Translations under genes and position numbers: made by a program
Assembly (NCBI GenBank): GCA_000004985.1
Contig: GG738865.1
DNA length: 64,000 nucleotides
Direction: 5' to 3' (one strand)
Origin: Naegleria gruberi
Taxonomy: Eukaryota
Shown: in pieces, positions 1-64,000 of the stretch
Position numbering within the stretch: the stretch's first letter is position 1
Layout of the letters: every line of letters starts with the position of its first letter
The notes under the pieces: model-generated
The model's input: the letters and a program-made list of their open reading frames with translations, nothing else
The model's database searches: none
What the model was told of the DNA's origin: nothing

Positions 1-2638
1 TTTAAAAATATTTTTTCTAATTGAAAAATTATAAAAGATAAAAATCGTGCGAGCATTTTGAGTCTATCCACAAGTTTGAAAGTAATTGGAGTTGATTTGC
101 TGCAAGAAAAGGAACAAGAGTAAAGTCGGAAGAGAGAGGAATAGTACTGAACCATTTATTTGAATTTGAATGGAAATTTCTGATTCATAGTGTAGTTGAG
201 AAGGTAATAGGATGAGGAAATTGGAAGCAATTTTCTATTGTTTTCCTTTTGGTTGTTGTTAGAATTGCCGAATTGAAATAATCAAGCATTAACAATCAAG
301 ATGAAGTATTGAATTATTTTTTCATCAGCAATGAGATTCTGATTGGAGGAATGATGATATTGACATGCCAAACAGATCACTTTGTAACCTGTGATTGAAT
401 GCATTACAATAGTTATTTATCATTTAAAAAGTATTAACCCTGGCTGAGGACAATTAACAATGTATTATCAAGTATAATACGTGAATGAAGGTTTGTTACC
501 CTCACAACACAGCGAGCTACAAAAATATCATAATATTAAATACTAAAGAAGTTCTTGCCAAAACCACTCAATTGGTAGTTCACTTAATTGAAATTATAAT
601 AAACATCTATCTCTTCCTTTCCAAGAGAGCTATGAAAAACCATCAACATCAAGAAATTGTCCATTACCTCTTTGGTAACTGAGTAAATATTGTAAACTGA
701 CACTAAGGATTTATTCTCTTGATAGAGTACTCTCTCCATCCAGTTTAAACAGTCATTCGTTACAAATATAGTCCTTAATTCCTAGAAATAAAAGTGGCAA
801 GTATTGCTGTAACTTTGAGAGCTCAACTGGAAATACATCAACAAAGGTTCTTCATGGTTTTAATTTTACAACATCCAAACAGACCCATTTAATCATGGTT
901 ATCCCCAACAATGTACACATATCAACACAATCCAAAAACTTGTCATTCATGTCAGTAACTGTTTCCTTATCTCATTGTGCCGACCACCCATCATATGAAG
1001 TTTTTTTCTGTCTAAAAATACAACAAGTAGAACGTTGTGACAATTTTAACAAAAGAGCGTCCATCTAAGCAAAATAACATCTTAGAAAAAAAGCCACGAC
1101 ATCATCTACGGGAACACAATCGTTGGTTAGTTACGAAAGCAACAACAACAGGACATTTAAATGGCTCAGAGCATGTAGGTCTCAATAGCAGAATTGAAAG
1201 ACCAACGGTTAATCAAATCAATTGTGGAGAACATTTGAGTAATAGAGGTTCGTGCGAAGAAGGAAATTCTATTTAGATAGGAGGTATTTCTTCTCTTATT
1301 AAATCCCATTTGGGTTATCTATTACAATCATAGTATAATGCTAAAAAGTAACATGGGTTGTGTTCTGGCAAGCAATGGCTGCATGAGGTTTGTCCTCTAT
1401 GGTTTGAACCTTAAACCACACTTGAACAACCAAATAATATTACGTCAAAAAAACAAGATCATCAACACGTTACATTCTCAAGGTGCACAATCATCATCTT
1501 GATTGCCGTCAGATATCATTCCAAAGTGCATGCAGAAGAGGCATCAATTCAACAACTTTCCAACACGTTTTATCTTTGTAATACAAAAACGGAATATCAC
1601 TGATCTAAAACATCAACCTCTGGTTTAATCTGGGAAAGTCAACTTTGGAAACCTCATGCAAAACCGAGTTTTCTAATGCCAAAAGTTAACAAGAGAGCTC
1701 TACAGGAGAGACATGCAAAATGACTCAACAATTCTGTAGTTTTCTACATTTGACTTTACCTGTAGGTGGTGTGCCTTAGCTTTCATCGGATTCTTAAGGT
1801 CATGTAACCAACGCACAAACTTATACAATCAGTCCCAAGAGCCCATCACACAAGCTAGCTTGATTCACCAAATAACTGGAGGAAGCGACAAACAAATTGT
1901 GAAAAAAATCCAAAACCATTCAAGCACCATTGAAACTATTTTTCGTATCATTTGTATTCGTACAAAGACGAAACATAATTTCGAGAAGTGATTGAATATT
2001 TGGATTTAAAGAGGATTAGGATTTGGATTAGAGACAAGGAAAAAGGGGGAAACCACAAAGAATGAATTGCACTGGTTAATGAATACATTGCTAGTAGCTT
2101 GACCTTCTTTGTGGTCTTCCTCTTTTTTTCTTGTCTCATCGGATGGTAGTAACTGGAGGATATCATGTGTGTACATGTAGTGTTAAAATTTTCTAATTTT
2201 TATTCTATTTCACTAACTCAACTATTTACCTGAAATGGTTTGAAACTTTAATCCAAGCTTTTGACAGAGTATTAACAATATTTAATATGAGTATTGAACG
2301 GTTGTAAAAAATATTGAAATGGAAAAATATCACCAAACAAATATGCGTTGTCCATTTTTAAAAGTAATGATGTTTGACGTTTAAAGTGAAATTTTTTTAC
2401 AGCAGAAGACATTTCACACTCAATAGGCAAGCTGCAGAAGTAGACCAGCTACAACATTTTTACAATATGCTTCTTACTACAGATGAGCTGAAGGAATAAT
2501 ATTCAGACCAGCTACAGCAATTAACCTGCTGATGGGCGATCGTTGATTCGACATTTCTTCACCACACATTTTGCCGGAGAGACATCACGAATCTTCTGTT
2601 AGACAGGTGTAAAAACTGTCAAAAAAAATTAATCAATA

Positions 2639-5340
2639 ATGCCACCACTGGATTTCTTGAGAAGACATCTTCAAAAAGGAGGAAGTAATAGTTCTTCTCC
2701 CGAACCATCAGACCAATCATCACCACAACGAATTTCTTCTATTCGAATTAAACATAAATCCACAATCAATGTACAATTAAAAATTGAAATTGAAACCATT
2801 TCACAACACATAACAATTAATGAACAAAACGTTACTTGCTTTCCTGGTGATTTGATAGAAAGTTTTATCAAGGAGAAGTTGTTAAATTTTCTACCAAATA
2901 ATTCAAACTCTACAACAGATTCCTATCGATCATTTTGTGAAAAGTATGCATTGTTTGTTGTGAGAGAGTTTGGTGATAAAGGTGTTGGAGGTGATTGGAT
3001 TTTTAATTATGGAATGTCATTTGCAGATTTAAATGTGAAAGGAGTTGTAAGTGATCATTGAAAACTTTTTATTAAATTTGAAAACATTAGTGTACAATAG
3101 AATGTGTACTTCAAAAGAAGAAGATACAAGTTCAATTCGGAGTTGACCAACAATTTGCAAAACCAACAGAAATTAATGAATTAAAAACAGTGGAGGAAAT
3201 TTCATCTGAAATTGCAAAATCATTCATGATAAAGAAGGAGTTTATGGCTGATTTTTCTTTGAAGGATAATTTGCAACAATGGTTAATTCCACAATTAACA
3301 CTCCGAGAACAAGGACAACAAGTGAATGACAAATCAAAACTTCAATTATCTAAAAAATATAATTTCACATATGACCAACTATTGGAAAATGATATTAAAC
3401 TAAATGCAGTTAGTTTATCATTAACATATAGTGAAACAAAGGAGAGATTCATGAATGGAAAACTCAATTACAATATTCAAGATAGAACTGAAAGAAATAT
3501 CATTGCTAGATTGGTTGCATTGTCTATTTTAGCAGAGGGACTTGACAGAAAGTACTACAAGAGAGTGGATGATGTTTCTAAATTCGAATCACTCGTACCT
3601 CCTCACTTTTATGCTGAAATTCAAGAAACTCAAAAGATGAAAACCAAAATGAGAAAAAAGTTCATCAAGAATTTACAAAGAAACAAGACCCTTAACATTG
3701 TCGATGCTCAATGTGAATATGTGAAATTGTGTTCACAACACCCATTCTTTAAACTCAACTTGTACAAGGTTGAATTTAAGCAAGAATCAAGTGCAGAGAG
3801 TACCAATCTTAGTGATTTTACTGAAATTCTATTTGGTATTGATGATCAAGGTTTATGTACTATACACTCTACGGACAGATGCATTACTTCGAGTACTCCA
3901 TTTACAAGTATTGTGACTTATTCTGCTACCAAAGACATTTTGAGAATTGTCATCAAACAACCAGAACCAATTCTAGAATCTACAATGGTTATCAAATCAC
4001 CTTTAGCTGAGGAAATTGAACTAGTCATTGCTGGTGCTATTGATTATTCAAATAGAAATATTTTCATGACTCCTCAAGTGAAGGATTTACTGGAGGATGT
4101 TCAAGGATCTGATCGAGTTAAAAAGACATCCTTTGCATTGCCAAGAGACGTACCAACAGATGACATTCAACTCTTACTTTCAGATAGAAATATTGTGGAG
4201 AAGGCACTTCAAGGATTGACAGAATATAATAGACAAGTCAAAACCAAATCAGGTCCTATTCAGGCACTTCTTGTTGAGAAACAAGAAGAAACCTCTGCAC
4301 AAAGAAAGAAAGTTATTGGACAGTATATGGAAGAATTGAGCAAAAAGGATCCAAATGATACTCTCAACAATGAAAACATTAATGTATTCAAAAAACCATT
4401 CGAATATTTGGAAATGTATGACCCTATCAAAAATACTTGTGAACTGATAGAAGAGTCCTACCTCAGATTGATTGAGGTTGAAATGGAGAGGAAAGCTAGA
4501 GAGACTGAAGTTAGCATATTGGAAAATATTTCCAAGGGTCTCATGACAGGAATGTCTGTTAATTCTATTGATTTGGAATCAACCAACTTAGATCAACAAA
4601 AGAATAACTTGTATCCAAAACAAGTTCTCGATATGAAGAGAGAATATGATATGGCATTTAAACAAATTCAAGTCGAGTCTGTTAATATGGAATCATTGAA
4701 GCAAATCAAACAAATGTTTGATCAGCAAGCTCAATATTTGTTACAATATGAAAAGTATTTGCACGACAAGTTTTTGAGACTTAAGGAAATGCCCACAACT
4801 GGAAGTGTTGAATCAACAGCTCCAAGTACCTTCACTTCTCTCAAGAAATTCCCTACTCCACCTGTACCATCATCCAATAACAACTCCTCAAGTGCAAACA
4901 CACCAACCATATCTACCACACCAAAACCAAGTGGTGAAACTCTTTCTCCAACAGCAAATCTTCCAAGAAAGATTTCTTCTAGCACTACACCTCCTGAACC
5001 ATCAACATTAAGAACAGCATCACCAACGAGTCGTAAAACTGTTTTTACTCCAACAAGTGCCAAGTCAACCACAACCGATTCCTCACCTCCAAACAATACT
5101 CAACCAACAAATTCTAATTCATCATCACCAATTGATTCATCTGCTCCATCAACAAATTCCACAACAGCTTCTGATCCATCAGGTAACAATTCATTTAGTG
5201 ATTTGAGATCCAGATTCCTCAAACCTGCAACACCCAACACTCCTCCACCCTCCAATGCACTAGCAGAAGAACGAAAGCAAGCCTTAAAGGGAAGAACATC
5301 AACAGTTCTTGAAGCCCTCTCCAGATTCGAGAGGAAATAA
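2639..5340 (+). CDS. FERM-domain protein (talin/kindlin-like: two ubiquitin-like lobes F0 and F1, then F2 and PH-like F3) with a long S/T/P/N-rich C-terminal tail. Proposed model join(2639..3046,3091..5340) with a 44-nt GTAAGT...TAG intron.
   Basis: ORF 2639-3061 encodes a ubiquitin-like fold (TINVQLKIEIETIS...). Downstream frame-1 ORF has no ATG until 3229 but is open from 3091. A perfect GTAAGT donor at 3047 and TAG acceptor at 3089-3090 join the two in phase 0. The downstream part has an F1-like KIQVQFGVDQQF, F2-like QCEYVKLCSQHPFFKLNLYKVEFK and a PH-like F3. Confidence 0.55.
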
Positions 5341-5595
5341 ATCATCATGATGATAATTAAGCTTAATTATCCTTATCTCAACTTTTCATAAGCCTTCCAT
5401 CTGGTTTACAAGTGTTAGCAGCACTGTATCATCTTCACCCCATACGATCCATCATCTTTATCATCCTTCCATTTAAATTGATTGGGTTTTCCTCTCTTTG
5501 CAAATAAACAAACAATAATGTTATCGGCTTGTTGATAGCCAATTCCGAGACAAGGATGTATTTTTTTATTTTTAAAATAAAAACATCAAACAACG

Positions 5596-8500
5596 ATGAA
5601 GCAACTCTCAACACCTGCATCAAAGGCATTCCGATCCTTGCTTGCAACCTCGAGAACATCATCATCAGGGCTTTTCCGAAAGACTGATGTTGTGTTTGGG
5701 AAGGGAGCCAATAGTTATCAACAAGAACAGTTGAATTCATCAAGGATGATTATCGGAAGTTTGCAAGGTGATTTGAAGAGTAGATTCTTCTCTACATCAA
5801 CAATTCATAGAAACGAGAAGAAGGATGATGAAGATAATAATGATAATGATGAAAAGAAAAAGAAGGAAGAAGAAGAAGAACAGAAGGATGTTTCTGAAAA
5901 GGACAAAACACAAGAAATTAACAAAATGTTCGATGACTTTGAATCATCCAGAAAGAGTGATGAAATTAATGATATTGTAGAGGATAGTGCTGAAAGAATT
6001 GAAGAATTATTATCAGATAAGGTAAATGCTGAAGATGTTTCGGATAAAGCAAGTAAATTGCTTTCTCCTGTTAAGCAAACTGAACAATCAATTACAAGCT
6101 TCTTTGCCACTCCAACTCCACCTTTTGTTGAAATTGTCCCATTGTACAAAAAACCAGCATTCCCTGGAACTATTGTTCCTATTTTCATTACTGATACTAA
6201 ATTCATTCAATCCATGTTGGAGAGTGGTTATCATGATAAATTGGTTGGTCTTTTCCTTGTAAAGGATTTGGAAAAACGTGATCAAATGAAGAATGTTGCA
6301 TCTCTCAATGAAATTGAAACAGTAGGTACTCTTGCAAAGGTTACTAGGGTTGTACCATCTAAAGGTGGTGCTTCAGTAGTATTTGCTGCAATCAGAAGAA
6401 TTAAGGTAACTGGAACTGTAAATAATAGTAAGAGACTTACTGCAAATATTGAAGAAGTGACTGCAAATAAGGTTGACAAGAATGATCTATCAATCAAGGC
6501 TCACGTAATGGAAATTTTCCAACAAATTAAGGAATTTTTATCACACATTGATCCTGTTCAAAGAGAACAATTGAATATGGTATTGGAACAATTGGATCAT
6601 ACTGATCCTGCTGAGTTGTCTGACATTGCTGCCATTCTTTGCTCTCATGATCCTGAAACACTTCAAGAAATTTTACAAACTACAGACATTAGACTCAGAT
6701 TAGTCAAATCTCTTGAGCTCTTAAAGTCTGAAGTTGAAACTAAAAAGATTCAAGAAAAGATTCAAAGAAATCTTGAGGAAAAACTCAATAATCAACAAAG
6801 AAAGATGTACCTCACTGAACAACTTAAAATTATCAAGAAGGAACTTGGTCTTGAAAAGGATGCCAAGGAAGAATTAATGAAAAAATTCTCAGGTGCTGCT
6901 GAACAAATCAAGTCTAGAGATAATGTTCCTGAGCTTGTCAAGACTACATTGCAAGATGAATTGAACAAATTCTCCACTTTGGATCCTCATTCAAGTGAAT
7001 ATACCAATGTAAGAAATTATTTGGATTGGATGACATCTCTTCCTTGGGGATTACGTGGTATTGAAAACTTTGATTTGATCAAAGCTTCCAACATTCTCGA
7101 TCATGATCACTATGGACTCAAGAAGGTAAAGGAGAGAATTTTGGAATTTATTGCAGTTGGTAAATTGAAGAATACCACAAAGGGTAAAATTATTCTATTG
7201 ATGGGCCCTCCTGGTGTTGGTAAGACCTCTATTGGTAAATCTATTGCCTCCTCTTTGGGAAGAGAATTCCACAGATTCAGTGTTGGTGGTTTGACTGATG
7301 TCAGTGAAATTAAGGGACACAGAAGAACTTACATTGGATCTATTCCTGGTAAATTAATTAATATCATGAAACATTGCAAGACTAATAATCCTGTAATTAT
7401 GATTGATGAAATTGATAAATTGGGAAGAAGTCATCAAGGTGATCCAGCCAGTGCTCTCCTTGAAGTATTGGATCCAGAACAAAATAATGCCTTTGTTGAC
7501 CACTATTTGGATGTACCATATGATTTGAGTGATGTCTTGTTTGTTTGTACAGCTAACGTTCTCGACAGTATTCCTGGACCACTTCTTGACAGAATGGAAG
7601 TTTTGAGACTCAGTGGCTATATTCTTGAAGAAAAGGTTCATATCACCAGAAACTACCTCCTTCCAAAAAAGATTGAAGAGACTGGACTTTATGTTCAAAA
7701 GGCTAAGGAGAAGAAACCTTTGCTTACTGTTACAAATGGTCTCATTGAAAAACTAATTAGAGAACATTGTAGAGAAGCTGGTGTAAGAAACTTGGAAAAG
7801 CACATTGAACTGATCTGTCGTAAGGTTGCCTATAAAATTGCCAAATCTAATAAGAAACCAGCTCCAATCCATCTCACTGAAAATGATTTGGAAGAATTGG
7901 TAGGAAAGCCAGTATTCACATCAGATAGATACTACCTCACCACTCCTGTAGGTGTTACTATGGGTCTTGCTTGGACATCAATGGGAGGTTCCACATTGTA
8001 TATTGAAACTATTTCAGAAAAACTAGGTCAAGCCGATATCCCAGTTGCAACTACTGACAATGCCACTACAACTGCATCTGTTCCTATGAATGGCTCACTC
8101 AAGTGTACAGGTTCTATGGGAGATGTAATGAAGGAATCATCATCAATTGCTTACTCCTATGCTAAGAATCATCTGTTCAATGTTGATCCAAAGAATGACT
8201 TTTTCAGAAAGACAAATATTCACATGCACATTCCAGAAGGTGGTGTAAATAAGGATGGACCTTCTGCAGGTGTTACAATGGTGACTTCACTTCTTTCTCT
8301 TGCTCTCAATAAGCCTGTAAGACATAACTTGGCAATGACAGGAGAATTAACCATAACTGGTAAGGTTCTTGCTATTGGTGGTGTTAAGGAAAAGGTTATT
8401 GCTGCCAGAAGATCTGGAATTACAACTGTAATTCTGCCTGCTGGAAACAGAAGAGATTGGGATGAATTGGATGAAAATATCAAGAAGGGATTAGAAGTTC

Positions 8501-8619
8501 ACTTTGCTGATTATTATTCAGATGTTTTCAGAATTTCTTTTGGATATGATGAAGCTGAAAATTTGGAAGCTATTGAAAAGGATCGTCAATCACCAAATCT
8601 TATGGATCTTTCTTCTTAA
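5596..8619 (+). CDS. ATP-dependent Lon protease, mitochondrial type (single exon, 1007 aa) with an N-terminal presequence-like region and a K/E-rich acidic insert
   Basis: Lon N-domain, AAA+ Walker A GPPGVGKTS, Walker B IMIDEIDK, sensor and a C-terminal serine-protease domain (PSAGVTMVTSL, KVLAIGGVKEK). Start ATG at 5596 confirmed. Confidence 0.93.
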   Translation: MKQLSTPASKAFRSLLATSRTSSSGLFRKTDVVFGKGANSYQQEQLNSSRMIIGSLQGDLKSRFFSTSTIHRNEKKDDEDNNDNDEKKKKEEEEEQKDVSEKDKTQEINKMFDDFESSRKSDEINDIVEDSAERIEELLSDKVNAEDVSDKASKLLSPVKQTEQSITSFFATPTPPFVEIVPLYKKPAFPGTIVPIFITDTKFIQSMLESGYHDKLVGLFLVKDLEKRDQMKNVASLNEIETVGTLAKVTRVVPSKGGASVVFAAIRRIKVTGTVNNSKRLTANIEEVTANKVDKNDLSIKAHVMEIFQQIKEFLSHIDPVQREQLNMVLEQLDHTDPAELSDIAAILCSHDPETLQEILQTTDIRLRLVKSLELLKSEVETKKIQEKIQRNLEEKLNNQQRKMYLTEQLKIIKKELGLEKDAKEELMKKFSGAAEQIKSRDNVPELVKTTLQDELNKFSTLDPHSSEYTNVRNYLDWMTSLPWGLRGIENFDLIKASNILDHDHYGLKKVKERILEFIAVGKLKNTTKGKIILLMGPPGVGKTSIGKSIASSLGREFHRFSVGGLTDVSEIKGHRRTYIGSIPGKLINIMKHCKTNNPVIMIDEIDKLGRSHQGDPASALLEVLDPEQNNAFVDHYLDVPYDLSDVLFVCTANVLDSIPGPLLDRMEVLRLSGYILEEKVHITRNYLLPKKIEETGLYVQKAKEKKPLLTVTNGLIEKLIREHCREAGVRNLEKHIELICRKVAYKIAKSNKKPAPIHLTENDLEELVGKPVFTSDRYYLTTPVGVTMGLAWTSMGGSTLYIETISEKLGQADIPVATTDNATTTASVPMNGSLKCTGSMGDVMKESSSIAYSYAKNHLFNVDPKNDFFRKTNIHMHIPEGGVNKDGPSAGVTMVTSLLSLALNKPVRHNLAMTGELTITGKVLAIGGVKEKVIAARRSGITTVILPAGNRRDWDELDENIKKGLEVHFADYYSDVFRISFGYDEAENLEAIEKDRQSPNLMDLSS

Positions 8620-8641
8620 GTGTTTTATTGTAAATAATAAA

Positions 8642-10363
8642 TTATTTTTCTTTCGAGAACCTCAGCTTTAAAGTCAATCTACCTTCAGGTCCAAACAGTT
8701 CATAAACCCAATAGTAGAAGAAACCCATCATCTTCATTTTGAATGGTCTATTTACCCAATCCTCATAAGTTATTTCTTTGGAAACTTCAAGCTCACGTTT
8801 AAAGTCTTTCTCAAGCTCAGATGCCAATTTCAAATCATAGTGTTGAATTCCAATCTCTAAATTAGTTTCTAAACTCATTCTATCCAAATTGTAAGAACCC
8901 ATCGATGTGAAAAATCCATCTATTGTCATGTATTTAGCATGAAGGGTCTTTCCAAAATATTCGTATACTTTGATACCTTGCTTTAAATATTCTCCATAAA
9001 TATATGTACTGATATATCTCATGCCAGGAACGTCACTTCTTCCACAAGTTAACAGTCTCACATCACATCCATTCTTCTTTGCAGCAATAAGAGCTTGCTT
9101 TAACCTTTCAGGTGGGTAGAAATATGGTGTTGAAATGTAGCAGTGACTTCTCGAATTATTAATTACATTACAAATATTCTTGTAGAGAGCTGTTTTGTGT
9201 TTTTTAGGATCTGAAAATAATACTTGTGAATAACGTCTTTCTTCATTATTTGTTGGTACTGCTTCTTCTTCAATATTGTCTGTCATATTCCAAGAGTTAT
9301 TTGGATCTTTATCAATGTCAGTCAATAAATCCTCTCTGTTAAATTCCCTAACTATATTCTCTCCTAGTTTTGATTTGGATTGTTCCAAACTGAAAAGTAG
9401 GGATAATGTCAAATAGGATACACTTGGTCCATCAACCATGCAATGCAAATCACGCATGTGACCTATTCCTGATAGCAGTACATTATAATCAGTAGTATTA
9501 GATCTTCCCTTTTCAATATATTCATCCAACTCATCAAGTAAATTTTCATCCAAAGGAACATCCAATACGCCTTGGTCACCTTCATCAGTGAAAATCTCCT
9601 TTTCCAATTGTTCTTCTGTATACAGTGCTCTATCAAATGGATTTGAATATCTATTTTCAATATTCATTCCTCCAATCAAGCCAATTTTATCATCAACAAC
9701 GCAAACTTTCTTGTGATTTCTCAATGTTGGAGCTCTACTAGGATGTCTAAAAAAGAAATTATATAATTTCAAATCCTTATCATTAAATTTCAATATTTTC
9801 CCACCAGCTTCTTTCAATTCTTGAATTAAATCCTCCTTTTCAAAATCAATATGATAACTTCCGAAAGCATCCACTGAAAGAATAACTTCCACTCCTCTAT
9901 GAGCAGCTTGAATTAATTTCACCAAAGTTTTATCTCCAATTTGATCTGTTGAAATTGTATAACAATCAATAAATACTCTCTTCTTTGCTTTATCAATACC
10001 ATTCCATAAGGCTTTGAAATAATCAGCACCATTGAAATAAATTTCCTTTACTCTATTATTCTCGGAAAATCCTCCCAACGATATTGATTGTGCAATGGAC
10101 ATGTACCACGGAAGGGTTAAATCTCTACCAACCTTTTTAGATAATTCTTGTAAATGTGGATAGAATGATGAAATTACTTCATTTGTTGCATTTGCCACTC
10201 CACCATGTTTCCAAATCCAACTCTTTGATTTAAATGTAAATCGATGATAAATTCTCGAATAAAACAATGATGTATAATAGGAGGAAGGAACCGGTGATTT
10301 GGCTATAATAGAAGCAGCAGCAGTAGTAGTAGATGATGCCGCCGATGATACCAATCGATTCAT
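8642..10363 (-). CDS. Phospholipase D-superfamily enzyme with two HKD motifs, bacterial-type cardiolipin synthase-like. The N-terminal S/T/R-rich stretch looks like a mitochondrial presequence.
   Basis: HKD motif 1 NHKKVCVVDDKIGLIGGMNIENR and motif 2 TLHAKYMTIDGFFTSMGSYNLDRMS. Single 573-aa ORF. The N-terminus MNRLVSSAASSTTTAAASIIAKSPV lacks acidic residues. Confidence 0.75.
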   Translation of the reverse strand: MNRLVSSAASSTTTAAASIIAKSPVPSSYYTSLFYSRIYHRFTFKSKSWIWKHGGVANATNEVISSFYPHLQELSKKVGRDLTLPWYMSIAQSISLGGFSENNRVKEIYFNGADYFKALWNGIDKAKKRVFIDCYTISTDQIGDKTLVKLIQAAHRGVEVILSVDAFGSYHIDFEKEDLIQELKEAGGKILKFNDKDLKLYNFFFRHPSRAPTLRNHKKVCVVDDKIGLIGGMNIENRYSNPFDRALYTEEQLEKEIFTDEGDQGVLDVPLDENLLDELDEYIEKGRSNTTDYNVLLSGIGHMRDLHCMVDGPSVSYLTLSLLFSLEQSKSKLGENIVREFNREDLLTDIDKDPNNSWNMTDNIEEEAVPTNNEERRYSQVLFSDPKKHKTALYKNICNVINNSRSHCYISTPYFYPPERLKQALIAAKKNGCDVRLLTCGRSDVPGMRYISTYIYGEYLKQGIKVYEYFGKTLHAKYMTIDGFFTSMGSYNLDRMSLETNLEIGIQHYDLKLASELEKDFKRELEVSKEITYEDWVNRPFKMKMMGFFYYWVYELFGPEGRLTLKLRFSKEK

Positions 10364-10684
10364 TTTTATTTTTATTATTATTTAAAGATTTTGATTTATT
10401 ATTATTTATTAATTTAATTATCATTAATCATTAAATTATGAATTGATGGAATTGCAGTTGTTGCTTTTGTCGGAAAAGCACAATTATTATCCCTACATTA
10501 AAATAAGGTCAATAATAAAGTAAAGTGCCATTCATAATTTGCATGAAATTCAATCAATTTTATAAAGTGAAATGGTGACCAAAATTAAGCATCTGTGTAA
10601 TATTTTGCCATTTGAAAGTAATCATGGCTTAATTGACTTTAAAACAGGTAGGTGGAAATGTTAAACTATAAGATTAGAATTTAT

Positions 10685-11017
10685 TTACAACTTTTTTTCC
10701 ATGTATTCCTCTCTTGCAATATTGGTTTGAGTTGGTTGATTTAACATTCCACCACTTGTAGTAGTTGATTGAGGAACATTTACTCCTGTTGTTGTTGCTG
10801 GCTTGTGTGGAATTCCAACATCTTTAACTCCAAATTGACTTGCCAAGTTTGGATCAGTTTCTGCCAACTTCTTTTGTTGTCTGCTTTCGTAAGTGATATT
10901 GCTGTCAGTGTCATGAGTGAATGGATGTAAGACTTTTTCCTTAATATTGTGGATGGTTCCACTGCCGGTTGTGCTTGTTTTTTGAGGTTGCATTTTGATA
11001 TTTGTTTTTTTTTGCAT
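10685..11017 (-). CDS. Hypothetical small T/Q-rich protein (110 aa); may not be a real gene
   Basis: Isolated ORF in an otherwise ORF-free spacer between the PLD and SDR genes. Low-complexity composition, no recognisable domain. Confidence 0.25.
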   Translation of the reverse strand: MQKKTNIKMQPQKTSTTGSGTIHNIKEKVLHPFTHDTDSNITYESRQQKKLAETDPNLASQFGVKDVGIPHKPATTTGVNVPQSTTTSGGMLNQPTQTNIAREEYMEKKL

Positions 11018-11723
11018 GAAATTGTGAATATGATGTTCAGTATTTATGAGATTTTCAAGAATTACTTTATTTGGATAATTTACAAAGAAAGAAAGTTGTT
11101 TTTAGAAAATCTCAACTTGGGCAGTTATGTAAATGTCAATTATCTGAAATCAGTAATTTATTCTCAATCTAATAGGTGAAGATTTTGTCTTTTTGGCGAA
11201 TTGGAATGATTGAATTAGCAAAATTGGCATCTAGACTTTTTAAAACAAATGCACATTTCTAGATTCCTTTACAATTCAATCCATGTGTACAATCACATTA
11301 TGTTACAATAATTTACAGTTTTATTGAGTTCAGAACAACAAGCATGGCATCAGTCTGTTCTCAATCTTAAAAGGTCAGCTTTAGAACCAAAGAGTTAAGG
11401 AAAATAAGGAGGATACTTGCTTTCCTTAGATACCCACCAGACAGTGGAAGAAATACTCAGCTTAACCTTGTTTACAACAAATTGTTAATCGCCTCGTGCG
11501 TACTATTTTTACAATCAAATTATTTCAAAAAAAATAGCAAAGCAATGAAAGCAACCCTGCCAGAGGAAAAAAAGGTCCCTTCGAAAGGTTCATGTTTCAA
11601 AGCAAGTATTGTGATACCTATAAGGTTTGTTTAATTTATTGATCGATTCCGAAATAAATTGATGATTAAAGCGTGCTCGTGTTGAGTTGGATTGTTTGGG
11701 TGAATTATTCCGATCAATCAGCA

Positions 11724-12629
11724 ATGACAACTACAAATTATTACAAGACAAGTAATACCTCTAGAAGTGGATCTACCAAACAATCACTTTGTGTTGGAGC
11801 TACTTCAGGAATTGGAAAAGGAATTGCCTTGAAATTGGCCTCTCAAAATATGGATGTTTCAATCATGGGACGAAATGCACAAGCTGGAAAGGAAATTATT
11901 GAGGAAATGAAGAGAATTTTCCCACAGGGCAAATTTGAAATGATTCCAGTTGATGCATCTTCAATGAAGGACATTAAGAGAGTTTGTGAGGAATATAAGA
12001 AGAATCACAATCGATTGGATTATCTAGTTCTCTCGCAGGGAATTTCCAGCATGGCTGGAAGAACAGAGACAAAAGAAGGAATTGATGTCAAACTAGCTCT
12101 CCATTATTATGGAAGAGTCATGTTTGTTAGAGAATTACAAGATTTATTGAGATCAACTCTAACTATTTCTTCAGATGTGAGAGTGTTAACTGTTTTATCG
12201 GCTGGAATTCATGGAACCTATACCAATTTGAATGATCTGGATTTGAAAGAAGATTTCTCATTGAAGAATGCTGCTGATGCTGCTGGTTTTTACAATGACT
12301 TGGCCATGGATCAATTGTCCAGAGAGGAAGGAAATGAAAATATTTCATTCATTCATCAAGCTCCAGGATTTATAGCCACTCAATGGGGTCGTGAATTGCC
12401 AACAGCTGTCAGATGGATTATTCGTGCAGTTCAGAAATTTGCAAGATCTACAGAACAATGTGCAGAATATTTGTTTAAGGGTTTGACAGATGAGTTAACC
12501 AAGAAGGGCTTCCATGTTTTAAATCAATATGGTGAACCAACCTCAGTTACCAAGGATCATAATGAAATGTACAGACAATATATTTGGAAACACACTTTGG
12601 AATTATTGCATAAGGCACTTGGAAAATAA
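11724..12629 (+). CDS. Short-chain dehydrogenase/reductase (SDR) family oxidoreductase
   Basis: Rossmann motif GATSGIGKGIALKLA near the N-terminus and SDR-like length (about 300 aa). The true ATG at 11724 is in frame with the track ORF that starts at 11673 on a non-ATG codon. Confidence 0.8.
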   Translation: MTTTNYYKTSNTSRSGSTKQSLCVGATSGIGKGIALKLASQNMDVSIMGRNAQAGKEIIEEMKRIFPQGKFEMIPVDASSMKDIKRVCEEYKKNHNRLDYLVLSQGISSMAGRTETKEGIDVKLALHYYGRVMFVRELQDLLRSTLTISSDVRVLTVLSAGIHGTYTNLNDLDLKEDFSLKNAADAAGFYNDLAMDQLSREEGNENISFIHQAPGFIATQWGRELPTAVRWIIRAVQKFARSTEQCAEYLFKGLTDELTKKGFHVLNQYGEPTSVTKDHNEMYRQYIWKHTLELLHKALGK

Positions 12630-12862
12630 ATCCTTCTACATCATTGAAATACTTGGATTTGCCTCCACCAAAAAGTACCATATCCAATCCATAGGCTTAA
12701 ATGAGCAAAAACGCTTGCAGAAACTCTTTTACCAGCTTTCTCGAGTAACAATGTTAATGATTTTTTTTTAAAAATGAATTTCGATCTGTAAAAAATACCC
12801 AAAGCGACAATAAGGGAGAAATAGTAAGGCAGCCCCACACTAGAAAAACAATAAGGACAAGA

Positions 12863-13387
12863 ATGAAGAAGAGTTTGAATCGATCAGATATTGTTAGACA
12901 AAATTCCTCCACAACAAATGGGAGAGGAAACAATAATACGTATTCTATGGATCCGAGGAGAAGAACATCATCTCGGAACAATCAATCTCAAATTCTATCA
13001 GCCAAGGCAATAACAACCCTTGCAGAGAATATGAAAAATCTACAACCTCCTAAAACCAATGTAAATACATTTGATGATGAAATTAATGCAAGGTTAATGC
13101 AATTAGAAAGAATGGCCAAAGAATTAAATAATGAAAAGCCTCTTGTTGAACGGTTTTCAAAAAGATTTTCTGAAATGAAAGAACATATTGATAAGGAGAT
13201 GGGATCTAGAGTATTACGGATTGAATCATTGGATACAAATATTTCCATGTTGAAGAATGAATTAAATTATACAAACAAATTGGTGGAAAGATTTGCCAGA
13301 GGATTGGAAAAGTGTTTGGAAAAACATCCATCAATGATTCCCGAAAATATCGAAACTAAAAACAAGAAGGAAATTACAGATGAGTAG
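12863..13387 (+). CDS. Hypothetical coiled-coil protein (174 aa)
   Basis: ATG at 12863. Heptad-like charged region (NARLMQLERMAKELNNEKPLVERF...). No recognisable domain. Confidence 0.45.
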   Translation: MKKSLNRSDIVRQNSSTTNGRGNNNTYSMDPRRRTSSRNNQSQILSAKAITTLAENMKNLQPPKTNVNTFDDEINARLMQLERMAKELNNEKPLVERFSKRFSEMKEHIDKEMGSRVLRIESLDTNISMLKNELNYTNKLVERFARGLEKCLEKHPSMIPENIETKNKKEITDE

Positions 13388-13494
13388 TTTGATTTATTGA
13401 GGAATTTACTTAGGAATAATTTAGGTTTTATGTGATGAAGTACAATTTCACCACAAAAAGATTGGAAATTTACACATTGTGGATTCTGTCAGAT

Positions 13495-14217
13495 CTACTT
13501 GTTGAGGTTAGCCCATTGACCAAGAATAGTATCAGCAACACTTAGGTCCTCTAATTGTTTGGAAATGTCAAACTTTTCAATGATTTCTTCTGCTTTTTTG
13601 ATTTCTTCTCTCTTCTTGAATAAGTGTTGAAGTGAAAAACCTCTCTTTTCTGCTGGATTAATAGAGGATCTAGAAGCTGAGGAAAGAACAGAAGGTCTCT
13701 TTGGAGACATCATTCCAAAATCTTGATGATCCAAACCAAAAGCAAAATCCAATTCTTCTTCTGACATTTCTCCCTCTGAACTCTTTTCAGTACCAAAATA
13801 AAAACTGCCATCGTCTGAACATTCCGTGAATGTATATTCAGTATTTTCAAAGTTTTCCTTGTTTTCTTGTACTGCTTTCTTTCTAAAGATTAATCTTTTG
13901 AGACGTTTCAAATTTGATGTTTCACCACCTTCAACTGATTTTTTAGCAATCTTATCTAAAAGCTTCTTAACGGAAGGGCTGTTAAAATTCAATCTCTTCT
14001 TCTTTTGTGTGGAAGCCTTGTTGGCAGACTTTGGTGAAAACTTGGTAATTTTGGCAGGTTGTGGTGTGGAGAAGGTTTTACTAAATCTTGAAGAAGGAGA
14101 GGCAGTGGTAGTACTACCTCTGATTGAACAATTTGGAGAAATTACAATTGGTGAAAGTGGTGATCTGGCAGAAGACTTTCTATTCTCTTGTTGGTCTTTA
14201 GTTGGTGTAAATTTCAT
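13495..14217 (-). CDS. Hypothetical S/K-rich protein (240 aa), probably a nuclear or basic protein
   Basis: ATG at 14217 (minus). Clean ORF with S/T/K-rich and acidic patches. No recognisable domain. Confidence 0.45.
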   Translation of the reverse strand: MKFTPTKDQQENRKSSARSPLSPIVISPNCSIRGSTTTASPSSRFSKTFSTPQPAKITKFSPKSANKASTQKKKRLNFNSPSVKKLLDKIAKKSVEGGETSNLKRLKRLIFRKKAVQENKENFENTEYTFTECSDDGSFYFGTEKSSEGEMSEEELDFAFGLDHQDFGMMSPKRPSVLSSASRSSINPAEKRGFSLQHLFKKREEIKKAEEIIEKFDISKQLEDLSVADTILGQWANLNK

Positions 14218-14404
14218 CTTGTTTTTAATTAGTTATTTTTTTTGATGTGATTATTGACAGTTTCTGTTATTTAATATTTTTGAAATTATTAATTTAACGG
14301 TTTTTGGCGGGTTATCACAAATCACCAACAAATACTGAAAGAATACAATGTAAACAGCCATATCATCAAACAATTAAATATTTAGATTAAAAAGATTTTA
14401 AAAT

Positions 14405-17400
14405 TTAATTAGTTGTTTCTGATGGTTGTGAGGCCAATTTTTCTTCAACAAATTTGTTCCATCTGCTTGATCGTTTTTCTTTGGCAGATTTGGAAATTGG
14501 CTTGCTTTGTCTGAACATTAGGTCCTCGGTGTCTTCTACAAAGTAAAGCTTAAGGGTGGCTATACATATTTTACACTCTAGTTTGTTACGAATGAGTAAA
14601 TCGTGTTGGGACTTCTTGAGTAAAACTTGTTTCTTGTTTCTTGCAAGGTAAACACTTGATTGTTTTAACAAATCAGCAGGAGGTGGTGTTAATAAAAATT
14701 CTTGAACGTAGCGCAGAGCCTTGTTTTCAGCTTCCAACTTTTCCAAGTCCATTTCTGGTGGATCAATTTCATCAATACGAGCTTTTTGTGCTCTCTTGTT
14801 AAATTCAAGAATATAACAAACTTCATCTCCGATGAGCTTCTGAACATTCAGTCTGTAAGAATTGTCCAAAAACTTGTTAACTCTTTGAAGTTCATATTTA
14901 AATGGTTCCAAATAATCGACACACATTTGTTTGTAATCACTAATCATTGTGTAAACATGCTTTTGGAATTCAACAAACACTCTATCAAAAGTGTAAACAA
15001 TATATGAATCATATCCAAGAAGTTTCTTACAGTCCTCTTCATATGATGTTGCTGTTCCCAAACCGTTTAAGAATCTGATCATTAGTATTATAAATTGTGA
15101 ATATAATTCATCTGGTGTCTCTGGATTTGTATCAATTTCCATATTATCTGTTACAGTTGTCATTTCTTCAATTGCCTTTTCTCTTTCCTTCTCTTTTCTT
15201 TCATTGTTGAAAGCACTCTTCTCCAAGAGGGTATCGTGATCTTTCAACACACTAGCAGTATCTTGGTCTCTCTTCTTAGATTTACTTGCTCTCTTACAGG
15301 CTTCTTTAGCCTTGGAGAGTTTTTCATAGAGAGAGCAGTAATAACGGAAGAAAAGGAGAAAGTGTGAGTTCGCATAGAACAGGTTATTTCTTAGTTTGTT
15401 ATCCTTGGTAAGTTGTTGTTCTACAATTGGAGGGAATTCATTAGTGGAAGGTTCAGTTGTTGAAGTTTGAGCAAATAAATCTGTAAAGTAGACAATTGGA
15501 TTAGAATTAGGTGATTCACCTTCTGGTACTTCCTTGATTGATTCATCATAACGTTCAACTTTTTGGTATTCAGAAGCAGATAAATCAAGGAAAGGAATCA
15601 AAAAGTCAGACCAAAGTTGGTTGATACTGGAAATTTCTTCTTCAGTTAATTCATTAGTTAAATTAATTAACATGTAATAAATATCATTGTGAATGCTCTT
15701 ATCTGGGAAATCAAATACCAAAGGTCTTGAATATTCGTGTCTTTGTTTGATATCTTTGAAAATATTCTTAAAGTGGAGACGTTTCTTTTCAATAGTCTTG
15801 AAAGTATTATATTGACTTTCCATTGCTTTTTGGAAATTCTTTTCATAGATATCATGCCAAAATCTGTTCAATTCCTTTCTGGCCTTTCGCCATTCTTCAT
15901 CTTTTTGTTTAAGTCTCTTATAGACAACAGGAATTGCAACAGTTGGATTCTTTCTTAACCCTTCAAGAATATCATTACCCTTATCGGCATAAATTCTATT
16001 AATTGTAGCCTTGTGGATATCTTTAAGCATATCAATTCCAAATGTAATTGGTTCATCATTATTAATCTTTTCCATGAATGAAGTAAAGAATTTAATTGTT
16101 GAGACATTTTGTTCAACAACAATATCTAATTCTGTTCTATCATCCTCACATTGATAAATAATTTCATCATATTGGCTCTTCTTTTGAATATCTCTACTTT
16201 CTTCACTACCAGCTGGAACGGAAACAAATTCATCATTCAAGACTTGATGGCACAATTCTGTTCTCTCCGAACAAATTGGTTCAGAGTACTTTTAACAAGA
16301 GATTAATACAACATGTAAAACATTATGTTACATACATTCTTACTTTGAAGTCTATAGCTAGGACCGTAGGTATATGATTTAGATGATTCACTAGGTGGTT
16401 GTGGTCTTTCTCCTCTCTTTTGCAAATTCTCATCTGTTTATATTAAATGTCATATATAAAAACAAAATTAGTTAGTAATTATGTAAAAATTAAAAAAGTG
16501 TGAATTTACGTTGAGAAATATTCACAAGGATGGTGTCAATTGTGTTATGATGTGATTGGATGATCTGACCTATTGTATTTGTAGAAATTAATCTTTTCAA
16601 CTTCTTAAATAAATCTGAATTCTTTCTAAGAGCTTCATTTTCACTAATCATATCTATTAATTCACTTCTATCAATGATATCCGTAGTATACAAATTGATG
16701 GCCTTAAGTATTTGATTATATTCATGAATACCCAATCTTTCTTTTAGATCGTTAAAGAATTGTGGAGATTCTATATTATCATATAAAAAAGAATTAGTGT
16801 TATGTGTGTGTGTGTAAAATGTGTGAGAATAATGTTGATGTTTACCTTCATAGTAATCAAAGTCTTCCAATTGTTTTGATTTTGCTGTAATTCTTGATGT
16901 TCTTCTCTTCTTGTCATCTCCTGATGGTGTTGATTGACTTTGCTATTATTGTTATTATTGATCAATTCAATGTTATGAATTAAAAATACAAACCTTCTTG
17001 ACCTTTCTTGTTGGTTTCTTTTCAACCGGCATTGGTAAGAATTGAGCAAATTCATGTAAAAGATCATTGTGGTCTCTGAATAACTCGGATACTTGTTCGT
17101 AAACTTTCTTAATTGTTGTTTGCTGTTTTTGGTAATTATGAAGTATATCTAAAAATGATTTGTATGTTGCAGGACTATCAGCAAACCTCTTCTTAATTTT
17201 AGTTACGTATGAGATAGCTTGTTCGAAATCAATACTTCTTTCACTTCTTGTTGTGGCAGGTGGAGTAGAATCAGTTTTAGGAGTTGGAATCGTAGGTATA
17301 GGAACGCGAGGTGGAGGTGTTGGAGTGCTTGCCTTCTTCTTAACTTCAACTTCATTGTTTGTATCCAACTCAATCTTGTAACCAGGTGGAAGGAATGAGT

Positions 17401-17848
17401 TAAAACCTAGAATAAGATGAGTATGAGTTTTGAACAATTCAGAGACCTTTTGAATGACGCCAGGTGTATCAATTCTGTTAATAATAATATTATTAAATTT
17501 AAAATTAATTTTCATTGTATTGATGGAACAGCAAAATTAATCACAACTCAAAACTTGATTACTTACATATGGTTTTTGAACTCCTTCATAATCTCTAAGA
17601 ATCTAGCATATACGTGTGGTTCATTTAAATATGTTCTCTTTACGAGATCTAGATATGCGAGGGCATCTGATACTCGAAGACTGTTGACATTTAAGCTTCC
17701 AAATCCATTCCAATACTTACGCTTGTTGATTATTATTAGGAGGAGGAGGTGTTGTTGCAGAAGAACTTGTTGGTGTTTGCACCTTTGGTACTTTAGTTTT
17801 TGGGTTGGCATCATCTGCTCCAGGACCTTGTGATGATGTTCTCTTCAT
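14405..17848 (-). CDS. SIN3: Sin3 transcriptional corepressor (PAH1, PAH2, PAH3, HDAC-interaction domain, Sin3 C-terminal region). Multi-exon with at least 5 introns in the 5' half.
   Basis: Exon 1 is 17848..17721 (MKRTSSQGPGADD...). A 40-nt intron at 17681-17720 (GTAAGT...AACAG). PAH1 LRVSDALAYLDLVKRTYLNEPHVYARFLEIMKEFKNH. A 92-nt intron at 17475-17566. PAH2 AISYVTKIKKRFADSPATYKSFLDILHNY...EFAQFLP. The PAH3 exon lies in ORF 16490-16870. Two further introns of about 76 and 47 nt (GTATGT) precede the large 3' exon, whose product is ...KNYSEPICSERTELCHQVLNDEFVSVPAGSE...IYADKGNDILEGLRKNPTVAIPVV... The last exon is ORF 14405-16255. Confidence 0.9.
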
Positions 17849-18302
17849 TTTTTTAAATTTGTTTTTTAGGGGATTTTGTTTTTCTTACGCGCCACAAAGA
17901 TTATTCTTCTGTATGTCGCTTTCTTCTTGGGTTAAAGCTTTTTGAAATCAATATTGAATTTCAATAATCTTTAAATAATATTATTGAGGAATGAGTTTCA
18001 GTAAAGGTGTTGGTGTTGTATTGGAATCAATTCAACCGTTTTTTTTTCCACTGTTGATGTGAAGAAAATATTCGGATGATTGGAAACAATTGATCGACAC
18101 ACAAAGAGGAATCAAGCCAACTAAATGCACACAGTGGAAATTATTTTGGAATGATTTGATAAATAGTTATTGGAAAGAGGCTACAATCTTCTTTTGGCTT
18201 TTCTGTTGAGAGAGAAGATTTCTGAGAGTTGAGCGTGTTATTTTATTCGGGCGTGTTTCATTTCATTGGTTGTATGGGCAATTACAAAAATTTTCAACAT
18301 TA

Positions 18303-18322
18303 ATGATTGGTCAGCCAATCAG
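18303..18322. promoter_or_regulatory. Inverted pair of CCAAT boxes (TGATTGG tcag CCAATCA) in the divergent Sin3/ArfGAP intergenic region
   Basis: Perfect 7-bp inverted repeat containing ATTGG/CCAAT seen directly. It lies about 455 bp upstream of the Sin3 ATG (minus) and about 690 bp upstream of the ArfGAP ATG (plus). The CCAAT box is the NF-Y/HAP consensus. Confidence 0.35.
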
Positions 18323-19013
18323 CATAGTGAGTTGTAAAAATTTTAGTGTTTGTGTACTTGCTGTTTCACTGTGGATGGGATAGGAACTTGTTGTTTCATC
18401 GCTTAGGTCTGTTCCTTCCTTGATTGAGTTGATGAAAGATTCCTTTTGGGTACAGTCGTTGAATTAATTCTTCCTACTGATGATGGAATGAAGTTTATTC
18501 TAAAAACTGCATTTGCTATAGAAATTAATATAATTAAATATCTATTAAATGATCTTATTCTCATCTAGATTGAAGAGAATATTCAGACTTTCATAAAGGA
18601 GGCATCAGAAATTATTAATTATCAAATAATCCATCGCTTGCTCTTCTCCTCACTGCCAGCTCTTTCACCTAGCACAATATTCATTATATTAGTTGTTTTC
18701 TACTGTTGCTTCTTTTATTGACAAATGAATTATTAGTAAGGCATGTTAATGTGATCATATTAATCTAACTGTACAACTGAATCATCATGCAACAACGATA
18801 ATATTAATTCCTTTTCCTTTCAATGAACTTGTCCTTCACTCTTAAAGCTTGTCACTCCTTCAGCTATATTTCAGTGTTTGGGCACAACAATTTAAAACAG
18901 AAGAATTGTCTTGGACGTCGAACATCAAATCGGACCCTACTCATCAAAAAAATTAGCAATTCAACACTTTAGGGATTCTCTGTGTTATCGCATACTTGAA
19001 TAAACAATAGAAA

Positions 19014-20148
<1,135 letters not shown>

Positions 20149-20267
20149 AAAAAAATCAATCCTCAATCCATCCTGTCTATTCTCATCTGAGGTGAGCTTC
20201 TGAATGTTTTTATTAAATATCAAAATCTAGTGCTGATATTTTCAAAAATTCCAAAGACTGAAAAAAA

Positions 20268-22810
20268 ATGCGTCTCTTTCCACAAGCCAAAAAAACCCCG
20301 CTATGGTATGTGTTGAAATACGGCACAATCTTTATGATCCTGATGGTGATGATTGGGTGGTTTGGTCGTTTTGGACCCCTCGTTTCGGATGATCATCACT
20401 TTCGAACATCATCAAAATTATCTTCATCATCATCAAAATCGAGGTCAACGAGTAGACATTTATTGACCACCACATCATCAACAATAACAACACCAAAAAC
20501 ATCAATTAATTTATTTGCAAAGAATGATGATGATCAACAGGATAATAATAATATTTCTGCTGGAGGTTCTGGAGGAGATTCTGATGGTAATTCGAAAATT
20601 TGTCACAAAGTATCCGATTATAAATTAGACCAATGTAAATTTGTTACAGAAAATTGTCCAAATCCAATGGGAGGTGGTATGATTAATTATTTATGGTTTA
20701 GATATTGTGGATTGCAACAAGCTCCTTGGCTTTTCTTTGTGCTGTCAGTTGTTTGGGTGTTAATATTATTTTACATGTTGTCAAATACAGCTGAAGAAAA
20801 CTTTTGTCCTGCTCTTACTGAAATTTCAAGAATTTTGAGATTGTCACCGGATGTTGCTGGTGTGACATTTTTGGCTTTGGGAAATGGAGCTCGTAAGTTT
20901 CTCTTAAATTTTAGTTATTAATTTATTCGAATGTTTCTAATGTAGCTGATATTAGTAGTATTGTTGCTGGTGTTTTCTCTGGTTCGACGGGTTTTGGTAT
21001 TGGTGAACCAATTGGTGCAGGTACATTTGTAAGTTGTTTGTCAGATATTTTCAATAACATTTGAAGGTCACTAGCATGGTCATGTCAGCTGTGAGTTTAT
21101 TTTCTGATGCCAAAGTCATTCCATTCCCATTCTTGAGAGATGTTATTGCTTATTTGATAAGTGTAATTTATGTTATGGTTATTGTTATGGGAAATGGTTC
21201 AATTAATTTATGGCAAAGTATTATGTGTCTTGTTATTTATGCTTTATATGTGTTGTTTGTCATTCTCTCAAGAACTGTGATTACTCAGTATGAAAAATTC
21301 AAGAAGAGAAGAAGAGATAGAAATCATGCTATGAGTATCAATGAGGAAGATGAAGTATCAGATGAAGAAGATGTTGGAGGTGGATGGAGAAGTGGAAAAG
21401 CACCACTCTTTGAAACTCAAATTAATAAGATTTCTGATTTGACAGATGAATTAAAGAAGGAGATTATTGAGGAACAAAAACATAATGTTTTTGGAACAGT
21501 CTTCTTCCCAAAGGTTGGTATTTACCATCGTCACAAAACTACAGAGCAACCAACATCAGTTAGAGAGCAACCTCCTATTTTTGGTCGAGATGAATTACCT
21601 TCTAATAGTGCTCTTATTGTAAAGAGTATTAAACATGATGAAACCCTCCCTATTATTAATAGAGATCAAGGAGAACTTCCATCGAATAGTGCTTTGATTT
21701 CACATGCTTCAGGAGTAGAAAAGAAATCCACTTTTGCTAGTTCGGGTTCTTTAATTATTTCTGAACATTTCTCATTACCAACCGAGGATACATCATTAAT
21801 GCACACAGAAGATGAAAAGAACTTTATTGAAAAAGCTAAAACCACTCTCAGTGAAGGTTTTGAAGGATTTAAGGAATGGATTGAATGGGACGAGAAGTCA
21901 ATATTTTCCAAGATTTTCTATATTGTATTTGAAGGATTTACAGTATTTATTAGAAACTTGACTATTCCAAAAGCTGATCCAAACGACTGGAGCAAGTTTC
22001 TTGCCTGTGTTTCAATGGTTTTCATTCCACCATTTGTTTTATTCAGTGTTGGAAGTAAGTTGTGAAATATTTGCCTGATTCTTAACACTATTCTTCTTTA
22101 ATAGGCATTACATTGATGATACCTAATTCTAATTTCCCAGTTGCTATCTTGTTATTAATTGTTGGTATTATTTTGGCTACGATTGTCTTTTTCACCACAA
22201 AGAGATCCAAGCCACCAGTTTACCATTTGGTATGTTTTTATTTAACAATATGATATTTAAGAAATCAGTTCTTTGTAGTTTTGGCATTTATTATGTCAAT
22301 TTTGTGGATTTATATTATTGCAAATGAAATGGTTGACTTGTTGACATCTCTAGGTGTTATTGCTCAAGTTTCTGATGCTATTCTTTCAATTACCGTACTT
22401 TCATGGGGTAATTCACTGAGTGATATTGTTGCTGATGTGATAATTGCAAGACAAGGATTTGTGGAAATGGCTCTTGGCGGTGTTTGTAAGTATTAACCTT
22501 ATTTAAATATTTTAATTTCAATGTTTTTATTTAAGATGGTGGACCACTTTTGAATTTATTGATTGGTTTGGGTATTGCAACAACTGCATCAAACATTATG
22601 AATCCAAAACCATTCGAATTTGAACAAAACGTTACTGTTTATGTTTCATTCTTCTTTTTGCTTGCATCCTTACTGTCTTCCTTAATTGTTGTTCCTCTTT
22701 GCAAGTGGAAATCACCTAAGATTTTTGGTATCTTTTTGGGTGGTCTCTATTTGAGCTATATGATTGTCAGTGCTCTTGTGGAAACAAAGGTTCTCTTCAG
22801 TGCTAACTAA
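20268..22810 (+). CDS. Sodium/calcium exchanger-family (CaCA, NCKX/CCX-like) membrane transporter. Multi-exon; introns at about 20893-20945, 21029-21066, 22055-22104, 22230-22268, and one before 22540.
   Basis: Two alpha-repeat signatures: LALGNGAPDISSIVAG (exons 1/2) and LSWGNSLSDIVADVIIARQG. Multiple TM segments. A central acidic/hydrophilic loop of about 250 aa. C-terminal GGPLLNLLIGLGIA. Splices checked for GTAAGT/GTATGT donors and frame continuity. Confidence 0.8.
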
Positions 22811-22928
22811 TAAAAAATAATTTATTACTTTTTGAGATTCAGGATCGCAAAGCATTCAACTTTACAATCTTATTTCGTGACAATTTAATACCAATCCACC
22901 AAATTAATTTCAACCATTGAAAAATGAA

Positions 22929-23903
22929 TTACCTGAACAACATATCTGATACAAACAAGGCAACTGTAGTACCAATGGTTGTGGCAAGATTATTTTGAAG
23001 ACCACGGAAGAAGCCTGCAACTCCTTCCTCCTTGTAAGTTTTCTTGAAACAATCAATAGCATCTTTGTAGCAGCGTTCACTTTCCTCTTTGTCTGCTTGA
23101 GCTTGCATCTTTCTTTCAACAACTTCAAATGGGAAACACAAAGTCAAACTAGCCAATGCAACAAATTGACCGGTAAACAATCTAGTAAACAATCCAAGTG
23201 CATCACGATCATATGAATATGGATTAATAACTCTCAATAAATCATATAGAGCAAAGTATGAAATTCTGTAAACCAGAGTTTTTACAAGAGCCACAGAAAA
23301 TCCAGAATAAATACCAGCAATTCCATTAGGTCCCTTAACAGTTTTCTTAATAACATCCAAAGCTCCAGTATATTCTCTTTTTCCAATAGTATCCAAAGCT
23401 AATTTAACTCTACAATATTCCAAAGGTCTAAGACATGTTTGTATAAACGCACTCGTTAAATATCCTCCTCCAATACTACTCAAATAGAATTTTACAAAAT
23501 CCTGATTCGGATTAAATCTCGGAACAATCCTTCTTTGAATAGCAAAAGCAAATGGATTTAAAAAGAATTGAATAATACTCTTCATCACATCCAATGGATA
23601 ACCTCTCCAAACAGATAATATTCCCTGATCTTCAACAATTTTACTCCAAATATCTGCAGACTTATGTAAGCTATACCCATGTAACTTTGGGAGTGCTGCT
23701 GAGGTTTGTAGAATACACCTAGCATTAAACATGGCTGTTGATGGTAATTTTACAAGTGCACTTTCCATGCCAATGCCTGCTAATCTCTTCACTAATCGAA
23801 TGAGAGGATGTTGTTCAATTAAATCACTCTGTGGGTATGATCCGATTATGGACATTTTTTTTAAAGTTTTCTTGGCGCCAAAAAGATTTAATAGTAAGTT
23901 CAT
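22929..23903 (-). CDS. Mitochondrial carrier family (SLC25) protein, 324 aa
   Basis: Three carrier repeats with PLDVMKS and PFEVVERKMQ signature motifs and six hydrophobic helices. ATG at 23903 (minus). Confidence 0.8.
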   Translation of the reverse strand: MNLLLNLFGAKKTLKKMSIIGSYPQSDLIEQHPLIRLVKRLAGIGMESALVKLPSTAMFNARCILQTSAALPKLHGYSLHKSADIWSKIVEDQGILSVWRGYPLDVMKSIIQFFLNPFAFAIQRRIVPRFNPNQDFVKFYLSSIGGGYLTSAFIQTCLRPLEYCRVKLALDTIGKREYTGALDVIKKTVKGPNGIAGIYSGFSVALVKTLVYRISYFALYDLLRVINPYSYDRDALGLFTRLFTGQFVALASLTLCFPFEVVERKMQAQADKEESERCYKDAIDCFKKTYKEEGVAGFFRGLQNNLATTIGTTVALFVSDMLFR

Positions 23904-24140
23904 GATGATTACAATAACAATAAATTACTAGAAAAAAATGGAACAACATCGGACAGCAATCCCTGCCACTGCTGCATCCTCTTCGATTTCCGAAGCACCT
24001 TCTGTTCCCCTGATGACAATGAAATTCTTCCCTTTCTCCCAACTTTAATTTGTTCTTTTTGTTCTACAGTTTTTGCTAGCCCGGTTTATAGTATTTCAAG
24101 GAAACAGGCACAAGATTTGATCACAAATTATACCAAACAC

Positions 24141-24614
24141 ATGTTGAATTGTGGTTTAAAGAAGGTCGAGGAGAGGAATTGGGATATTTCTCATATTTTG
24201 CTCAGGGACTTGACGATTAGTGAAATTGTATTTGCTTCGGATGATGAAGAATCAGATGAAGATTATATTGAGAGTGATTCGGATGATGAAATGGAAGACT
24301 CGGACGCTGAATGTCTTGAGGAAAGATTGGAAAATGATCATGCTCCAGAAATAATAATAGAACAAACGACGAATGATCATGACTATATTATGTTAAAGTT
24401 TAAATTTATGAGTGGATTGAGTTTGGAAGGGAAATTCAAAAGTTCAGATTCTATTCATTTAGTTACCAGTTGGATATCAATCAAAGCTGGAATGCCCAAA
24501 GAATCAATTAGTTTGCGAGTGAATAATCAGATGTTGGACAATAGTTTGACGACAACGTTGGATGAATTGAAAATCAAATCTGGTTCTTTAATTAATTGCT
24601 ACTGTAGAATATGA
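24141..24614 (+). CDS. Hypothetical acidic protein with a C-terminal ubiquitin-like (beta-grasp) domain, about 157 aa
   Basis: First in-frame ATG at 24141. A D/E/S-rich stretch, then IMLKFKFMSGLSLEGKF...ISLRVNNQMLDNSLTTTLDELKIKSGSLI resembling a ubiquitin fold. Confidence 0.45.
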   Translation: MLNCGLKKVEERNWDISHILLRDLTISEIVFASDDEESDEDYIESDSDDEMEDSDAECLEERLENDHAPEIIIEQTTNDHDYIMLKFKFMSGLSLEGKFKSSDSIHLVTSWISIKAGMPKESISLRVNNQMLDNSLTTTLDELKIKSGSLINCYCRI

Positions 24615-24615
24615 T

Positions 24616-25499
24616 TTACTCAATTTCAGCATTTTGTTGGAACTTGTTAAAGGTTTTACTGTCGAAAAACCATGGTTGTAGTTGGAGCAATATTTCTACA
24701 AGCTTAATAGGAGTTAGTTTGAGTGTCTTATTCTGCTTAATAAATTCAGTTGCTTCTTCCCCATAAATAAAAGATTCATCTACACCAAAGGAGGCCAAGC
24801 ATCCATGATTCAAACTCATTGACCATTGAGTGCTATCTGAATCCCCTTCGTCATATCCTTCAAAATTAAATTTTGTTTTTCCAATCTTTCCTTCCAAATA
24901 AAAATTCTTTCTAAAATCTCCTACCACAACCACTTCACTACTGTGAAGAGTAAACTTGGAAAATATCTCATCTTGAATTGCTGGTTTAGTCTTTGTATCA
25001 TTGTATTTATCCAAAAACATATCCCACTTTTTGAATAGTTGATTTTTGACAGTCTGTTGAGCATCCAAAAATTCCTTCTTCCCCTTCACATAATTGGCAA
25101 CATCTTCAAATTGAATACGTGTTTTTTCTTCAGGTGTTTGCTTCTTTTCTTCTTCATCCTCATCGATGTGAATTTTCTTTTTCTTTAATGACTTGTTTTT
25201 ATGATCTTTTGCATGATCATTATCCGATCGAACTGATTTTCATTAATTATAATATTGTTAGAACGATATATTACAATCTATTTACCTCTCTTGTATTTTG
25301 ATCCTGAGAGTAAATCTTTCTTTTGTAATTCATGAAAGATCATTCTCTTGATTCTTGTGGCGAACAAATCGTTATGTTTCATGTAAATTTCCTTGTAACA
25401 ATATTGTGATGTGAGGGAGAAATTCAAGAGGGTATCTTCCAAAGAGCAAAAGTCTGCTATCGTCAGGAAAAGCTCGTTGGGCAAGGTTGTGAGAGACAT
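24616..25499 (-). CDS. F-box protein with a C-terminal conserved domain; complement(join(24616..25232,25286..25499)) with a 53-nt intron
   Basis: N-terminal F-box LTTLPNELFLTIADFCSLEDTLLNFSLTSQYCYKEI. GTAAAT...AATCAG intron in phase 1 joins in frame to KIHIDEDEEE...VKGKKEFLD... ATG at 25499 (minus). Confidence 0.6.
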
Positions 25500-25568
25500 T
25501 TTTTTATTTTGAAAATCCACCACTTTGTAGAAGTTGATTTTTACAATGGCACGTTTTCATGTTCATCA

Positions 25569-28500
25569 TTATTTCCTCTCATGTTCGTGGAGAATAGATT
25601 GGATGAATAATTCCTTCTTAGTTTTTCCCGGTGTTGGCAATAACCAGGAGACATCACAGAATTTGTCAGAGTTTAGTGACCTACTCTCGTTCATGGATAG
25701 CATTGCAATTTCATATGCTGTGAGACCGAATGAATTTACCAAATCCTTATTGGCTCCATATTTTTCAAAGAGTAGTTTTCCAACACTGAATAATAATGGG
25801 AATGGAAACTCAGCAAGTATATGCAATACACTATTGAGATCATGATTCAAAATATTGATAATGTTTGGTTGTTTTTGAACAATTTTCTCAAAAACTTCTA
25901 TTTTTGAATCTATTGGCTCTTCAGTTGATTTTTCAGCGAGAATGTGTAAACAAGTATTTCCCCAACTATCTTGATGTAAAAGTTGAGAAGGTGTCATTAC
26001 TTCAATGGCATACAACATGAAAATGGAAGGAAGTGCATGTAAATGGTGTAGAATAGTTGCTGTTTGAGGTACTAATCTAGATTTTGTTATTGCTTCATCA
26101 AGAATTGTTGGGTTAACTTTTGTTTCTAGATCTGTGATACCTTCACGATACATCATTCTCATCAATTCTTTTCTTCTTTCGAATTTGGTCTCATATTCAA
26201 ACATTTTACCAGGAGATTCTTCGACTAACTCAGTAGCAGTATTCATAAGTGTGATTGAATATGTTTTGAATGATTGTGTGGGATAGGACATTACGAATAC
26301 CTCATTGAAATTTGGGAAAACATGTTGTCCTAGTGTTAGTAAGGCCTCCACATATTCAGAATGTTTAGTCTTGATGAATAATACTAAATATGAGAAAAGC
26401 TTGTCCAATGTGAATGCCAGTTTTCGTTGTTTGTGTTGTGGATGCCCTTTTGGCTTGCATAAATAATAGAAAAATAGTTGAATGGTTTTGTAATTTCTAT
26501 TGGTGGATAGTTCAAAACTGTCCTCATTCGATAGTGGTATACTTCTTTCTACTGACTCAATTGTTTCCTTATCAGTGAATAAATTCAAATGGTGTTCCAA
26601 AAATCCAATGAACAAATCGAGCTCCGCATTTTCATAATACAGTTTGGCAAGAAACAACTTGATAAAAAGCAAGATATGCTTTGAAACAATAGTAAGTCCT
26701 GTTTCGTTCCTTTCCAATAATTGGAAAAGGGCTGTCTTTTCAAAGTCGTTAGGATTTGATATTAAATCAAGCCCGCAATAAAGGTCAAGGATGAATCCTT
26801 CGTTATAATTTAAGCTGTTTGATGGTTTTACAATTGGTGTGTTTGACAATTTTCTTCTATAGCTAAAGTATTCCTTTTGTACTCTTACATCTTCTGAATA
26901 GTTTTGGAAAGAATAAATAAAGTATGATTCCAAGAATCCCCTTTCCAAAAAGTAATCTGCCATTTCTTTCGATTTATCCAAACTCAAGTTTTTAACAATA
27001 TCTGTAACCAGTTCAGGATACCTCACCAAGTCAATATCTATCTCTCTTTCTAATTTTTCAATTTCATGTTGATCGAGCTCGTTAATGGAAGCAATAACTA
27101 TGTTTAAGCAGTTATCTTCAGGTTTAGTATTTTCAAATAAAGGGCTGCTGTTCAAAGGTTCTCCTTCAACAGTATCTTCACTTGTTATTATTTTGGTATT
27201 CCCATTAAGTGCCTTAACTTGAATTTTTTTCAATTCATATGAAAGGGTCTTGCTGACATCATGATAATTAATTGATGTATTTTGTAGGATAGCTGTTGCA
27301 ACAGTTTGATGTTGATTACGTGCCATCCTAATAGCTATTCTAAGATCTTTCATATTGGGGAAATGTGAACAAAGTAATTCTGTCTCATCTTTTACAGTGT
27401 AAACATATCTTCCATAAAACAATAAGTTGACCTTTTCAACACTATTTCCAAATGAAGGACTAGCTGCACTCTTTACGCTCTCATCAAAATTAGCATTCTC
27501 CTTTGAAAAAAGTGATAGGTAGCCAAAATTGTTATCTCTTCTTCGTCTGCTAACGTTAACATTCCTCAATATAGAATGGAAGAGGTTCAAATTAAAGTCT
27601 ACAAATGTAATTTCTGTAAGTTCATTCTTTGTGAATTTCTTTGAGAGTAACAATTCTTTGTTTAAATCTTGGGGGATTTCTTTTCCATTCTCAAGTACTA
27701 AATGTAAAATAAGATGATTGTATGGATTTCCATTGGAAGACAATATTAACGATTTGAATATTGTAATGTTGTCATCATAAATTGAGCTAAATAATTCTGG
27801 TAATTCTCTTCTTAATTTTCGTCGCATTAAAATGTTAAAATAATTCTCTTTAAAGTAATTGGTACTTGGCAATGGAACTATGAAAGGTAGTTTTGCATTG
27901 GGGAATAAAGTTTCTAACTCCTTAAACTTGGTTTTTTCAAATGAATTGTTATCAAGCTCCAAAGTGATGTCATCCATTGGAATTTCTTTAAATAATTTTA
28001 CAATATATCACACGTTAAAGTACCCCTTACCTTTGAATTCAAAAGATTTGTTTTGATATGCTCTTATTTTGTATTCTTTCATCTTTTCTTCTAAATCCTC
28101 TCTCAGAACTAAACTTTCAATACTGAACCTAATTGTGCCAACAACATCAGCGTCTATATCTTGAATATAATCTTCCTCGCTTTCAGCAATAGCTGGTTTT
28201 GGAATATATTCTGGTTCCACAAAAAGATTGCCAAACTCCTCAGTATCGTGATTTTGATAAATTGGTTCTTTTTTCTCTTCTTCAAAACCTTCCAACTCTT
28301 CTTGAACAGAGAGATTTCTAAAACTGGAATAGAAAGCAATGCTTGAATTAAAATACAATAAACCAGCCCTTGTAGAATAAGTTGTAATATTATTCACCTC
28401 AACATAACATGATTGTAAACATGAATAAATCTTTGGAAAATACTGATAGATATCAATATTCTCAATATTATTAATCTTTCCAGAAACAAACTTTCGTTTG

Positions 28501-29289
28501 GTATTGATAAATGAAAGTAAGTAAGCCACTTTTACCAAGTTCTGTAATACGTTTGGAGTTGGGCTAATTCCAAATATTTTTGCCAAGTTGAGTGAATCTA
28601 ATTCCATCAACTTTTTTTGCATTCTATTGTTAAATTCTTTGGAAATAATTCTGTATTTGTGATATGTAACAAATGCTGAATCTTTTACCTGGCAATCTAT
28701 TGCTAAATCATCAGGAAATAATTCAGACCACAATTTGAGATCATACTCTTTAACAATTCTTGATGTTGAAGGTATCATTGAAATGATCCTAAACTTGATA
28801 TCAAATGGTAACTTTGTGACTAATTCGAATATGCATGAAAATGCATCTTCTGTTTCATCCACTCTTTTCTTTTCAACTGTTTCTCGTCTTTTTCTTTGAT
28901 CTTGATTAATCCAAATTCTAGCCAAAGGTGTCAATTTTCCACCCTCCTCAGCATGAAAATCATACGTTGATCGATACGAATCAGCAGACTGATAATGATC
29001 ATCATGAATTAAATTATTTTGAATATTTACCTTCTCGGAAACTTTAGGAAACTTTGCAAAGCCTAAATTGTAACTATCATCCACATAACTATCATATTCT
29101 TGTCGATTAGCTACACTTTTAGGTACTATTTAATTTTCAAATGATCATCAATTACAATAATAATAAAGATCAAAAATTACCTCTTGATGAGGGTTGATAG
29201 AGTTTTTCATCACCCACACGATCATGAATAAAATCCATCCACTTGTGTATGGAATCAAGATCAAGCGAGAAGGGAGAATTGCTGTCCAT
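25569..29289 (-). CDS. Large hypothetical protein (about 1190 aa) with C-terminal ankyrin-like repeats; complement(join(25569..27985,28031..29125,29181..29289))
   Basis: Three exons joined by 45-nt and 55-nt GT-AG introns with consistent phases. C-terminal repeats CLHILAEKS...SVLHILAE...TAYEIAM. The N-terminal two-thirds have no recognisable domain. Confidence 0.6.
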
Positions 29290-29384
29290 TTTTTGATGTT
29301 GATTTCTGCATATACATTACACAAAAGGTACCTCAAGAGGATAGAGAAATAACATTTGATAAAGATTTAATAATCTTAATGTAA

Positions 29385-29455
29385 GCATTAGTAGTGTAAC
29401 GGTATCATACCAGCCTTCCAAGCTGGTGACCCGGGTTCGACTCCCGGCTAATGCA
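29385..29455 (+). tRNA. tRNA-Gly (anticodon UCC), 71 nt
   Basis: GCATTAGTAGTGTAACGGTATCATACCAGCCTTCCAAGCTGGTGACCCGGGTTCGACTCCCGGCTAATGCA. It has a 7-bp acceptor stem GCATTAG/CTAATGC, anticodon loop CTTCCAA and T-arm GGGTTCGACTCCC. It matches the eukaryotic tRNA-Gly(UCC) consensus with no intron. Confidence 0.92.
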
Positions 29456-29460
29456 GTTAC

Positions 29461-29465
29461 TTTTT
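29461..29465 (+). terminator. Pol III terminator T-run (TTTTT) 5 nt downstream of the tRNA-Gly
   Basis: A run of 5 T immediately after the tRNA 3' end. Eukaryotic tRNA genes are terminated by oligo-T. Confidence 0.55.
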
Positions 29466-29829
29466 ATTTTGCTTCACATTTAAATAATAAAGTTTATGAC
29501 GGTGCTTCGTATCTCTTTTTAAGAAACAATAGAAAGCTTCATTTTGTGCAGGAAAGAAATTCACAATTTCATAGTTTTCTACATGATATAGCACTCATTG
29601 TAATCTGTGTTAAAGTAGTATGCAAATTATCTTTCCAACGAGTGTAACATTCTTAAGAATCAATGCTCTGCCAAGGTCACCAAATTTGCTTTTCAAAACC
29701 CTGTAAGATCCCCACAAGATGTCTGGTTTATTGTCAACTTGAGGGCAGTCAATGTATTTTGCAAGTTTTTTATTCCTTTCTCAATAAATTTTAAATATTC
29801 CTTTTTTACATATTGATATTGTACAAGAT

Positions 29830-31878
29830 TTATTTTAATACGACATCTCCATCAAAGTAAATGTTTGTCATGAATGTAGAGTGTTTTCTATTGATAAGAC
29901 TCTTTTCTTCTTCAAGTTGTTTCTTTGAGGCATAAAGTTCAACAAGTACATCATCAGTCTTAGAGAGTTCTGTAACATACTTGGCTTGTTGTTGCACATT
30001 ACTCTTCAATACATCAATGTTACTTCTCAATCTGGATTGGTTTTCTTGGCATTCTCTAATTTCTGTATCAATTTTATAAATACGTTTCATAATTTCTGAA
30101 GATTCACTTGCCATTCTAATAGACTCTCCTAAAGCAACGATAGTTTCTGAACTGTTGATATATTTTTGATTTGCCTCCAAGGTATCTTGACTAAGCCCAT
30201 TGATTTCAATAGTTTGAATCTGGATAGCCTTCTCAGTAACTTTGAACTTTTTCTTTTCCTTTGGACCAAGACTTCCCCTAAGTCTGTAATATCTATCTGT
30301 AATATCGACAGGCTCGTTACAGTCAAATCCTGAAACTGATTCCAAATCCCAACCATCAATAAACATGTGATCAACAAACACCTCAGGGAATGATTCGTTG
30401 GACTTGTTGTCAAATGAGTATTCAATAGTTTGCTTCTTGTATCTATAAAGAGATATTGTTCCATTCTTAACTAATACATGATGGAATTCTGTTTGACTAG
30501 TGTTGAAATCTTTCAAAACTTCGATGCCCAGTTGAACAGAAATTGGGATAAGATTTTCATCTTGATTCCACATTTGGTTAATGGTTGCTTCACCAACAGC
30601 TAAATCCCTTTCATCTCTGAAAACAATTGAGCCTTCTTCTAAAACATATCCTGTACTATTTTGGAAAACAATGGCACTAAGAGGATTTCCCTTCTTGATG
30701 TTTTCGTTAAAGAGAAGCACTGGCTTGACATCCAATTCCTTTTTCAAAAAGGTGATCATAGCCCTTTGGTTTCTTTTAACATTGATAGGACACTCTATTG
30801 GGAAGAATGACAAGTTATGAGCTGTAGCAATTCTAAAAGCCTTATTTGTTGATGAAGAATCTGACCCAGATGCTCTATCATTATTAGCAACATTAACACT
30901 ACTTCCATTTTCAATATTGTAATCAGCTAAGGTTCTTCCTTCATCCAAAACTTTACCAGAAAATACCAATTTAATGCTTGAGTAAGAAGTACCTTGATAT
31001 TGAGAAACTTTTCTTTTAACTTGATCAATCAATGTAACTGGACTAAATCTAAGACTGAAAGATCCTCCACCAACAGATCTGAAATTAATTGTGATAGATC
31101 CTTCAGATTCAACATTATCAACAATAGATGGAGAACCAGTGACAAGTGTCAAGAGGACATTTTCATAATCTTCTTCTTGATCATTCTCAATCAAAGCAAG
31201 GCATTCAATAGTACCTTTAGTGTGCTCAGTATTCAAGAATTTGAATCGGTATGATGGTTTCCAAGATTTGCTCATTAAGTTATAGTTTGCCTTGACCAAA
31301 TATGGAGAATTACCTTGAGTAAAAACTGAAAGCTTGAATAAATCCTTATTTCTTTGACTGATGTAAGATTCCAAACTGTGTTGAATGAAACCTTGAATAT
31401 TTTGATCATTAAATTTGATTCCGGAAATATTAGACATGACAAATGTTTGAAGACTTGACTTGTTTGTGTAGACAGTCAAGGAAGGAACACTAACTTTGTT
31501 AGCACTGTCCATTATTTCCTCGATACCAAGAAGAATACCAGAAATTACTTCACTACTGCCATGGAATGACAAACTGATTGATGTACCCTTTAAATTCTCA
31601 AGCAAACCAGTCAATGGAGTTGATTGAGGAATATCAATAGTGAGTTTATCAGTTTCTCCCTTTGTATTTTGGTAAGAAATGCTCTTGACATCACAAGATC
31701 CATTCTCAGAACAAGGTACAGTACCAAAAGAAATTGATTTTGTCACATCATCATATGTTGAATTCTTAAAGAAGAGAACTAATTCCGTATCTCCTTGCAC
31801 TTCCTTGCTAACACGTTCAAAGGATGCAAGTCCATTGTTATAGAGAGTAATCTTCTTAAGAGGGATTTGTTGAGACAT
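29830..31878 (-). CDS. Hypothetical protein (about 680 aa) with an internal ubiquitin-like domain and a C-terminal coiled coil
   Basis: Single ORF. ITINFRSVGGGSFSLRFSPVTLIDQVKRKVSQYQGTSYSSIKLVFSGKVLDEGRTLADYNIENGSSVNV resembles a ubiquitin fold. The heptad-rich C-terminus is ...LRSNIDVLKSNVQQQAKYVTELSK... The start is ATG 31878, or alternatively the upstream ATG at 31920. Confidence 0.55.
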   Translation of the reverse strand: MSQQIPLKKITLYNNGLASFERVSKEVQGDTELVLFFKNSTYDDVTKSISFGTVPCSENGSCDVKSISYQNTKGETDKLTIDIPQSTPLTGLLENLKGTSISLSFHGSSEVISGILLGIEEIMDSANKVSVPSLTVYTNKSSLQTFVMSNISGIKFNDQNIQGFIQHSLESYISQRNKDLFKLSVFTQGNSPYLVKANYNLMSKSWKPSYRFKFLNTEHTKGTIECLALIENDQEEDYENVLLTLVTGSPSIVDNVESEGSITINFRSVGGGSFSLRFSPVTLIDQVKRKVSQYQGTSYSSIKLVFSGKVLDEGRTLADYNIENGSSVNVANNDRASGSDSSSTNKAFRIATAHNLSFFPIECPINVKRNQRAMITFLKKELDVKPVLLFNENIKKGNPLSAIVFQNSTGYVLEEGSIVFRDERDLAVGEATINQMWNQDENLIPISVQLGIEVLKDFNTSQTEFHHVLVKNGTISLYRYKKQTIEYSFDNKSNESFPEVFVDHMFIDGWDLESVSGFDCNEPVDITDRYYRLRGSLGPKEKKKFKVTEKAIQIQTIEINGLSQDTLEANQKYINSSETIVALGESIRMASESSEIMKRIYKIDTEIRECQENQSRLRSNIDVLKSNVQQQAKYVTELSKTDDVLVELYASKKQLEEEKSLINRKHSTFMTNIYFDGDVVLK

Positions 31879-32210
31879 TTTTTTTGTTGTTATGATCAAC
31901 ATCTTCGCAAGTAAGTTCATTCTCCTTTTGTAGGCCCAAATGTTAGTGCTTGTGTATGCGATGAACTACAAATGTTGCGCTTGGTGTTGGGGTTGGAACT
32001 CATTACAAAATTGTGCCAAGACAAATGGGTCATCTTTAAAGATAGGATCATCTTTTAAATGATAATAAAATCCTCTTCGCTTACTCCTCTCGAATATTTA
32101 AGGATCGCCAAATTTCGATCTCTTTAGAGAAAATTTACGTTTTGCTTTTTTTTAAAATTGGTGTTTCCTCATCAACATTTGCATCCTCATACAATAAATC
32201 AACAATAAAA

Positions 32211-32795
32211 ATGTCAAATAGTGAAAGCGGATCAAAAATAGAGTTAGAATTTGAGGTTGTTCAAAATGGTATTTATGGTAAGAAGGATTTCAGAGATGCT
32301 CTCATTTTGCAATCGTAAGTGTTGTTATGTGGAAGTTGTTGTGTGTTGAAAATATTTATCATCATCATGGAATAGAGCAAAGGATTGTCCAAGTGTAGCA
32401 ATCAAAAAGGAAGTAGAAACACACACTAATTTTGATACACACGTGTTGGTTTATGTTTCATCAGGAAATAAACCAACTGGTGGATATAGTGTTGTAGTAA
32501 AGAAAGCACAATATGATTCCGAAAAGAAGGCAATTGTTGTGCACGCAAAGGTAAGATCAAATTGTTGCTGCTTTTCAAATATATTAATAATATTAATATT
32601 TATTCCGTCGTTTGATATCAAACTTATGAATACCTGAAAATATAGGATGCTGAACCAAAGGATTCCTGTGCAACAATGGCTTTGACTGTGCCATTTTCTG
32701 TCATTCGTGTAAAGAAACTTGAACATCCATTTGAAAAGGTAAAGCTCAGATGGATGAAAAAGAAATCATCAAGCCACGAAAGTCAGCACGAATAA
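32211..32795 (+). CDS. Small protein (about 142 aa) resembling the bacterial PrcB C-terminal (TGGY) domain; join(32211..32314,32376..32550,32646..32795)
   Basis: Three short exons joined by GTAAGT...ATAG (62 nt) and GTAAGA...TATAG (95 nt) introns with consistent phases. The product contains ...VLVYVSSGNKPTGGYSVVVKKAQYDSEKKAIVVHAKDAEPKDSCATMALTVPFSVIRVKK. The domain assignment is from memory and tentative. Confidence 0.45.
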
Positions 32796-32923
32796 AGCAA
32801 AATAAATTTGTATTTTAATTTTACTTGTGAGATTGTTTTACACCCAATGTAATATCGTCAAAAGTTTGTTCATCTTGTACGTTAAAATGTTGTTATTATT
32901 GTGTTTATGATGAAAAATCCAAT

Positions 32924-33265
32924 TTAATCTTCAGCAACTTCTCCGAGGAAGACTCTTCTCAAGACCATGTTGGAGTGTGGGAGCAAAGCGTACCAAGCCC
33001 AGAAACCTAATGAAACACCCCAGAAAGCACCAGACTTAGCTCTAGGAGTCCAGACAGCTGTAGCGTTCTTCAAAAATCCAAAATAGTGCTTTGGGTACAA
33101 TGACTTTCCTTGCAAAGCATAGACTGGAAGACGGGAACCAGAAACAGATGAAACAGATGATGATTTAGCAACTTCTCCAGCAAAGACAGAGACTGGAGTG
33201 TGGTGAGGGACATCATGAACAATAACGTCCTTTGGCAAGGAGGTGGAGCCAATATTAATTTTCAT
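32924..33265 (-). CDS. Small protein (113 aa) with one hydrophobic Trp-rich helix; possibly a mitochondrial membrane or respiratory-complex accessory subunit
   Basis: ORF with locally higher GC than its surroundings. SGAFWGVSLGFWAWYALL is a hydrophobic segment. No confident family assignment. Confidence 0.4.
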   Translation of the reverse strand: MKINIGSTSLPKDVIVHDVPHHTPVSVFAGEVAKSSSVSSVSGSRLPVYALQGKSLYPKHYFGFLKNATAVWTPRAKSGAFWGVSLGFWAWYALLPHSNMVLRRVFLGEVAED

Positions 33266-33406
33266 TTTTTTTTGTTGTTTACAAAATTTACTCCTTTTGG
33301 TCTACTGGAGGAGAATTATTCATTTGAAAGATAGAACAATTGTGCATTCATTTCAGATTGTTTGAAATTTTCAACACTTTTAAACAGTACATCCAATAAT
33401 TATTTA

Positions 33407-34657
33407 TTAAAATAAATTATCATTGTGCATACTTTTAATGATTGGTGGAATGAGCGATTGTGACGACTTGTCGTAATCTATACTGAGCAGTGGATGTTGA
33501 TTCTTAATGTTGCAGTCTGCTAACCAATCTGGTACAGCATTATTGGTTTTGATAAGATGCATTTTGAATAGTTTAGAGCTAGAAAGATTTTTGAGTTTTT
33601 CCCTAATCACCTTTTCAGAATGGTCATGTTTCTCCCTCTTTATCTTATTCTTGTTATCCATATCTATGCTCCACTGAGATGGATGTAAGAACCATCTCTG
33701 TCCAAAATTTTGGGCTTTCTTTCTTTTTTGAACCAAGAATTCCTGTTCATGATTTGTCCTCGTAATAGACGTTATTTTCGTTTCCTCTTCTTCATCTGAT
33801 GAGTCTCTACCATCATCCAATCTTCTCTTATAATCCAGATAATCACTGTCTTCAACATACAGCTCTTCATCCTCAACTAAATCAGCAGGAAAATCAATGG
33901 TTTCTTTCATCTCTTGTTCCAAAGGGTGTAGCGAACAATAGGATGGAACTAAATCATCTCCACCTTCATCTGAAGATCCTCTTGATCCATTTTCATCCTC
34001 ATTATCAATTGGAGAAGGCCTTTTATTTCCTGAACCCATTGCAGACAGGTTTCCTCCAGAGCCTTGCCTCCTCATTAATCTTGGTAAAGAAATTTTCCTC
34101 TCAAATGATTGTTCTTGACCCTTTTCAATTCCTATATTATTGTACATTTTAATATCTCGCTCTCTAAGTATTTCCTCAACTTCATTCTGTTTGTGTCCAA
34201 ATTTTTCTCTATGTTTTGCTAGAACATTTGACATTGTTTCAGATATTGCAAATCTATCTTTCACAATAGGTGAAACAGGATGATAAGTCTCATCCTCTTC
34301 TCTTTTTTCTCTAATGTTATGTTCAATTTCTTGAAATAAAACCTGTTGTTTCAAAATTCTTTCATTCTTTAATTGCAAAATACCTTTCTTTTCTCTTGCA
34401 GAAATCGAACCAGATTGATCCAAGGAGGTGTCCATATAACTTTCTTCTTGATCTATTTGTTCTTCATCCATATTATAAAACCTCCAATTCTTTGAAGCTA
34501 ATTTTCTCTGAGGTACTTTTTCCGATTTATGTTTCTTCTCTATGAGTGCTGTTCGTTGCTTTGGTATTTCAAGCGATGACTTTGCCTGATTATGCCTTAC
34601 ATGCCCCGATGTTGGAATATCTTCAATTGGTGATTTTCCAAGGTAAAAGAGAGACAT
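33407..34657 (-). CDS. Hypothetical highly charged (K/E/D/R-rich) protein, 416 aa
   Basis: Single long ORF with an acidic DEEEE cluster and basic patches. No recognisable domain. Confidence 0.5.
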   Translation of the reverse strand: MSLFYLGKSPIEDIPTSGHVRHNQAKSSLEIPKQRTALIEKKHKSEKVPQRKLASKNWRFYNMDEEQIDQEESYMDTSLDQSGSISAREKKGILQLKNERILKQQVLFQEIEHNIREKREEDETYHPVSPIVKDRFAISETMSNVLAKHREKFGHKQNEVEEILRERDIKMYNNIGIEKGQEQSFERKISLPRLMRRQGSGGNLSAMGSGNKRPSPIDNEDENGSRGSSDEGGDDLVPSYCSLHPLEQEMKETIDFPADLVEDEELYVEDSDYLDYKRRLDDGRDSSDEEEETKITSITRTNHEQEFLVQKRKKAQNFGQRWFLHPSQWSIDMDNKNKIKREKHDHSEKVIREKLKNLSSSKLFKMHLIKTNNAVPDWLADCNIKNQHPLLSIDYDKSSQSLIPPIIKSMHNDNLF

Positions 34658-34915
34658 TTTACTTTGATTTTAATATGATTATGTAAATGTATGTTTTCCT
34701 ACTGAGTGTTCTTCATATTCTAATGACCAGCATTGAGGTTGAGGTTTTTTTTGCAAATGAAATTTTACTGGTTGCGAATTATTATTTACAGTATGTGCAG
34801 ATCAGAACTCTGAATTGTTCCTCATCACGAATTTAATTAGTAATTAATTAATCAAAATATCAAAATCAAATAGCATAAAAATCTAAATTACTAACATATG
34901 ATATTCTCTTAAAAA

Positions 34916-36643
34916 ATGATTTCAAGAAATGGCTCGGATCAACAAAAAATTAGTAAATCATTAAATTCCATTGAACATGATGATGCAGATGAAGAATATT
35001 ATAATGATATTATTGAATTATCTCCGAGTGAATTCATTTCCAAGTATATTGATGATTCAATTTATTTTAATGATGATGCTGTTGATGATTTTAATTCAAT
35101 GGGAATAGAAGAACCAAAAAGAAAAGCAAATTTTCATGATGTTTCAACAGATGTATTGTGTTATATTATTTTGACTTATCTGGATTGGAAGACTGTCTTT
35201 TCAAGTTGCTTGTCTGTGAGCAAGGAGTTTTTCAGAAGAATTGCAAATAATAGACTATTATTTATTAATTTATTTAATGAATTGTTTGTGATGAAACAGG
35301 AAGAAATTGATAGCTTGACATTTAATAGTACATTTAAACACAAAAACTGTCATGTGGAAGATATTGCTCAATATGCAGGGTTTGGAATACCTAATGAACA
35401 TTATCATTTTTGTAGAGATTACGATTATGAGTGGCCAAATCAATCTGAATTTAATGAAATGCACAAGCTTCTAAAAAAGCATTATGTCAATAACAGTAGA
35501 ATGACTGATGCAAAATTGAGATTAATTAGAGAAAGGTGGAATAATGCTATTTCTGTCTATAAAAAGAGTAAGAATATGAAACGAACCACATCTAAAAAGG
35601 AAGAAAACCAAGCTTTACTAAATCTCATCAAGAGAATTATCAAGGATAGATTATTTATGAGAAAGTTCTTTAATAAGGATTTGAAATCAGTGAAAATATG
35701 TCATCTTCACTATTCCCATTTCGTCAAACATGAGAGGTTGGGTTATGAGGAAGCAAGAAATAGATCTGCTAATCAACTTCCATTGAAAGATCAGGTAGAG
35801 CATCTAGTTAATGGAGAAGGCCCATATGAAATGTTTGAGCTCGAGGAAATAGTTATTGGAAACCTCAATAGTGTTTATAATCCTACAGATGAATTTATAC
35901 GTTGTTTTAAAAATTATTCATATGCAGATAGCGAAGGAATAGTTTCGTTTTTAGCGAGTAAGTTTTATTAGAATTAAAATCATTAACAATATCAAGATGA
36001 CATACCCGACAGACAAAAAATGATTTCGACAATCTCAACATATGATATTGAACCAATATTCACAACTTTCCCAAATTTGAAAGCATTTGTGAGTAGAGGT
36101 CACTTTGGAAACATCAGCCATATCAAAAGCATTAACTTGGTTGTGCTAATCTTAACAACAGGTGGCATGGATGCTTCAACATTGAATGGTATTTTAAATT
36201 GTGAATTCCCACAGCTTAAACATTTAGAGTTATGGTTTGGATCGTATGATTATGGAAATTCTATTCATGCAAATGATTTGGAAGAATTGCTTTCTCCTGA
36301 AGAAAATGGAAGATACCCGTTATTGGAATACTTTGGAATCCGTAACTCCCAAAATGTAGATCAGTTTTTAACACCAATAGCTAACTCTAACCTCTTGAAA
36401 AGATTGAGAATTCTTGACTTGTCTCTATGTGGCATGTCCACAACAGGACCTACATTTCTTGACTTCTCTAAAATGTTAGAGAAAAAAACAAGAAGCTCAT
36501 TTCCTCTATTGGAACTAGTAGATATCCATAGAAATTATATTACAAATCAGGATAGAGATGCCATTATTGAAATATTTGATAGACTTGGAATCATAGTTGA
36601 CGTCTCAATCATATATTACAGATATATTGCTGTCGGGGAATAA
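34916..36643 (+). CDS. F-box/leucine-rich-repeat protein; join(34916..35957,35997..36643) with a 39-nt intron
   Basis: F-box DVSTDVLCYIILTYLDWKTVFSSCLSVSKEFFRRI. The GTAAGT...ATCAAG intron is in phase 1. The second exon carries LRR-like LKRLRILDLSLCGMS. Confidence 0.65.
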
Positions 36644-36741
36644 TTTATAGTTAGATTCATATATAGTTGGTTAGGATTTTGGATTTTTTGTCACAGAATT
36701 GATGATGAAGATTATGAAGATTCATTTTCTACAGCAATGAT

Positions 36742-39700
36742 TTATTTACTATTCACAAGGTTGAATTTGGACATTGATTTTTCAATCATTTCAGAATCTT
36801 TGGAAAAAGAAATATAATCATCGGTAAATACAAATCTTGAGAAGGTATCTGAAAGATTTAGGATAACATTTTCCATCAATGTTTCAATACATTGAGAGAT
36901 TGAGCTAGTGTCAATCTCTTGACTTTCTTCACAATATTCCTTATACATTTTTGCAAATGACTTACTACAATTCGAAGGAATATTCACTTCCATTATTGAA
37001 CCTGCCTTGACATAATTTTCATAAATATGGGAAATTATTTCACAATTGAAATTTCCATTCTGTTGTTTGATATAGTGGTAGAGATATAAATTCTCAGTTG
37101 AAAATTCCTTCTTACAGAATTGTTCCAACAATGAAGAACCATGGCTATTTCCAAGTAAGGTAAATAATTCCTTATTATCTTCTTCATCTTGAAGTTTTTC
37201 GGCCCCTTTTCTGTTAAAAGTTTTGATTTTGTAAAGAATTGTCATCAATGAGCTGAATCCACCAAATACTAAAATGTAGAACAAAATATAAACTAATTCG
37301 AAAGCAAACGAAGCGTTATCATTAGGCAGTATTCTCACATAGCCTTCCTCTGACTTGTATCTCGATTCTAAAGTGCTCAAACCAAGTGAAATATTCAAAA
37401 TAAGAAAGAAGAAGCTCACAATAAACAAAATCATTTCCCATCTAAAGAATAGAGGTGAATCTTGTGTGAAAATCAAATCTTTGAAAGATCTGTTCTTTGA
37501 TTTGACACAACCAAAAATGAAATCAAAAAGGAATACACAAGTAATCAATGTACCCATGGTAAGAATCATCACTGCATATGAGATTACAACTATATATCCG
37601 AATGTTTCTAATGAAATTGCCTTCACACCAAGTAATATTACCCACAAAGTCCAATAACACAAATTTGCAACACAGAAAACGATCAATGTTCCAATGAAAA
37701 CCTTATTTGAGGTTAGAATTTTCAATACTTTCAATGTTGCATTCTTTGATTTGTCTTCTTTAATGGAAATGAGATCGTAGAAATATTTCAATAATTCGAA
37801 TCTAATAACTTGAATCAGATAGGACAAAATTGCTGTCAAATTGAGAGAATTGGCAAAGATCATGACAATGTTGGCAATTAGAGTTGCTGCCGAATCGGCG
37901 TTCTTACTCTCTTCACTTAAAATGTTTGTTTGACGAATTAATTGGTCAACCAGAACACTTCTCTGAACAATATAAATTAACACGCATTCAACAATCAATG
38001 CAATCATTCCAATATAGGGAGTTGCTAATCTAGAAGCTATTGGTTGACTCTTTCTAAATATGAATAAAGTTATCAAAACCATTAAGGAAATTATTAAATA
38101 GAAAATACCAAAACTAATTTGAGCAAAGTATGTATCAGATAATTGATTCATCACAGAAATGCTTGTTGCTACTCTCTTCTGACCAATAAATGTTGTAAAC
38201 AATGTGGTGTGATTACAAGCACATTCAATAAAACCATCTTGAACTTGGTTGACCAAACAACCTTCACTGCTCCACAATCTAGCTTGTTCATCCCAATAAT
38301 CACAACTATATTCTTCTGATTTGTTGATGGATTTAGACTCAAACGTCAATAAAATAGGTTGTTCCAAATTTGAAAGTTTTACAATTTGATTTTCTTTGTA
38401 AAATTTAAAGTCCATAGCTGAGGAAGAAGCATTTCTGGAATCATTGTAATGATTTTCACCATAATTGATCAATGAAATAGCACATTCTTTATCAAAGGCA
38501 TCGTATCTTGATAGAATTGCATTAGAATCGAATAGAACCTTATTGCTTCCTTGATTAATTGATTTTTGACTGTTTCCTGATTTGTAAATCTTGAATGATG
38601 ATATTATTAAATTAATATTCGTGCTATTGAATTCAATCTTTGGTAATTGTGATAGCGTTGAGTTCACTGACAATTCGCTAATGATTAGTATTTCAGAAAG
38701 TGAATTAGTCAACTTTCTAATATTATCAAAATCAGAAATTAAATTAGACAGTATACCAACTAGTTGTTCAATATCTTGCTTTGGGATCTTGTTTCTGACA
38801 AATCCAAATAGCTGATTCGAATATTGATAAGCAACTTTAGTCACACTTAACAAATCACCAAATTTAGATTCCAAATCGAAAATTACATCCTGATCTAAAA
38901 GGGCATATGTGTTGGTAAGGAATTTCAATAGAAACATGTTGGAAAATTGATTATTCAATAGAAGTTGTTTAACTAGTTGATTATTAAGTTCTTTTGATCT
39001 GTCAAGTGTCATATCTAAGGCAATGCTAGCAAGAATGTTAAAGTTAGAATTGCTATTGATAACTCTATTCATTAATTCAAGATAATTTCCATCAAATTTT
39101 GATATTTTGATAGAAAATGAACTTGTAATTGTCTCAACATTTCCATATTCATCTTTACCAATTATGGAAAGATAATAATTAGACTGTTTTAAAAATGGAA
39201 ATCTAACATTTTGTGTTCTATTATATGAAAAATCAGTAATTCTCATTAATTGTCCCATATAATGCACCCCAATTGCATATTGTAAAGATACAGAGCTGTT
39301 CCAACTATTGATTGTCAAATTGAATACATCTCTAATAGCAACACCTTCCAATGGAGTATTATTGGCGAACAAGTTATTAGAATCGACTGGTTTCATATAT
39401 TGATAAACTGGAATTTCTGAAGAATAGACAATTTCACTTCCCGCCAAATTTGTGAAATTCAAAGAAAATATCAAAGTTCCATATTGGTCAACTGAATTGC
39501 CATTGAATTGAACGAGAAGAGGTGATTTCAAACTAACTTTTTGTAATAAGGTTTCTTGTGCCATTGTCACCATTGAACTTTCGGTCTTTTTCAGATAAAC
39601 TTGTGAATTAATCATGTAATAAATTGACAATGAATACTTGGTTTCACATTTTGATTCACTCAATTTACAATCCTTCATCCATAAACTACTTATTTCATCC

Positions 39701-41283
39701 TTCATTTCAAGTTTTGAAACAATAAATGTATAATCAATAGTATTATTCTTATTGGAAATCAAAACTTGTGGCATTCCCAAAACTGTAAACAAATTATTTG
39801 AAATATTTGTGGGATGTGTGTTACTAGAAACAATTGTCAGGGTGAAATATTGCAGTGTGGAGTTCATTTCTGTGCCTTTCAATGCTTTTGCTTGGAATAA
39901 ATAGGTTCCAGTAAAACTTCCAGAGTTGATTACTAAAATTGGAGATTGAGCATTTGTTGAGTAATTGACCATATTGGAACAATTAAGACATTTCCATTCA
40001 TACGTAAGTAATTCAGTTAATGAACTAAGAATAACCACTTGGGTTGATTGAGAATCATCAATGGTTTCTTCATATTTGCTCAACCAAATATTAAATGTCT
40101 TTACAACAGGATCTGGTTGAGTAGAATTAATACTAGACATTGCAGAACAATCAGTTCCACTAAAACCAGCATTACATACACAATAGTTTTGTAAAATGCA
40201 TGTTCCATTACCTGAACAAACATTTGAATCATTTGACAATTTTCCAAAACAAGTAATGACATCTACATTAGGACTGTTTTGATAACATCTTGTCAAATTT
40301 TGAGTCAAAGAATATCCTGAATTGCATCTGGGTGTAAGTTTTCTTACCCTCTTTTCATCCCTATCAATGAAATAAATTTCTCCTTTCCAAACTTTAACTG
40401 AAATTGGAAATTTCAATGATGAAAGAGTTGCATCCAAATTATCAGCAGTGGAAACGTCAATTTGTGAACCTGCAATGATGGAAATGTTTCCATCTGGTTG
40501 AATTCTCTTAATGAATTTACCAGAAGAAACAAAGAGTTGACCTTGCTCATCCATAAATGAACTTGTTGGTTGGTCAATTGGTTGAAAATGAATTGTTTGA
40601 GAAGATATGTTAACAACATTAATCATGTTAATTCCAATATCTGAAATATAACAAAGTGAACCAGAAATGTGAATATCAACTGGTTGGCTCAAAGCTCCTG
40701 TGGTAATAGCACTTTCGGTCACAATTTTCTTCCAAACTTTTTTTTGTTTCGAATCCAAATAATAAATTGAAGAATCAGCAAGTCCTACTTGAATTCTAAA
40801 CACTTCATTCGATGTGTGAACTTTGGCAGAAGGTAACGTAGTTGAGTTCTCAAAAATCTTAAATACGAAACTTGTTGTCGAATAGAAACTGCCAAAATAA
40901 ATAGCATCTCCATCCATAACAATGCTAGTTAAATTTCCCAACGTGGCCTCACTCATTAAAACTCCAGGAGATGGATAACCAAATGTGGATGTACCAAAAA
41001 GTTTTTGCATGTGTCCAGTGGATTTGTTAATCTTTCGAATATTAAATTCATCCAATAGATAGATATCTCCTGTTTGTTCATGAATGGCTAATTCTTTAGG
41101 ATCATGTAACATGATTTGGGTTGCAAGAGTTGAGTTGTTTGTGTCCATGCTGCCACCACCAGCGATGGTTTCAATTGAGTAAGAAGGTGAAACATATTGT
41201 TGTGCATGTAGTGCCTTGAATGTGGTGAGTAGCATGGCTAAAGTAACTAACACAAGACACATCAAGCGTCCAATACCTTTCAT
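36742..41283 (-). CDS. Giant single-exon receptor (1513 aa), an adhesion-GPCR-like protein fused to RGS. In order it has: a signal peptide, NHL/beta-propeller-like repeats, an EGF-like module, a long extracellular region, a GPS motif, seven TM helices, and a C-terminal RGS domain.
   Basis: Signal peptide MKGIGRLMCLVLVTLAMLLTTFKALHA. EGF-like CSGNGTCILQNYCVCNAGFSGTDC. GPS CDYWDEQARLWSSEGCLVNQVQDGFIECACNHTTLFTTF immediately before TM1. Seven hydrophobic segments. RGS domain LEQFCKKEFSTENLYLYHYIKQQ...YENYVKAGSIMEVNI...FAKMYKEY. Confidence 0.8.
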   Translation of the reverse strand: MKGIGRLMCLVLVTLAMLLTTFKALHAQQYVSPSYSIETIAGGGSMDTNNSTLATQIMLHDPKELAIHEQTGDIYLLDEFNIRKINKSTGHMQKLFGTSTFGYPSPGVLMSEATLGNLTSIVMDGDAIYFGSFYSTTSFVFKIFENSTTLPSAKVHTSNEVFRIQVGLADSSIYYLDSKQKKVWKKIVTESAITTGALSQPVDIHISGSLCYISDIGINMINVVNISSQTIHFQPIDQPTSSFMDEQGQLFVSSGKFIKRIQPDGNISIIAGSQIDVSTADNLDATLSSLKFPISVKVWKGEIYFIDRDEKRVRKLTPRCNSGYSLTQNLTRCYQNSPNVDVITCFGKLSNDSNVCSGNGTCILQNYCVCNAGFSGTDCSAMSSINSTQPDPVVKTFNIWLSKYEETIDDSQSTQVVILSSLTELLTYEWKCLNCSNMVNYSTNAQSPILVINSGSFTGTYLFQAKALKGTEMNSTLQYFTLTIVSSNTHPTNISNNLFTVLGMPQVLISNKNNTIDYTFIVSKLEMKDEISSLWMKDCKLSESKCETKYSLSIYYMINSQVYLKKTESSMVTMAQETLLQKVSLKSPLLVQFNGNSVDQYGTLIFSLNFTNLAGSEIVYSSEIPVYQYMKPVDSNNLFANNTPLEGVAIRDVFNLTINSWNSSVSLQYAIGVHYMGQLMRITDFSYNRTQNVRFPFLKQSNYYLSIIGKDEYGNVETITSSFSIKISKFDGNYLELMNRVINSNSNFNILASIALDMTLDRSKELNNQLVKQLLLNNQFSNMFLLKFLTNTYALLDQDVIFDLESKFGDLLSVTKVAYQYSNQLFGFVRNKIPKQDIEQLVGILSNLISDFDNIRKLTNSLSEILIISELSVNSTLSQLPKIEFNSTNINLIISSFKIYKSGNSQKSINQGSNKVLFDSNAILSRYDAFDKECAISLINYGENHYNDSRNASSSAMDFKFYKENQIVKLSNLEQPILLTFESKSINKSEEYSCDYWDEQARLWSSEGCLVNQVQDGFIECACNHTTLFTTFIGQKRVATSISVMNQLSDTYFAQISFGIFYLIISLMVLITLFIFRKSQPIASRLATPYIGMIALIVECVLIYIVQRSVLVDQLIRQTNILSEESKNADSAATLIANIVMIFANSLNLTAILSYLIQVIRFELLKYFYDLISIKEDKSKNATLKVLKILTSNKVFIGTLIVFCVANLCYWTLWVILLGVKAISLETFGYIVVISYAVMILTMGTLITCVFLFDFIFGCVKSKNRSFKDLIFTQDSPLFFRWEMILFIVSFFFLILNISLGLSTLESRYKSEEGYVRILPNDNASFAFELVYILFYILVFGGFSSLMTILYKIKTFNRKGAEKLQDEEDNKELFTLLGNSHGSSLLEQFCKKEFSTENLYLYHYIKQQNGNFNCEIISHIYENYVKAGSIMEVNIPSNCSKSFAKMYKEYCEESQEIDTSSISQCIETLMENVILNLSDTFSRFVFTDDYISFSKDSEMIEKSMSKFNLVNSK

Positions 41284-41688
41284 TCTATGACCTTTCGAAT
41301 AAAAACAATTTCAGTGAAGGTGTGAATTTTTTTTTTAAGAAACAACAATACCAACAAAAGAGCATCCAAATTCACAACTATTGACTCTTCCATGCTACCA
41401 ATCGTGGAACAATTACCCGTGACTCGCTTTGTAAACTCCAAAATGATTCCCTTTTCGAAATGGATGTTTCTCATGTCCATTGGAGAACTACAAGTTAAAG
41501 CAAGAAATATCTGGAAATGTAACATGGTCACCACAGAGATATATGTTAAATGTTAGAGAACTCTTGGTTTCCTAGGAGTTGAATGCAACACAACATAATG
41601 ATTACTATTTTAATGTGTTTGGTTCAACCAAGTACTTAACAGTGATTGAATATCATCTTGGTGTGAACAGGTGGACAAACAGACCGAA

Positions 41689-43509
41689 TCATTGGTCTTC
41701 AGTTTGAAAGTTAAAGTTGTGAGCTTTGATTCTATCGGTCAGTCGAATGCTATCTTGTACGAAATTAATTGGATGAAGCATGTGTAAGTGGAAAATAAGG
41801 TCAGTACCCTTGTCTGGCATTTCTGATGGATCGAAACAAGTTGTGATGAAGGTCAGATACTTTTCTACTTGATCCTGGATCCAATCATTGGTTTCCTCTA
41901 AAGAGGGCATGCATTCGCTCAGCTCTACAACATGTTCCTTGAGGAATGCAATTGAATTGCATGGTTTTTCAAAGGAATTCATCAAGTCTGATTTGACAAT
42001 ACTAAAATTGAAATCCTCATTCTTAATTGGTGTTGCAATTAGTTCCAAAAAATCCATTTTTAAATCTGGGGGAAGTAAATGACTTGTTCTGACCTTATCT
42101 GAGTGTTGCTTTCTATTATTTAGTAATTTCCTCATGTCAATATCCGAAAGTTTGAATAGATTTTCCTGTTCAATATAATAATTATCAAGGAGTATCAAAT
42201 GTAGGCCAATTAATATATCATCTTCGACCAATAATTCATTGCAAGGAAGTTGTGGCAAGATATTTTCCATGAAATAGTTTGCCTTTTCTATCATTTTCAA
42301 CATGCATTTGTGAATCCATTCGAGTTCTTGGGGGTCCAACTGTTTGCTTATTTGAGGAGAAACTCTATTGGCAACTGATTTTAAAAATTCAATATAGAGA
42401 GGAATGGTATTTTCAAAATCAACTGAAAGTTCATTCTTTAAAATTGGCTTTTTCACACAAAATAGGCACTTCTCAAAGAGTTTCAATAGACTAGAGTCTC
42501 TTTTAAACTCTAAACAATGATCAGCATGTGGAATATAGGTATCAATTGTATGTGGTAAACAATTCACGGAAACTAGAATCTTCTTTGTTTGAATTTTGGC
42601 TAATCTTTGCATGAGAATGTGTTGTTCTGGAAGAAATCTCAAATTTTGCAATGGGTCAAAGTTCAAAATCATGAAAAAGAAAGTCTTGTCCTCAGCAGAT
42701 GCAAGCCGGTTAAACTCTTCAATAATTCTTTCTCCAAATAACTCAAATTGGAACATTCCACAAACAAAATATGTCTGCAACCAATCAAGGTCATACCACT
42801 GATTTAACTTTCTTAAGGAATCACTCTCATCTTTGAAATAACTCAATGTTCTACTCATAAATATCTGATTGACAGTATTAGAATCGTATAAAATTATCTT
42901 ATGCCACTTTGAACTAACAAATGAACATTTTTCAATGAGAAATTTGGTATCAATAAACTCAAATATCAAAGCCAACACATGATCTTCGATTGTCAATTTA
43001 AACTTCTTGTCATTTTCACCTGCAATTGATTTCTTCTGACTACTGTATGCAGCACCCTTCCAGATTATATCAATAATTTGCAAAGGATCAAGATAACGGT
43101 CATAAATAGCTTCCAAATCAATATCTATTGAGAGAATATCATTATCCATTCGTGGCACAATTGCTTTATAAGAATTGTCAGCAGAGTTGTGTAATTCAAT
43201 CGAAGTGAATGTCATTTTCATTTCTTCGACACTGTCAAATGTTGCAAATCTCTCTCCATCAACAATTTTCGAATCTCTCATATAGGGTGATTGTTCATCA
43301 TCTATTTCAATGTCTTCACTTGTTTCTCCTCCAACCGAAAGAAAGAGAAAATTATCTAGAGGACTCACATAAGAATCACATGTTGTTGATAATTTAGTAG
43401 GAATTTTGTGATTGAATAACCATTGATCGATGAGTGATGTGGCATTTAAAAATGTTCCTTCTCTGTCATCGTTGAAATCATACCATCCTCCCTCTCCATC
43501 ACACGGCAT
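41689..43509 (-). CDS. Hypothetical protein (606 aa) with an internal F-box-like motif
   Basis: Single ORF. LALIFEFIDTKFLIEKCSFVSSKWHKII resembles an F-box. The rest is unassigned. Confidence 0.5.
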   Translation of the reverse strand: MPCDGEGGWYDFNDDREGTFLNATSLIDQWLFNHKIPTKLSTTCDSYVSPLDNFLFLSVGGETSEDIEIDDEQSPYMRDSKIVDGERFATFDSVEEMKMTFTSIELHNSADNSYKAIVPRMDNDILSIDIDLEAIYDRYLDPLQIIDIIWKGAAYSSQKKSIAGENDKKFKLTIEDHVLALIFEFIDTKFLIEKCSFVSSKWHKIILYDSNTVNQIFMSRTLSYFKDESDSLRKLNQWYDLDWLQTYFVCGMFQFELFGERIIEEFNRLASAEDKTFFFMILNFDPLQNLRFLPEQHILMQRLAKIQTKKILVSVNCLPHTIDTYIPHADHCLEFKRDSSLLKLFEKCLFCVKKPILKNELSVDFENTIPLYIEFLKSVANRVSPQISKQLDPQELEWIHKCMLKMIEKANYFMENILPQLPCNELLVEDDILIGLHLILLDNYYIEQENLFKLSDIDMRKLLNNRKQHSDKVRTSHLLPPDLKMDFLELIATPIKNEDFNFSIVKSDLMNSFEKPCNSIAFLKEHVVELSECMPSLEETNDWIQDQVEKYLTFITTCFDPSEMPDKGTDLIFHLHMLHPINFVQDSIRLTDRIKAHNFNFQTEDQ

Positions 43510-44889
43510 TTTTTTTTATTTGTGAAAATGTATTGTAATAGTCCAGTTTATGAAGTAATGGGATCAATTTCGGGTATGCATTTCGGATCAAATCAGAATT
43601 GCACCAATGTGAGAATTGTAATCATCATCAAGGACTCCTTAGTTGAGTAGGAATCATAGATGGTTGAAAAACAATTAATCTATTGGAAGTAATGAATTGT
43701 TCATCCTTAAACACTGTATCAACCCATCTAGATGTATGCGTTTCGCTAATTGTTAGAAATATCTAAACTGTAACTGAGTTCAATTGGTGAGTATTATTTA
43801 TTTCAATGCGGATCTTGAGGGTGAGGCTTAATTATCATGTTGTTGAATCGATTGTTAGGTGTAACGAGTATTGCTTGTTGAAGATGTTCAATGTCAATAC
43901 TGTTACTGCAGTCGGTACGTAAATTCAATATATATATTCTGATGATTTTATTTCTAATTGTATAGAATGTCCACCTGCTGCTTGCTCTCTTTTTAAGGGT
44001 GAACGGATTAATTTGAAGAGTTGTGAATGTATAATGTTTTTAGATCAAATTACTGTTCCTGCTCTCCTTACTGTTGTCAATCCATCTAAGAATATTGGAT
44101 CTCTTTCCATGAAAGTTGGAGGTGATGAATTCTCCTCAGCTCTGGTTCCAATGGATTTGTCAATACTATTCCTCTCCAAGTTGCACACAAAAACCTCATT
44201 CTTCTCAATAATGGATCTCGAATAGTTCAATTGGGAACTATCCAGGAAGTCCAACTATTTGGTTATGTTGTTAGTGGTAAAACTCCTGTTATTTGAAAGA
44301 AATAGTTCCATTAATTTGGAACCATTGGAAAGTGCAATAAGAGCAACCACTGCAAGTTATGAAGAATTCAATTTCTGTCCATCTGCTCCAGGTAAAATAA
44401 TGATGTATTATTCTTCATTTACTCTTTCCATTCCTTTCAGCGACACAACTTGTAAACGATCTGGAAAAACAAACTATATGGGTGCTAATGTTTATATGGT
44501 TAATGTTTCCAATCTTAAAGGTGGCACTATTGAGGTATCTGATATGGTATATTAATAAACCAGTACATACCAAGTTATTATTCTACAACTTTAAAGAATA
44601 TAGTACTACAACCTTGCTAATATAATATTTTAAAGTTGAGTGGCAGCTTTGCTTCCTGGCTTGATGGTTGCTTTGCCAGGAGCAATTTTTTAAAACATTC
44701 AATTTACTGCGTGACAATTCAATTCTCAATCTTTAATAATGAGATTTAAATAAAAACAAAAGAACTGCTGTTATGGAAATAAGGCAACACCAGTCTTTCC
44801 TTTTTGAAAAATTTAGACAAATGACGTTACACTGCGGTGACAAGTAGAACTTTTAAAAAAAAATAGCTATTCACAACATTCATCAAGAA

Positions 44890-46551
44890 ATGGGTGGAAG
44901 TGGTAAGTTTCATCATCCACTATCGAAACTAAACTAAACTAAAGTTTCTAGATCAGATCTTGGTTTAAAACCATGGTTTATGCTTTACGAAATCGAAGAA
45001 AATTTAAGTACGGGAGACATTGTTTTATTTTCAACAAGATCCATACCCGGAAGAACATTCAGACATTGCACAGAATCTAAATATTGTCACGTAGGAATAA
45101 TTGTTAAACTGCCAAAATCTGACAAATCAAATTATGGAAACTCTGAGAATAGTAATATATTAAACACAACAGGAATGAAACAACCACCAACAGCAGAACA
45201 TGTCTATGTATTAGAAGCACAAGTTGATTATGATGGATTATTAGAAATTGCAAAATCAGCTGCTTCCGATTCAACCTCTACAAGTCAACAAGCTGCAATC
45301 AATTTTAAAGTTAAAACTTGGGCAAGTTTACAAAGATTGAGCTCAAAATTATATAGTGGATATTATGATTTAGTTTCGGTTAGAAAGTTGAAATATTTAC
45401 ATGGAAAGAAAGGTGCTGATAAAATTCAAGAAGAATTAATGGATTTATTATTTACTAGAGATTCTAATAATTCAGCAACTGAAGAGGGAAAGATTTCGAA
45501 TATTCTTGAGAATGGTATTTCATTTACAATTCATCCACATTATTTCCAAAACTTTTTTAGAGATTCATTGTTTGAGAATGGTTTAATTTATGCTTCTCCA
45601 GTTGAGGATCGTCAAATTATTGTGAGTGCTTATTTCACCGCTTTTATTTATCAGAGATTGGGAATTTTTGATATGGAAAACAAATCACTCATTACAAAAT
45701 TCACACCATTCCATTTTTCTGAAGATTCCACTTACAAATTACCTTTCAACAAGTCATTTGTAATGGGTTTGGAAAGTCCAATGTACATTTATTTGGATTA
45801 TGAAGTATTTGCTGATCAGGTGAAAGTGGAAAACAAACCTCTTCCGCTTCCTGTAACTGATTTTCCAATTGTTGATAAAATTGTGAGAGAGAGAATGACA
45901 TTTAATGAGTCAATTCTTGGTACATTGAGATCTGGTGATTTGATTTTTACTCAGGAGGAATCATCTGTTGGAAAGGCAATAAGAAGAGCTTGGAATGGTT
46001 CAGTATTCTCTAGAGTGGGTGTTATCATTAGAATTCAAGGTCAACACTTTGTTTATGACATAGCTCCATATTATGTGAGTCAGGAGGAAGCCAAAATACC
46101 TCAAACAAAGATTTTAGAAGGAAGAATTCAATCATTACACTCCTATATTCACTCAACTCCATTCACTAAAGTAACTGTGAGAAAATTAGAAAATGAAGGA
46201 ACCAATGTTTCTGTCAGAATGCAAGAAAAACGTGTTCATGTAGCTCTAGAATTCCAACAAACATTGGAATGTCCACTCAATAAGAAGATTCGTGAAGTTT
46301 TTGATAATATTGATGCTAACAGTTATATTCCAAGAATTAGATTTGATATTTCAGGAGTTTTCTCATGTGTATTTGTATTACTAATGCTCAAACAATTGAG
46401 ATTAATTAATGTGAGTGATGAACCAGCTGATCTTTTATCTTACACTCCTCAGAGTATTCTTGATTTTAAGAAATTGAATGGTGATTACAAATTAACTGAT
46501 GAATTAACTGTATTGAATGCCTTTGTTACAACTGGTAACCATAAAGTTTGA
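44890..46551 (+). CDS. Protein with two tandem permuted-papain-fold (YiiX/DUF830/NlpC-P60-like) domains, preceded by a 13-nt first exon encoding MGGS; join(44890..44902,44957..46551)
   Basis: Repeat 1 GDIVLFSTRSIPGRTFRHCTESKYCHVGIIVKLP...EHVYVLEAQ. Repeat 2 GDLIFTQEESSVGKAIRRAWNGSVFSRVGVIIRI. Upstream ATGGGTGGAAGTG|GTAAGT, then a 54-nt intron ending ...GATCAG, joins in frame (MGGSDLGLKPWFMLYEIEE...). This is the only phase-compatible splice found. The single-exon alternative starts at ATG 44980. Confidence 0.5.
44926..44943. repeat. (AAACT)3 microsatellite inside the proposed first intron
   Basis: aaactaaactaaactaaa seen directly. Confidence 0.5.
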
Positions 46552-46660
46552 GTTATTTGACTCTAAATGTTAACTCTCAAAATCTTTGTTGTTCTTTTAA
46601 AGTCATGAATAAAATTTTCGCGCCAAAATTGTATTATTCAAAAAAACACAAGTAAAAAAA

Positions 46661-48835
46661 ATGGTTTCATCACCTGCCATGATCGACCCACCTTCACCAA
46701 CACAAAATGATACACAGAGTAGTGTATCACAATTTCCGGAGGAGCCCGAATGGTTGAAAACAAGACAGTTTTTAACGCATGATTTTTTAAAAAAGCAAAC
46801 AGGTGAATTGAATGTTGCTCAGGGTTTTTCTCTTGAATCACTCCCATCAAAAGTACAGGAATATATTATTATTGAAGAATTATTAAATTGTTTGATGGGA
46901 TTTGAAGGAAAATATATTAGATGTGTTTCACAAATTGAAACCGATCAAGATTCGTATATGACCACTGAAGAAGGTCTTCCGATCACTGATATCACATTAT
47001 TGGAAACTTACAAATATTCTCTTCTTTGTGAAATCGACTCTTCACTCCATGATATGGTAAATAGAATATTACCACTTTGTGAAAAACATACAAGAGTGTC
47101 TAGTTTTTTGGAAAAAAGATCGGGTTATGGTAATGGTCTTGTTTGTCAGGCATTTTGCTCGGCACTGAGAGCTTTGGAAAAGGAATACCTTATGTTTATT
47201 AATCAATTGGATTTACTCTTCAAACAAGATCAAATATCTCTACAAAAATTATACTATCACCTTCAAACAGGTGCTTGGAAAACAATTGAAATTTTGGATA
47301 GATTGGTTGGAGAAATATTGAAGGATAATGCAAAAGGAGGTTCTTTATTGAATGTGCTTCAAAATGTTTCCAGAGTAATTAGTTCAGATGAGAAAACTCA
47401 AAAGTTATTCAATTTTATTTTTACCAAATCGTGTGCTCCCTATTTTGAAATGATAGAGTCGTGGATTTTTAAGGGTGAAATTGAGGATTTATACGAAGAA
47501 TTTTTCGTAGAAGAAAATAAGAATGTAAGAAAGGAACAGCTACTTGAAGATTTTAACTCATTATATTGGGATTCCAAATACTCCATAACACGAGAGGTGC
47601 CATTCTTCTTAACAAAGCTTAGTGATAAGGTTTTAACTTGTGGTAAATATTTGAGTTTACTCAAAGAATGTGGCCAGCGAGTGGATAAACGTATTGTAGA
47701 TAGAATTAATTTTGCTGATGGGAAAGCAATATCAATAATTGAAGAAGCTCACAATCATGCTGCCAAGCAAGTTTTGGATTACTTCTTTGGAGATGTCAAA
47801 GTAATGGATCGTTTAAAGTCCATTAAGTATTATTTTTTATTCGATCATGGTGACTTTTTCGTGCACTTTATGGACACAGCAGAACAAGAGAATGAACTTG
47901 CCAAGAAGAGTACGGATGTTTCGTTATCGAAACTTCAATCCTCGATAGAATTTGCTGCCAAAACTTGCTCGATACCCAACGACGAATATAAGGATAATCT
48001 CACCTGTAGTTTGAAACCTATGAATTTGGCCAACTTTTTAAGTATTATCAAACAGCTTTCCTCATCCAACAGACTGGATGCAGCAGTGCTAGAACAGCAA
48101 CAATTACAAGAATCTCCAATTGAGGGCTATGAAGCATTCTGTTTAGAATATAAGGCAGAGTGGCCAATGTCTCTCATCATCAATAGGAAGAATATTACCA
48201 AATATCAAATTTTATTCAGACACTTATTCTGCTTTAAGTATGCAGAAAGATGCCTCTGTAATACTTGGATTAATCACAAATTTTCAAAGGAGCTGAAATT
48301 GGGGACATCCTTCTCAACATTTTATGCATTAAGGCACAAGATGATACATTTCATTCAACACTTTTTATCATATGCTCTCATAGAAGTTGTTGAAAAGAAT
48401 TGGGTAGAAATGGAAAAGAAAATCAAAACAGCAACAAGTATAGATGAAGTTATCAAGAGTCACGATCAATTTTTGGATTCTTCACTGAATGGCTGTTTAG
48501 TTTCTTCCACTGATGCCTTCAAGTGCTTGACCAAGCTTGTATCTTGTTGCAACAGTTTTTCAAAATACATGAATCAATTCTCCACTGTAATTAGTAATAA
48601 TTTGAATGAAGATGTTCAGGAATCAGATGAACTAACAGATAAATTCGAAAGAAGACGTGAAAGAATAGAACAAGCATCTGAACTGGCTAAAAACACAGTC
48701 CAAGATGACAATTATAGACGAGCCATTTTAAAATTCACCCAAGTATTCGAGACAACCCTTAATCAACTCAGATCTCATACAGCTCACATTTTTACATTAT
48801 CCATGAGTTTTGACAAGGAATCAACTCACTATTAA
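46661..48835 (+). CDS. Gamma-tubulin complex component (Spc97/Spc98/GCP family, GCP2-like), 724 aa, single exon
   Basis: Conserved GCP N-terminal grip region (QEYIIIEELLNCLMGFEGKYI) and C-terminal grip (DYFFGDVKVMDRLKSIKYYFLFDHGDFFVHFMD...). The length and architecture are typical of the family. Confidence 0.8.
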   Translation: MVSSPAMIDPPSPTQNDTQSSVSQFPEEPEWLKTRQFLTHDFLKKQTGELNVAQGFSLESLPSKVQEYIIIEELLNCLMGFEGKYIRCVSQIETDQDSYMTTEEGLPITDITLLETYKYSLLCEIDSSLHDMVNRILPLCEKHTRVSSFLEKRSGYGNGLVCQAFCSALRALEKEYLMFINQLDLLFKQDQISLQKLYYHLQTGAWKTIEILDRLVGEILKDNAKGGSLLNVLQNVSRVISSDEKTQKLFNFIFTKSCAPYFEMIESWIFKGEIEDLYEEFFVEENKNVRKEQLLEDFNSLYWDSKYSITREVPFFLTKLSDKVLTCGKYLSLLKECGQRVDKRIVDRINFADGKAISIIEEAHNHAAKQVLDYFFGDVKVMDRLKSIKYYFLFDHGDFFVHFMDTAEQENELAKKSTDVSLSKLQSSIEFAAKTCSIPNDEYKDNLTCSLKPMNLANFLSIIKQLSSSNRLDAAVLEQQQLQESPIEGYEAFCLEYKAEWPMSLIINRKNITKYQILFRHLFCFKYAERCLCNTWINHKFSKELKLGTSFSTFYALRHKMIHFIQHFLSYALIEVVEKNWVEMEKKIKTATSIDEVIKSHDQFLDSSLNGCLVSSTDAFKCLTKLVSCCNSFSKYMNQFSTVISNNLNEDVQESDELTDKFERRRERIEQASELAKNTVQDDNYRRAILKFTQVFETTLNQLRSHTAHIFTLSMSFDKESTHY

Positions 48836-48862
48836 GCAAATTTATTAATAATAAATTTAAAA

Positions 48863-50038
48863 ATGGCGGCAAAATCTACAGTTTCAAAGTTAGAAAAAAT
48901 GTCTAGTGATGAGTATGATGAACCACTCTCTCCAAACACTCTCTACAGGGAGCAGTTGGGAAGTATGTTTGATACCTACAAATCAATGCAAGAGCAGAAG
49001 GAAACAATCACGTTGGAGGAAATAAGAGAAGTCATACAATTATCAAACCTGAATATTTCGATTGTGGATTTTACTGAGGCATACAAGATGAAGATCGGAA
49101 TGGATAGGAGTGCAACTAGGGAAGAATTTATTTCGATACTGAAGGATATTCTATCACCACCTTCCGATGCTGATTCAAGTCCTAAAACAGCATCACCTAG
49201 AATTAATTCCTCATTGGATTTTCAAGAAAAATGTATTATGGATGTAAAGAGAGAAAAACATTTGACGGAACATAAGAGATATATTAGGGATCACCCTTTA
49301 TTGCATCAAATATTGTTTGATTTCTTGAATACTACTTTGATTTATCAGCCGGATGATGTCTTTTCGTTTGCCTCAGAATATTTCGAAAAGCTGTCTGCAG
49401 TTTCAAGAAAAATCAAGTCAAACAAGAAGGTTCTTATAGTTTCTGGAGCTGTTGTATCGTCAAGCAATTTTGCATTCAAGGTGCAATCAACTTTCCCTCA
49501 TGACATTGAAAGAGCTGTGAGCTATACAACAAGAAAACCTAGGTCAGACGAAGTGGAAGGAGTTCATCACTTCTTTGTGCCTTCCAATGAAACAATGAAA
49601 GAAATGATGAAAGATCACATGTTTTATGAAATTGTACAGATAGGAAATGATTATTATGGAAATGCAAAGAGTGAAATTGATTCTATACTGGAAAAAGACA
49701 AGGTTTGCCTTGTGTTTGCTAACTTGAAAGGAGTTCAACAATTACAAATGATTTTCAAAGAACAAAATATCAATACTGCCACAGTTTATGTCAAACCTGT
49801 CACCACAGCCAAGTATTCAACAAGTATAACAAAGCTTTCAAACGAAGAAATGAGTTTCGATTATTGTTCAAACAGAGTTGCCATGATAGAAGAGGAGATT
49901 AAGCAAGATTTATACAGTTTCTATGATTTTGTAATTGCTTTTGATGATATCTATATGCCTGAAAGTGAAATACCACTAGAGTATGAAATGCCAAATAATC
50001 TTTACAATTTCATTTACAAATTTATTAGCAATAAATAA
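48863..50038 (+). CDS. RIIa (PKA regulatory-subunit dimerisation/docking)-domain protein with a C-terminal guanylate-kinase-like domain that has a degenerate P-loop
   Basis: RIIa-like DHPLLHQILFDFLNTTLIYQPDDVFSFASEYFEKL. GK-like SYTTRKPRSDEVEGVHHFFV...FYEIVQIGNDYYG, but the Walker A position reads VLIVSGAVVSS rather than GPSGVGK. Confidence 0.6.
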   Translation: MAAKSTVSKLEKMSSDEYDEPLSPNTLYREQLGSMFDTYKSMQEQKETITLEEIREVIQLSNLNISIVDFTEAYKMKIGMDRSATREEFISILKDILSPPSDADSSPKTASPRINSSLDFQEKCIMDVKREKHLTEHKRYIRDHPLLHQILFDFLNTTLIYQPDDVFSFASEYFEKLSAVSRKIKSNKKVLIVSGAVVSSSNFAFKVQSTFPHDIERAVSYTTRKPRSDEVEGVHHFFVPSNETMKEMMKDHMFYEIVQIGNDYYGNAKSEIDSILEKDKVCLVFANLKGVQQLQMIFKEQNINTATVYVKPVTTAKYSTSITKLSNEEMSFDYCSNRVAMIEEEIKQDLYSFYDFVIAFDDIYMPESEIPLEYEMPNNLYNFIYKFISNK

Positions 50039-50039
50039 T

Positions 50040-51284
50040 TTAAACAGATTCATTGTTTTGAGTGTTTGGATCTGACTCAGTAGTTGTATTACCGCCATCA
50101 GTTAAGAAGCTTCTAACATTTGTTCTGCAGATTGGGCACTTATCAATTCTTGAAAAACATTCATGACAAACACACTTATGTTTGCATGGTAAAATAGTAA
50201 TATCTCTTGGTTCAGAGAAACAAACAATACATTCCTCAACTTCGTTTTCATCATTCTCATCGGCACCGTATACTTCTTCCAATTCAAATAATTCTGACTC
50301 AGTTTGAGCAAATATTTTAACAACATTTCCTCTATAATATACACCTTCTTCCGAGTTTTCATATCTCTTAAAATTACAAATCACGTAAAGTGATTGGAGT
50401 TCTCTATCGTAATCAAGTGAGCTATCTTCTCCCTCATATCTTTTTAAGGTATCTGATGAATTAGTTGGTTTCAATACAATAACAAGTGGAAGTTTAGAAT
50501 CGGATTGGATTGTTTCATCTTCGTCAGCAAGTAAATCACGAGTAAGTTGATTACCCAATCTTTCTTCCTCTGTATTCTGAATTTCAGGTGCTGTTGTTTC
50601 TACTTGGCCTTCAGCATTTTCAGCTTCCTCGTTATTGGTATTATTATTTGTTTGAGGAGTTTCTCTCACAATTAGTGATGTAAAATAATTATCAACTACG
50701 TTTTGATCAATCATTTCGTCCACAGGCATTTCAAATGATTGGTTTAATCCCTTATCAAAATAAATAAGATCACTCTTTTCTACATATTCCTCATATGTCA
50801 AAAGTCTATTCATATCTATTTGAGAAAGAGGAGTTTCATAAACTGATGCTGTAATATCATCCACTTGATTTTCATTCACATCCAATAAACCTCTTTCCAT
50901 ATTTTCGTCATCCTCCAAATGTTGATCTTGTTGATAATTTTCCTTTCCTTTCTCCTTTGCTTCATTTACAATTTTTTCAAAGTTATCCTTAAAAGGTTGT
51001 AAAATTTTTCTCTTGAAAGATAATTCTGAAACACCCCAAAATAATTGAACACTTGATTTGACAAGAGTGTCAAAATTAAACTTTACACCATTCAATTTTC
51101 TTTGATCATCTTGAGCAGTAATGCATGAAAAAGTATTCTTCTTCAAATGAACAGTGCCATTAACTCTATTTACAGTTAAAACAGGTGAAGTAATACTTCC
51201 TCTAAAAAGTGCTTGGACATACGAACGAATATTTCCTTCTCCCCACATACTTTCAATATTATCAAAATTTGCAATCTTTTCCAA
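50040..51284 (-). CDS. RING-type E3 ubiquitin ligase, MGRN1/LOG2-like (C3HC4 RING at the C-terminus). One or more 5' exons probably lie at 51314-51682.
   Basis: RING CIVCFSEPRDITILPCKHKCVCHECFSRIDKCPICRTNV aligns with the MGRN1 RING. An upstream conserved region reads LQSLYVICNFKRYE. The ORF is open upstream of its first ATG with a stop just before it, so it needs a spliced 5' exon. The candidate exon MKSEHALFSS... lies at 51314-51682, but I could not resolve the splice sites. Confidence 0.65.
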   Translation of the reverse strand: MEKIANFDNIESMWGEGNIRSYVQALFRGSITSPVLTVNRVNGTVHLKKNTFSCITAQDDQRKLNGVKFNFDTLVKSSVQLFWGVSELSFKRKILQPFKDNFEKIVNEAKEKGKENYQQDQHLEDDENMERGLLDVNENQVDDITASVYETPLSQIDMNRLLTYEEYVEKSDLIYFDKGLNQSFEMPVDEMIDQNVVDNYFTSLIVRETPQTNNNTNNEEAENAEGQVETTAPEIQNTEEERLGNQLTRDLLADEDETIQSDSKLPLVIVLKPTNSSDTLKRYEGEDSSLDYDRELQSLYVICNFKRYENSEEGVYYRGNVVKIFAQTESELFELEEVYGADENDENEVEECIVCFSEPRDITILPCKHKCVCHECFSRIDKCPICRTNVRSFLTDGGNTTTESDPNTQNNESV

Positions 51285-52107
51285 TTAATGATTATTTGTT
51301 CCTATGATTATTATTAGATAATATAACATACATTCACAATATTAAATGCTCCTGATCGGATAACATAATACAAATAAGAATTTGAAAATGTAGTTTTCAA
51401 TAATCTAAAAAACCAATACAACAAGAATACATAAATCATCATTATAAATAAATTATACATTTCTGGACTGAAAACATTAGGATAAATAACATCCGATGTT
51501 GATGAAAATATGAACCACCAACTTGCAGAAGTAGTACTAGTCATTTCTCCACCAGCAGTATTACTCAACGAAGCTCCTCCTCCAACAATACTATTCGTTA
51601 CATCCCCTAGCCAACTACCAGAAGAAGCTCCTCCAACAGCCTGATTCAGAGAGGATGAGAAGAGAGCGTGCTCTGATTTCATTTTTTATCTTTGAATCTA
51701 ATGTTGTATTAGAACCTCATCATTGATGATAAGAAACTATCCTAACTGTAGACTGATGTTCCGATTGATCTATTGATGGAGAAATTATGTTGCTGAAGAA
51801 TAATTTAATGTTTTTGATGAAGAAGATGAAGCAGCCAAATTTTGATGAATCAAACAAAAGGCTTGATTTTGCAATAACAATAAAAATAAAATTAGATTCA
51901 AAAAAAAATATTCAACCACACATTGTTCCGTTTTGTTGTTGTTACTATTTTTAGCCTTGAAAATCACATTGTAGCTTGTACAAATTGTTAAATAATAATA
52001 CATCATACTCTCTGATCATCGTATTGTAGTGATATAGAGTACCTAGGAGTAAATTGATTTAATATTCCGATTGATTTTTGTATCATACAAAATATAGATT
52101 AAAAAAG

Positions 52108-53885
52108 ATGTCAGATAGTACTGTTATTTCTGCAGCACTTCCTACTCAAAAGGATTTGACTAACTCTGAAGCCATCATGGAAATTTTAAAGAAGGAAAAT
52201 AGATTCCCATCAGATGAAGAAAATAAGAAAAGAGAAGAAGTTCTTGCAAAATTGGATGGCATTATTAAAGGATGGGTTAAACAAGTGTGCCTGAAACAGG
52301 TATGTTGCTATAAAGTGAATATAAAACTAAATTATTTAATAATAATAATAGGGTTTGTCTGAGGAATTTGTATCATCAGCTGGATCCAAGTTGGTAACTT
52401 TTGGTTCCTTCCGTTTGGGAGTACATGGTCCTGGTGCGGATATTGATACGTAAGTTTAATTTGAATAGCAACAGTAGTGACATTTCATAATTTAGATTGT
52501 GCATTGTTCCTAACATGGTTGAAAAACACCACTGTTTTACAGATTTGCATGATATTTTAAAACTAAGACCTGAAATTGCAGAACTTAAACCAGTTCCAGA
52601 TGCATATGTACCTTTGATTACCATGGTTTTTGATGGTGTAGAAATTGACTTGTTGTTTGCTAGATTATCTAGAACTGTTATTCCTGCTGATTTGGATATT
52701 TTGGATGAATCAAATTTGAAAGATGCAGATGATGAAACTCAACGTAGTTTGAACGGTCCTCGTGTTGCTGATCAAATTTTGAAACTAGTTCCAAATCAAG
52801 AAAATTTCAGAACTACCTTGAGATGTATTAAATTGTGGGCAACCAGAAGAGCAATTTATGGTAACATTGTAGGATATTTGGGAGGTGTTGCTTATGCCAT
52901 TTTAACAGCAAAGATTTGTCAAATGTATCCAAATGCTGCCCCTTCAACACTGTTAACAAAATTCTTTACCGTCTACCAACAATGGAACTGGGGAAAGGTA
53001 CCTGTATTATTAAGACCAATCGAGGAAGGAACTCTTAATTTTAAAGTTTGGAATCCAAAGCTTAATCCAAGAGATAAACAACACTTAATGCCAATCATTA
53101 CACCATCATATCCATGTATGAATTCCACATTTAACGTTTCAAAAACAACTTTAAAGGATATGAAGAATGAATTTGAAAGAGGAGCATCTATTACACAAAA
53201 GGCAGAGAATGGACTTGAAAATTGGGAAACTTTATTTGAAGCAACAGACTTCTTTGTAAGATATAGTAATTACTTACAAGTTGAAATTAATACATCAAAC
53301 GAGGTTGACCACCTTAAATGGATTGGTTTCATTCAATCTAAAGTAAGATTTCTTATTCCAAAGTTAGAAGCAGTTCCTGGATTAACGATCCATATTTATC
53401 CAGACTATTTCCACAATAACCAAGGAGGAGCTTTTTCTTCATATTTTTATATAGGATTAGAATATAAACAAACCAAACCAGGAGAAGGATCAGTAGTAAA
53501 TCTTGCATCTTGTATCGCTGAATTTGAGGAATTACTTACTTGGCCAGATAAGAATGAAAATATGGAAAAACCAAAGATTCAACCAATCAAGAGAAATGCA
53601 ATTCCAGAATTTGTTATTTCAAAGAAGAAAAAGAAGGAACTCATGAAAAAGAATAAGGCACAAAAGAGAAAGGCAGAACAAGACGACGAAAAGAACAAAC
53701 CAAGTGAAGAAACGGAAGCTACTGCAACAGCCACAACTTCGACAGATGGAACTACAGAGAATGGTGAGTCCGCAGCAAAGAAGGCAAAGGTAGACGAAAC
53801 TCCAGCAGTAAAGAGAGAACATAAGGTTGAACTTTTATTGGGTGATGACGATGACGATTTACTTGCTTTGTACTCAAAAAAATAA
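52108..53885 (+). CDS. Poly(A) polymerase (nucleotidyltransferase domain, central domain, RNA-binding domain, then an acidic K/E-rich tail); join(52108..52299,52352..52449,52496..53885)
   Basis: Catalytic motif KLVTFGSFRLGVHGPGADIDT|LCIVP spans intron 2. VPDAYVPLITMVFDGVEIDLLFARLS matches canonical PAP. The introns are 52 nt (GTATGT...AATAG) and 46 nt (GTAAGT...TTTAG) with consistent phases. Confidence 0.88.
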
Positions 53886-53920
53886 ATAAAGTTTGTTAGT
53901 GTTTTCAACAAGAGAGGATT

Positions 53921-56900
53921 TTATTTGTCATCCAAGTCCACATTTTGAGCATCTAGATTAATGTTTTCAGATTTCGATTTTCCAAAGAATAATTCTTTTA
54001 AACTGAATGTTGACCTCCTGTGAGTTGAGGCAGTGGATGGTTTCCGTATTGTTGCATATTTTGAGGCAGAGGAACCTGAGCTGTCCAACTCTACATCTAA
54101 TTCTGCTGTCGAACCTGGTGATGAGAAATATTCGTCTTCCTCAGTCTTCTTTGGTTTTGATCCGCCTCCTCTTAATGGTCTTCTTACCTTAGAAGAAGTA
54201 TTTTCAATTTCGATTTGTGGTGGTGGTACTGTTACAATTTTGGTATGCTTCAAAATATCAAGTTCTCTTTTGAGCGTGTTGATAGTATCATTCAATTTGG
54301 ACCTTTCTTCGACGAACATGTCTGCCTCTTTTTTGGCTTTTCTTGTTTGTTCAACAATTATATTGTTAAGCTCTGTAAGTCTTTCTTCCTTCATTCTGAT
54401 CTTCTTCTCAGCCAGTGATAATTTCATTATAATCTCAGAGTTTTCATTATGAACTTGTGAAAGGTTAACAGTTACTTGTTCCAAGTTTCTTTCTAACCAT
54501 TCAATTTTTCTTGAATATTTCTTGATAATATTTTGATTAGATAAAGTATTGTACTTGTCTGTAATTTCATCTAGTTGTACTTCTAGTTCAATAACTTTAT
54601 CAACTCTGTTTGATAAATCTTCGAGAAGGTTATCTCTTTCAGATTTCAGATTCTTGTTGGTAACTTCCAGTTCTCTTATTCTTTCTAAAGCTTCACTAAG
54701 CCTTTCACTTTCTGGAACTTGAGTAAAAACTGATGAAGGTGCTTCTTCATTGGTTACAACAGGTTCTGTAAAGTAATCCGAGTCATCAATAGCAGTTGGT
54801 GTTGGTGGAATTTGAAGTACTACTTCTTGTGGAGGAGATGGCAGCATGAACTCTGCTTCATTGAAATCAGTGTCACCAGTTTCATCACCATCATCATCAG
54901 AATCGTCGTCAGATTCGTCCATTTCTTCTTGGATATTCTTTAAATCAGTTTTAATTTTTCTCAAAGTTAAGAAAGACTCTCTTCTCTTTCTCAATCTGTC
55001 TCTGTCTGATTCCTTTTTAGCGGTCTTTGTTATCTTTTTGAACTTTTTATCAATAAAGTTCATTACAAGCTCAAGGTCTGGATCGTCTTGTTTGGATTGA
55101 AGTGTTAAGAGTTGGATTTTTGATTCATTGAGTTGCCTACAGTAATGTTCCATTTGCTTCTTGTGTTCTTCAACTTCAGAATCTTTTTCTTTGACCACAT
55201 ACTCCAACTTTCTGCGCTCTTCTTTCATAGAGTCTTTCACTTCCTGGCATTCATTGGTTTTTAGTTGAATAATTTTCTCTAAATCATTTCTATAACTTTC
55301 AGCTGTTGCCAAGTAGTCAGATTTCTCTTTGAGCTGTTCTTTTAAGATGTGAATGTCTTCCAATGATTGCGCACCCTCTTCTTTAGCTTGATTAATTTCA
55401 TCCTTCAATTGAATGTTTTCATCCATAATCCTATTTCTGAATTGTTTTTCTTCTACCAATTCCTTCTCCAAAAGTACACACTTCTCCCTGTATTTGGAAA
55501 GGGTAGGTAAAAGTTCGTTAAGCTTTTCTTCAAGTTCTTGACGCTTTAGATCTGCTTCCTTTGCGTCAGATTCTTTGGATGTAGTTTCAGTTGGATCTTG
55601 AATTTTGATTTCGGTTTTGATTCCTCCTTTCTTGTAAATTTTCAGTTCTTCTTCTATACCATTTGTATATTCCTTCAACTCTCTGATTTCCTCCTTAGCT
55701 TTGTCCAATAATTTCTGAAGCTCCTTGGCAGAAAGTTCTCTATTTACCTTAGGCTTGTTCTTAATATTCTTAGCTCTAAAACCGAATCTAAGGGTGGAAA
55801 GTGTTTCATCCTCGTTATAGGAACTCATAGAACAGTTTATAATCAATGTTGTTCTAGAGTTACCTCCCAAAGAGTCTTGTAATAATCTTGTGAGTTTTGA
55901 ATCTCTGTATGGCACAAATTTGGACTATTTTCACAACATTAATATTATTTTGAAGTCTTAAACTTACCACACCATCTGTTAAGGCATTAATAACCATACC
56001 CAGTGCTGACAAGGATTTGTTAATATTCTTTGCTTCTTCAAGTGTTTGGCCTGATGCTCCGGTTTTCTTGACCTTTTCTGAACCAGCCAAATCTACCAAA
56101 AATAATTTACCAGTTTTTGAATCTAAATTAACCAAGTGCTTTTGTCCAATAGTGATAATAAAGATGCTGTGAGATCGTGAGCTTTCATCGTTCATTCCTT
56201 TGATCGAGTAAGATAATTAATATCTTTTAAACTTACTTGTAGAGGAAACAACACGATTTCCAGCTCCAACTTTCAATAAATTATACACTTCTTCCACACT
56301 TGTGACATATTCCTCAGTTGCTCCTTTAATATATACACCTCTTCCACTTTCTCTGTCTTCCTTAATCTTTAAATCTTGGTGATGTGCTATTCAAAGTTGT
56401 TAATACAATACTATTATAATTACTCAACATACGATCCAGTAAATCTCTTATTTTTTCCAAATAAATTTCAATATAAGATATTTGGATTGTAAACTCAATA
56501 TCAGGATCTGAATTTTCCACTCTATCAAATATTTCCTCAATCATTCTTGGAATTAATCCTTTCAAATTTGAATCAGTGCAATATCCCTTATGATCTTCAT
56601 TTGGTCCCATCATGGTATATGATTTACCTATAAGCAATTATTAGCATTTTCATGAAAGAACCAAAGTCAACATACCACTACCAGTTTGACCGTATACAAA
56701 TACAGTTCCCTATTAAGCGTTTAGTATTGTTTTATAAAACAACATCAACCTACGTTATATCCCTTAAAAATATCTAGAATGGATTTATAATGATGATGAA
56801 GAAGAATACATACCCTCAACAACAGGTTTTCCTACTACATTAAAAAGGTCACCCTGTTTGGAACCACTCTTGAAAATATGATCGAACGTAAAGTCATGCT

Positions 56901-57096
56901 TTCCGTTTTTGTTCTATTAAATCAAATGATGATGAATATTTTCTTCTCAAAATACAAAGATGATAATTACATTTAATTTACATGTTTTTCCATCAAAATC
57001 AACTACCTCTCCGCCACCCATCTGCTTTTCAAGCGTATTCAAGGGTCTAAAACGACAAACGACCTGAATATTACTTCCTCCAAATTCCTCTGTCAT
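53921..57096 (-). CDS. Kinesin-1 heavy chain (N-terminal motor domain in about 6 short exons, then a single-exon coiled-coil stalk and tail at 53921..55915)
   Basis: Motor motifs are spread over the minus-strand exons: [60 protein letters not shown]. The neck and stalk then start [29 protein letters not shown], followed by a long heptad coiled coil. ATG at 57096 (minus). Introns are about 40-105 nt with GTAAGT/GTATGT donors and were not all mapped exactly. Confidence 0.85.
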
Positions 57097-57364
57097 TTTT
57101 TTAAGGGTTGTTGGTTACGGAATTTACTTTGCTACGAAATTTTTCTAAGGAGTTGGAACAAGTCCATTCATCATCATAATTAATTTGATTTGGTTTGATG
57201 CTCAAAGTGTTAGTGTTGTAATAGAGAATATTCTCGAAATGAATTGTATCTCTGCCATGATGTGATTTGTCTGAACTGTTCCAATGTCGAATTTAATTTG
57301 CAGATTTTTCTGACATTCAATAATGTCTAGTTTTACAAATTGTAGTAAGAAAGATTCAGCTCTC

Positions 57365-58714
57365 TCAGAGGGATTGAGTTTTAGAACCTAAAATTACTGC
57401 TCGTTTAGCTCCTGTTACACTTGGGATATTGGAAACCCTCTTCTTTTCATAGAGATAGGCAAGGAGGGCAAATAACATTCCCTCTTTAGCATTAGAATCT
57501 AATGCTTGTCCGTCCTCAAGCTTTTCATGAGAATAGATTGAAATAGGTCTTTTAAAGGTAGAATTCAAGAGGTGAGAAAGTGTTTCCATTAAGAAAGAGT
57601 TCTTTTGGCCTCCACCTGCAACAATAACATCAAAATCATCGATATTCAACTTGTTGCAAACCATTTCATAAGCCTTTACAATGCTATAGGCAGTAAAGTC
57701 TGTAAATGTTCTAGCGACGATACAAAATAGTGGATCAGATTTGTTAGATGTTCTTAATTCCAAAGGTTCCAATAATTTCTCAACTTGATCTCTGCCAAAA
57801 AGTTCTCTTCCTGTAGTTTTTGGGAATGGCATTTCTAAATAATTTCCATAAATTTTCAATAGTTTGTCAAATAATGATGTATCGGCAGCAAATGTACTCC
57901 TAGCCATATCACCATTCTCATCCATTTGAAGTTCTCCACCAGAAATAACTCTAACGCAGTCATCAATTAAGGCATTTCCTGGACCAGTATCAAAAGAAAC
58001 TGTCAACGAAGAAGCATCTTCCACCTGAATATTTAGAGGAGGAACAAAGGTAACATTTCCAATTCCACCAATATTTTGGATTGCCCTCCACTTGGTTGGA
58101 TGCCTTAACATTAAAAAGTCAACTAGTAAAATTCATATGACAATTCTTTTTGAATTATAATACGTACATATGGAAGTCAATGGAGCACCTTGTCCACCCA
58201 GAGCTACATCACTAGTTCTGAAATTTGAAATAACTGGTAATCTTAAATATGCAGAAATTTCGCCAGGTTCTCCAATTTGTAATGTTGAACGAACTATAGA
58301 TTCGTCCAATGATTCACCTTCTCTGAATTTGTTACTTTCCACTTGATGATAAATAGTTTGACCATGGGATCCTATCACATCAATACTCTGCAAAGCAATA
58401 TTATTCTTTAAACAAGTATTTTCAATAGCTAATGCAAAATGCTTTCCAATCAAGGTATTCATTTCACAAAATTCCTTTGCACTCAATTGATTTGATCGCA
58501 TCAACTTGAAAATTCTATCTCTCATATTCGATTCCCAAGGAATTGATTCAAATGCTACTACTTTCATGATCGGAATGGGCAATTCATGATGTTCAATAAA
58601 TGTACTTCTTGTAGTAGTATCGTCACTAATTTCACAAATAACAACATCAATGGCATCAACTGATGTTCCAGAATTTACTCCAACACAAATTAATTTATCA
58701 TCACTCATTTTCAA
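57365..58714 (-). CDS. anmK: Anhydro-N-acetylmuramic acid kinase (AnmK/UPF0075, levoglucosan-kinase family)-like protein; complement(join(57365..58122,58168..58714)) with a 45-nt spliceosomal intron
   Basis: N-terminal GVNSGTSVDAIDVV (matches G-x-MSGTS-DGID), GSHGQTIYH, LQIGEPGEIS, GGQGAPL|TSIFD..LRHP (split by the intron), NIGGIGNV, FDTGPGNALID, PKTTGRELF, AGGGQKNSFLM. The intron GTACGT...TTTACTAG is in phase 1 and joins in frame. Confidence 0.85.
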
Positions 58715-58852
58715 GCTAATTCACCAATTAATTGTGTAAATAGTGTAGTACTATTAGAACAAGTAAATAATTAATTATTCAATATTTTGTGAAGATGCAA
58801 CTCTCCAATTTTTTGTAAAATTTTTAAAAAATAAAAAGAATCCGAATTAAAA

Positions 58853-60241
58853 ATGAACAGACTCATTCTCTGTGGCAATCATCACCAACATCATTGCCTG
58901 TTGTCGGCTTCTTTGAGTCGATCATCACCACTCTTAAAATTTGCTAGTAACAAGTGGAATATGAATAGGAATACAGGACGTAATTTTTCTTCTTCCTTCA
59001 GAGTTATGGATGTTACCTTCTCTCCGGAGGAATTACAAGTTTTGAAGGAATTGAGACAAAGTATGGATGCACCAGAACCAGAGAAGGATAATCGCGTGAA
59101 AAAAGGTTCTAAAGGAGACTTTTTACCTGATCCTGACTTTGATTATAGCAATCTTTCTCCTGATGAATTTCTTGAAGCCTTGAGAAATAAAAAACCAAGA
59201 GAAAATGAAGACGAACTCCAAGGTAGAGACTTGGAAAAGGATAAAAGAATGTTTGATTTACTTGAAGAATTGTTAAACAATCCAGAACTTGACCCAACTG
59301 AGGAACAAATTGAGGAACATAAAAGAAGAGCAACAAGATCTCTTTTGGAAATGGATGAAGACCAACTCACAAATGGACAATTACCAATTATTTCATATGA
59401 TGAATTGAATAAGAAATTTTATAGAAAGGTATATATTGAAGAAACACAAACAAAGGAAAATACTCCAGAATTCAGAGTTCGTATTGGTCAAGAACAACTT
59501 TTACGAACAACCACCAACAAGGTAGTAACAGTTCCATCAAAAGAAATTGCTGCTGTTGCTGCTGGAGAATGGGAATTGCAAGAAGAATATGTAAGACCTG
59601 CCACCCTTCCTTTCACAGAATTACTTTGCAGAATTGAGGATGTTAAACGTGAAATTGATTTCTCAGTTAGCTACAATATGAAGAAAACCATTCATGGATT
59701 TTTCGATGGAGAATTTGTTTGCTTACGTCAAGGAATGGGAGATGAAAAATTCACAAATTCAATCAAGGAACATTGGGATCCTCTTGTTCAATGGTTCAAT
59801 AAGGAATTTAACACAGAACTTGTAGTTCTTGGAGAAGATAGTAGTTTTGCTGATGATCCAGCACAAGAAGATGCTCGTATCAAGTTTATTGAACGTTATA
59901 CCACCTCCGAAGGTATAAGATTATTTAAAAAGACAGAAAGTGTAAAATATTTGTTTGACAGAATGTCACCATCTGGTTTGGTTTTATTGAATGCAATGGT
60001 TGAAGTTACAGGATCTGTAGTTATCGCATCTGCTTTATATGCTGGAAGAATTAATGCTAGACAAGCTGCATTGGCAACTCAATTACCAGTCAGAGAACAA
60101 ACAAATACTTTCGGATTAGTTATGGGTGAACATGATTTGCAATTTGCTGAACAATTTTGCAAGCTCTCAGCTTTGGAATTGCTTTTGGAAATTCATCCAC
60201 TTTCTAGAGACGTTTCTGATTCATATAGTAAGGTACTTTAA
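58853..60241 (+). CDS. ATP12: ATP12/ATPAF2 (F1-ATPase alpha-subunit assembly factor 2) with an N-terminal mitochondrial presequence
   Basis: KFYRKVYIEE...RVRIGQEQLLRTTTNKVVTVPSKEIAAVAAGEWELQEEYVRPATLPFTELLCRIED matches the ATP12 family core. The presequence-like N-terminus is MNRLILCGNHHQHHCLLSASLSRSS. Confidence 0.8.
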   Translation: MNRLILCGNHHQHHCLLSASLSRSSPLLKFASNKWNMNRNTGRNFSSSFRVMDVTFSPEELQVLKELRQSMDAPEPEKDNRVKKGSKGDFLPDPDFDYSNLSPDEFLEALRNKKPRENEDELQGRDLEKDKRMFDLLEELLNNPELDPTEEQIEEHKRRATRSLLEMDEDQLTNGQLPIISYDELNKKFYRKVYIEETQTKENTPEFRVRIGQEQLLRTTTNKVVTVPSKEIAAVAAGEWELQEEYVRPATLPFTELLCRIEDVKREIDFSVSYNMKKTIHGFFDGEFVCLRQGMGDEKFTNSIKEHWDPLVQWFNKEFNTELVVLGEDSSFADDPAQEDARIKFIERYTTSEGIRLFKKTESVKYLFDRMSPSGLVLLNAMVEVTGSVVIASALYAGRINARQAALATQLPVREQTNTFGLVMGEHDLQFAEQFCKLSALELLLEIHPLSRDVSDSYSKVL

Positions 60242-60343
60242 ATATTTATTTGAGGCGAATAAATTTTAATTTTGTAATTTGCGTTTCAATTTTATTTGCA
60301 TGTATTTGTTGCACATAAATGAATTTTCTACTAAAAATTGGAA

Positions 60344-60805
60344 ATGATAAAAATAAAATCAACCAAAAAAATGCCTCCACACACAACCACAGATTCCCAA
60401 CCTACTTTCACGGATACCCTATCGCAGCAGCCTATTCCTTCCAAAACTCAATCAGCTCTCTATCAAATATTTGAAAGAAACCGACTAGAAATGACAATCA
60501 AAGATATAAATCTTGATTTTGTTGATCAAGTTGAAGTCAAAACAAGTGAACAAACAGCAAAACTGGAATATACAGCTGGAGTGAGTGTGATCGTCAAGCT
60601 AGTCTATGATAAGTACAATTCTCATGAGCAATTAGGGTATGGAATTTCAAAGGGTGACAGTCGTCCAAAGGCTGTTTTACAAGCAAAACAATTGGCTATT
60701 GACGATGCATCCAATAGATGCGCCAAAATGTTTGGCGATATTCAGAGATGGCATCCTTATTTGATGGCTAAACGAAAGTCGAATACTTCCTCAATTAATT
60801 ATTAA
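60344..60805 (+). CDS. Rad52/Rad22-family single-strand annealing protein-like mini-protein, about 153 aa
   Basis: SVIVKLVYDKYNSHEQLGYGISKGDSRPKAVLQAKQLAIDDASNRCAKMFG aligns with the Rad52 N-terminal core (...[41 protein letters not shown]). It is much shorter than canonical Rad52. ATG at 60344. Confidence 0.55.
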   Translation: MIKIKSTKKMPPHTTTDSQPTFTDTLSQQPIPSKTQSALYQIFERNRLEMTIKDINLDFVDQVEVKTSEQTAKLEYTAGVSVIVKLVYDKYNSHEQLGYGISKGDSRPKAVLQAKQLAIDDASNRCAKMFGDIQRWHPYLMAKRKSNTSSINY

Positions 60806-61225
60806 CCTAAAGCAGCTGTAAACTAATGTAAATATATCAATTTAAAAATAAGGATCTCTTGTGTTTTACAATGAAATAATGAATATATCCACTCTTACTA
60901 TTTTCCACCAAAAAGGAAGAATGCTGATATTTTCATAAATTAGAACATTTTTAGTAACAATTTGTCTTTTACATTGACGAGTAATCACCACACTCCTCTC
61001 ATCACATAGAGAATCTTGTTGTGGTGATAGTATCCAACCTGATTGACCAGTGCAATTTTACCGCTAGAATGATTCAAAAAAACAATTCACTCTCTCACAC
61101 TCGTGTACAGTACTCTGGAGAATATTCTCTCTCTTATCGTTTTCATTGAAAGTTCTTCGTCCACTACGTAATTTTCTTCTCTTCTTGGCTTGAAGGCATC
61201 AAACCAAAAATACACTCTGAAAAAA

Positions 61226-62505
61226 ATGTCTATTATTATGAAAGGTTTGGGACTTCTTACCGGAAAGAAGCCACCAAAAGAATTAGTAAGAGATGCTGTT
61301 GAGTGTTTGAAAGTGATCGCAAAGGATCCTGAACAAACACCAGTCAAAGATTCGAAACAACAAAAAGTAAATATTAAATTTAAATTAATTTGTAAATATT
61401 GGATTACTATTAATGATGCTGATGATGATTATACGATAGGCATCTGAGGATTGTGGAAAATTATTATCCGGAATCAAACAATTACTTCTTGGTAATGCTG
61501 CAACAACAGAAAAGGAAGAACCTAAAAAATCGGATATTAATGATATTGCCAAAGAAGCTAATGATACAGATTTTCTGTTATTACTTGTACAATATTTAGA
61601 ACATTTAGATTTTGAAGTAAGTGATTCATCATCTTGTAATGCTCATCATATTAATAGTCAAGAAAAGATGGAATGATCATTTTCAACTTTTTAGTAAAAT
61701 ATCAACTGAACGGAAGATTTACAACAGTTGATTATATTTGTGAACACCCACAAATGTTGTCACTTTTACTGTCTGGGTATGTATAATAAGTAGATCAGTT
61801 TAGTAGTTTACAATAATTTAAATAGGTATGAAAAAAGTGAGGTTTCTCTTCTTTGTGGAAGTATGTTGCGTGAATGCTTCAAACATGAAATATTGACCAA
61901 GAAAATGTTATTTAGTTGTGAGGATGTTTACAAATTATTTATTTATGTTGACAATAGCAACTTTGAAATGCAAAGTGATGCTTTTGTGACTTTTAAAGAA
62001 CTTTTAACTTCAAGACACAAAGCAATTGTGGCAGAATTTCTTGAAACCAACTTTGACAAATTCTTTACTGAATATAACAATTTGTTAAATTCAAAGAACT
62101 ATGTAACAAAAAGACAATCCTTAAAGGTTAGTTGAATGAATTAATAATTAGTTTAACCTTTTTTAGATTCTCGGAGAAATAATACTGGATAGATCAAATT
62201 TCAATGTAATGAGTAAATATATTAATGACAGGAGTAATTTGAAGTTAATGATGAACTTGCTATTGGATAAGAGAAAAAACATTCAATTTGAAGCATTCCA
62301 TGTGTTTAAAGTATTTATTGCCAATCCACACAAGTCTGCACAAGTTAGAGATATTATTCGTCTTAATAGAGAGAAACTTATTAATTATTTAAGAGACTTC
62401 CAAACTGAAAGAGAAAAAGATGACGAACAATTTTTGGAAGAAAAATCACAACTTATTTCTATATTGTTAAACGAAAAAGACACTGACACAAAAGAAAATC
62501 AATAA
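61226..62505 (+). CDS. MO25: MO25/CAB39 (calcium-binding protein 39, STRAD/LKB1 scaffold); about 6 exons
   Basis: Spliced product MSIIMKGLGLLTGKKPPKELVRDAVECLKVIAKDPEQT...SDINDIAKEANDTDFLLLLVQYLEHLDFE...CEHPQMLSLLLSG...MLRECFKHEILTKKMLF...EFLETNFDKFFTEYNNLLNSKNYVTKRQSLK...ILGEIILDRSNFNVMSKYINDRSNLKLMMNLLLDKRKNIQFEAFHVFKVFIANPHK. This is near-collinear with animal MO25. The introns are 40-75 nt with GTAAAT/GTAAGT/GTATGT/GTTAGT donors. Confidence 0.88.
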
Positions 62506-62557
62506 CAAGTTTTAAATCAAAATTTTTAATCGAATTTTGTTAACATAAATAATGTAA

Positions 62558-63936
62558 TTAATATTCCTCTCCTGTTGCCTTATAAATCTTGCAAGTATTA
62601 TCTTTTGAACCTGTAATAATTGTGTCACCTTCATAATTGAAGGCGCAACTGAAAACTTCATCTTTGTGTCCTCTAAGAACTTGCAAACAATTTCCAGTCT
62701 TGGCATCCCACAATCTACAAGTCTTATCATTAGAAGCAGTAATAATCATATTACCTTGAGGATTGAATGAAACCTTGGAGATTTCAGCATGATGTCCATA
62801 ACAGACAGCAAGACACTCTCCTGTCATTGTATCATAAATTCTGGCAGAACAATCTTGGGAGGCTGTTGCTACTCTTGTTCCAGTTCCATTGAAAGACACA
62901 TCTATTACTTCATCATTATGTCCAGTTAATGTTCTTACACATGTTCCTGTATGCATACTCCATAATTTACAAGTCTTATCGATAGAACTTGAAACAACCA
63001 TATCACCTGAAAAGTTGAATTGAGTTGCTGAAACTTCGCATTCGTGGCCATGGAAATTATAAACACATTCTGCTGATCTAACATCCCAAACACGTACTGT
63101 ATTGTCGAATGATCCAGTGACAATAAAGTTACCAGCATTATTGAAACTCATACTGATAATTTCCTTATTGTGTCCTAATAAAGAATATACTTCCTTTCCA
63201 GTTTCCACATCCCAAACCTTTGCTGTTGTATCAATTGAGGCAGTTGCAATCAAGCTGCTATCTGGATTGAAAGAGACGCAAACAATTTCCAATTCATGCC
63301 CTCTAAGAGTATATTGACATTCACCAGTTTCTGCATCCCACAATTTACATGTTTTATCAAAAGATCCTGTAACAATCTTATCACCGAATGGATTATTGAA
63401 TGCAATAGCATATACTACGTTTTTGTGCCCTTCTAAACTCTTTAATTCCAATCCTGTTTCTGTATCCCATATTTTACAAGTTCTGTCATAGCTTCCAGTG
63501 ATAAATCTATCTCCTGATTTGTTGAAAGCACAATTGGTAAGAGGTAACAAGTGAGCCTGGAGTGATTTCTCTTCTTTGAATTTCTTGCATTTAAGGGATG
63601 ACAACTTGTTTACCAACTCTTTAATATGAATTAGTTTTCAAAGCCTTTAATTTTAAGTACTTACTTTCAACGAGTTGTTTAATTTGTTCAGTCTTTCCGC
63701 TCGGAATTAAAGGTTCGCTGGCAACAATATCTTCGGCCACTGTATTTACATCAGAACTGTAAAATACAAAAACAAATAATACAACACAAATTAAAACAAG
63801 ATGAAATCATTAATACATACAACTCAGTTAAATCTAATAAATCAATAGTCTTTGTACCCTCTCTGCCATTAGATCGTTCATATTCAAGTATAATGCCAGG
63901 TGGATAATATCTGAGCATAAATTTCTTCAGCTTCAT
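62558..63936 (-). CDS. DAW1: DAW1/ODA16/WDR69, a dynein-arm assembly factor with WD repeats; complement(join(62558..63618,63665..63756,63824..63936))
   Basis: N-terminus [20 protein letters not shown]...TKTIDLLDL aligns with human DAW1 [69 protein letters not shown] aligns with [34 protein letters not shown]. Eight WD repeats continue to the C-terminus. Intron 2 is 46 nt with a GTAAGT donor. Intron 1 is about 67 nt and needs an unusual GTTGTA donor to keep frame, so it is uncertain. Confidence 0.85.
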
Positions 63937-64000
63937 TTTTGCGATTTTTTATTTGGTGTGTTTGTAGTGACTTTGAGCGCCAAATTGTGCAAAGTAGTAA

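What the first reader, a model, noticed from the sequence alone, without database searches (positions are those of the whole stretch)
32211..32795. Small three-exon gene whose product resembles a bacterial PrcB-type (TGGY) domain
There is a 3.2-kb spacer between flanking genes, and the track shows no long ORF at this locus. However three short exons splice cleanly (62-nt and 95-nt GT-AG introns) into a 142-aa protein. It has a ...NKPTGGYSVVVKKA...KKAIVVHAK... core like the C-terminal domain of bacterial PrcB protease-complex subunits. ORF finders miss it because the exons are short.
Basis: inference. Interest (0 to 1): 0.5.

Follow-up and report, generated by a model that had tools for sequence, protein, structure and literature searches.

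The report
Annotated Naegleria PrcB-domain gene, three exons

Summary
It matches Pfam PrcB_C at E=1e-13 (51.7 bits, cut-off 24), and the match runs across the exon 2/3 junction. The window is Naegleria gruberi. The protein is 100% identical to RefSeq XP_002677725.1 (NAEGRDRAFT_79585, "predicted protein"), which already carries PF14343, so the finding is already known.

Orthologues exist in N. lovaniensis, N. fowleri and Willaertia magna. They share intron 1 in position and phase. Willaertia codes straight through the intron-2 site. The flanking genes are conserved, and dN/dS is about 0.1. This is a real, constrained eukaryotic gene.

Unlike bacterial PrcB-family proteins it has no signal peptide or lipobox, and it ends in a W-x-K-K-K tail. 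Eight such eukaryote-type sequences form one clade (190/200 bootstraps). The AlphaFold model is confident (pLDDT 85) but matches no solved structure.

The most likely role is a cytosolic, non-catalytic binding domain. This is inferred, not shown.

Two reader errors: intron 1 is 61 nt, not 62, and the gap without long ORFs is about 1.0 kb, not 3.2 kb.

Interest is low to moderate.

The parts
32211..32314 (+). Exon 1 (104 nt, codons 1-34 plus two bases of Ser35). The ATG lies in an A-rich context (AATAAAAATGTC).
   Evidence: Splice enumeration. tblastn of the protein recovers residues 1-35 here. 100% match to XP_002677725.1.
32315..32375 (+). Intron 1, 61 nt, GTAAGT...TAG, phase 2, 31% G+C.
   Evidence: The position and phase (inside the Ser codon of LQS|AKD) are the same in N. 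lovaniensis (L001 4129-4336) and Willaertia magna (L002 4123-4169).
32376..32550 (+). Exon 2 (175 nt, residues 35-93). It holds the GNKPTGGY hairpin; the TGGY codons are at 32476-32487.
   Evidence: Exon 2 is also exactly 175 nt in N. lovaniensis. G65, G70 and G71 are 90% or more conserved across the 38-sequence family alignment.
32551..32645 (+). Intron 2, 95 nt, GTAAGA...TAG, phase 0, 23% G+C.
   Evidence: N. lovaniensis has an intron at the same site (L001 4512-4582). Willaertia has none and codes HAKDAEPK without a break, which confirms the junction.
32646..32795 (+). Exon 3 (residues 94-142 plus the TAA stop). It holds the TMALTxPF motif, the last beta-strand and the basic tail RWMKKK.
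32449..32714 (+). Span of the Pfam PrcB_C match (residues 60-116). It is coded by 32449-32550 and 32646-32714 and is interrupted by intron 2.
   Evidence: E=1e-13, 51.7 bits. Coordinates converted from the exon map.
32791..32806 (+). Two AATAAA polyadenylation-like hexamers. The first overlaps the stop codon; the second is at 32801-32806.
   Evidence: sequence motif only; function not tested.
29830..31920 (-). Upstream divergent neighbour. It is a 696-aa ORF with a ubiquitin-like domain and DUF4139. The true start is probably the Met at about 31878 (MSQQIPLKK).
   Evidence: The gene is conserved next to the N. lovaniensis orthologue, where the alignment begins at residue 13.
32924..33265 (-). 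Downstream convergent neighbour. It is a 113-aa ORF with a hydrophobic C-terminal segment and no Pfam match.
   Evidence: It is 58% identical in N. lovaniensis and 51% in Willaertia, in the same position and orientation.

Best explanation
This is the annotated Naegleria gruberi gene NAEGRDRAFT_79585. It is a real three-exon gene under purifying selection, and it encodes one stand-alone PrcB-family domain of about 120 residues. The domain is otherwise a bacterial cell-envelope module. It is typically a lipoprotein or signal-peptide protein, is often repeated, and is often joined to SLH or LysM anchors. In Treponema denticola, PrcB binds the subtilisin-like protease PrtP and is needed for PrtP to accumulate. 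The Naegleria protein has lost the export signal and gained a short Trp-plus-polylysine C-terminal tail. It belongs to a single clade of eukaryote-type sequences.

Shown: the gene model, the domain identity, the lack of a leader, the selection, and the single clade.

Inferred: the protein works in the cytosol as a non-catalytic beta-rich binding or stabilising subunit for a partner protein. A protease is the only partner class with a precedent. The basic tail may help it bind an acidic surface such as a membrane or a nucleic acid. The clade arose from one old acquisition of a bacterial gene, which later gained introns.
For: Gene model and identity: (100% identical to XP_002677725.1 / EFC44981.1 / UniProt D2VDY6).

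Domain: PrcB_C at E=1e-13, above the gathering score. The denti_PrcB profile aligns over residues 7-116. In the exhaustive profile search, bacterial single-domain proteins align over nearly the full length, for example query 6-130 to residues 24-150 of P0046.

Real eukaryotic gene: intron 1 is conserved in position and phase in three species, and intron 2 is shared or cleanly absent. The flanking genes are conserved. dN/dS is about 0.09-0.11 with synonymous sites near saturation. Composition matches the flanks.

No leader: the most hydrophobic 12-residue stretch in the first 45 residues scores 0.5-0.8 (Kyte-Doolittle) in the four Naegleria/Willaertia proteins. Most bacterial members score 1.8-3.5, many with a lipobox Cys.

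No catalytic signature: the family-wide conserved positions are F54, G65, G70, G71, T107 and P109.

Clade: the 8 eukaryote-type sequences are monophyletic in 190 of 200 NJ bootstraps. One of them lies next to a histone H2B gene and has its own 31-nt intron.

Protease precedent: PrcB is required for PrtP (PMC8167434).
Against: No experiment or expression data bear on function, and I could not obtain RNA-seq. The protease link is not general. Only 5 of 106 prokaryotic loci had an adjacent S8 gene, all from Gammaproteobacteria. The commonest neighbours were GT4 glycosyltransferases (14 of 84, mostly Flavobacterium). No subtilase motif occurs in the window. The score against the dentilisin PrcB equivalog model is far below its cut-off (40 against 125 bits). 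The direction and age of any gene transfer are not resolved. The sister group in the tree is a single unnamed metagenomic protein, and the prokaryotic sample was biased by the GEKPTGGY search pattern. The predicted fold matches nothing solved, so structure gives no functional hint.
Confidence: 0.7

Rival explanations
1. The protein is a free-standing relative of the N-terminal globular domain of CATIP, a radial-spoke-3 protein of motile cilia. On this reading it is an old eukaryotic ciliary component used when Naegleria turns into a flagellate, not a recent bacterial acquisition.
For: Sub-threshold matches to Pfam CATIP_N (PF21772) recur at the same place (profile positions 12-65). They appear in 6 of the 11 eukaryote-type proteins scanned, with E from 1.4e-4 to 0.11. 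In the 38-sequence family scan only two members reached E<=0.01, one of them the window's own protein. Naegleria builds flagella. CATIP is placed in mouse radial spoke 3 (bioRxiv 10.1101/2025.05.19.654877).
Against: Every hit is below the gathering score (at most 21.8 against 27 bits). Each covers only about 50 of 229 profile positions, centred on the Gly-rich hairpin. The protein has no C-terminal R2D2/docking domain. Profiles of the family found no PDB chain at E<=10 apart from noise. No expression data link the gene to differentiation.
Confidence: 0.1
2. The protein is an exported or surface protease-complex subunit that works like Treponema PrcB, as a membrane-anchored partner of a secreted subtilisin.
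For: It belongs to the same domain family. PrcB-S8 linkage is seen in spirochaetes and in Gammaproteobacteria.
Against: The N-terminus is hydrophilic, with no signal peptide, no lipobox and no transmembrane segment. The equivalog cut-off is not met. There is no protease gene nearby.
Confidence: 0.05
3. The gene is a decaying relic of a gene transfer, or a chance ORF assembly, with no function.
For: The protein is small, has no studied function, and its exons are short.
Against: dN/dS is about 0.1 across species whose synonymous sites are near saturation. About 71-77% protein identity is kept across two genera. Intron positions and the reading frame are maintained.
Confidence: 0.02
4. The region is bacterial contamination or a misassembly in the Naegleria genome.
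For: The domain is overwhelmingly prokaryotic. The 120 prokaryotic loci found with the GEKPTGGY pattern come from many phyla, and 504 representative proteins match the profile.
Against: The gene has spliceosomal introns. Its coding G+C (37%) fits the flanks (30-36%). It sits in an 820-kb contig, between the same neighbours in independently assembled genomes of other species.
Confidence: 0.01

Closest known systems
Treponema denticola PrcB (dentilisin protease-complex subunit; NCBIfam NF033596; Pfam PF14343 PrcB_C)
   Same: It has the same domain family. PrcB_C matches above threshold, and the alignment to the denti_PrcB profile extends over residues 7-116. Both are small and both lack conserved catalytic-type residues.
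   Different: PrcB is an acylated outer-membrane lipoprotein of about 23 kDa. It is encoded in the prcB-prcA-prtP operon and is required for PrtP (PMC8167434). The Naegleria protein has no leader, contains introns, has no protease neighbour, scores 40 bits against a 125-bit cut-off, and carries a W-K-K-K tail.
Bacterial 'protease complex subunit PrcB family protein' (single-domain lipoproteins, and multi-repeat cell-envelope proteins such as Serpentinicella alkaliphila WP_132847831.1)
   Same: It has the full-length domain architecture of the single-domain forms, at 21-31% identity, with the shared motifs F...G-x-K-P-T-G-G-Y and T-x-A-L-T-x-P.
   Different: The bacterial forms are exported. 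They have a signal peptide or lipobox, and the multi-repeat forms carry SLH or LysM anchors. The eukaryote-type forms make a separate clade.
Orthologues in Heterolobosea: N. lovaniensis C9374_009089, N. fowleri FDP41_010604, Willaertia magna ABK040_007504
   Same: They share 71-77% identity, the same length class, intron 1 and the same downstream neighbour. UniProt already names two of them 'PrcB C-terminal domain-containing protein'.
   Different: The differences are small. The N-terminal Ser/Thr-rich stretch varies in length, Willaertia lacks intron 2, and the C-terminal tail varies.
CATIP N-terminal domain (Pfam PF21772), a ciliary radial-spoke-3 protein
   Same: There is a recurrent weak similarity over the hairpin region.
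   Different: The similarity is below threshold and partial, and the protein has no docking domain. This is a lead, not a membership.

Membership tests
Pfam PF14343 PrcB_C domain family | Profile match at or above the gathering score (24 bits) over most of the 56-position model | tested here: met
   51.7 bits, E=1e-13, profile positions 3-56 of 56, residues 60-116. All 38 members of alignment A2 also match.
Pfam PF14343 PrcB_C domain family | Conserved Gly-rich motif (K-P-T-G-G-Y) and downstream T-x-A-L-T-x-P | tested here: met
   Residues 67-72 are KPTGGY and residues 103-109 are TMALTVP. G65, G70, G71, T107 and P109 are 90% or more conserved across the family alignment.
Dentilisin PrcB proper (NCBIfam NF033596, equivalog) | Whole-protein score at or above the curated cut-off (125 bits) | tested here: not met
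   40.4 bits. The protein is homologous but is not an equivalog.
Dentilisin PrcB proper (NCBIfam NF033596, equivalog) | N-terminal lipoprotein signal (acylated Cys) that anchors it in the outer membrane | tested here: not met
   The N-terminus MSNSESGSKIELEFE is hydrophilic, with a maximum 12-residue hydropathy of 0.54, against about 2-3.5 in bacterial members.
Dentilisin PrcB proper (NCBIfam NF033596, equivalog) | Genetic linkage to a subtilisin-family protease (prcB-prcA-prtP) | tested here: not met
   The neighbours are a ubiquitin/DUF4139 protein and a 113-aa membrane-like protein. The window holds no S8 active-site motifs. Operon logic is not expected in a eukaryote.
Dentilisin PrcB proper (NCBIfam NF033596, equivalog) | Physical binding to the partner protease and its stabilisation | not testable with these tools
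   This needs pull-down or co-expression experiments.
CATIP (Pfam PF21772 CATIP_N plus a C-terminal R2D2/docking domain) | CATIP_N match at or above the gathering score (27 bits) | tested here: not met
   21.8 bits at best, covering 50 of 229 positions.
CATIP (Pfam PF21772 CATIP_N plus a C-terminal R2D2/docking domain) | C-terminal dimerisation/docking (R2D2-like) domain | tested here: not met
   The protein ends at residue 142, just after the PrcB-type domain, and no such Pfam match was found.

The most novel reading that the evidence does not exclude
The heterolobosean leaderless PrcB-domain proteins could be stand-alone homologues of the N-terminal globular domain of the ciliary radial-spoke-3 protein CATIP. 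That would link a bacterial cell-surface domain to the eukaryotic flagellar apparatus and give the poorly resolved CATIP head domain an evolutionary origin.
Probability: 0.1. Interest if true: 0.5.

Novelty: already known. Interest (0 to 1): 0.22.

Why it matters
For genome annotation it matters little. The gene model is already in RefSeq (XP_002677725.1), the PF14343 assignment is already precomputed, and two orthologues are named for the domain in UniProt. The biology is a small open question. A domain otherwise confined to prokaryotic cell envelopes has become a conserved, leaderless and presumably cytosolic protein in Naegleria (including the pathogen N. fowleri), in Willaertia, and in at least one further unidentified eukaryote. 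The domain has no solved structure. Its only studied function is stabilising a subtilisin in an oral spirochaete. The eukaryotic copy is therefore a clean single-domain candidate for structure determination and for finding what this fold binds. None of this is surprising enough to rank high.

Tried and rejected
- **Sequence search of PDB.** I searched with the protein and with two family profiles and found only noise.
- **Literature.** There were no hits for the locus tag or accessions. Nothing relevant turned up for PF14343 or PrcB_C. The differentiation paper I tried holds no supplementary tables, and the Naegleria genome paper is not in the library. I therefore obtained no expression or HGT-list evidence.
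- **Related loci.** I used a degenerate DNA pattern for GEKPTGGY instead, which biases the prokaryotic sample.
- **Named homologues.** The word-indexed homologue search with the 38-sequence alignment returned only 11 proteins. Named taxonomic sampling of distant relatives stayed thin, and most close eukaryote-type hits are unnamed metagenome or SRA contigs.
- **Paralogues.** There is no paralogue in the window.
- **RNA families.** Rfam found no family in or around the introns.
- **First tree script.** It timed out, so I rewrote it.
- **Readings rejected.** Contamination, pseudogene and secreted-protein readings are rejected for the reasons given under the rival explanations.

Full report
**1. 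The observation**

The region 30500-34500 was read directly. All GT-AG two-intron models from the ATG at 32211 to the stop ending at 32795 were enumerated.

The introns are 32315-32375 (61 nt, GTAAGT...TAG) and 32551-32645 (95 nt, GTAAGA...TAG). The quoted core NKPTGGYSVVVKKA...KKAIVVHAK is present. The unspliced frame is full of stops, and the introns are more AT-rich than the exons (31% and 23% G+C against 37%).

Two details in the finding are wrong:
- Intron 1 is 61 nt, not 62.
- There is no 3.2-kb spacer. A 696-aa ORF ends at 31920 and a 113-aa ORF lies at 32924-33265 on the minus strand. Both are conserved in relatives. The interval without long ORFs is therefore about 1.0 kb. The coding sequence has only 290 nt of spacer upstream and 128 nt downstream.

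**2.

- Pfam PrcB_C (PF14343) matches at E=1e-13, 51.7 bits against a gathering score of 24. It covers profile positions 3-56 of 56 and residues 60-116. This stretch crosses the exon 2/3 junction at residues 93/94.
- NCBIfam denti_PrcB (NF033596) aligns residues 7-116 to profile positions 57-167 of 176, crossing the exon 1/2 junction. It scores 40.4 bits, far below its 125-bit equivalog cut-off.

The protein therefore carries the whole PrcB-type domain. It is not an orthologue of the dentilisin subunit.

**3. What the locus is**

A search of the protein collection returned a 142-aa protein that is 100% identical over its full length. It is "predicted protein [Naegleria gruberi]", with PF14343 already precomputed.

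Its accessions are EFC44981.1, XP_002677725.1 and UniProt D2VDY6, and its locus tag is NAEGRDRAFT_79585. The window is therefore N. gruberi, and this exact gene model is already public.

Orthologues:

| Species | Identity |
|---|---|
| N. lovaniensis | 77% |
| N. fowleri | 76% |
| Willaertia magna | 71% |

UniProt names the N. lovaniensis and N. fowleri proteins "PrcB C-terminal domain-containing protein".

**4. Comparative support for the model**

I fetched the orthologous loci and fitted each protein to its DNA.
- N. lovaniensis has introns at the same two sites, and exon 2 is again exactly 175 nt.
- Willaertia has only intron 1, at the same codon and phase (inside the Ser of LQS|AKD).
- Willaertia codes HAKDAEPK without a break across the intron-2 site. 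This is independent confirmation of that splice junction.

Gene order is conserved. The ubiquitin-domain gene lies upstream in N. lovaniensis, and the small convergent gene lies downstream in both N. lovaniensis and Willaertia.

Nei-Gojobori counts give pS 0.73-0.82 (near saturation) against pN 0.17-0.24. Where it can be computed, dN/dS is about 0.09-0.11.

Contamination, chance ORFs and pseudogene status are therefore excluded. The window holds no paralogue, Rfam finds no RNA family in the interval, and there is no competing conserved model.

**5. The wider family**

An exhaustive profile search of 1.84 billion representative proteins found 504 relatives at E<=1e-3 and 26 at E<=1e-10.

The nearest relatives are unnamed environmental sequences with the same leaderless form and basic tail (P0006, P0007, P0008, P0019, P0021; later P0160). 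Their sources are metagenome or SRA contigs.
- One of them, in assembly GCA_016850925.1, sits beside a histone H2B gene. Its coding sequence is interrupted by a 31-nt GT-AG intron just after GGY. It is from another eukaryote.
- P0007 reads through into sequence at the HAK| site, as expected for an unspliced intron 2.

All other hits look prokaryotic:
- Single-domain proteins of about 140-180 aa with a signal peptide or lipobox.
- Multi-repeat proteins, for example Serpentinicella alkaliphila "protease complex subunit PrcB family protein".
- Large relatives that carry SLH or LysM cell-envelope modules.

N-terminal hydropathy separates the two groups cleanly, at 0.5-0.8 for the Naegleria/Willaertia proteins against about 2-3.5 for most bacterial members.

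In a neighbour-joining tree of 82 domains, the eight eukaryote-type sequences form one clade in 190 of 200 bootstraps. The sister group is unresolved.

**6. Clues to function**

The positions conserved across the family are F54, G65, G70, G71, T107 and P109. These are structural residues. No conserved Ser/His/Asp/Cys set is present, so a non-catalytic role is likely.

The only studied member is Treponema denticola PrcB. It is an acylated surface lipoprotein encoded in prcB-prcA-prtP. It interacts with the subtilisin-like PrtP and is required for PrtP to be detected (PMC8167434).

To see whether the protease link is general, I collected 120 prokaryotic loci with a GEKPTGGY-coding pattern. Of these, 106 held a PrcB-like ORF. 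I then scanned 84 closely adjacent same-strand neighbours against Pfam:

| Neighbour family | Count | Lineage |
|---|---|---|
| GT4 glycosyltransferase | 14 of 84 | mostly Flavobacterium |
| Transketolase | 5 of 84 | not determined |
| Peptidase_S8 | 4 of the 84 scanned; 5 loci by active-site motifs | four Marinobacter, one Cellvibrionaceae |

In the S8 loci the protease gene overlaps the start of the PrcB-like gene by 4 bp. The PrcB-subtilase pairing therefore recurs outside spirochaetes, but it is the exception in this sample.

The window contains no subtilase motif.

**7. Best reading**

The gene encodes a cytosolic, stand-alone PrcB-fold protein that most likely acts as a non-enzymatic binding or stabilising module.
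- The leaderless N-terminus and the conserved W-x-K-K-K tail are the eukaryote-specific changes.
- A protease partner is the only precedent, but there is no direct support for one in Naegleria.
- A single old acquisition from bacteria, followed by intron gain, fits the distribution and the single clade. It is not proven.

**8. A lead that was not resolved**

Six of the eleven eukaryote-type proteins scanned give sub-threshold hits to Pfam CATIP_N. The hits always fall on profile positions 12-65, with E from 1.4e-4 to 0.11 and at most 21.8 bits against a cut-off of 27. In the 38-sequence family scan only two members reached E<=0.01, one of them the window's own protein.

CATIP is a ciliary protein placed in mouse radial spoke 3. 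Its N-terminal globular domain is poorly resolved (bioRxiv 10.1101/2025.05.19.654877). The original C2orf62 paper reports little homology to characterised proteins (PMC3903541).

The match is short and centred on the Gly-rich hairpin. I could not run a profile-profile or fold comparison with CATIP. I rate this reading at about 10%.

**9. Verdict**

The gene and its domain label are already in public databases, so nothing new is discovered here. What remains open is the function of a conserved, leaderless eukaryotic copy of a bacterial envelope domain that has no solved structure. Interest is low to moderate.

Noticed in passing
window 32924-33265 (-): A 113-aa ORF with a hydrophobic C-terminal segment (GAFWGVSLGFWAWYALLP) and no Pfam match. 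It is conserved at 58% identity in N. lovaniensis and 51% in Willaertia. In all three species it lies convergent to the PrcB-domain gene and immediately downstream of it. Function unknown.
   Followed up: partly
window 29830-31920 (-): A 696-aa ORF that combines a ubiquitin-like domain (residues 278-344) with DUF4139. It is conserved upstream of the PrcB-domain gene in N. lovaniensis (713 aa). The true start is probably the internal Met (MSQQIPLKK, about 31878), because the orthologue alignment begins at residue 13.
   Followed up: partly
window 29385-29455 (+): A tRNA-Gly (anticodon TCC). It is the only tRNA that ARAGORN found in the 64-kb window.
   Followed up: no
L024, L050, L062, L112 (Marinobacter) and L113 (Cellvibrionaceae): A large Peptidase_S8 gene (770-979 aa) lies immediately upstream of a PrcB-family gene, and its stop overlaps the PrcB start by 4 bp. 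This protease-PrcB pairing lies outside the oral spirochaetes, where the review read describes PrcB as having no homologues in other species.
   Followed up: partly
L004 74-521 (+) (GCA_016850925.1, JAESGV010002436.1) and L003 154-561 (+): A leaderless PrcB-domain gene in an unidentified eukaryote, next to a histone H2B gene. The L004 copy has a 31-nt GT-AG intron right after the GGY codons, a different position from the Naegleria introns. The L003 copy is intronless and may be a transcript.
   Followed up: partly
P0113 (1132 aa, unnamed metagenomic protein), residues 846-898: A protein with three PrcB_C repeats gives a sub-threshold match to Emfourin, a family of metalloprotease inhibitors (23.9 against 27 bits). 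This is a weak hint of another protease-related context for the domain.
   Followed up: no
Flavobacterium loci among L005-L122 (e.g. L005, L018, L023, L063, L066): The PrcB-like lipoprotein gene is regularly preceded, on the same strand, by a gene of about 375 aa. GT4 glycosyltransferase was the commonest neighbour family in the scan (14 of 84). The link is unexplained and is lineage-specific in this sample.
   Followed up: no

What the first reader, a model, noticed from the sequence alone, without database searches (positions are those of the whole stretch)
36742..41283. 4.5-kb single-exon receptor: an adhesion-GPCR-like protein with a C-terminal RGS domain
A single protein carries a signal peptide, NHL-like propeller repeats, an EGF-like module, a canonical GPS motif (C..W...W..GC....C.C.H.T.F) immediately before seven TM helices, and a cytoplasmic RGS domain (FEQFCKKEFSTENLYLY...). 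GPS-7TM is the adhesion-GPCR hallmark. An RGS domain is normally a separate GTPase-activating regulator of G-alpha. Fusing the two gives a self-contained receptor-plus-GAP unit. Such fusions are known in plants (AtRGS1) and some fungi and protists (Aspergillus GprK, as I recall), but not combined with this GAIN/GPS-like ectodomain. It is also by far the longest intronless ORF in the window.
Basis: partly seen in the sequence, partly recalled or inferred. Interest (0 to 1): 0.8.

Follow-up and report, generated by a model that had tools for sequence, protein, structure and literature searches.

The report
Naegleria adhesion-like receptor with built-in RGS
This is a real single-exon gene of the amoeba Naegleria gruberi encoding a large surface receptor that joins an adhesion-GPCR-style ectodomain and cleavage motif to seven membrane helices and a G-protein "off-switch" (RGS) domain; the gene is already annotated, and this class of protein has already been published for the sister species N. 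fowleri.

Summary
Window 36742-41283 (minus strand) is one uninterrupted 1513-aa ORF. It encodes, in order: a signal peptide, an NHL-like propeller, an EGF module, a divergent REJ-like domain (new here), a GAIN domain with a GPS motif, seven TM helices and a C-terminal RGS domain.

It is 100% identical to N. gruberi XP_002677827.1, named [quoted passage not shown].

The GPS-7TM-RGS module is a conserved unit. The 7TM core has 87 relatives among 1.84 billion representative proteins. Nearly all carry C-x-C-x-H-T-T-x-F-x-x-F just before TM1 and an RGS after TM7. Every relative whose source I looked up is from Naegleria or Willaertia, or from an unassigned metagenome contig.

Bosch et al. 2022 (PMC9283941) described 28 "7TM RGS" proteins in N. 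fowleri, several with GPS motifs and EGF/lectin ectodomains. They showed GAP activity for three of the RGS domains.

The "adhesion GPCR" label is only half right. The GAIN/GPS is homologous to animal adhesion-GPCR GAIN domains. The 7TM is a generic GPCR fold with no detectable 7tm_2 affinity.

Most likely function: a surface receptor-GAP for G-alpha. Verdict: a new member of a known kind, of moderate interest.

The parts
36742..41283 (-). Complete single-exon gene: 1513 codons plus stop. It is 100% identical to N. gruberi XP_002677827.1 / EFC45083.1 / UniProt D2VDZ0.
41203..41283 (-). Putative signal peptide, aa 1-27 (MKGIGRLMCLVLVTLAMLLTTFKALHA). The cleavage position is approximate.
   Evidence: Hydropathy peak 2.19 over aa 1-28. 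No dedicated signal-peptide predictor was available.
40324..41196 (-). NHL-like beta-propeller region, aa ~30-320.
   Evidence: TEN_NHL 23.0 bits, below its 27.1 cut-off. Teneurin-like NHL repeats in PDB, E 1.4e-6. NHL-annotated homologs, E down to 1.9e-34.
40144..40251 (-). EGF-like module, aa ~345-380, with six Cys.
   Evidence: Pfam EGF_2 27.0 bits against a cut-off of 22.1. Cys positions.
39109..40056 (-). Divergent REJ-like domain, aa ~410-725. Pfam does not recognise it.
   Evidence: A profile seeded from the Pfam-verified REJ domain of family member P0062 reaches this region at 36.6 bits, E 1.5e-11, before this protein entered the profile. hhalign gives E 7e-4 for aa 593-732. Direct Pfam and BLASTP are negative.
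38677..39084 (-). GAIN subdomain A (helical), aa ~734-869.
   Evidence: AlphaFold helices 34-169 of the model. Profile matches to ADGRL3 and ADGRG1 GAIN domains. Foldseek matches to GAIN crystal structures.
38182..38637 (-). GAIN subdomain B (beta-sandwich), aa ~883-1034. It includes the GPS motif (aa 993-1034) and the last strand, T1027-LFTTFIG.
38203..38211 (-). Putative autoproteolysis triplet H1025-T1026 | T1027. Animal consensus is H-L | T/S.
   Evidence: H, T(+1), F(+3) invariant and F(+6) in 71 of 73 scored family motifs (74 found); T(-1) in 70 of 73. Cleavage itself was not tested.
37225..38160 (-). Seven-transmembrane GPCR-fold domain, aa ~1042-1353. Family-specific motifs: RKxQPxxSR, TPYxG, QVxRF/Y, YWxLW, DxPLxFR, VFGG.
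36766..37188 (-). Cytoplasmic RGS domain, aa ~1366-1506, with conserved G-alpha-contact motifs: EFSTEN (1393-1398), EVN (1432-1434) and DTFSR (1479-1483).

Best explanation
The gene encodes a member of a heterolobosean (Naegleria/Willaertia) family of surface receptors. In this family a variable adhesive ectodomain sits on a conserved stalk and transducer.

In this protein the ectodomain is an NHL propeller plus an EGF module. The stalk and transducer are a REJ-like domain, a GAIN domain with GPS, a seven-helix GPCR-fold domain, and a cytoplasmic RGS domain.

Shown:
- the architecture;
- the topology (ectodomain outside, RGS inside);
- homology of the GAIN/GPS to animal adhesion-GPCR GAIN domains;
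- homology of the RGS to canonical R4/R7/RZ-type RGS boxes, with every classical G-alpha-contact residue conserved across the family.

Inferred:
- The RGS accelerates GTP hydrolysis on one or more Naegleria G-alpha subunits at the plasma membrane. Paralogous N. fowleri RGS domains do this in vitro.
- Engagement of the ectodomain changes how effectively the GAP reaches G-alpha. The signal could be particle, matrix or cell contact, or shear. The change could run through the 7TM conformation or through internalisation.
- The receptor therefore tunes the lifetime of G-alpha-GTP, following the logic of plant AtRGS1.

More speculative: the strictly conserved H-T|T-x-F-x-x-F-[ILV] strand is a cleavable tethered peptide. 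It would couple loss or movement of the ectodomain to the 7TM domain, as the Stachel sequence does in animal adhesion GPCRs.
For: - One ORF, 7 TM helices, signal peptide; 27 of 34 N-glycosylation sequons lie N-terminal of TM1.
- GPS, EGF and RGS are above the Pfam cut-offs.
- The family profile hits RGS10/18/5/16/7 at E~1e-12, and the ADGRG1 and ADGRL3 GAIN domains at 3e-10 and 5e-10.
- The AlphaFold model (pLDDT 79.9) shows a helical subdomain, a beta-sandwich ending in the TLFTTFI strand, 7 TM helices and a 9-helix RGS.
- Foldseek: CD97 GAIN+7TM at E 4e-10, BAI3, BAI2, CELSR1 and latrophilin GAIN at 1e-9 to 1e-7, and RGS1/8/16 with TM-score 0.72-0.80.
- Residues invariant across 19 diverse members: C994, W1004, G1008, C1009, C1021, C1023, H1025, T1027, F1029, F1032 in the GPS; E1393, E1397, N1398, E1432, N1434, D1479, R1483 in the RGS. 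By my own recall of RGS4 numbering, these correspond to E83/E87/N88, N128 and D163/R167.
- 87 relatives of the 7TM core, nearly all with the GPS before and the RGS after.
- Sources looked up are N. gruberi, N. fowleri and Willaertia magna, plus N. lovaniensis and metagenome contigs.
- N. fowleri 7TM RGS2-4 RGS domains are GAPs for Nf G-alpha 2, 3, 5 and 7 (PMC9283941).
Against: - No biochemical or expression data exist for this protein.
- The GPS has Thr, not Leu, at position -1, so autoproteolysis is unproven.
- The 7TM shows no sequence or preferential structural relationship to adhesion/secretin receptors. An adhesion-GPCR-style tethered-agonist mechanism therefore cannot be carried over by homology.
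- The conserved hydrophobic pattern of the last GAIN strand may only reflect packing inside the beta-sandwich.
- How ligand binding would regulate the GAP is unknown even for the N. fowleri proteins.
- Inter-domain geometry in the model is uncertain (pTM 0.58).
Confidence: 0.75

Rival explanations
1. It is a true G-protein-activating receptor (a GEF) of the adhesion-GPCR type. Autoproteolysis at H-T|T and shedding of the N-terminal fragment would expose TLFTTFI as a tethered agonist that activates G-alpha through the 7TM. The fused RGS would then act as a built-in terminator, giving short, self-limited pulses.
For: - A GAIN/GPS directly abuts TM1, as in adhesion GPCRs.
- T(+1) and F(+3) are invariant, F(+6) is present in 71 of 73 members, and +7 is I/L/V in 66 of 73; this mirrors the animal T-x-F-x-x-L-M Stachel pattern, which I recall from memory.
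- There is an invariant Arg at the cytoplasmic end of TM3 (QVxRF/Y) and a conserved TM6 start (PLxFR).
- Naegleria also has slow-exchanging G-alpha subunits that would need a GEF (PMC9283941).
Against: - No homology of the 7TM to class B2.
- No 7TM-RGS protein has been shown to have GEF activity.
- Position -1 is Thr rather than Leu.
- Strand conservation can be structural.
Confidence: 0.2
2. It is mainly an adhesion or particle-recognition molecule. The RGS-homology domain would be a non-catalytic scaffold, like the RH domains of GRKs or axin, rather than a GAP.
For: - Large adhesive ectodomain (NHL, EGF, REJ-like).
- Some RGS-homology domains have lost GAP activity (de Mendoza et al. 2014, PMC3971589).
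- The Pfam RGS score of this protein alone is only just above its cut-off (25.8 against 23.9).
Against: - All canonical G-alpha-contact residues are invariant across the family.
- The family profile matches catalytic R4/R7/RZ RGS boxes at ~1e-12, but axin and GRK2 only at 0.03-0.05.
- Paralogous N. fowleri domains are active GAPs.
Confidence: 0.08
3. It is a gene-model or reading artefact: two adjacent genes (a receptor and an RGS protein) that happen to be read as one frame.
For: No transcript data were available here.
Against: - No stop codon anywhere in 4539 nt.
- Only about 20 residues separate TM7 from the RGS.
- The identical order recurs in more than 70 homologs from at least four species.
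- The RefSeq model equals the ORF.
Confidence: 0.01

Closest known systems
Naegleria fowleri '7TM RGS' proteins (Bosch et al. 2022, J Biol Chem 298:102167; PMC9283941)
   Same: - Same family. The N. fowleri protein P0021 (CAG4715528.1) shares 50% identity over the 7TM core, E 2.5e-73.
- Same order: EGF-type ectodomain, GPS, 7TM, C-terminal RGS.
- The RGS domains of three members are proven GAPs.
   Different: - This is an N. gruberi member with an NHL-propeller head and an unusually short third intracellular loop. It has not itself been studied.
- In the passages I read, the paper does not mention a full GAIN fold, a REJ-like stalk, the H-T-T variant of the cleavage site, or the lack of class B affinity of the 7TM.
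Animal adhesion GPCRs (class B2; e.g. ADGRL3/latrophilin-3, ADGRE5/CD97, ADGRG1/GPR56)
   Same: - A GAIN domain with a four-Cys, two-Trp GPS placed directly before TM1, homologous by profile and by fold.
- Modular adhesive ectodomain with EGF.
- GPCR-fold 7TM.
   Different: - The 7TM is not detectably 7tm_2.
- H-T|T instead of H-L|T/S.
- The C-terminus carries an RGS domain, so the default output is G-alpha deactivation rather than activation.
Arabidopsis AtRGS1 and other 7TM-RGS proteins (plants, Trichomonas, chytrids, filastereans, ichthyosporeans; fungal GprK-type)
   Same: - Seven TM helices followed by a cytoplasmic RGS box.
- Proposed logic of a membrane receptor that regulates a GAP acting on self-activating G-alpha (PMC9283941, PMC3971589).
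   Different: - By my own knowledge, AtRGS1 has only a short extracellular N-terminus, with no GAIN/GPS and no adhesive modules.
- Homology between the two 7TM domains could not be tested here.
Polycystin-1 / PKDREJ / sea-urchin REJ proteins
   Same: A REJ domain followed by GAIN/GPS as the membrane-proximal stalk. Several family members have a Pfam-significant REJ domain. This protein has a divergent one.
   Different: - No PLAT domain after TM1.
- 7 TM helices, not 11, and no channel-like domain.
- GPCR fold.
GPR158/GPR179-RGS7-Gbeta5 complexes (class C orphan receptors)
   Same: - A 7TM receptor that positions an RGS GAP at the membrane.
   Different: - The RGS is recruited in trans, not fused.
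- No GAIN/GPS.
- The structural similarity is at the level of the generic GPCR fold only.

Membership tests
Heterolobosean GPS-7TM-RGS family (Naegleria '7TM RGS') | Seven TM helices followed by a C-terminal RGS domain on one polypeptide | tested here: met
   Seven hydrophobic segments at aa 1051-1353. AlphaFold shows 7 TM helices and then a 9-helix RGS. Pfam RGS is above its cut-off.
Heterolobosean GPS-7TM-RGS family (Naegleria '7TM RGS') | Sequence homology of the 7TM core to N. fowleri and N. gruberi members | tested here: met
   phmmer against 1.84e9 proteins found 87 relatives, the top ones at E 1e-73 to 1e-60. Looked-up sources are N. fowleri, N. gruberi and Willaertia magna and N. lovaniensis.
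Heterolobosean GPS-7TM-RGS family (Naegleria '7TM RGS') | GPS motif immediately N-terminal of TM1 | tested here: met
   Pfam GPS E 1e-7. The family motif C-x-C-x-H-T-T-x-F-x-x-F is present as CACNHTTLFTTF.
Heterolobosean GPS-7TM-RGS family (Naegleria '7TM RGS') | RGS domain is a GAP for Naegleria G-alpha | not testable with these tools
   Contact residues are conserved. Activity has been shown only for N. fowleri paralogs (PMC9283941).
Adhesion GPCR (class B2) | GAIN domain (helical subdomain A plus beta-sandwich subdomain B) containing the GPS, directly before TM1 | tested here: met
   Profile hits to ADGRG1 (3e-10) and ADGRL3 (5e-10) GAIN domains. AlphaFold topology. Foldseek hits to CD97, BAI3, BAI2, CELSR1 and latrophilin GAIN structures, E 4e-10 to 1e-7.
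Adhesion GPCR (class B2) | 7TM domain belongs to the secretin-like 7tm_2 family (PF00002) | tested here: not met
Adhesion GPCR (class B2) | Autoproteolysis at H-L|T/S and a tethered-agonist (Stachel) function | not testable with these tools
   The sequence is H-T|T-L-F-T-T-F-I. His(-2), Thr(+1) and Phe(+3) are invariant in the family, but position -1 is Thr. Cleavage and agonism need experiments.
AtRGS1-type 7TM-RGS | 7TM plus a C-terminal RGS box | tested here: met
AtRGS1-type 7TM-RGS | 7TM homologous to the AtRGS1 7TM | not tested
Of the 87 relatives of the 7TM, 74 carry the family GPS motif, and all named sources among the 16 relatives looked up are Naegleria or Willaertia. The other 71 were not looked up, so plant sequences among them are unlikely, not excluded.
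Polycystin-1 / PKDREJ | REJ domain preceding GAIN/GPS | tested here: inconclusive
   Pfam REJ is absent from this protein. A profile seeded from a Pfam-verified REJ of a family member reaches aa 424-723 at E 1.5e-11. hhalign gives E 7e-4 but a probability of only 27%.
Polycystin-1 / PKDREJ | PLAT domain after TM1 and 11 TM helices with a channel-like C-terminal part | tested here: not met
   No PLAT hit. Exactly 7 TM segments. GPCR fold.

The most novel reading that the evidence does not exclude
The GAIN domain's conserved H-T|T-x-F-x-x-F-[ILV] strand is a cleavable tethered ligand. It would gate a non-class-B 7TM domain whose output is a fused GAP. In that case the GAIN-to-7TM 'tethered peptide' switch is not an invention of the animal adhesion/secretin lineage. 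It would be an older or independently assembled module that in Heterolobosea controls G-protein deactivation rather than activation, on a polycystin-like REJ-GAIN stalk.
Probability: 0.2. Interest if true: 0.7.

Novelty: new member of a known kind. Interest (0 to 1): 0.35.

Why it matters
7TM-RGS proteins are thought to be the receptors of the "self-activating G-alpha" signalling mode that dominates outside animals and fungi. How any of them senses a signal is still open, even for AtRGS1 and the N. fowleri proteins.

This N. gruberi member offers a tractable, non-pathogenic model with a clear and testable switch candidate: the GAIN/GPS strand. It also shows three things.
- The family's 7TM cannot be filed under class B.
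- The stalk is polycystin-like (REJ plus GAIN).
- The cleavage triplet is a fixed H-T-T variant.

These points bear on the origin of GAIN-coupled receptors. As a discovery, however, the architecture itself is already published and the gene is already annotated.

Tried and rejected
- Word-indexed database searches with the GPS-7TM-RGS part and with the 7TM alignment returned only 1 and 2 hits. They were useless for tracing distribution. The exhaustive phmmer search was used instead.
- The apparent extension of the ADGRL3 match into TM1 disappears when the GAIN/GPS part is removed. I therefore treat it as spill-over from the GPS alignment.
- The mid-ectodomain (aa 386-780) gave nothing by direct Pfam or by BLASTP against REJ-containing proteins P0004 and P0062. 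Only the iterated profile and hhalign link it to REJ.
- The AFDB Foldseek library was not available. I therefore could not look for the three-domain architecture outside Heterolobosea by structure.
- Anantharaman et al. 2011 and Bradford et al. 2013 may mention Naegleria GPS-7TM-RGS proteins, but they are not held in the library.
- There is no second family copy in the window (tblastn), so it is not part of a tandem array.
- The flanking ORFs are not paralogs of each other.

Full report
**1. The observation**

Window 36742..41283 on the minus strand is a single ORF of 1513 codons starting with ATG. It is the longest ORF in the window; the next is 1007 aa. The window is about 32% G+C throughout. 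By my own estimate a random frame there meets a stop roughly every 13 codons, so an open run of 1513 codons is not chance.

The protein is 100% identical over its full length to a RefSeq/GenBank protein of Naegleria gruberi (XP_002677827.1 / EFC45083.1, UniProt D2VDZ0). That protein is named [quoted passage not shown]. The window is therefore N. gruberi nuclear DNA, and the public gene model is the same single exon.

Neighbouring ORFs are ordinary eukaryotic genes: a Lon protease, a gamma-tubulin complex component and a ubiquitin-like protein. There is no second copy of any part of this gene in the window.

**2. Domain anatomy**

| Pfam family | Residues | Score vs cut-off (bits) |
|---|---|---|
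| GPS | 993-1030 | 32.8 vs 22.5 (E 1e-7) |
| EGF_2 | 352-379 | 27.0 vs 22.1 |
| RGS | 1375-1486 | 25.8 vs 23.9 |
| TEN_NHL | — | 23.0 vs 27.1 (below cut-off) |

- The NHL assignment is nevertheless backed by repeated matches to the NHL propeller of a solved teneurin-like protein (E 1.4e-6). It is also backed by many database homologs annotated with NHL/SGL repeats (E down to 1.9e-34).
- Hydropathy shows an N-terminal signal-like segment (aa 1-28) and exactly seven hydrophobic segments between aa 1051 and 1353.
- 27 of 34 N-x-S/T sequons lie before TM1, and basic residues follow TM1 and TM7. This fits an extracellular N-terminus and a cytoplasmic RGS.
It is not right for the cleavage triplet, which reads H1025-T1026|T1027 rather than H-L|T/S.

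**3. It is a family, and the module is conserved**

- An exhaustive phmmer search with the 7TM core alone (aa 1040-1365) against 1.84 billion representative proteins found only 87 relatives at E<=1e-3. Most of them are 1000-2600 aa long.
- Local scans show that nearly all carry the same region before the 7TM and an RGS after it.
- In 74 members the motif is C-x-C-x-H-T-T-x-F-[SA]-[TA]-F-[ILV]-[EQD]-[YF]. His, Thr(+1) and Phe(+3) are invariant, Phe(+6) is present in 71 of 73, and Thr(-1) in 70 of 73.
- Sources that could be looked up are N. gruberi, N. fowleri and Willaertia magna, N. lovaniensis, and unnamed metagenome contigs.
- In an alignment of 19 diverse modules (A1) the invariant residues are the GPS scaffold and the RGS positions E1393, E1397, N1398, E1432, N1434, D1479 and R1483.
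- Aligned to human RGS1/5/16, these fall in the motifs EFS-E-EN, EVN and D-S/T-x-x-R-F. By my own knowledge these are the G-alpha-contacting residues of RGS4 (E83/E87/N88, N128, D163/R167).
- Ectodomains vary between members: long EGF arrays, large NHL propellers, REJ domains.
- This member has the shortest TM5-TM6 loop in the alignment.

**4. Homology and fold of the three conserved parts**

The family profile matches solved RGS boxes of the R4, R7 and RZ types at about 1e-12. It matches axin and GRK2 only at 0.03-0.05. It matches the GAIN domains of ADGRG1 (3e-10) and ADGRL3 (5e-10).

An AlphaFold model of aa 701-1513, built on that alignment (mean pLDDT 79.9), shows:
- a helical subdomain;
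- a beta-sandwich whose last strand is L1028-FTTFIG;
- seven TM helices;
- a nine-helix bundle.

Foldseek against the PDB gives:
- CD97 GAIN+7TM first (E 4e-10);
- then the GAIN crystal structures of BAI3, BAI2, CELSR1, latrophilin-1/3, GPR110 and GPR56;
- RGS1/8/16/17 at TM-scores of 0.7-0.8.

So a complete GAIN domain, not just a GPS motif, is present, and the RGS is a canonical box.

**5. The 7TM is a GPCR fold but not demonstrably an adhesion/secretin one**

- None of the 19 members hits PF00002, or any GPCR Pfam family, at E<=1.
- A 7TM-only profile (A2) hits no PDB sequence at E<=10.
- In Foldseek nothing reaches E 1e-3, and the first adhesion GPCR is at rank 35.
- A defining feature of class B2 membership was therefore tested and not met. 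The protein works like, and is built like, an adhesion GPCR on the outside. I do not file it as one.

**6. An extra finding: the stalk is polycystin-like**

- The 375 residues between the EGF module and the GAIN domain have no Pfam hit.
- One family member (P0062) has a strong Pfam REJ domain (E 3e-31) at the equivalent position.
- A profile iterated from that domain spreads to most family members, always just before the GAIN domain. It reaches aa 424-723 of this protein at 36.6 bits (E 1.5e-11 for 110 sequences) before this protein was included.
- hhalign of the single sequence against the first-round REJ set gives E 7e-4 over aa 593-732, but only 27% probability.
- I call it a divergent REJ-like domain with moderate confidence.
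- REJ followed by GAIN/GPS is the stalk of polycystin-1/PKDREJ. The rest of that family's definition (PLAT domain, 11 TM helices) is absent.

**7. What is already known**

- Bosch et al. 2022 (PMC9283941) report 28 "7TM RGS" proteins in N. fowleri.
- They state that a number of them have GPS motifs and EGF/lectin ectodomains "reminiscent of the adhesion GPCRs".
- They show that the RGS domains of Nf 7TM RGS2-4 bind transition-state G-alpha and accelerate GTP hydrolysis on Nf G-alpha 2, 3, 5 and 7. This activity depends on the switch-I glycine.
- They leave open whether and how extracellular cues alter GAP activity.
- de Mendoza et al. 2014 (PMC3971589) list 7TM-RGS architectures in many bikonts, chytrids, filastereans and ichthyosporeans.
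The gene's own database name already points to the GPS.

**8. Mechanism**

- Best supported: a surface receptor-GAP. The architecture, topology and homologies are shown. GAP activity is inferred from residue conservation and from the paralogs. Regulation by the ectodomain is inferred by analogy with AtRGS1 and adhesion GPCRs.
- The sharper version is possible but unproven. In it, H-T|T cleavage and the T-x-F-x-x-F-[ILV] strand act as a tethered ligand for the 7TM. Two things weaken it. The same conservation could be purely structural. And the 7TM is not homologous to the receptors in which that mechanism is established.
- Rivals, weighed in the structured fields: a true activating GPCR with a built-in terminator, a non-catalytic RGS scaffold, and a gene-model artefact. 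The artefact is effectively excluded by the continuous ORF and by the conserved order in more than 70 homologs.

**9. Verdict**

The feature is real and was correctly read. It is a new, unstudied member of a known, published kind. Interest is moderate. The architecture is striking and could make the open question "how do 7TM-RGS proteins sense signals?" testable through the GAIN switch. A specialist in protist G-protein signalling would not be surprised by it.

Noticed in passing
window 39109-40056 (-), aa ~410-725 of the same protein: The Pfam-silent mid-ectodomain appears to be a divergent REJ-like domain, giving a polycystin-1-like REJ-GAIN stalk. Several family members (e.g. P0062) have a Pfam-significant REJ domain at the same position. 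The passages of the N. fowleri paper that I read do not mention this.
   Followed up: partly
window 38203-38211 (-); family members P0020-P0104: The family's GPS cleavage triplet is fixed as H-T-T (Thr at -1 in 70 of 73 members, Ala in 3) instead of the animal H-L-T/S. Whether this variant self-cleaves is unknown.
   Followed up: partly
window 37480-37530 (-), the TM5-TM6 loop, aa ~1262-1278: This member has by far the shortest third intracellular loop in the family alignment. The other members carry 40-70 extra residues there, rich in Ser, Thr and Lys.
   Followed up: no
window 34916-35971 (+) and 36020-36643 (+): Two same-strand ORFs separated by 48 nt. The first ends within a GTAAGT-containing stretch, so they may be two exons of one gene joined across a short intron. 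Neither has a Pfam hit. The first ORF has a sequence that looks F-box-like by eye.
   Followed up: partly
window 41689-43509 (-): A 606-aa ORF lies 405 bp upstream of the receptor gene on the same strand. It has no Pfam hit and a stretch that looks F-box-like by eye. It is not a paralog of the 34916-35971 ORF (BLASTP negative).
   Followed up: partly
window 5596-8619 (+), 29830-31920 (-), 46661-48835 (+): Ordinary housekeeping genes: a Lon protease, a ubiquitin-like-domain protein with DUF4139, and a gamma-tubulin complex component. They confirm a compact, intron-poor eukaryotic context.
   Followed up: no
fold search of the module model (ranks 10, 11 and 13): Chains from axonemal doublet-microtubule structures (8j07_k3, 9fqr_Hn, 9e5c_5n) score E 1e-4 to 5e-6 against the GAIN+7TM+RGS model. 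I did not determine which part of the model they match.
   Followed up: no

What the first reader, a model, noticed from the sequence alone, without database searches (positions are those of the whole stretch)
44890..46551. Tandem permuted-papain-fold (YiiX/DUF830-like) protein with a 13-nt MGGS first exon
Two internal repeats each show the GD[IL][IV]LF...G...H[VC]G[IV]I[VI] pattern of permuted NlpC/P60-type cysteine peptidase or acyltransferase folds, which are mostly bacterial. The ORF stays open upstream of its first internal ATG. The only phase-compatible splice joins it to a 13-nt exon ATGGGTGGAAGTG that encodes MGGS, a plausible N-myristoylation start. This looks like a membrane-anchored lipid or peptide hydrolase of unknown function.
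Basis: partly seen in the sequence, partly recalled or inferred. Interest (0 to 1): 0.55.

Follow-up and report, generated by a model that had tools for sequence, protein, structure and literature searches.

The report
Tandem cysteine-less YiiX-like protein, Naegleria

Summary
The window is Naegleria gruberi. The ORF 44980-46551 is the hypothetical protein NAEGRDRAFT_88171 (523 aa).

**First exon: supported.** Four species share an ATG-GG start, a phase-1 intron and the peptide V[SD]RSDLGLKPW[YF].

**Splice site: corrected.** A second in-frame acceptor exists at AG 44943-44, giving a 42-nt intron. It yields MGGSVSRSDLG..., matching the orthologues through synonymous codon changes, and it fits the MGxxxS myristoylation motif.

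**Catalytic residues: not as implied.** The nucleophile position is Ser in both domains (15/16 and 15/15 family members). Domain 1 keeps His and Glu. Domain 2 has Arg where the His should be.

The family is rare (about 20 cluster representatives among 1.84 billion); every named member is heterolobosean, and no searchable paper names this protein. Likely role: a membrane-tethered module that binds or processes fatty-acyl lipids. Whether it is catalytic is unresolved. I rate it a new variant of a known kind, of moderate interest.

The parts
44890..44902 (+). Exon 1, 13 nt: ATG GGT GGA AGT G (Met-Gly-Gly-Ser plus the first base of the next codon), phase 1.
   Evidence: Sequence. It is the first ATG after the in-frame TAA at 44854-56. 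The homologous GGAAGTG|GTAAGT junction occurs in N. fowleri and N. lovaniensis, and an equivalent MG exon occurs in metagenome locus L003.
44903..44944 (+). Preferred intron, 42 nt: GTAAGT...CTAAAC CTAAAC CTAAAG. TAG 44949-51 is out of frame.
   Evidence: Five of eight other candidate ORF-joining introns in this window are 38-56 nt, some with AAG acceptors. The intron at the same position is 50 nt in L003, 160 nt in N. fowleri and 174 nt in N. lovaniensis.
44926..44943 (+). (AAACT)x3.6 microsatellite inside the intron. It creates three tandem branch-point-like CTAAAC/CTAAAG motifs just before the acceptors.
   Evidence: Tandem Repeats Finder; sequence.
44945..46551 (+). Exon 2 (preferred start) through the TGA stop. 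Spliced product is 539 aa: MGGSVSRSDLGLKPWF followed by the 523-aa database protein.
   Evidence: The ORF is 100% identical to NAEGRDRAFT_88171 from 44980 onward.
44945..44979 (+). Coding stretch upstream of the annotated Met: (V)SRSDLGLKPWF. It contains the family-wide motif [LI]G[LIV]xPW.
   Evidence: There is no ATG in this stretch. Over 13 codons against N. lovaniensis there are 6 synonymous and 1 non-synonymous codon differences; the pattern is similar against N. fowleri and L003. The motif is present in Willaertia, Acrasis and metagenomic relatives.
44980..45750 (+). Domain 1 (database residues 1-257): YiiX-like permuted NlpC/P60 domain. It has a disordered low-complexity insert at residues 50-71 (45127-45192).
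45088..45090 (+). Domain 1 His37 (CAC), at the catalytic His position. Its partner acid is Glu79 at 45214-45216.
   Evidence: Aligned to His49/Glu64 of 3kw0 and 2if6. His is present in 9 of 11 genuine family rows and Glu in 10 of 12.
45625..45627 (+). Domain 1 Ser216 (AGT), at the position of the catalytic Cys (family 'VSAE/Y' against canonical 'FCSE'). It lies at the N-terminus of helix 216-227.
   Evidence: hhalign register. The model helix starts at residue 216. The Cys of 3KW0 sits at a helix N-terminus. Family counts are Ser 15, Cys 1.
45916..46509 (+). Domain 2 (database residues 313-510): second, degenerate YiiX-like domain.
46012..46014 (+). Domain 2 Arg345 (AGA), at the catalytic His position. 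Asp360 (46057-59) is at the acid position and Ser462 (46363-65) is at the Cys position.
   Evidence: for the alignment register. Counts: Arg 16/18 (one His, one Leu); Asp 15/18; Ser 15/15. The neighbouring Cys463 is not conserved (C4, G7, A3, V1).

Best explanation
This is a two-exon N. gruberi gene: exon 1 at 44890-44902, a 42-nt intron, and exon 2 at 44945-46551. It encodes a 539-aa cytosolic protein whose N-terminus, MGGSVSRS..., is probably N-myristoylated, tethering it to a membrane.

The body is a compact pair of tandemly duplicated YaeF/YiiX-type permuted NlpC/P60 domains. This clade handles fatty-acyl groups in a hydrophobic pocket. Both domains have lost the thiol nucleophile (Cys to Ser).

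- Domain 1 keeps a Ser216-His37-Glu79 arrangement. I take it as the working site: most likely a serine-type acyl hydrolase or transferase acting on a membrane lipid or lipidated substrate, or at least an acyl-chain binding site.
- Domain 2 (Ser462-Arg345-Asp360) cannot do Cys/His chemistry. I take it as a conserved non-catalytic ligand-binding or regulatory partner, as often follows duplication of a dimeric enzyme.

Shown: gene identity, fold, internal duplication, residue replacements, the conserved MG start and the intron position. Inferred: which acceptor is used, myristoylation, membrane location, lipid substrate and any catalysis.
For: Gene model:
- Orthologues start MGNNVGGSV[SD]RSDLGLKPWY behind the same phase-1 intron.
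- N. gruberi encodes VSRSDLGLKPWF in frame with mostly synonymous differences, and only a splice can supply a start codon.
- Short introns of 38-56 nt with AAG acceptors look normal in this window.

Myristoylation:
- Gly2 is present in all 11 informative N-termini although residues 3-9 vary.
- 8 of 11 family N-termini, including the corrected N. gruberi one, pass PROSITE PS00008.

Fold and homology:
- NCBIfam YiiX model E 3.9e-13.
- Family profile hits PDB 3kw0 and 2if6.
- hhalign E 2.8e-30, 5.8e-20 and 4.7e-17.
- pTM 0.86 indicates one compact two-domain unit.

Pocket residues are conserved over sequences only 22-32% identical outside the Naegleria/Willaertia clade.

Lipid link:
- YiiX binds a fatty acid, and permuted NlpC/P60 enzymes target acyl linkages (PMC3142127; PMC12994826).
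- One family member is fused to a phospholipase-D domain, and related single-domain proteins are fused to C2 domains.

Ser or Cys only at the domain 1 nucleophile position (15 Ser, 1 Cys) is compatible with a retained nucleophile.
Against: - There is no transcript evidence for either acceptor. Neither the 535-aa nor the 539-aa product is in the 15-billion-protein collection.
- All NlpC/P60 families are thought to need an invariant Cys/His dyad (PMC13559823).
- The Cys-to-Ser mutant of the related PLAAT3 is catalytically dead yet still binds membranes (PMC12017856).
- Ser is equally invariant in domain 2, which has no His, so its conservation may be structural (helix capping) rather than catalytic.
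- The oxyanion Tyr could not be located. Y188 is Lys in most relatives.
- Two members (P0006, P0013) lack the domain 1 His.
- Pfam PF05708 scores below its gathering threshold (21 against 27 bits).
- The presence of NMT in Naegleria was not checked.
Confidence: 0.45

Rival explanations
1. Pure pseudoenzyme. Both domains are catalytically dead, and the protein acts only as a myristoyl-anchored lipid- or acyl-chain-binding adaptor or scaffold, or as a regulator of another enzyme.
For: - Both domains lack Cys, and domain 2 lacks His.
- PLAAT3 C113S is inactive but still membrane-binding.
- The Cys/His dyad is regarded as invariant for activity in this superfamily.
- The PLD-fused member P0013 has lost His, Glu, Arg and Asp in both pockets yet keeps the module.
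- The candidate oxyanion Tyr is not conserved.
- From my own knowledge, not tested here: Ser-for-Cys papain-like proteins such as Plasmodium SERA5 are generally held to be non-catalytic.
Against: - Domain 1 retains exactly the ancestral His and Glu in most members across deep divergence.
- The nucleophile position admits only Ser or Cys.
- Ser-His-Glu triads are competent in other hydrolase folds (general knowledge).
Confidence: 0.38
2. One reading: acceptor CAG 44954-56, a 54-nt intron and the N-terminus MGGSDLG.... Alternatively, both acceptors are used as alternative 3' splice sites 12 nt apart.
For: It is in frame and gives a full-length 535-aa product. CAG is a classically stronger acceptor than AAG. 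Three tandem branch-like motifs lie upstream.
Against: - The 12 nt it would remove encode VSRS, identical to N. lovaniensis and L003, through different codons (AGA against CGA or AGG; TCA against AGT).
- The resulting N-terminus has Leu at position 6 and fails the myristoylation pattern that most relatives pass.
- AAG acceptors occur in other candidate introns of this window.
Confidence: 0.15
3. The database model is right. Translation starts at Met 44980, and the upstream ATG-GG exon is a relic or part of the 5'-UTR.
For: The public annotation (EFC44983.1 / XP_002677727.1) starts there. The ENA gene call for L003 also starts at the internal Met.
Against: - The 12 codons before that Met are conserved at protein level with synonymous changes in four species.
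- The exon 1 to intron junction is conserved.
- Distant relatives start MG...[LI]G.xPW.
- The L003 call came from a caller that does not model introns.
Confidence: 0.04
4. A canonical cysteine peptidase or amidase of bacterial type, as the Pfam name 'Peptidase_C92' would suggest. A neighbouring cysteine (Cys36 or Cys463) might serve as the nucleophile.
For: Homology to Peptidase_C92 / YiiX. Cys36 sits next to His37 and Cys463 next to Ser462 in Naegleria.
Against: - Cys36 and Cys463 are not conserved outside Naegleria and Willaertia.
- The true nucleophile column is Ser.
- Domain 2 lacks His.
- The gene has a spliceosomal intron and a conserved MG start, and its only named relatives are eukaryotic.
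Confidence: 0.02

Closest known systems
[quoted passage not shown]
   Same: - Same circularly permuted fold: GD strand, then His, then acid, then a C-terminal nucleophile helix.
- They are the best, and the only significant, structural matches for both domains.
- Profile homology extends over the whole domain.
- His and Glu are aligned in domain 1.
   Different: - Those are single-domain, mostly bacterial proteins with a strictly conserved Cys/His/Glu/Tyr set.
- Here two domains lie in tandem in a eukaryotic, intron-bearing gene with an MG start.
- Cys is replaced by Ser in both domains, His by Arg in domain 2, and no clear Tyr was found.
- Pfam and NCBIfam scores fall below the curated cut-offs.
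LRAT / PLAAT (H-RAS-like suppressor) family of eukaryotic permuted NlpC/P60 phospholipases and acyltransferases
   Same: - Eukaryotic, membrane-associated, permuted NlpC/P60 proteins that act on lipid acyl groups.
- The idea of an anchor plus an acyl-handling domain is shared.
   Different: - PLAATs are anchored by a C-terminal helix rather than an N-terminal myristate, are single-domain, and need the Cys; C113S is inactive.
- The structural and sequence similarity here is much closer to YiiX than to LRAT.
Other permuted NlpC/P60 lipid-targeting proteins: Tox-Act1 and TseH T6SS phospholipases, the MARTX RID N-epsilon-fatty-acyltransferase, and S. aureus LnsA
   Different: All rely on a Cys/His dyad shown by mutagenesis. 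They are bacterial toxins or envelope enzymes, and none has the tandem Ser-bearing architecture.
Papain-fold pseudoenzymes with Ser or no nucleophile, such as Plasmodium SERA5 and LRATD/FAM84 (recalled from my own knowledge, not tested here)
   Same: Natural replacement of the catalytic Cys while the fold, and often the His, are retained.
   Different: They belong to different families and architectures. No sequence or structural comparison was made here.

Membership tests
YaeF/YiiX-like permuted NlpC/P60 (Peptidase_C92) | Circularly permuted papain-like alpha/beta fold resembling 2IF6 and 3KW0 | tested here: met
YaeF/YiiX-like permuted NlpC/P60 (Peptidase_C92) | Sequence-profile membership at curated thresholds (Pfam PF05708 gathering score; NCBIfam PRK10030 equivalog cut-off) | tested here: not met
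   PF05708 scores 21.0 bits against a cut-off of 27. PRK10030 scores 49.4 bits against 216, although its E-value is 3.9e-13. Homology is nevertheless clear from hhalign, E 2.8e-30 and 5.8e-20.
YaeF/YiiX-like permuted NlpC/P60 (Peptidase_C92) | Conserved GD motif on strand beta-1 | tested here: met
   G12-D13 are present in 11/11 rows and G319-D320 in 18/18 rows.
YaeF/YiiX-like permuted NlpC/P60 (Peptidase_C92) | Catalytic His (S-H-x-G) and a following acidic residue | tested here: inconclusive
   Domain 1 meets it: His37 and Glu79 align to His49 and Glu64 of the solved structures. Domain 2 does not: Arg345 replaces the His, although Asp360 is kept.
YaeF/YiiX-like permuted NlpC/P60 (Peptidase_C92) | Catalytic Cys at the N-terminus of the C-terminal helix (motif F-C-S-E) | tested here: not met
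   Ser216 (family 'VSAE') and Ser462 ('FSC' / 'LSG') occupy the Cys column. Counts are Ser 15 and Cys 1 in domain 1, and Ser 15/15 in domain 2.
YaeF/YiiX-like permuted NlpC/P60 (Peptidase_C92) | Conserved oxyanion Tyr about 13 residues before the Cys | tested here: inconclusive
   This region aligns with low confidence. The candidate Tyr188 is Lys in 10 of 16 relatives. A profile of this region finds no PDB match.
YaeF/YiiX-like permuted NlpC/P60 (Peptidase_C92) | Hydrophobic S1 pocket that binds a fatty acyl chain | not testable with these tools
   The feature is known for YiiX and BcPPNE (PMC3142127). Testing it here needs model coordinates or an experiment.
N-myristoylated proteins (NMT substrates) | Gly at position 2 after the initiator Met | tested here: met
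   The spliced N. gruberi product starts MG. All 11 informative family N-termini start MG.
N-myristoylated proteins (NMT substrates) | Consensus MGxxx[S/T/A/G/C/N], not followed by Pro (PROSITE PS00008; MGXXXS/T as in PMC4990929) | tested here: met
MGGSVSRS (acceptor 44944) passes. 8 of 11 family N-termini pass.
N-myristoylated proteins (NMT substrates) | NMT present in the organism, and the protein actually acylated | not tested
   NMT is near-universal in eukaryotes (general knowledge). No Naegleria NMT was looked up, and paper searches found nothing specific.
Spliceosomal intron (gene-model correction) | GT-AG boundaries, frame restoration, and conserved position and phase in orthologues | tested here: met
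   The boundaries are GTAAGT...AG. The intron is phase 1 at the same codon in N. fowleri, N. lovaniensis and L003. The unspliced reading stops after 15 codons.
Spliceosomal intron (gene-model correction) | Transcript evidence for the junction | not testable with these tools
   No RNA data were available.

The most novel reading that the evidence does not exclude
The family may be a naturally evolved serine-nucleophile (Ser-His-Glu) version of the permuted NlpC/P60 fold. That superfamily is currently described as having an invariant Cys/His dyad. On this reading, domain 1 works as a myristoyl-anchored lipid acyl hydrolase or transferase. Its duplicated partner domain has turned the old active site into a Ser-Arg-Asp ligand-binding pocket. 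The protein would be specific to Heterolobosea, including the pathogen N. fowleri.
Probability: 0.3. Interest if true: 0.6.

Novelty: new variant of a known kind. Interest (0 to 1): 0.4.

Why it matters
- It corrects a public gene model. NAEGRDRAFT_88171 lacks its first exon and 16 N-terminal residues, including the probable lipidation site. It also shows how micro-exons of 13-25 nt are missed in Naegleria annotation.
- It defines a small, apparently heterolobosean family, present in the brain-eating amoeba N. fowleri and not found in animals by an exhaustive profile search.
- In this family a lipid-handling bacterial-type domain was duplicated and its thiol nucleophile replaced by Ser in both copies.
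- If domain 1 is active, it would be a new catalytic type in the NlpC/P60 superfamily and a lineage-specific membrane enzyme. If it is not, it is a clean example of a tandem pseudoenzyme whose pockets remain under selection.
- Either way, the result is a modest advance rather than a surprise.

Tried and rejected
**Searches that found nothing useful**
- Single-sequence phmmer against the PDB found nothing.
- BLASTP of the two halves was not significant.
- A four-sequence profile aligned only 37 residues between the halves. The deeper family alignment was needed.
- A profile of the C-terminal half of domain 1 found no PDB sequence. The Cys-column assignment therefore rests on hhalign against Cys-bearing YiiX-like sequences and on the helix start in the model.
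- A second word-indexed homologue search with the family profile returned only the four close orthologues.
- Rfam found nothing in 43400-46700.
- Paper searches for the accession numbers and for Naegleria NMT or myristoylation gave nothing specific.

- The afdb50 fold library was not available.
- The spliced protein could not be looked up on contigs.
- P0001 is not on record in the contig index.
- Exact look-ups of the 535-, 537- and 539-aa versions found nothing.

**Ideas considered and rejected**
- TAG 44949-51 as acceptor: it causes a frameshift and a stop after 9 codons.
- Cys36 or Cys463 as nucleophile: neither is conserved.
- A bacterial contaminant or recent horizontal transfer: the gene has an intron, an MG start and eukaryotic neighbours (a GCP gene downstream).
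- A secreted peptidoglycan hydrolase: no signal-like N-terminus is evident by eye, and the match is to the permuted lipid-type clade.
Full report
**1. What the window is and what the locus is**

The window is AT-rich (about 33% G+C). The ORF 44980-46551 (+) translates to a 523-aa protein that is 100% identical to the hypothetical protein NAEGRDRAFT_88171 of Naegleria gruberi (EFC44983.1 / XP_002677727.1).

Close orthologues are:
- N. lovaniensis (P0002, 554 aa);
- N. fowleri (P0003, 552 aa);
- an ENA metagenome protein (P0004, 527 aa).

The downstream gene (46661-48835) is a gamma-tubulin complex component. The upstream minus-strand ORF (41689-43509) has no Pfam match. No searchable paper mentions the protein.

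**2. Checking the observation: the 5' end**

The frame of the ORF is open upstream of its first ATG, back to the TAA at 44935-37, and contains no ATG in that stretch. ATGGGTGGAAGTG sits at 44890-44902, followed by GTAAGT, and is the first ATG after an in-frame TAA at 44854-56. Read without splicing, it stops after 15 codons.

The N. fowleri and N. lovaniensis proteins begin MGNNVGGSV[SD]RSDLGLKPWYMLYEIE. Their DNA shows exon 1 as ATGGGCAACAACGTTGG[CT]GGAAGTG, then GTAAGT or GTATGT, then an intron of 160 or 174 nt, then exon 2.

In the metagenome relative L003, the gene caller started at the internal Met. The same structure is nevertheless present: ATGGGAGGCGTTCCATCATCTG | GTATGT...TGCTAAC...TTCAG | TCTCAAGGAGTGATCTTGG, a 50-nt intron giving MGGVPSSVSRSDLGLKPWY.

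So four species share an MG start, a phase-1 intron at the homologous codon, and the peptide V[SD]RSDLGLKPW[YF] ahead of the Met that the N. gruberi database model uses.

**3. The acceptor: a correction**

In fact there are two:

| Acceptor | Exon 2 start | Intron | Product |
|---|---|---|---|
| AG 44943-44 | 44945 | 42 nt | MGGSVSRSDLGLKPWF..., 539 aa |
| TAG 44949-51 | 44952 | 49 nt | out of frame |

The DNA alignment places N. gruberi CTAAAG|TTTCTAGATCAGATCTTGG opposite N. lovaniensis ATAAAAG|TCTCTCGAAGTGATCTCGG. The 12 nt in dispute encode V-S-R-S exactly as in N. lovaniensis and L003, but with different codons: AGA against CGA or AGG for Arg, and TCA against AGT for Ser.

Over the 13 codons up to the internal Met, N. 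gruberi differs from N. lovaniensis at 6 codons synonymously and at 1 non-synonymously. The figures are 7 and 2 against N. fowleri, and 5 and 1 against L003. That is the signature of coding sequence, so exon 2 most likely begins at 44945.

A 42-nt intron is short against the published N. gruberi mean of 203 bp. However, 30 bp was used as the minimum intron length when mapping N. fowleri reads (PMC8296547). A heuristic scan of this window for GTA[AT]GT introns that join long ORFs gave eight candidates. Five of them are 38-56 nt, and several have AAG or TAG acceptors.

The intron carries an (AAACT)x3.6 repeat that creates three branch-point-like CTAAAC motifs. The first lies about 11 nt before AG 44944, similar to the 13-nt spacing of TGCTAAC in L003. 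Use of both acceptors cannot be excluded without RNA data.

**4. The N-terminus**

With the preferred splice, the N-terminus is MGGSVSRS. It fits MGxxxS/T and PROSITE PS00008.

More tellingly, every informative N-terminus in the wider family starts MG, while the next seven or so residues vary:

| Source | N-terminus |
|---|---|
| Willaertia | MGNKETVA |
| Acrasis | MGNSAASG |
| Metagenomic members | MGNTQDRE, MGQRVERM, MGQRLAPS, MGLSLTST |
| P0006 (behind an over-extended gene call) | MGNKVATI |

Eight of eleven pass the PROSITE pattern.

Selection on Gly2 is best explained by N-myristoylation. This is an inference. I did not verify an NMT gene in Naegleria, and no lipidation data exist. There is no nearby Cys for palmitoylation, so membrane binding through myristate alone would be weak or reversible (general knowledge).

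**5. Fold and internal duplication**

Single-sequence family searches are weak:
- NCBIfam YiiX model PRK10030: E 3.9e-13, but only 49 bits against a 216-bit cut-off.
- Pfam Peptidase_C92: 21 bits against a 27-bit cut-off.
- No PDB hit.

An exhaustive HMM search of 1.84 billion cluster representatives found only 39 proteins at E <= 1e-3, and 16 at E <= 1e-10. These include two-domain relatives of 397-1143 aa, plus about 200-aa single-domain YiiX-like proteins that match only the first 90 profile positions.

With the 20-sequence family alignment (A2):
- The profile hits PDB 3kw0 ('cysteine peptidase' BcPPNE, 5.9e-9) and 2if6 (E. coli YiiX, 9.6e-6).
- AlphaFold2 gives a confident model, pLDDT 82.6 and pTM 0.86.

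Profile-profile comparison (hhalign) gives:

| Comparison | Probability | E-value | Columns |
|---|---|---|---|
| Domain 1 against 14 single-domain YiiX-like sequences | 99.8% | 2.8e-30 | 190 |
| Domain 2 against the same set | 99.2% | 5.8e-20 | 186 |
| Domain 1 against domain 2 | 98.8% | 4.7e-17 | 175 |

The tandem permuted-papain architecture is therefore established. Several of the reference sequences score on Peptidase_C92.

**6. Catalytic residues**

The YiiX-like family is defined by Cys/His/Glu/Tyr: Cys128, His49, Glu64 and Tyr115 in YiiX, with the Cys at the N-terminus of a helix (PMC3142127).

Domain 1:
- His37 and Glu79 align to His and Glu.
- They are kept in 9 of 11 and 10 of 12 genuine family rows. 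One search counts 10 His, but the P0012 row is a misaligned His-rich fragment.
- The Cys column (canonical F-C-S-E-L-V-A) is occupied by Ser216 (family V-S-A-E-Y-V-A). Counts are Ser in 15 and Cys in 1 (P0012).
- Ser216 starts helix 216-227 in the model.

Domain 2:
- The His column is Arg345: 16 of 18, with His only in P0017 and Leu in P0013.
- The acid column is Asp360 (15 of 18).
- The Cys column is Ser462 (15 of 15).
- The adjacent Cys463, which catches the eye in Naegleria, is Gly, Ala or Val elsewhere.

The oxyanion Tyr could not be placed. Tyr188 is Lys in most relatives, and this stretch aligns poorly.

**7. Distribution and fusions**

The named family members are N. gruberi, N. fowleri, N. 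lovaniensis, Willaertia magna and Acrasis kona. All are Heterolobosea. The remaining members are unnamed metagenome or read-archive assemblies. One of these lies on a 69.7-kb eukaryotic contig next to F-box, filamin and RCC1-kinase genes.

One relative (P0013, 1143 aa) fuses the tandem module to a phospholipase-D domain; PLDc_2 and PLDc both score above their cut-offs. That member has lost the His, Glu, Arg and Asp pocket residues. Related single-domain, Cys-bearing proteins are fused to C2 domains (P0034, P0037).

These fusions, the fatty acid bound in YiiX, and the lipid-directed activities of permuted NlpC/P60 enzymes (LRAT/PLAAT, Tox-Act1, TseH, LnsA) all point to membrane lipid or acyl-group biology.

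**8. How it most likely works**

*Shown:* a two-exon gene; a compact tandem YiiX-like protein; Ser at both nucleophile positions; Ser-His-Glu in domain 1 and Ser-Arg-Asp in domain 2; both pockets conserved across sequences only 22-32% identical; a conserved MG start.

*Inferred:*
- The protein is N-myristoylated and works at a membrane.
- Domain 1 binds a fatty-acyl group and may hydrolyse or transfer it through Ser216, His37 and Glu79.
- Domain 2 is a non-catalytic ligand-binding or regulatory partner.

The main rival is that both domains are pseudoenzymes. Points in its favour:
- The superfamily is described as needing an invariant Cys/His dyad.
- PLAAT3 C113S is inactive yet still membrane-binding.
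- Ser is equally invariant in the His-less domain 2, so it may simply cap the helix.
- The PLD fusion keeps the module without its pocket residues.

I put the catalytic reading at about 0.45 and the pseudoenzyme reading at about 0.38. The canonical cysteine peptidase reading is essentially excluded.

**9. Comparison with known families, and novelty**

By fold and profile homology, both domains belong to the YaeF/YiiX clade of permuted NlpC/P60 proteins. Measured against the family's defining catalytic set, they fail on the Cys in both domains and on the His in domain 2. They also fall below the curated Pfam and NCBIfam thresholds.

I found no description of any of the following in the searchable literature:
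- a tandem Ser-bearing architecture;
- its restriction, as far as named members show, to Heterolobosea;
- the conserved MG...[LI]G.xPW N-terminus.

I rate it a new variant of a known kind, with interest 0.4. It offers a useful annotation fix and a tidy case of duplication with loss of the nucleophile. It has modest upside if domain 1 proves to be a serine-type NlpC/P60 enzyme.

Noticed in passing
window 44890-44979: The public N. gruberi model (EFC44983.1 / XP_002677727.1, 523 aa) starts at the internal Met at 44980. It misses a 13-nt first exon and 16 N-terminal residues. Neither the 535-aa nor the 539-aa spliced product exists in the 15-billion-protein collection.
   Followed up: yes
L003 1464-1536: The ENA metagenome orthologue P0004 is likewise called from the internal Met. 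A 22-nt MG exon (1464-1485) and a 50-nt intron with a TGCTAAC branch site precede it.
   Followed up: yes
window 44926-44956: An (AAACT)x3.6 microsatellite creates three tandem branch-point-like CTAAAC motifs. They are followed by three AGs within 13 nt, two of them in frame and 12 nt apart. This could produce isoforms with or without VSRS, or make the splice site evolutionarily labile.
   Followed up: partly
window, both strands (e.g. + 23894, + 35958, + 3047, - 55967, - 51331): A heuristic scan finds eight GTA[AT]GT introns that join long ORFs. Five are only 38-56 nt, often with AAG or TAG acceptors. Very short introns therefore seem common here despite the published mean of 203 bp. The candidates were not validated.
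   Followed up: partly
protein P0013 (JGI metagenome, 1143 aa): A family member fuses the tandem YiiX-like module to a phospholipase-D domain (PLDc_2 and PLDc above cut-off). It has lost the His, Glu, Arg and Asp pocket residues of both domains.
   Followed up: partly
proteins P0034, P0037, P0036: Related Cys-bearing single-domain YiiX-like proteins occur fused to C2 domains (P0034, P0037). P0036 (466 aa) is an independent tandem duplication of a canonical, Cys-bearing YiiX-like domain.
   Followed up: no
proteins P0012 and P0017: There are two exceptions to the family pattern. P0012 has Cys at the domain 1 nucleophile position (LACAEC). P0017 has His at the domain 2 'Arg' position (EYTHVGMVV). 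They may be reversions or retained ancestral states.
   Followed up: no
L001 and L002 compared with window 41689-48835: Gene order is not conserved. In N. fowleri and N. lovaniensis the gene lies between a ubiquitin-domain protein and a dynein heavy chain. In N. gruberi it lies between an orphan 606-aa minus-strand ORF (no Pfam match) and a gamma-tubulin complex (GCP) gene.
   Followed up: partly
window 43510-44889: About 1.4 kb between the upstream minus-strand ORF and exon 1 holds only short ORFs (52-98 aa). Rfam finds no match at gathering threshold. It may be a shared promoter region or an unrecognised intron-rich gene.
   Followed up: partly
L004 3001-3090: The gene call for P0006 carries a 30-residue extension (MARRSIQHQ...) ahead of an internal MGNKVATINIGIGPW. 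By analogy with the rest of the family, the internal MG is probably the true start.
   Followed up: no

What the first reader, a model, noticed from the sequence alone, without database searches (positions are those of the whole stretch)
48863..50038. RIIa docking domain fused to a guanylate-kinase-like domain without a P-loop
The N-terminal third has an RIIa-type dimerisation/docking helix pair (DHPLLHQILFDFL...YFEKL), as in PKA regulatory subunits and flagellar radial-spoke or AKAP-binding proteins. The C-terminus is clearly GK-fold (SYTTRKPRSDEVEGVHHFFV) but lacks the GxxGxGK Walker A motif, so it is probably a non-catalytic GMP- or protein-binding module as in MAGUKs. It may be an axonemal scaffold, consistent with the DAW1 finding.
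Basis: partly seen in the sequence, partly recalled or inferred. Interest (0 to 1): 0.5.

Follow-up and report, generated by a model that had tools for sequence, protein, structure and literature searches.

The report
Docked, catalytically dead guanylate kinase
This Naegleria gruberi gene encodes a three-part protein (EF-hand-like pair, RIIa docking domain of the type that anchors CATIP to flagellar radial spoke 3, and a guanylate-kinase fold that has lost its whole ATP site), so it is most likely a tethered binding or sensing module of the flagellum, not an enzyme.

Summary

The P-loop is gone (SGAVVSSS where GK has GxxGxGKS). So are D98, D100 and the LID arginines R131 and R135. The phosphate clamp of the GMP site (R38, R41, E44, E69, Y78) is invariant. 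No Walker A motif exists in any frame nearby, so splicing cannot restore it.

The protein is a derived, catalytically dead branch of a widespread protist RIIa-GK family whose other members are mostly intact enzymes. Tetrahymena Gk1, described with the same architecture, is lost from cilia that lack radial spoke 3. In mouse RS3, CATIP's homologous docking domain attaches to the CFAP91 stalk.

Best reading: a spoke-docked pseudo-kinase that binds GMP or a phospho-ligand. The architecture and the loss of catalysis are shown. The localisation and the ligand are inferred.

Verdict: new variant of a known kind, moderate interest.

The parts
48863..50038 (+). Complete single-exon gene, 391 aa plus stop. 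Architecture: EF-hand-like pair, RIIa docking domain, pseudo-guanylate kinase.
   Evidence: ORF list. Full-length alignment with Naegleria lovaniensis, Willaertia magna and three unnamed orthologues. Conserved microsynteny in N. lovaniensis. 6 synonymous against 2 non-synonymous differences to a 99%-identical strain.
48863..48931 (+). Poorly conserved, predicted-disordered N-terminal tail (aa 1-23). The true start could be M1 or M13.
   Evidence: pLDDT 41-44. Mean identity 0.31 among orthologues.
48932..49153 (+). EF-hand-pair-like domain (aa 24-97): four helices with two short beta bridges. Both loops are non-canonical (MQEQKETITLEE, KIGMDRSATREE: no Asp at loop position 1).
49154..49219 (+). 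Low-complexity Ser/Pro-rich flexible linker (aa 98-119).
   Evidence: pLDDT below 50 for aa 108-117. No invariant residue in aa 99-117.
49220..49291 (+). Extension helix preceding the RIIa core (aa 120-143, ...EHKRYIRD). It is shared with CATIP and with the RIIa-GK family.
   Evidence: AF2 helix 120-143. The alignment to CATIP covers this helix. The family motif Y-x-x-x-HP(E/L) spans this helix and the first residues of the core.
49292..49405 (+). RIIa dimerisation/docking core (aa 144-181, HPLLHQILFDFLNTTLIYQPDDVFSFASEYFEKLSAVS): helix-turn-helix.
   Evidence: Pfam RIIa 21.0 bits. Profile hits to PKA RIIalpha D/D, RSP7, RSP11, ROPN1L and SPA17. Most conserved segment of the protein (0.81 mean identity).
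49424..50035 (+). Guanylate-kinase-fold domain (aa 188-391), catalytically degenerate.
49442..49465 (+). Remnant of the P-loop: SGAVVSSS (aa 194-201) in place of GxxGxGK[ST]. The Lys14 equivalent is S200.
   Evidence: Degenerate in the same way in all five heterolobosean orthologues.
49520..49552 (+). Retained GMP-binding motif S220-Y-T-T-R224-K-P-R227-S-D-E230 (yeast S34, R38, R41, E44). Further site residues: H236 (yeast Y50), E256 (E69), Y265-G266 (Y78-G79), N267 (S80).
   Evidence: table. T222, T223, R224, R227, E230, H236, E256 and G266 are invariant in the clade. Y265 is Y in four orthologues and F in P0003. The GMP-binding subdomain has mean identity 0.80.
49715..49732 (+). F285-A-N287-L-K-G290 in place of the catalytic D98-I-D100-x-Q-G motif.
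49814..49876 (+). Degenerate LID region (aa 318-338). The R131 and R135 equivalents are lost and only the R146 equivalent (R338) is kept. Least conserved part of the domain.
   Evidence: Mean identity 0.47 for the region measured (aa 313-346).

Best explanation
The gene encodes a pseudo-enzyme derived from an ancestral RIIa-guanylate kinase fusion. The GK fold is kept, but every element needed to bind and transfer the ATP gamma-phosphate is gone: the P-loop glycines and lysine, the D98/D100 acidic pair, and LID arginines R131 and R135. It therefore cannot phosphorylate GMP. What selection preserves is two things. The first is the RIIa docking domain with a CATIP-type extension helix. The second is the GMP-binding subdomain with its phosphate clamp (R224, R227, E230, H236, E256, Y265). 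Proposed mechanism, inferred: the RIIa domain pairs with a second RIIa-type domain, either another copy of itself or a PKA-R-like partner, to form a four-helix bundle. That bundle clamps an amphipathic helix of an axonemal scaffold, most likely the C-terminal helical platform of CFAP91 in the stalk of radial spoke 3. This is where the homologous docking domain of mammalian CATIP sits, and Tetrahymena Gk1 depends on RS3 for its presence in cilia. Tethered there through a flexible Ser/Pro linker, the dead GK domain would act as a binding or sensing module for GMP (or a related guanine nucleotide) or for a phosphorylated protein ligand. The EF-hand-like pair, probably unable to bind Ca2+, would supply a further protein contact. 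Shown: the architecture, the loss of catalytic residues, conservation and purifying selection, and membership of the RIIa-GK lineage. Inferred: dimerisation, the axonemal RS3 address, and the nature of the ligand.
For: Domains. Catalytic-site table against yeast Guk1 (sequence verified against 1GKY): the clade shows G8S, G11V, G13S, K14S/A/T, D98F, D100N, R131S/A/T and R135L/I/V, while R38, R41, E44, E69, G79 and R146 are invariant and Y78 is kept as Y or F. Conservation is highest in the RIIa core (0.81) and the GMP subdomain (0.80) and lowest in the LID (0.47). Purifying selection: 6 synonymous against 2 non-synonymous changes to a sister strain, pN/pS about 0.08, with both replacements in disordered segments. 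Orthologues occur in N. lovaniensis and Willaertia magna with conserved synteny. Family context: an exhaustive HMMER search finds many 260-300-aa proteins that match from the RIIa extension helix to the end of GK. PF02197+PF00625 proteins occur in oomycetes, Nannochloropsis, Heterosigma, Gefionella, Lapot and Andalucia, nearly all with intact GPSGVGKGT, DIDVQG and RLRGRGTE. Docking-domain affinity: CATIP chains in axoneme structures 9FQR and 9D2F are the best PDB hits (1.3e-16 and 3.8e-15), ahead of PKA RIIalpha. Literature: in mouse RS3 the docking domains of CATIP and PRKAR2A attach to the stalk at the CFAP91 hook (bioRxiv 10.1101/2025.05.19.654877). RS3 proteins dock on CFAP91 'typically through RIIa or DPY30 domains' (PMC11779644). 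Tetrahymena Gk1 (TTHERM_00781030, 264 aa), whose N-terminal 60 aa resemble the middle of CATIP, is nearly eliminated from CFAP91-KO cilia (PMC12399478).
Confidence: 0.5

Rival explanations
1. Same pseudo-kinase, different axonemal address. It docks through RIIa on another axonemal amphipathic helix, such as RSP3 in RS1/RS2 or a central-apparatus AKAP, and not on RS3.
For: The RIIa profile also matches RSP7, RSP11, ROPN1L and SPA17, which dock on RSP3 in RS1/RS2. The GK-fold proteins LRGUK and FAP42 are central-apparatus components. Chlamydomonas RSP7 combines RIIa with EF-hands (my own knowledge), which resembles the EF-like plus RIIa combination here.
Against: The similarity to CATIP's docking domain is about 9 orders of magnitude better than to PKA RIIalpha D/D and 11-12 orders better than to RSP7, RSP11 or ROPN1L, and it includes the extra helix. 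The only experimentally studied RIIa-GK (Tetrahymena Gk1) depends on RS3, not on RS1/RS2.
Confidence: 0.2
2. A non-flagellar scaffold. The RIIa domain docks on a cytoplasmic or MTOC/basal-body AKAP-like helix, and the dead GK domain organises a signalling complex in amoebae, much as MAGUKs do at membranes.
For: RIIa-GK proteins persist in oomycete lineages that, to my knowledge, have lost flagella. The clade's GK domain shares with MAGUKs the loss of the P-loop and retention of the phosphate clamp. There are no expression data.
Against: Named family members come overwhelmingly from flagellated protists. The docking domain's best solved matches are all axonemal proteins: CATIP and T. vaginalis 9d5n_CR. 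The downy-mildew proteins are intact enzymes that may be retained for housekeeping GMP phosphorylation, an argument that cannot apply to a dead kinase.
Confidence: 0.15
3. It is still an active guanylate (or other nucleotide) kinase that uses an unconventional ATP site.
For: The GK fold is well predicted. R146 and most GMP-site residues are kept.
Against: All three P-loop glycines, Lys14, D98, D100, R131 and R135 are replaced, mostly by residues that cannot do the same chemistry, in every orthologue. The LID is the least conserved region. The Pfam GK score is 82 bits against 162-193 bits for the intact family members tested.
Confidence: 0.03
4. A decaying relic: a pseudogene or functionless ORF squeezed between two real genes.
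For: It is not represented in the N. gruberi reference protein set, whereas most of its neighbours that I looked up are. Only 27 nt separate it from the upstream gene, and 1 nt separates the convergent stop codons.
Against: The 391-codon ORF is intact. Full-length orthologues at 52-60% identity exist in at least four other heteroloboseans, in conserved synteny. 125 columns of the orthologue alignment are invariant. pN/pS is about 0.08. More distant three-domain relatives exist (P0009, and P0008 plus its upstream ORF).
Confidence: 0.03

Closest known systems
Tetrahymena thermophila Gk1 (TTHERM_00781030, UniProt I7MMN2, 264 aa) and the wider RIIa-guanylate kinase family (PF02197+PF00625)
   Same: The domain order is the same: a CATIP-like RIIa docking segment directly followed by a GK domain. 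Gk1 is nearly eliminated from cilia lacking RS3 (PMC12399478).
   Different: Family members are typically 260-300 aa and mostly carry intact GPSGVGKGT, DIDVQG and RLRGRGTE motifs. I could not retrieve the Gk1 sequence itself, so its motifs were not checked. The Naegleria protein has lost all of these motifs and has gained an N-terminal EF-hand-like domain and a linker. Its Pfam GK score is less than half that of the intact members tested.
[quoted passage not shown]
   Same: This is the best solved match to the docking domain, including the preceding helix (E=1.3e-16 with the family profile). In mouse RS3 this segment is the part of CATIP that attaches to the stalk next to the PRKAR2A D/D domain and CFAP91. 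Gk1 has been proposed as the Tetrahymena counterpart of CATIP.
   Different: The similarity is confined to about 60 residues (CATIP 283-357). CATIP has no GK domain, and the Naegleria protein has no match to the rest of CATIP.
MAGUK guanylate-kinase-like domains (PSD-95/DLG, CASK, ZO-1)
   Different: This is an independent origin inside the RIIa-GK lineage. There is no PDZ or SH3 domain. The hallmark Ser-to-Pro change at yeast S34 is absent: the position is S or G here. Y50 is His here but Tyr in PSD-95.
Axonemal GK-fold proteins LRGUK (mouse central apparatus, 9ijj_4P) and FAP42 (Chlamydomonas C1, 7n6g_6M)
   Different: They have other architectures (LRR+GK; a 2540-aa multi-GK protein), no RIIa domain, and a central-apparatus location.
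DPY-30- or RIIa-anchored nucleotide kinases of radial spokes (AK7, AK9, NME5/RSP23) and RSP7
   Same: The same design principle: a small four-helix-bundle docking domain tethers a nucleotide-kinase fold to a spoke scaffold helix (for RS3; my own knowledge for AK7, NME5 and RSP7). RSP7 combines RIIa with EF-hands.
   Different: The kinase families differ (adenylate kinase, NDK). Those proteins are generally regarded as active enzymes or have a different domain order.

Membership tests
Guanylate kinase enzymes (EC 2.7.4.8, Pfam PF00625) | GK fold with a PF00625 match above the gathering score | tested here: met
Guanylate kinase enzymes (EC 2.7.4.8, Pfam PF00625) | Walker A P-loop GxxGxGK[ST] | tested here: not met
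   SGAVVSSS at aa 194-201, degenerate in the same way in all five orthologues. No such motif in any frame of 47400..51500.
Guanylate kinase enzymes (EC 2.7.4.8, Pfam PF00625) | Acidic pair D98/D100 and LID arginines R131/R135 (yeast numbering) | tested here: not met
   F285, N287, S/A/T and L/I/V at these positions. Only R146 (R338) is kept.
Guanylate kinase enzymes (EC 2.7.4.8, Pfam PF00625) | GMP-binding residues S34, R38, R41, E44, Y50, E69, Y78, S80 | tested here: inconclusive
   R38, R41, E44 and E69 are invariant and Y78 is Y or F. S34 is S or G, Y50 is H, S80 is N. Binding itself cannot be tested in silico here.
Guanylate kinase enzymes (EC 2.7.4.8, Pfam PF00625) | ATP:GMP phosphotransferase activity | not testable with these tools
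   Needs an enzyme assay.
RIIa (R2D2) dimerisation/docking domain proteins (Pfam PF02197) | Pfam RIIa match above the gathering score | tested here: inconclusive
   21.0 bits against 22.4 for this protein. Relatives P0008 (24.8) and P0027 (22.5) pass.
RIIa (R2D2) dimerisation/docking domain proteins (Pfam PF02197) | Profile-level homology to solved D/D domains, and a helix-turn-helix with the P-x-D/N-[VI]-x-x-F-x-x-x-[YF]-F signature | tested here: met
   PKA RIIalpha D/D about 1e-7; RSP7, ROPN1L, RSP11 and SPA17 at 3e-5 to 4e-4. AF2 helices 145-161 and 166-181. Motif QPDDVFSFASEYF.
RIIa (R2D2) dimerisation/docking domain proteins (Pfam PF02197) | Forms a dimeric four-helix bundle that binds an amphipathic helix | not testable with these tools
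   No multimer prediction or binding assay was available.
RIIa-GK fusion family (Tetrahymena Gk1 type) | CATIP-type RIIa domain immediately N-terminal to a GK domain | tested here: met
   A jakobid relative (Andalucia, P0311) has the canonical form.
RIIa-GK fusion family (Tetrahymena Gk1 type) | Intact kinase motifs | tested here: not met
RIIa-GK fusion family (Tetrahymena Gk1 type) | RS3-dependent presence in cilia | not testable with these tools
   Known only for Tetrahymena Gk1 (PMC12399478).
CATIP | Docking domain with a preceding helix | tested here: met
   E=1.3e-16 and 3.8e-15 over 61-62 profile positions.
CATIP | Remainder of CATIP (globular N-terminal region) | tested here: not met
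   Matches to CATIP chains are limited to residues about 283-357. The protein is not a CATIP orthologue in the strict sense.
MAGUK | PDZ and/or SH3 domains preceding the GK-like domain | tested here: not met
   No such Pfam hits at E up to 10.
MAGUK | Ser-to-Pro substitution at yeast S34 (S35 with Met1) | tested here: not met
   S220 here, G in three orthologues, P in PSD-95.
MAGUK | Phospho-peptide binding by the GMP-site clamp | not testable with these tools
   The clamp residues are present. Binding is untested.
EF-hand proteins | Paired helix-loop-helix fold | tested here: met
EF-hand proteins | Canonical 12-residue Ca2+-binding loop (D-x-[DNS]-x-[DNS]-G-...-E), or a Pfam EF-hand match | tested here: not met
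   The loops are MQEQKETITLEE and KIGMDRSATREE. No Pfam EF-hand hit.

The most novel reading that the evidence does not exclude
The early radial spoke 3 carried an RIIa-docked guanylate kinase. This slot then diverged in three directions. Many protists kept it as an enzyme. Animals reduced it to the docking domain joined to a new globular domain (CATIP). A lineage that includes Heterolobosea converted it into a dead GK that acts as a spoke-resident GMP/guanine-nucleotide or phospho-protein sensor with an added EF-hand-like module. That last conversion would be a second, independent 'enzyme to binding module' transition of the GK fold, parallel to the origin of MAGUKs. If true, the Naegleria protein would couple cGMP/GMP turnover, or a phosphorylation signal, directly to RS3 mechanics.
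Probability: 0.2. Interest if true: 0.65.

Novelty: new variant of a known kind. Interest (0 to 1): 0.42.

Why it matters
RS3 has only recently been resolved, and it turned out to be a hub of enzymes and pseudo-enzymes docked on CFAP91 through RIIa and DPY30 domains. A GK-fold protein that keeps the CATIP-type anchor and the GMP phosphate clamp but has shed its entire ATP site would be a natural experiment on what this RS3 slot is for: catalysis, or binding and sensing. It would also be a second, independent case of the guanylate-kinase fold being turned into a ligand-binding module, the transition that gave rise to MAGUK scaffolds. In practical terms, the gene appears to be missing from the N. 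gruberi reference protein set. If so, published Naegleria differentiation and flagellar-gene inventories built on that annotation could not have scored it.

Tried and rejected
1. The first AF2 run, with only the six heterolobosean sequences, gave pLDDT 56.7 and was discarded. The run with the 34-sequence family alignment gave 86.0.

2. The Foldseek afdb50 library was not available, so no UniProt-level structural neighbours were obtained.

4. I tried to identify Tetrahymena Gk1 within the family, using a ciliate-like profile search and exact cluster look-ups. No accession or organism name was returned.

5. I tried to decide whether Naegleria also has a canonical, active RIIa-GK paralogue. The profile search lists only its 120 best hits and none was from Naegleria. 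This is not evidence of absence.

6. Literature searches for Naegleria + guanylate kinase + flagella and for Naegleria + CFAP91 gave nothing useful.

7. Alternative-splicing rescue of the P-loop is rejected. No Walker-A-like motif occurs in any frame within about 1.4 kb on either side.

8. The MAGUK relationship is rejected as membership (no PDZ/SH3, no S34P) and kept only as a functional analogy.

9. Linkage to the WD40 gene at 62558..63616 (presumably the 'DAW1' finding) is rejected as evidence. It lies 13 kb away in a eukaryotic genome, with unrelated genes between.

Full report
**What is there**

Window 48863..50038 (+) is a single uninterrupted ORF of 391 codons. The window is Naegleria gruberi NEG-M. 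Six other ORFs in the window are identical to NCBI proteins of that strain, among them the Lon protease (XP_002677722.1), the spc97/GCP gene immediately upstream (XP_002677728.1) and NAEGRDRAFT_88171.

The ORF itself has no N. gruberi entry in the 5.8-billion-protein collection. Its only near-identical match is a metagenome ORF (P0001, 99%). It therefore appears to be unannotated in the reference set.

It is nevertheless a real gene:
- Full-length orthologues at 52-60% identity exist in N. lovaniensis, in Willaertia magna and in two unnamed assemblies.
- The order GCP(+), gene(+), RING(-), poly(A) polymerase(+), kinesin(-) is conserved in N. lovaniensis.
- Against the 99% strain there are 6 synonymous and 2 non-synonymous differences (pN/pS about 0.08). 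Both replacements lie in disordered segments.

**Domains**

- *RIIa domain.* The call is borderline for the single sequence but secure at family level. A profile of this region from 29 relatives hits the docking domain of CATIP in two axoneme cryo-EM entries (9fqr_Xh at 1.3e-16, 9d2f_c at 3.8e-15). It also hits a T. vaginalis axonemal RIIa protein (1.7e-12), about ten PKA RIIalpha D/D structures (about 1e-7), and RSP7, ROPN1L, RSP11 and SPA17. The match to CATIP includes an extra helix (aa 120-143) in front of the canonical helix-turn-helix.

**The kinase is dead**

I aligned the family with yeast Guk1 and the PSD-95 GK domain. Both reference sequences were first verified against PDB. I then tabulated the functional positions.

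In the five heterolobosean orthologues:
- the P-loop G8-P-S-G-T-G-K14-S becomes S-G-A-V/I-x-S-S/A/T-x;
- D98 becomes F and D100 becomes N;
- LID R131 and R135 become S/A/T and L/I/V; only R146 survives.

By contrast R38, R41, E44, E69 and G79 are invariant and Y78 is Y or F. Y50 is His, S80 is Asn and S34 is Ser or Gly.

Conservation follows the same pattern. Mean identity is 0.81 in the RIIa core and 0.80 in the GMP-binding subdomain, but 0.47 in the LID. No Walker-A-like motif occurs in any reading frame between 47400 and 51500, so an alternative exon cannot restore the site.

**Where it comes from**

An exhaustive HMMER search of 1.84 billion representatives found many 260-300-aa proteins that match from the RIIa extension helix through the GK domain. 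These are RIIa-GK fusions. They occur in oomycetes, Nannochloropsis, Heterosigma, the malawimonad Gefionella, the rhizarian Lapot and the jakobid Andalucia. Nearly all have intact GPSGVGKGT, DIDVQG and RLRGRGTE motifs. The Naegleria protein is thus a derived branch of an old enzyme family.

Its nearest non-heterolobosean relatives are also P-loop-less (P0008, P0009, P0019). P0009 shares the EF-like N-domain. So does P0008, once the adjacent upstream ORF in L001 is joined to it. Several other family members have degenerated independently; one of them (P0073) carries the MAGUK-like S34P change.

**How it probably works**

Three published results bear on this.
- In bovine sperm RS3, proteins dock on the C-terminal helical platform of CFAP91 'typically through RIIa or DPY30 domains' (PMC11779644).
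- In mouse RS3 (PDB 9D2F) the docking domains of CATIP and PRKAR2A attach to the stalk at the CFAP91 hook, while their globular domains swing on flexible linkers (bioRxiv 10.1101/2025.05.19.654877).
- In Tetrahymena, Gk1 (TTHERM_00781030, 264 aa) is a guanylate kinase whose first 60 residues resemble the middle of CATIP. It is almost eliminated from cilia lacking RS3 and has been proposed as the counterpart of CATIP (PMC12399478).

The Naegleria protein has that architecture, and its docking domain is most like CATIP's. I therefore infer that it is tethered by its RIIa domain to an axonemal amphipathic helix, most likely on the RS3 stalk. There it would present a non-catalytic GK domain whose conserved phosphate clamp binds GMP, a related nucleotide or a phosphorylated partner. 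The architecture, the loss of catalysis and the constraint are shown. Dimerisation, the address and the ligand are inferred.

**Evidence against, and rivals**

- Nothing here shows expression or localisation.
- I could not verify that Naegleria has CFAP91.
- I could not retrieve the Gk1 sequence.
- RIIa domains also dock on RSP3 and on central-apparatus AKAPs, and other axonemal GK-fold proteins (LRGUK, FAP42) sit in the central apparatus.
- Canonical RIIa-GKs persist in downy mildews, which to my knowledge lack flagella. The family is therefore not strictly flagellar, although those are active enzymes that could be kept for housekeeping.
- The guanine-recognition residues are partly altered, so GMP binding is not assured.

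The rivals are another axonemal site (0.2), a non-flagellar scaffold (0.15), residual kinase activity (0.03) and a functionless relic (0.03).

**Comparison and novelty**

The protein works like a MAGUK GK domain: a dead kinase with a retained clamp. It is not a MAGUK, because it has no PDZ or SH3 domain and no S34P change. It shares only the 60-residue anchor with CATIP. It belongs to the RIIa-GK lineage but fails that family's catalytic features.

The RIIa+GK architecture already exists in databases, annotated simply as 'guanylate kinase', and one member has been tied to RS3. New here are the P-loop-less, EF-hand-extended subfamily and its presence as an apparently unannotated gene in N. gruberi. 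I rate it a new variant of a known kind, with moderate interest (0.42).

Noticed in passing
window 48863-50038: The 391-aa ORF has no N. gruberi entry in NCBI or UniRef as held in the protein collection, although six other ORFs in the window match N. gruberi NEG-M proteins exactly. The gene seems to be missing from the reference annotation.
   Followed up: partly
window 48833-48865 and 50036-50042: The packing is extremely tight. Only 27 nt separate the stop of the upstream GCP/spc97 gene from this gene's ATG. Only 1 nt separates its stop from the end of the convergent RING-finger gene (50040..51284, -), so the UTRs must overlap neighbouring coding sequence.
   Followed up: no
L002 (N. lovaniensis PYSW02000037.1) 2608-11197 compared with window 46661-55915: The microsynteny GCP(+), RIIa-pseudoGK(+), RING(-), poly(A) polymerase(+), kinesin(-) is conserved between N. 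gruberi and N. lovaniensis.
   Followed up: yes
L001 5508-6792 (JGI metagenome 3300062526): The gene model P0008 (RIIa plus P-loop-less GK) is preceded, 49 nt upstream, by a separate called ORF. That ORF encodes the EF-like N-domain (63% identical to the N-terminus of P0009). The two are probably one three-domain gene that was split by an intron or by the gene caller.
   Followed up: partly
family alignment A2 (P0014, P0057, P0066, P0072, P0073, P0090, P0138): Other RIIa-GK family members have independently lost catalytic residues (D100, R135, sometimes E69) while often keeping a P-loop. P0073 has Pro at yeast S34, the MAGUK-type change. Loss of catalytic function seems recurrent in this family.
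   Followed up: partly
one search hit list (P0226, P0240, P0242): Canonical RIIa-GK proteins are present in Bremia, Hyaloperonospora and Peronosclerospora. These are downy mildews that, to my knowledge, have lost flagella. This suggests that the fusion protein serves as the housekeeping GK there.
   Followed up: no
Only generic WD40 and propeller Pfam matches were obtained, so its identity as DAW1 was not tested.
   Followed up: no
window 36742-41283 (-): This 1513-aa ORF has a GPS (GPCR proteolysis site) motif and an EGF-like domain. That is an adhesion-GPCR-like feature in a heterolobosean.
   Followed up: no
window 3190-5340 (+), 25569-27977 (-), 41689-43509 (-), 44980-46551 (+): These large ORFs (523-802 aa) have no Pfam match at E<=1e-5. 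Two of them are annotated in N. gruberi, one as hypothetical (NAEGRDRAFT_88171) and one as F-box-like.
   Followed up: no

What the first reader, a model, noticed from the sequence alone, without database searches (positions are those of the whole stretch)
57365..58714. Bacterial-type AnmK kinase gene carrying a spliceosomal intron
AnmK recycles 1,6-anhydro-MurNAc from peptidoglycan in bacteria. The related eukaryotic enzymes I know of are fungal levoglucosan kinases. Here every AnmK signature motif is present, and the gene is interrupted by a 45-nt GTACGT...AG intron that splits the GGQGAPL/TSIFD motif in phase 1. That argues it is a bona fide nuclear gene, likely acquired horizontally and since domesticated, rather than bacterial contamination. 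It sits 138 bp head-to-head with ATP12.
Basis: partly seen in the sequence, partly recalled or inferred. Interest (0 to 1): 0.7.

Follow-up and report, generated by a model that had tools for sequence, protein, structure and literature searches.

The report
Naegleria gruberi AnmK-family sugar kinase gene
This is the already catalogued Naegleria gruberi gene for a bacterial-type anhydro-sugar kinase (AnmK family), a genuine nuclear gene with one small intron that most likely helps the amoeba use cell-wall sugars from the bacteria it eats; it is real but already known.

Summary
On the minus strand, exon 1 (58708-58168), a 45-nt GTACGT...TAG intron (58167-58123, phase 1, with an in-frame TGA) and exon 2 (58122-57365) encode a 432-aa full-length AnmK-family protein. 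All catalytic motifs are present.

The window is Naegleria gruberi NEG-M. The spliced protein is residue-for-residue RefSeq XP_002677831.1 (UniProt D2VDZ8), so the reference annotation already uses this intron. [quoted passage not shown] Its downstream partner, the GKRP/MurQ-type etherase, has reported activity.

The gene is native:
- Its codon usage and GC match its neighbours.
- Its intron resembles the neighbouring kinesin introns.
- Kinesin-AnmK-ATP12 synteny is kept in N. lovaniensis, N. fowleri and Willaertia.

The heterolobosean proteins form a clade with other protist sequences. Their nearest bacterial relatives are Chloroflexota (Caldilineae/Anaerolineae) AnmKs, not fungal levoglucosan kinases. 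Intron positions differ between species, which suggests an intronless ancestor with later gains.

The parts
58168..58708 (-). AnmK exon 1 (codons 1-180 plus the first base of codon 181). It encodes the N-terminal ATP-binding motif SGTSVDAID, then GSHGQT and GGQGAPL.
   Evidence: Sequence and translation. The spliced product is identical to XP_002677831.1.
58123..58167 (-). 45-nt spliceosomal intron, GTACGT...TTTTACTAG, phase 1, 22% GC, containing an in-frame TGA.
   Evidence: It is identical in a second N. gruberi-like strain, L004. Its size, splice sites and GC resemble the four kinesin introns next door. There is no other copy in the window.
57365..58122 (-). AnmK exon 2 (rest of codon 181 to codon 432, plus the TGA stop). 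It encodes NIGGIGN, FDTGPGN, PKTTGRE, GGG..N and KE.
57989..57991 (-). Codon for Asp225. This is the predicted general base and is equivalent to P. aeruginosa AnmK Asp182.
   Evidence: It aligns with the D of FDCGPGN in 8bre and of FDTGPGN in LGK. It is invariant in 71 sequences. The role of Asp182 is taken from PMC10570956.
57482..57484 (-). Codon for Glu394. This is the predicted Mg2+/ATP ligand and is equivalent to P. aeruginosa AnmK Glu326.
   Evidence: Alignment. The role of Glu326 is taken from PMC10570956.
58709..58852 (.). 144-bp AT-rich spacer between the divergent AnmK and ATP12 start codons. It is presumed to be a bidirectional promoter region.
   Evidence: The head-to-head arrangement is also seen in Willaertia magna, with an 83-bp spacer. 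Promoter function is inferred.
58853..60241 (+). Neighbouring ATP12 gene (mitochondrial F1-ATPase assembly factor), a single ORF of 462 aa.
   Evidence: Pfam PF07542, E = 1.9e-23. It is syntenic in L001, L003 and L004.
55860..57096 (-). 5' part of the neighbouring kinesin gene, downstream of AnmK on the same strand. It has four introns of 57, 40, 44 and 48 nt in its first ~470 nt.
   Evidence: Pfam Kinesin, E = 4.6e-39. It is syntenic in L001, L002 and L004.

Best explanation
This is NAEGRDRAFT_67098, the single nuclear AnmK-family gene of Naegleria gruberi. An ancestor of Naegleria and Willaertia, or an earlier protist, acquired a bacterial AnmK gene of the type now found in Chloroflexota.

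The gene has since become fully native:
- It has host codon usage.
- It occupies a stable chromosomal slot between kinesin and ATP12.
- It has lineage-specific spliceosomal introns.

[quoted passage not shown] Asp225 would activate a water molecule to open the 1,6-anhydro ring, while the gamma-phosphate of Mg-ATP (held by Glu394 and the N-terminal SGTSxD loop) is transferred to O6. The product is MurNAc-6-phosphate.

The N. gruberi GKRP/MurQ-type etherase would then convert MurNAc-6-phosphate to GlcNAc-6-phosphate and D-lactate. In this way peptidoglycan sugars from phagocytosed bacteria would feed into central metabolism.

What is shown: the gene structure, family membership, fold, conserved catalytic residues, nuclear residence and synteny.
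What is inferred: the substrate, the cellular location, the pathway coupling, and the donor and timing of the transfer.
For: Gene model and family:
- The model restores a full-length AnmK match: Pfam E = 1.2e-71.
- PDB sequence hits are LGK 5.9e-57, Shewanella AnmK 1.3e-42 and P. aeruginosa AnmK 1e-23.
- The predicted structure has pLDDT 87.5 and pTM 0.89. Its top Foldseek hits are LGK and AnmK only, with TM 0.77-0.91.
- The spliced protein equals XP_002677831.1 / D2VDZ8.
- The window is N. gruberi.

Native character:
- GC is 35.2%, GC3 is 24.1% and the CAI-like index is 0.732. The 13 neighbouring genes range from 0.66 to 0.755.
- The intron resembles the kinesin introns.
- A second strain, 99.3% identical, keeps the frame and the intron.
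- Synteny is conserved in N. lovaniensis, N. fowleri and W. magna.

Ancestry:
- After the heteroloboseans (52-58% identity) and eukaryote-contig metagenome sequences (42-48%), the best hits are Chloroflexota AnmKs at about 38-42%.
- In the NJ tree, Heterolobosea has 100% bootstrap support. Heterolobosea plus the environmental sequences has 91% (three of those six are on eukaryote-like contigs).
- Adding the dictyostelid group and the Caldilineae clade gives 57%. The fungal LGK clade is separate; it is sister to the protists in only 2.5% of replicates.
- The dictyostelid homologue also has Caldilineaceae as its nearest bacteria.

Substrate:
- At 17 positions that separate fungal LGKs from bacterial AnmKs, N. 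gruberi has the bacterial state at 14 and the LGK state at 1.

Pathway context from the literature:
- AnmK is listed under 'Bacteria digestion' for N. gruberi, N. fowleri and N. lovaniensis (PMC9928731).
- The N. gruberi GKRP homologue has MurNAc-6-P etherase activity (Veiga-da-Cunha 2009, as cited in PMC7052976 and a 2026 bioRxiv preprint).
Against: - No enzyme assay exists for any protist AnmK.
- The protein scores 349.9 bits on the best NCBIfam AnmK equivalog (NF007148, cut-off 387). The proven levoglucosan kinase scores higher on the same model (371.6). Profile scores therefore cannot assign the substrate.
- Eukaryotic lysozymes release reducing MurNAc, not 1,6-anhydro-MurNAc. The supply of the presumed substrate in a phagosome is thus limited to glycan-chain ends and the prey's own turnover products (established knowledge plus inference).
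- The tree is neighbour-joining on Kimura distances, and deep nodes have only 35-57% support. The donor phylum, and whether there was one transfer or several, remain uncertain.
- No transcript evidence was available here.
Confidence: 0.72

Rival explanations
1. The enzyme is a kinase for levoglucosan or another anhydro-sugar (as in fungi) rather than an anhMurNAc kinase. It would let a soil amoeba use 1,6-anhydro-sugars from burnt or decaying biomass.
For: - The best solved-structure hit by sequence and by fold is Lipomyces levoglucosan kinase.
- Fungal proteins annotated as AnmK show levoglucosan kinase activity (PMC9476349).
- The NCBIfam AnmK equivalog cut-off is not reached.
- The supply of anhMurNAc in a phagotroph is limited (inference).
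Against: - Identity to LGK is only about 33%, against 41-46% to Chloroflexota AnmKs.
- N. gruberi has only 1 of the 17 LGK-specific residue states and 14 of the 17 bacterial AnmK states.
- It is not in the fungal LGK clade.
- The genome has a MurNAc-6-P etherase with reported activity, which needs a supplier of MurNAc-6-P.
Confidence: 0.15
2. The gene is an ancient eukaryotic gene inherited vertically and lost many times, not a horizontal acquisition.
For: - Homologues occur in several eukaryotic supergroups: Heterolobosea, Dictyostelia, Fungi, ciliates and unidentified eukaryotic contigs.
- The protist sequences tend to cluster together. The core has 91% support, and adding the dictyostelid group gives 35%.
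Against: - The distribution is very patchy.
- Both the protist group and the fungal LGK clade nest among Chloroflexota-type bacterial sequences rather than forming one eukaryotic clade. Protists plus fungi are sisters in 2.5% of replicates.
- No intron position is shared between lineages, and one Naegleria-like relative has none over residues 70-429. This fits an intronless ancestor.
Confidence: 0.08
3. The locus is a decaying pseudogene, or the intron is retained, so no full-length enzyme is made.
For: The intron contains an in-frame stop. Prokaryote-style gene callers split the gene into two ORFs. No transcript data were examined here.
Against: - The splice sites are canonical, and splicing exactly restores a motif conserved in all homologues.
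- All catalytic residues are intact.
- Orthologues in four species across a deep divergence are intact.
- A second strain differs by 5 synonymous changes, 6 mostly conservative changes and one in-frame codon deletion. It has no frameshift or stop.
Confidence: 0.03
4. The sequence is bacterial contamination or an assembly chimera.
For: The family is overwhelmingly bacterial: 7235 homologous clusters, mostly prokaryotic.
Against: - The gene is embedded in an 820-kb N. gruberi scaffold.
- Its neighbours are eukaryotic and contain introns.
- Its codon usage is native.
- It has a spliceosomal intron.
- The same locus is found in an independent assembly.
- It is syntenic in three other genomes.
Confidence: 0.01

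Closest known systems
[quoted passage not shown]
   Same: - Full-length domain and two-domain ASKHA fold (TMt 0.89-0.91).
- Catalytic Asp and Glu, and all nucleotide-binding motifs.
- 14 of the 17 residue states that distinguish bacterial AnmKs from fungal LGKs.
- Best-scoring NCBIfam model is the same as for Caldilineae/Anaerolineae AnmKs.
   Different: - Encoded in a eukaryotic nucleus with a spliceosomal intron.
- About 40% identity at most.
- Heterolobosea-specific insertion at residues ~123-139.
- Score is below the curated equivalog cut-off.
- Presumably serves catabolism of prey cell wall rather than recycling of the cell's own wall.
Fungal levoglucosan kinase (Lipomyces starkeyi LGK, 4YH5/4ZLU) and the fungal 'AnmK-like' clade
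   Same: - Eukaryotic, intron-era members of PF03702.
- Same fold (TM 0.77-0.79) and same catalytic residues.
- Also derived from the NF007148-like branch.
   Different: - About 33% identity.
- A separate, tight clade with 100% bootstrap support.
- N. gruberi lacks 16 of the 17 LGK-specific residue states, for example GRQGAPL against GGQGAPL, and VET against TGA near the C-terminus.
AnmK orthologues of other protists: Naegleria fowleri and N. lovaniensis, Willaertia magna, dictyostelids (Tieghemostelium, Polysphondylium), and LGT-derived anmK in anaerobic ciliates
   Same: - Orthologous and syntenic within Heterolobosea at 52-58% identity.
- Same inferred role in digesting bacterial cell wall.
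   Different: - Intron positions and numbers differ in every lineage.
- N. lovaniensis and N. fowleri have an extra gene between AnmK and ATP12.

Membership tests
AnmK/LGK anhydro-sugar kinase family (Pfam PF03702) | Full-length match to the family profile above the gathering score | tested here: met
   242.2 bits against a cut-off of 24, covering profile positions 4-365 of 367.
AnmK/LGK anhydro-sugar kinase family (Pfam PF03702) | Two-domain ASKHA fold like solved AnmK and LGK structures | tested here: met
   The AlphaFold model has pLDDT 87.5 and pTM 0.89. The top 24 Foldseek PDB hits are all LGK or AnmK (E 1e-24 to 8e-34, TM 0.66-0.91). The next family, TsaD/Kae1, is at 4e-9.
AnmK/LGK anhydro-sugar kinase family (Pfam PF03702) | Catalytic general-base Asp (PaAnmK Asp182) and Mg/ATP Glu (PaAnmK Glu326), plus the N-terminal SGTSxDGxD phosphate loop | tested here: met
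   Asp225, Glu394 and S13-G14-T15-S16-x-D18 are conserved. Asp225 and Glu394 are invariant, or differ in at most one sequence, across 71 aligned sequences. Residue roles are from PMC10570956.
Bacterial AnmK equivalog (NCBIfam NF007148 and siblings) | Score at or above the curated equivalog cut-off | tested here: not met
   349.9 bits against a cut-off of 387. Chloroflexota AnmKs score 424-449. The eukaryote-contig relatives P0006 and P0008 score 413 and 396. The proven LGK scores 371.6, so the cut-off does not separate substrates.
Bacterial AnmK equivalog (NCBIfam NF007148 and siblings) | Residue states typical of bacterial AnmKs at positions where fungal LGKs differ | tested here: met
   14 of 17 positions have the bacterial state, 1 has the LGK state and 2 have another state. 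This shows retention of ancestral states. It is not proof of substrate.
Bacterial AnmK equivalog (NCBIfam NF007148 and siblings) | ATP-dependent conversion of 1,6-anhydro-MurNAc to MurNAc-6-phosphate | not testable with these tools
   This needs an enzyme assay. Indirect support comes from reported MurNAc-6-P etherase activity of the N. gruberi GKRP homologue.
Fungal levoglucosan kinase clade | Phylogenetic placement inside the fungal LGK clade | tested here: not met
   The fungal clade has 100% bootstrap support and excludes Naegleria. A sister relationship appears in 2.5% of 200 NJ replicates. Identity is 33%.
Fungal levoglucosan kinase clade | LGK-specific invariant residues | tested here: not met
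   Only 1 of 17 is shared.
Spliceosomal (GT-AG) intron | GT...AG boundaries, with removal restoring the frame and a conserved motif | tested here: met
   GTACGT...TAG. The spliced product reads GGQGAPLTSIFDFLMLRHP, which is collinear with all homologues and identical to the RefSeq model.
Spliceosomal (GT-AG) intron | Size and composition typical of introns of the same genome | tested here: met
   The intron is 45 nt and 22% GC. The four neighbouring kinesin introns are 40-57 nt and 21-29% GC, with GTANKT...YAG boundaries (GTAATT, GTATGT, GTAGGT).
Spliceosomal (GT-AG) intron | Spliced transcript observed | not testable with these tools
   No RNA data are available here. The only support is agreement with the reference gene model.
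Horizontally acquired bacterial gene in a eukaryote | Eukaryotic sequences nested within a bacterial clade with strong support | tested here: inconclusive
   The protist group plus Caldilineae has 57% NJ bootstrap support. The nearest named bacteria are consistently Chloroflexota, but at only 33-42% identity. No maximum-likelihood tree was possible.
Horizontally acquired bacterial gene in a eukaryote | Patchy eukaryotic distribution against a broad bacterial one | tested here: met
   There are 7235 homologous clusters. The named hits in the lists examined were mostly bacterial. Named eukaryotes are limited to Naegleria, Willaertia, dictyostelids and fungi, plus ciliates in the literature.

The most novel reading that the evidence does not exclude
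The most novel reading has three linked parts.

- The heterolobosean, dictyostelid and unidentified-eukaryote sequences would represent one old protist AnmK lineage captured from a Caldilineae-like Chloroflexota donor.
- That lineage would be the dedicated kinase partner of the GKRP/MurQ-type etherase. It would therefore be part of the ancestral pathway from which vertebrate glucokinase regulatory protein descends.
- Since capture it would have gained spliceosomal introns independently at five or more different positions, giving a small, datable series of intron gains in a transferred gene.
Probability: 0.3. Interest if true: 0.45.

Novelty: already known. Interest (0 to 1): 0.22.

Why it matters
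The finding matters little as a discovery. The gene model, its family and its presumed role in digesting bacterial cell wall are already in RefSeq/UniProt and in the Naegleria literature.

It remains a clean, well-documented example of a bacterial gene fully domesticated in a eukaryotic nucleus.

The side observations may interest people who study intron gain or the evolution of the MurQ/GKRP pathway:
- a protist-wide clade nearest to Chloroflexota AnmKs;
- different intron positions in each lineage;
- a conserved chromosomal slot.

No protist AnmK has been assayed, so the substrate question (anhMurNAc or another anhydro-sugar) is still open and easy to test.

Tried and rejected
- **Exact look-up of the ATP12 ORF and of the two separate AnmK ORFs:** none is in the collection. 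Only the spliced product is.
- **Structural papers on AnmK and LGK** (PMC4646320, PMC3069431) and Veiga-da-Cunha 2009 (PMID 19671048): not held. No supplementary files are held for PMC10570956. Substrate-contact residues could therefore not be taken from the literature, and I used an alignment-based contrast instead.
- **First strain comparison:** it was out of register because of a 3-nt deletion in L004. It is discarded and replaced by a gapped alignment.
- **Contig look-ups:** P0253 has no contig on record. P0254 sits on an uninformative contig.
- **Second copy of the intron (introner-type origin) in the window:** only chance matches of 9-15 nt were found.
- **Literature searches:** a search for levoglucosan kinase together with horizontal gene transfer in eukaryotes returned nothing. 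The only supplementary file of the Naegleria pangenome paper that names AnmK is Table S7 (metabolism); none of the other held files, the LGT table S4 presumably among them, mentions it.
- **Rejected readings:** contamination, pseudogene, and membership of the fungal LGK clade. Reasons are given under the rival explanations.
Full report
**1. What is in the sequence.**

The feature lies on the minus strand. A mechanical ORF scan gives two adjacent ORFs, 58714..58133 and 58111..57365.
- Reading from the ATG at 58708, exon 1 runs to 58168. It is 541 nt, i.e. 180 codons plus one base.
- A 45-nt segment follows at 58167..58123: GTACGTATTATAATTCAAAAAGAATTGTCATATGAATTTTACTAG. It is 22% GC.
- Exon 2 runs from 58122 to the TGA at 57367..57365.

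Removing the 45 nt joins ...GGQGAPLTSI to FDFLMLRHPTKWRAIQNIGGIGN... and gives a 432-aa protein. The intron is in phase 1 within codon F181. Its length is a multiple of three, but it carries an in-frame TGA, so retention would truncate the protein rather than shift the frame.

The one small correction concerns the spacer. The distance between the AnmK ATG and the ATP12 ATG (58853) is 144 bp.

**2. Which genome, and is the gene model known?**

Five long ORFs from the window are exact matches to Naegleria gruberi proteins on an 820,293-nt scaffold. One example is Lon protease XP_002677722.1.

The spliced 432-aa product is residue-for-residue identical to XP_002677831.1 / EFC45087.1 / UniProt D2VDZ8 (NAEGRDRAFT_67098), named 'predicted protein'. 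The reference annotation therefore already uses exactly this intron.

An independent metagenome contig, L004, is 99.3% identical over 8.1 kb and carries the same locus with an identical intron. Within the gene it differs by:
- 5 synonymous substitutions;
- 6 mostly conservative non-synonymous substitutions;
- one in-frame codon deletion;
- no frameshift or stop.

**3. Family, fold and catalytic residues.**

- Pfam PF03702 (AnmK) matches end to end, E = 1.2e-71.
- Sequence hits to solved structures are Lipomyces levoglucosan kinase (5.9e-57), Shewanella AnmK (1.3e-42) and P. aeruginosa AnmK (1e-23).
- An AlphaFold model has mean pLDDT 87.5 and pTM 0.89. Only residues 123-139, a heterolobosean insertion, have low confidence.
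- The 24 best Foldseek matches in the PDB are exclusively LGK and AnmK chains, with TM 0.66-0.91. The next family, TsaD/Kae1, has far weaker E-values.
- The general-base Asp (P. aeruginosa Asp182) and the Mg/ATP Glu (Glu326) have roles described in PMC10570956. They correspond to Asp225 (57991..57989) and Glu394 (57484..57482).
- These two residues and the SGTSxD, GSHGQT, GGQGAPL, NIGGIGN, FDTGPGN, PKTTGRE and GGG..N motifs are conserved.

**4. Nuclear and native, not contamination.**

- The gene sits between a kinesin gene and ATP12. The kinesin gene is on the same strand and starts at 57096 (Pfam Kinesin 4.6e-39). ATP12 is divergent at 58853..60241 (Pfam ATP12 1.9e-23).
- The first ~470 nt of the kinesin gene contain four introns of 57, 40, 44 and 48 nt. 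They have GTAATT/GTATGT/GTAGGT 5' ends, YAG 3' ends and 21-29% GC. Removing them gives a continuous motor domain. The AnmK intron is of the same kind.
- AnmK has GC 35.2%, GC3 24.1% and a codon-adaptation-like index of 0.732. All three lie inside the ranges of 13 neighbouring genes (0.66-0.755 for the index).
- The kinesin-AnmK-ATP12 arrangement is conserved. It is found in N. lovaniensis (with an extra ~830-aa gene between AnmK and ATP12), in N. fowleri (kinesin and the extra gene are seen; ATP12 lies outside the fetched 9.8-kb locus) and in Willaertia magna (ATP12 head-to-head, 83-bp spacer).

**5. Relatives and origin.**

Hits to the N. gruberi protein, in order of similarity:
- N. lovaniensis 58%, N. 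fowleri 55% and W. magna 52%.
- Metagenome sequences at 42-62% identity. Three of these sit on contigs with typically eukaryotic neighbours: BAR, GYF, F-box and cytochrome b5 in one case, and Misato, DNA polymerase lambda and acid sphingomyelinase in another.
- Chloroflexota (Anaerolineae, Caldilineaceae) AnmKs at about 38-42%.
- The dictyostelid Tieghemostelium at 38%.

A scan of one genome per prokaryotic species again put Chloroflexota first. Acidobacteriota, Bacillota and cyanobacteria were only slightly behind. The exhaustive representative search found 7235 homologous clusters.

I built a neighbour-joining tree from 71 sequences and 371 columns, using Kimura distances and 200 bootstraps. 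The support values were:

| Grouping | Bootstrap |
|---|---|
| Heterolobosea | 100% |
| Heterolobosea + environmental sequences (three of six on eukaryote-like contigs) | 91% |
| That group + dictyostelid group | 35% |
| All of these + a Caldilineae clade | 57% |
| Fungal LGK clade (tight and separate) | 100% |
| Fungal LGK as sister to the protists | 2.5% |

One member of the Caldilineae clade sits on a plainly bacterial contig. A search seeded with the dictyostelid protein found Polysphondylium, two EukProt sequences and, again, Caldilineaceae as the nearest bacteria.

The method is crude and the deep nodes are weak. I therefore treat 'Chloroflexota-like donor' and 'single protist acquisition' as likely but unproven. 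The family's patchy eukaryotic distribution against a huge bacterial one supports horizontal origin.

**6. Introns as a record of domestication.**

Intron positions, in N. gruberi numbering, differ between lineages:

| Lineage | Position | Phase | Length |
|---|---|---|---|
| N. gruberi | codon 181 | 1 | 45 nt |
| N. lovaniensis and N. fowleri | between codons 196 and 197 | 0 | 144 and 201 nt |
| N. fowleri only | codon 285 | 1 | 178 nt |
| Willaertia | codon 350 | 1 | 48 nt |
| Environmental P0006/P0007 pair | between codons 11 and 12 | 0 | 31 nt (GTACGT...CTAAC...CAG, read in L005) |

An environmental Naegleria-like sequence, P0004 (62% identity), is one uninterrupted ORF across residues 70-429 and so lacks four of these introns. 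The simplest reading is an intronless ancestor with later independent gains. The N. gruberi intron would be specific to that lineage. No second copy of the intron sequence exists in the window.

**7. Function.**

Profile scores do not decide the substrate.
- The best NCBIfam AnmK equivalog (NF007148) gives 349.9 bits for N. gruberi, below its cut-off of 387.
- Chloroflexota AnmKs score 424-449 on the same model.
- The proven Lipomyces levoglucosan kinase scores 371.6.

A contrast of residues is more informative. There are 17 columns where eight fungal LGKs are invariant and at least 80% of bacterial AnmKs share a different residue. N. gruberi, and nearly always the other protists, has the bacterial state at 14 of these, the LGK state at 1 and another residue at 2. 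The protein has therefore not undergone the LGK-type changes.

The literature supplies the pathway context.
[quoted passage not shown] It cites earlier metabolic reconstructions (PMC9928731).
- The N. gruberi GKRP homologue is reported to have MurNAc-6-phosphate etherase activity. This is Veiga-da-Cunha et al. 2009, as cited in PMC7052976 and a 2026 bioRxiv preprint.
- Ciliates have acquired anmK and murQ by lateral transfer for amino-sugar degradation (PMC13198582).
- Fungi are already known to encode both LGK and AnmK-like kinases (PMC10570956 citing Dai 2015).

The best-supported mechanism is therefore this pathway: cytosolic AnmK converts 1,6-anhydro-MurNAc from digested prey wall to MurNAc-6-P, the etherase yields GlcNAc-6-P plus D-lactate, and these enter central metabolism.

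The N-terminus starts directly with the conserved first strand, so no targeting presequence is apparent. This is an inference.

One weak point is substrate supply. Lysozymes produce reducing MurNAc, so anhMurNAc would come only from glycan-chain ends and the prey's own turnover products. The substrate has not been shown.

**8. Verdict.**

The feature is already known:
- the identical gene model is in RefSeq and UniProt;
- the family assignment and the proposed role are in print;
- eukaryotic members of the family extend well beyond fungal LGKs.

The modest new points are the affinity of a protist-wide group to Chloroflexota-type AnmKs, the lineage-specific intron positions and the conserved chromosomal slot. 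Interest is low (0.22).

Noticed in passing
window 58123-58167; L001 4616-4759; L002 4631-4831 and 5096-5273; L003 2749-2796; L005 ~3745-3775: Orthologous AnmK genes carry introns at five different positions (N. gruberi numbering): between codons 11 and 12, in codon 181, between codons 196 and 197, in codon 285, and in codon 350. Only N. lovaniensis and N. fowleri share one. An environmental Naegleria-like ORF (P0004) has none across residues 70-429. This suggests independent intron gains in a gene that was originally intronless.
   Followed up: partly
L001 1306-3902; L002 1332-3866: N. lovaniensis and N. fowleri have an extra gene of about 830 aa on the side of AnmK where ATP12 lies in N. gruberi; in N. 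lovaniensis it sits between ATP12 and AnmK. It has a faint guanylate-cyclase hit in one species. N. gruberi and Willaertia have ATP12 and AnmK directly head-to-head.
   Followed up: no
window 58292-58342 (residues ~123-139 of the protein): There is a heterolobosean-specific insertion after the GSHGQTIYHQVESN strand, with pLDDT below 50. It is much longer in N. lovaniensis and N. fowleri. N. fowleri also has a ~25-residue insertion near residue 300. It may lie at or near the mobile beta-hairpin (residues 96-110) described for P. aeruginosa AnmK; this was not mapped here.
   Followed up: no
L004 (ENA ERZ929261 contig, 9155 nt), aligned to window 52363-60493: A metagenome contig is 99.3% identical to N. 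gruberi NEG-M over 8.1 kb, so a close N. gruberi strain is present in that sample. Prokaryote-style gene calling there splits AnmK into two proteins at the intron (190 aa and 248 aa). It also fragments the kinesin gene.
   Followed up: partly
window 56628-56970 (minus strand): The first ~470 nt of the kinesin gene hold four introns of 40-57 nt. This is an unusually dense run, which shows how fragmentary mechanical ORF lists are for this genome.
   Followed up: partly
P0132 (Lipomyces LGK) against NCBIfam NF007148: The experimentally proven levoglucosan kinase scores 371.6 bits on an AnmK 'equivalog' model with a cut-off of 387. That is higher than the Naegleria proteins (346-356). Two eukaryote-contig relatives exceed the cut-off (413 and 396). 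The fungal LGK clade seems to derive from the same Chloroflexota-like AnmK subtype, and the model cannot separate substrates.
   Followed up: partly
L005, L006, L007 (metagenome contigs): Unidentified eukaryotes at 38-40% GC carry AnmK genes 42-48% identical to the Naegleria gene. Their neighbours include BAR/GYF, F-box, cytochrome b5, Misato, DNA polymerase lambda and acid sphingomyelinase. Their identity is unknown; they could be other heteroloboseans or other amoebae.
   Followed up: no
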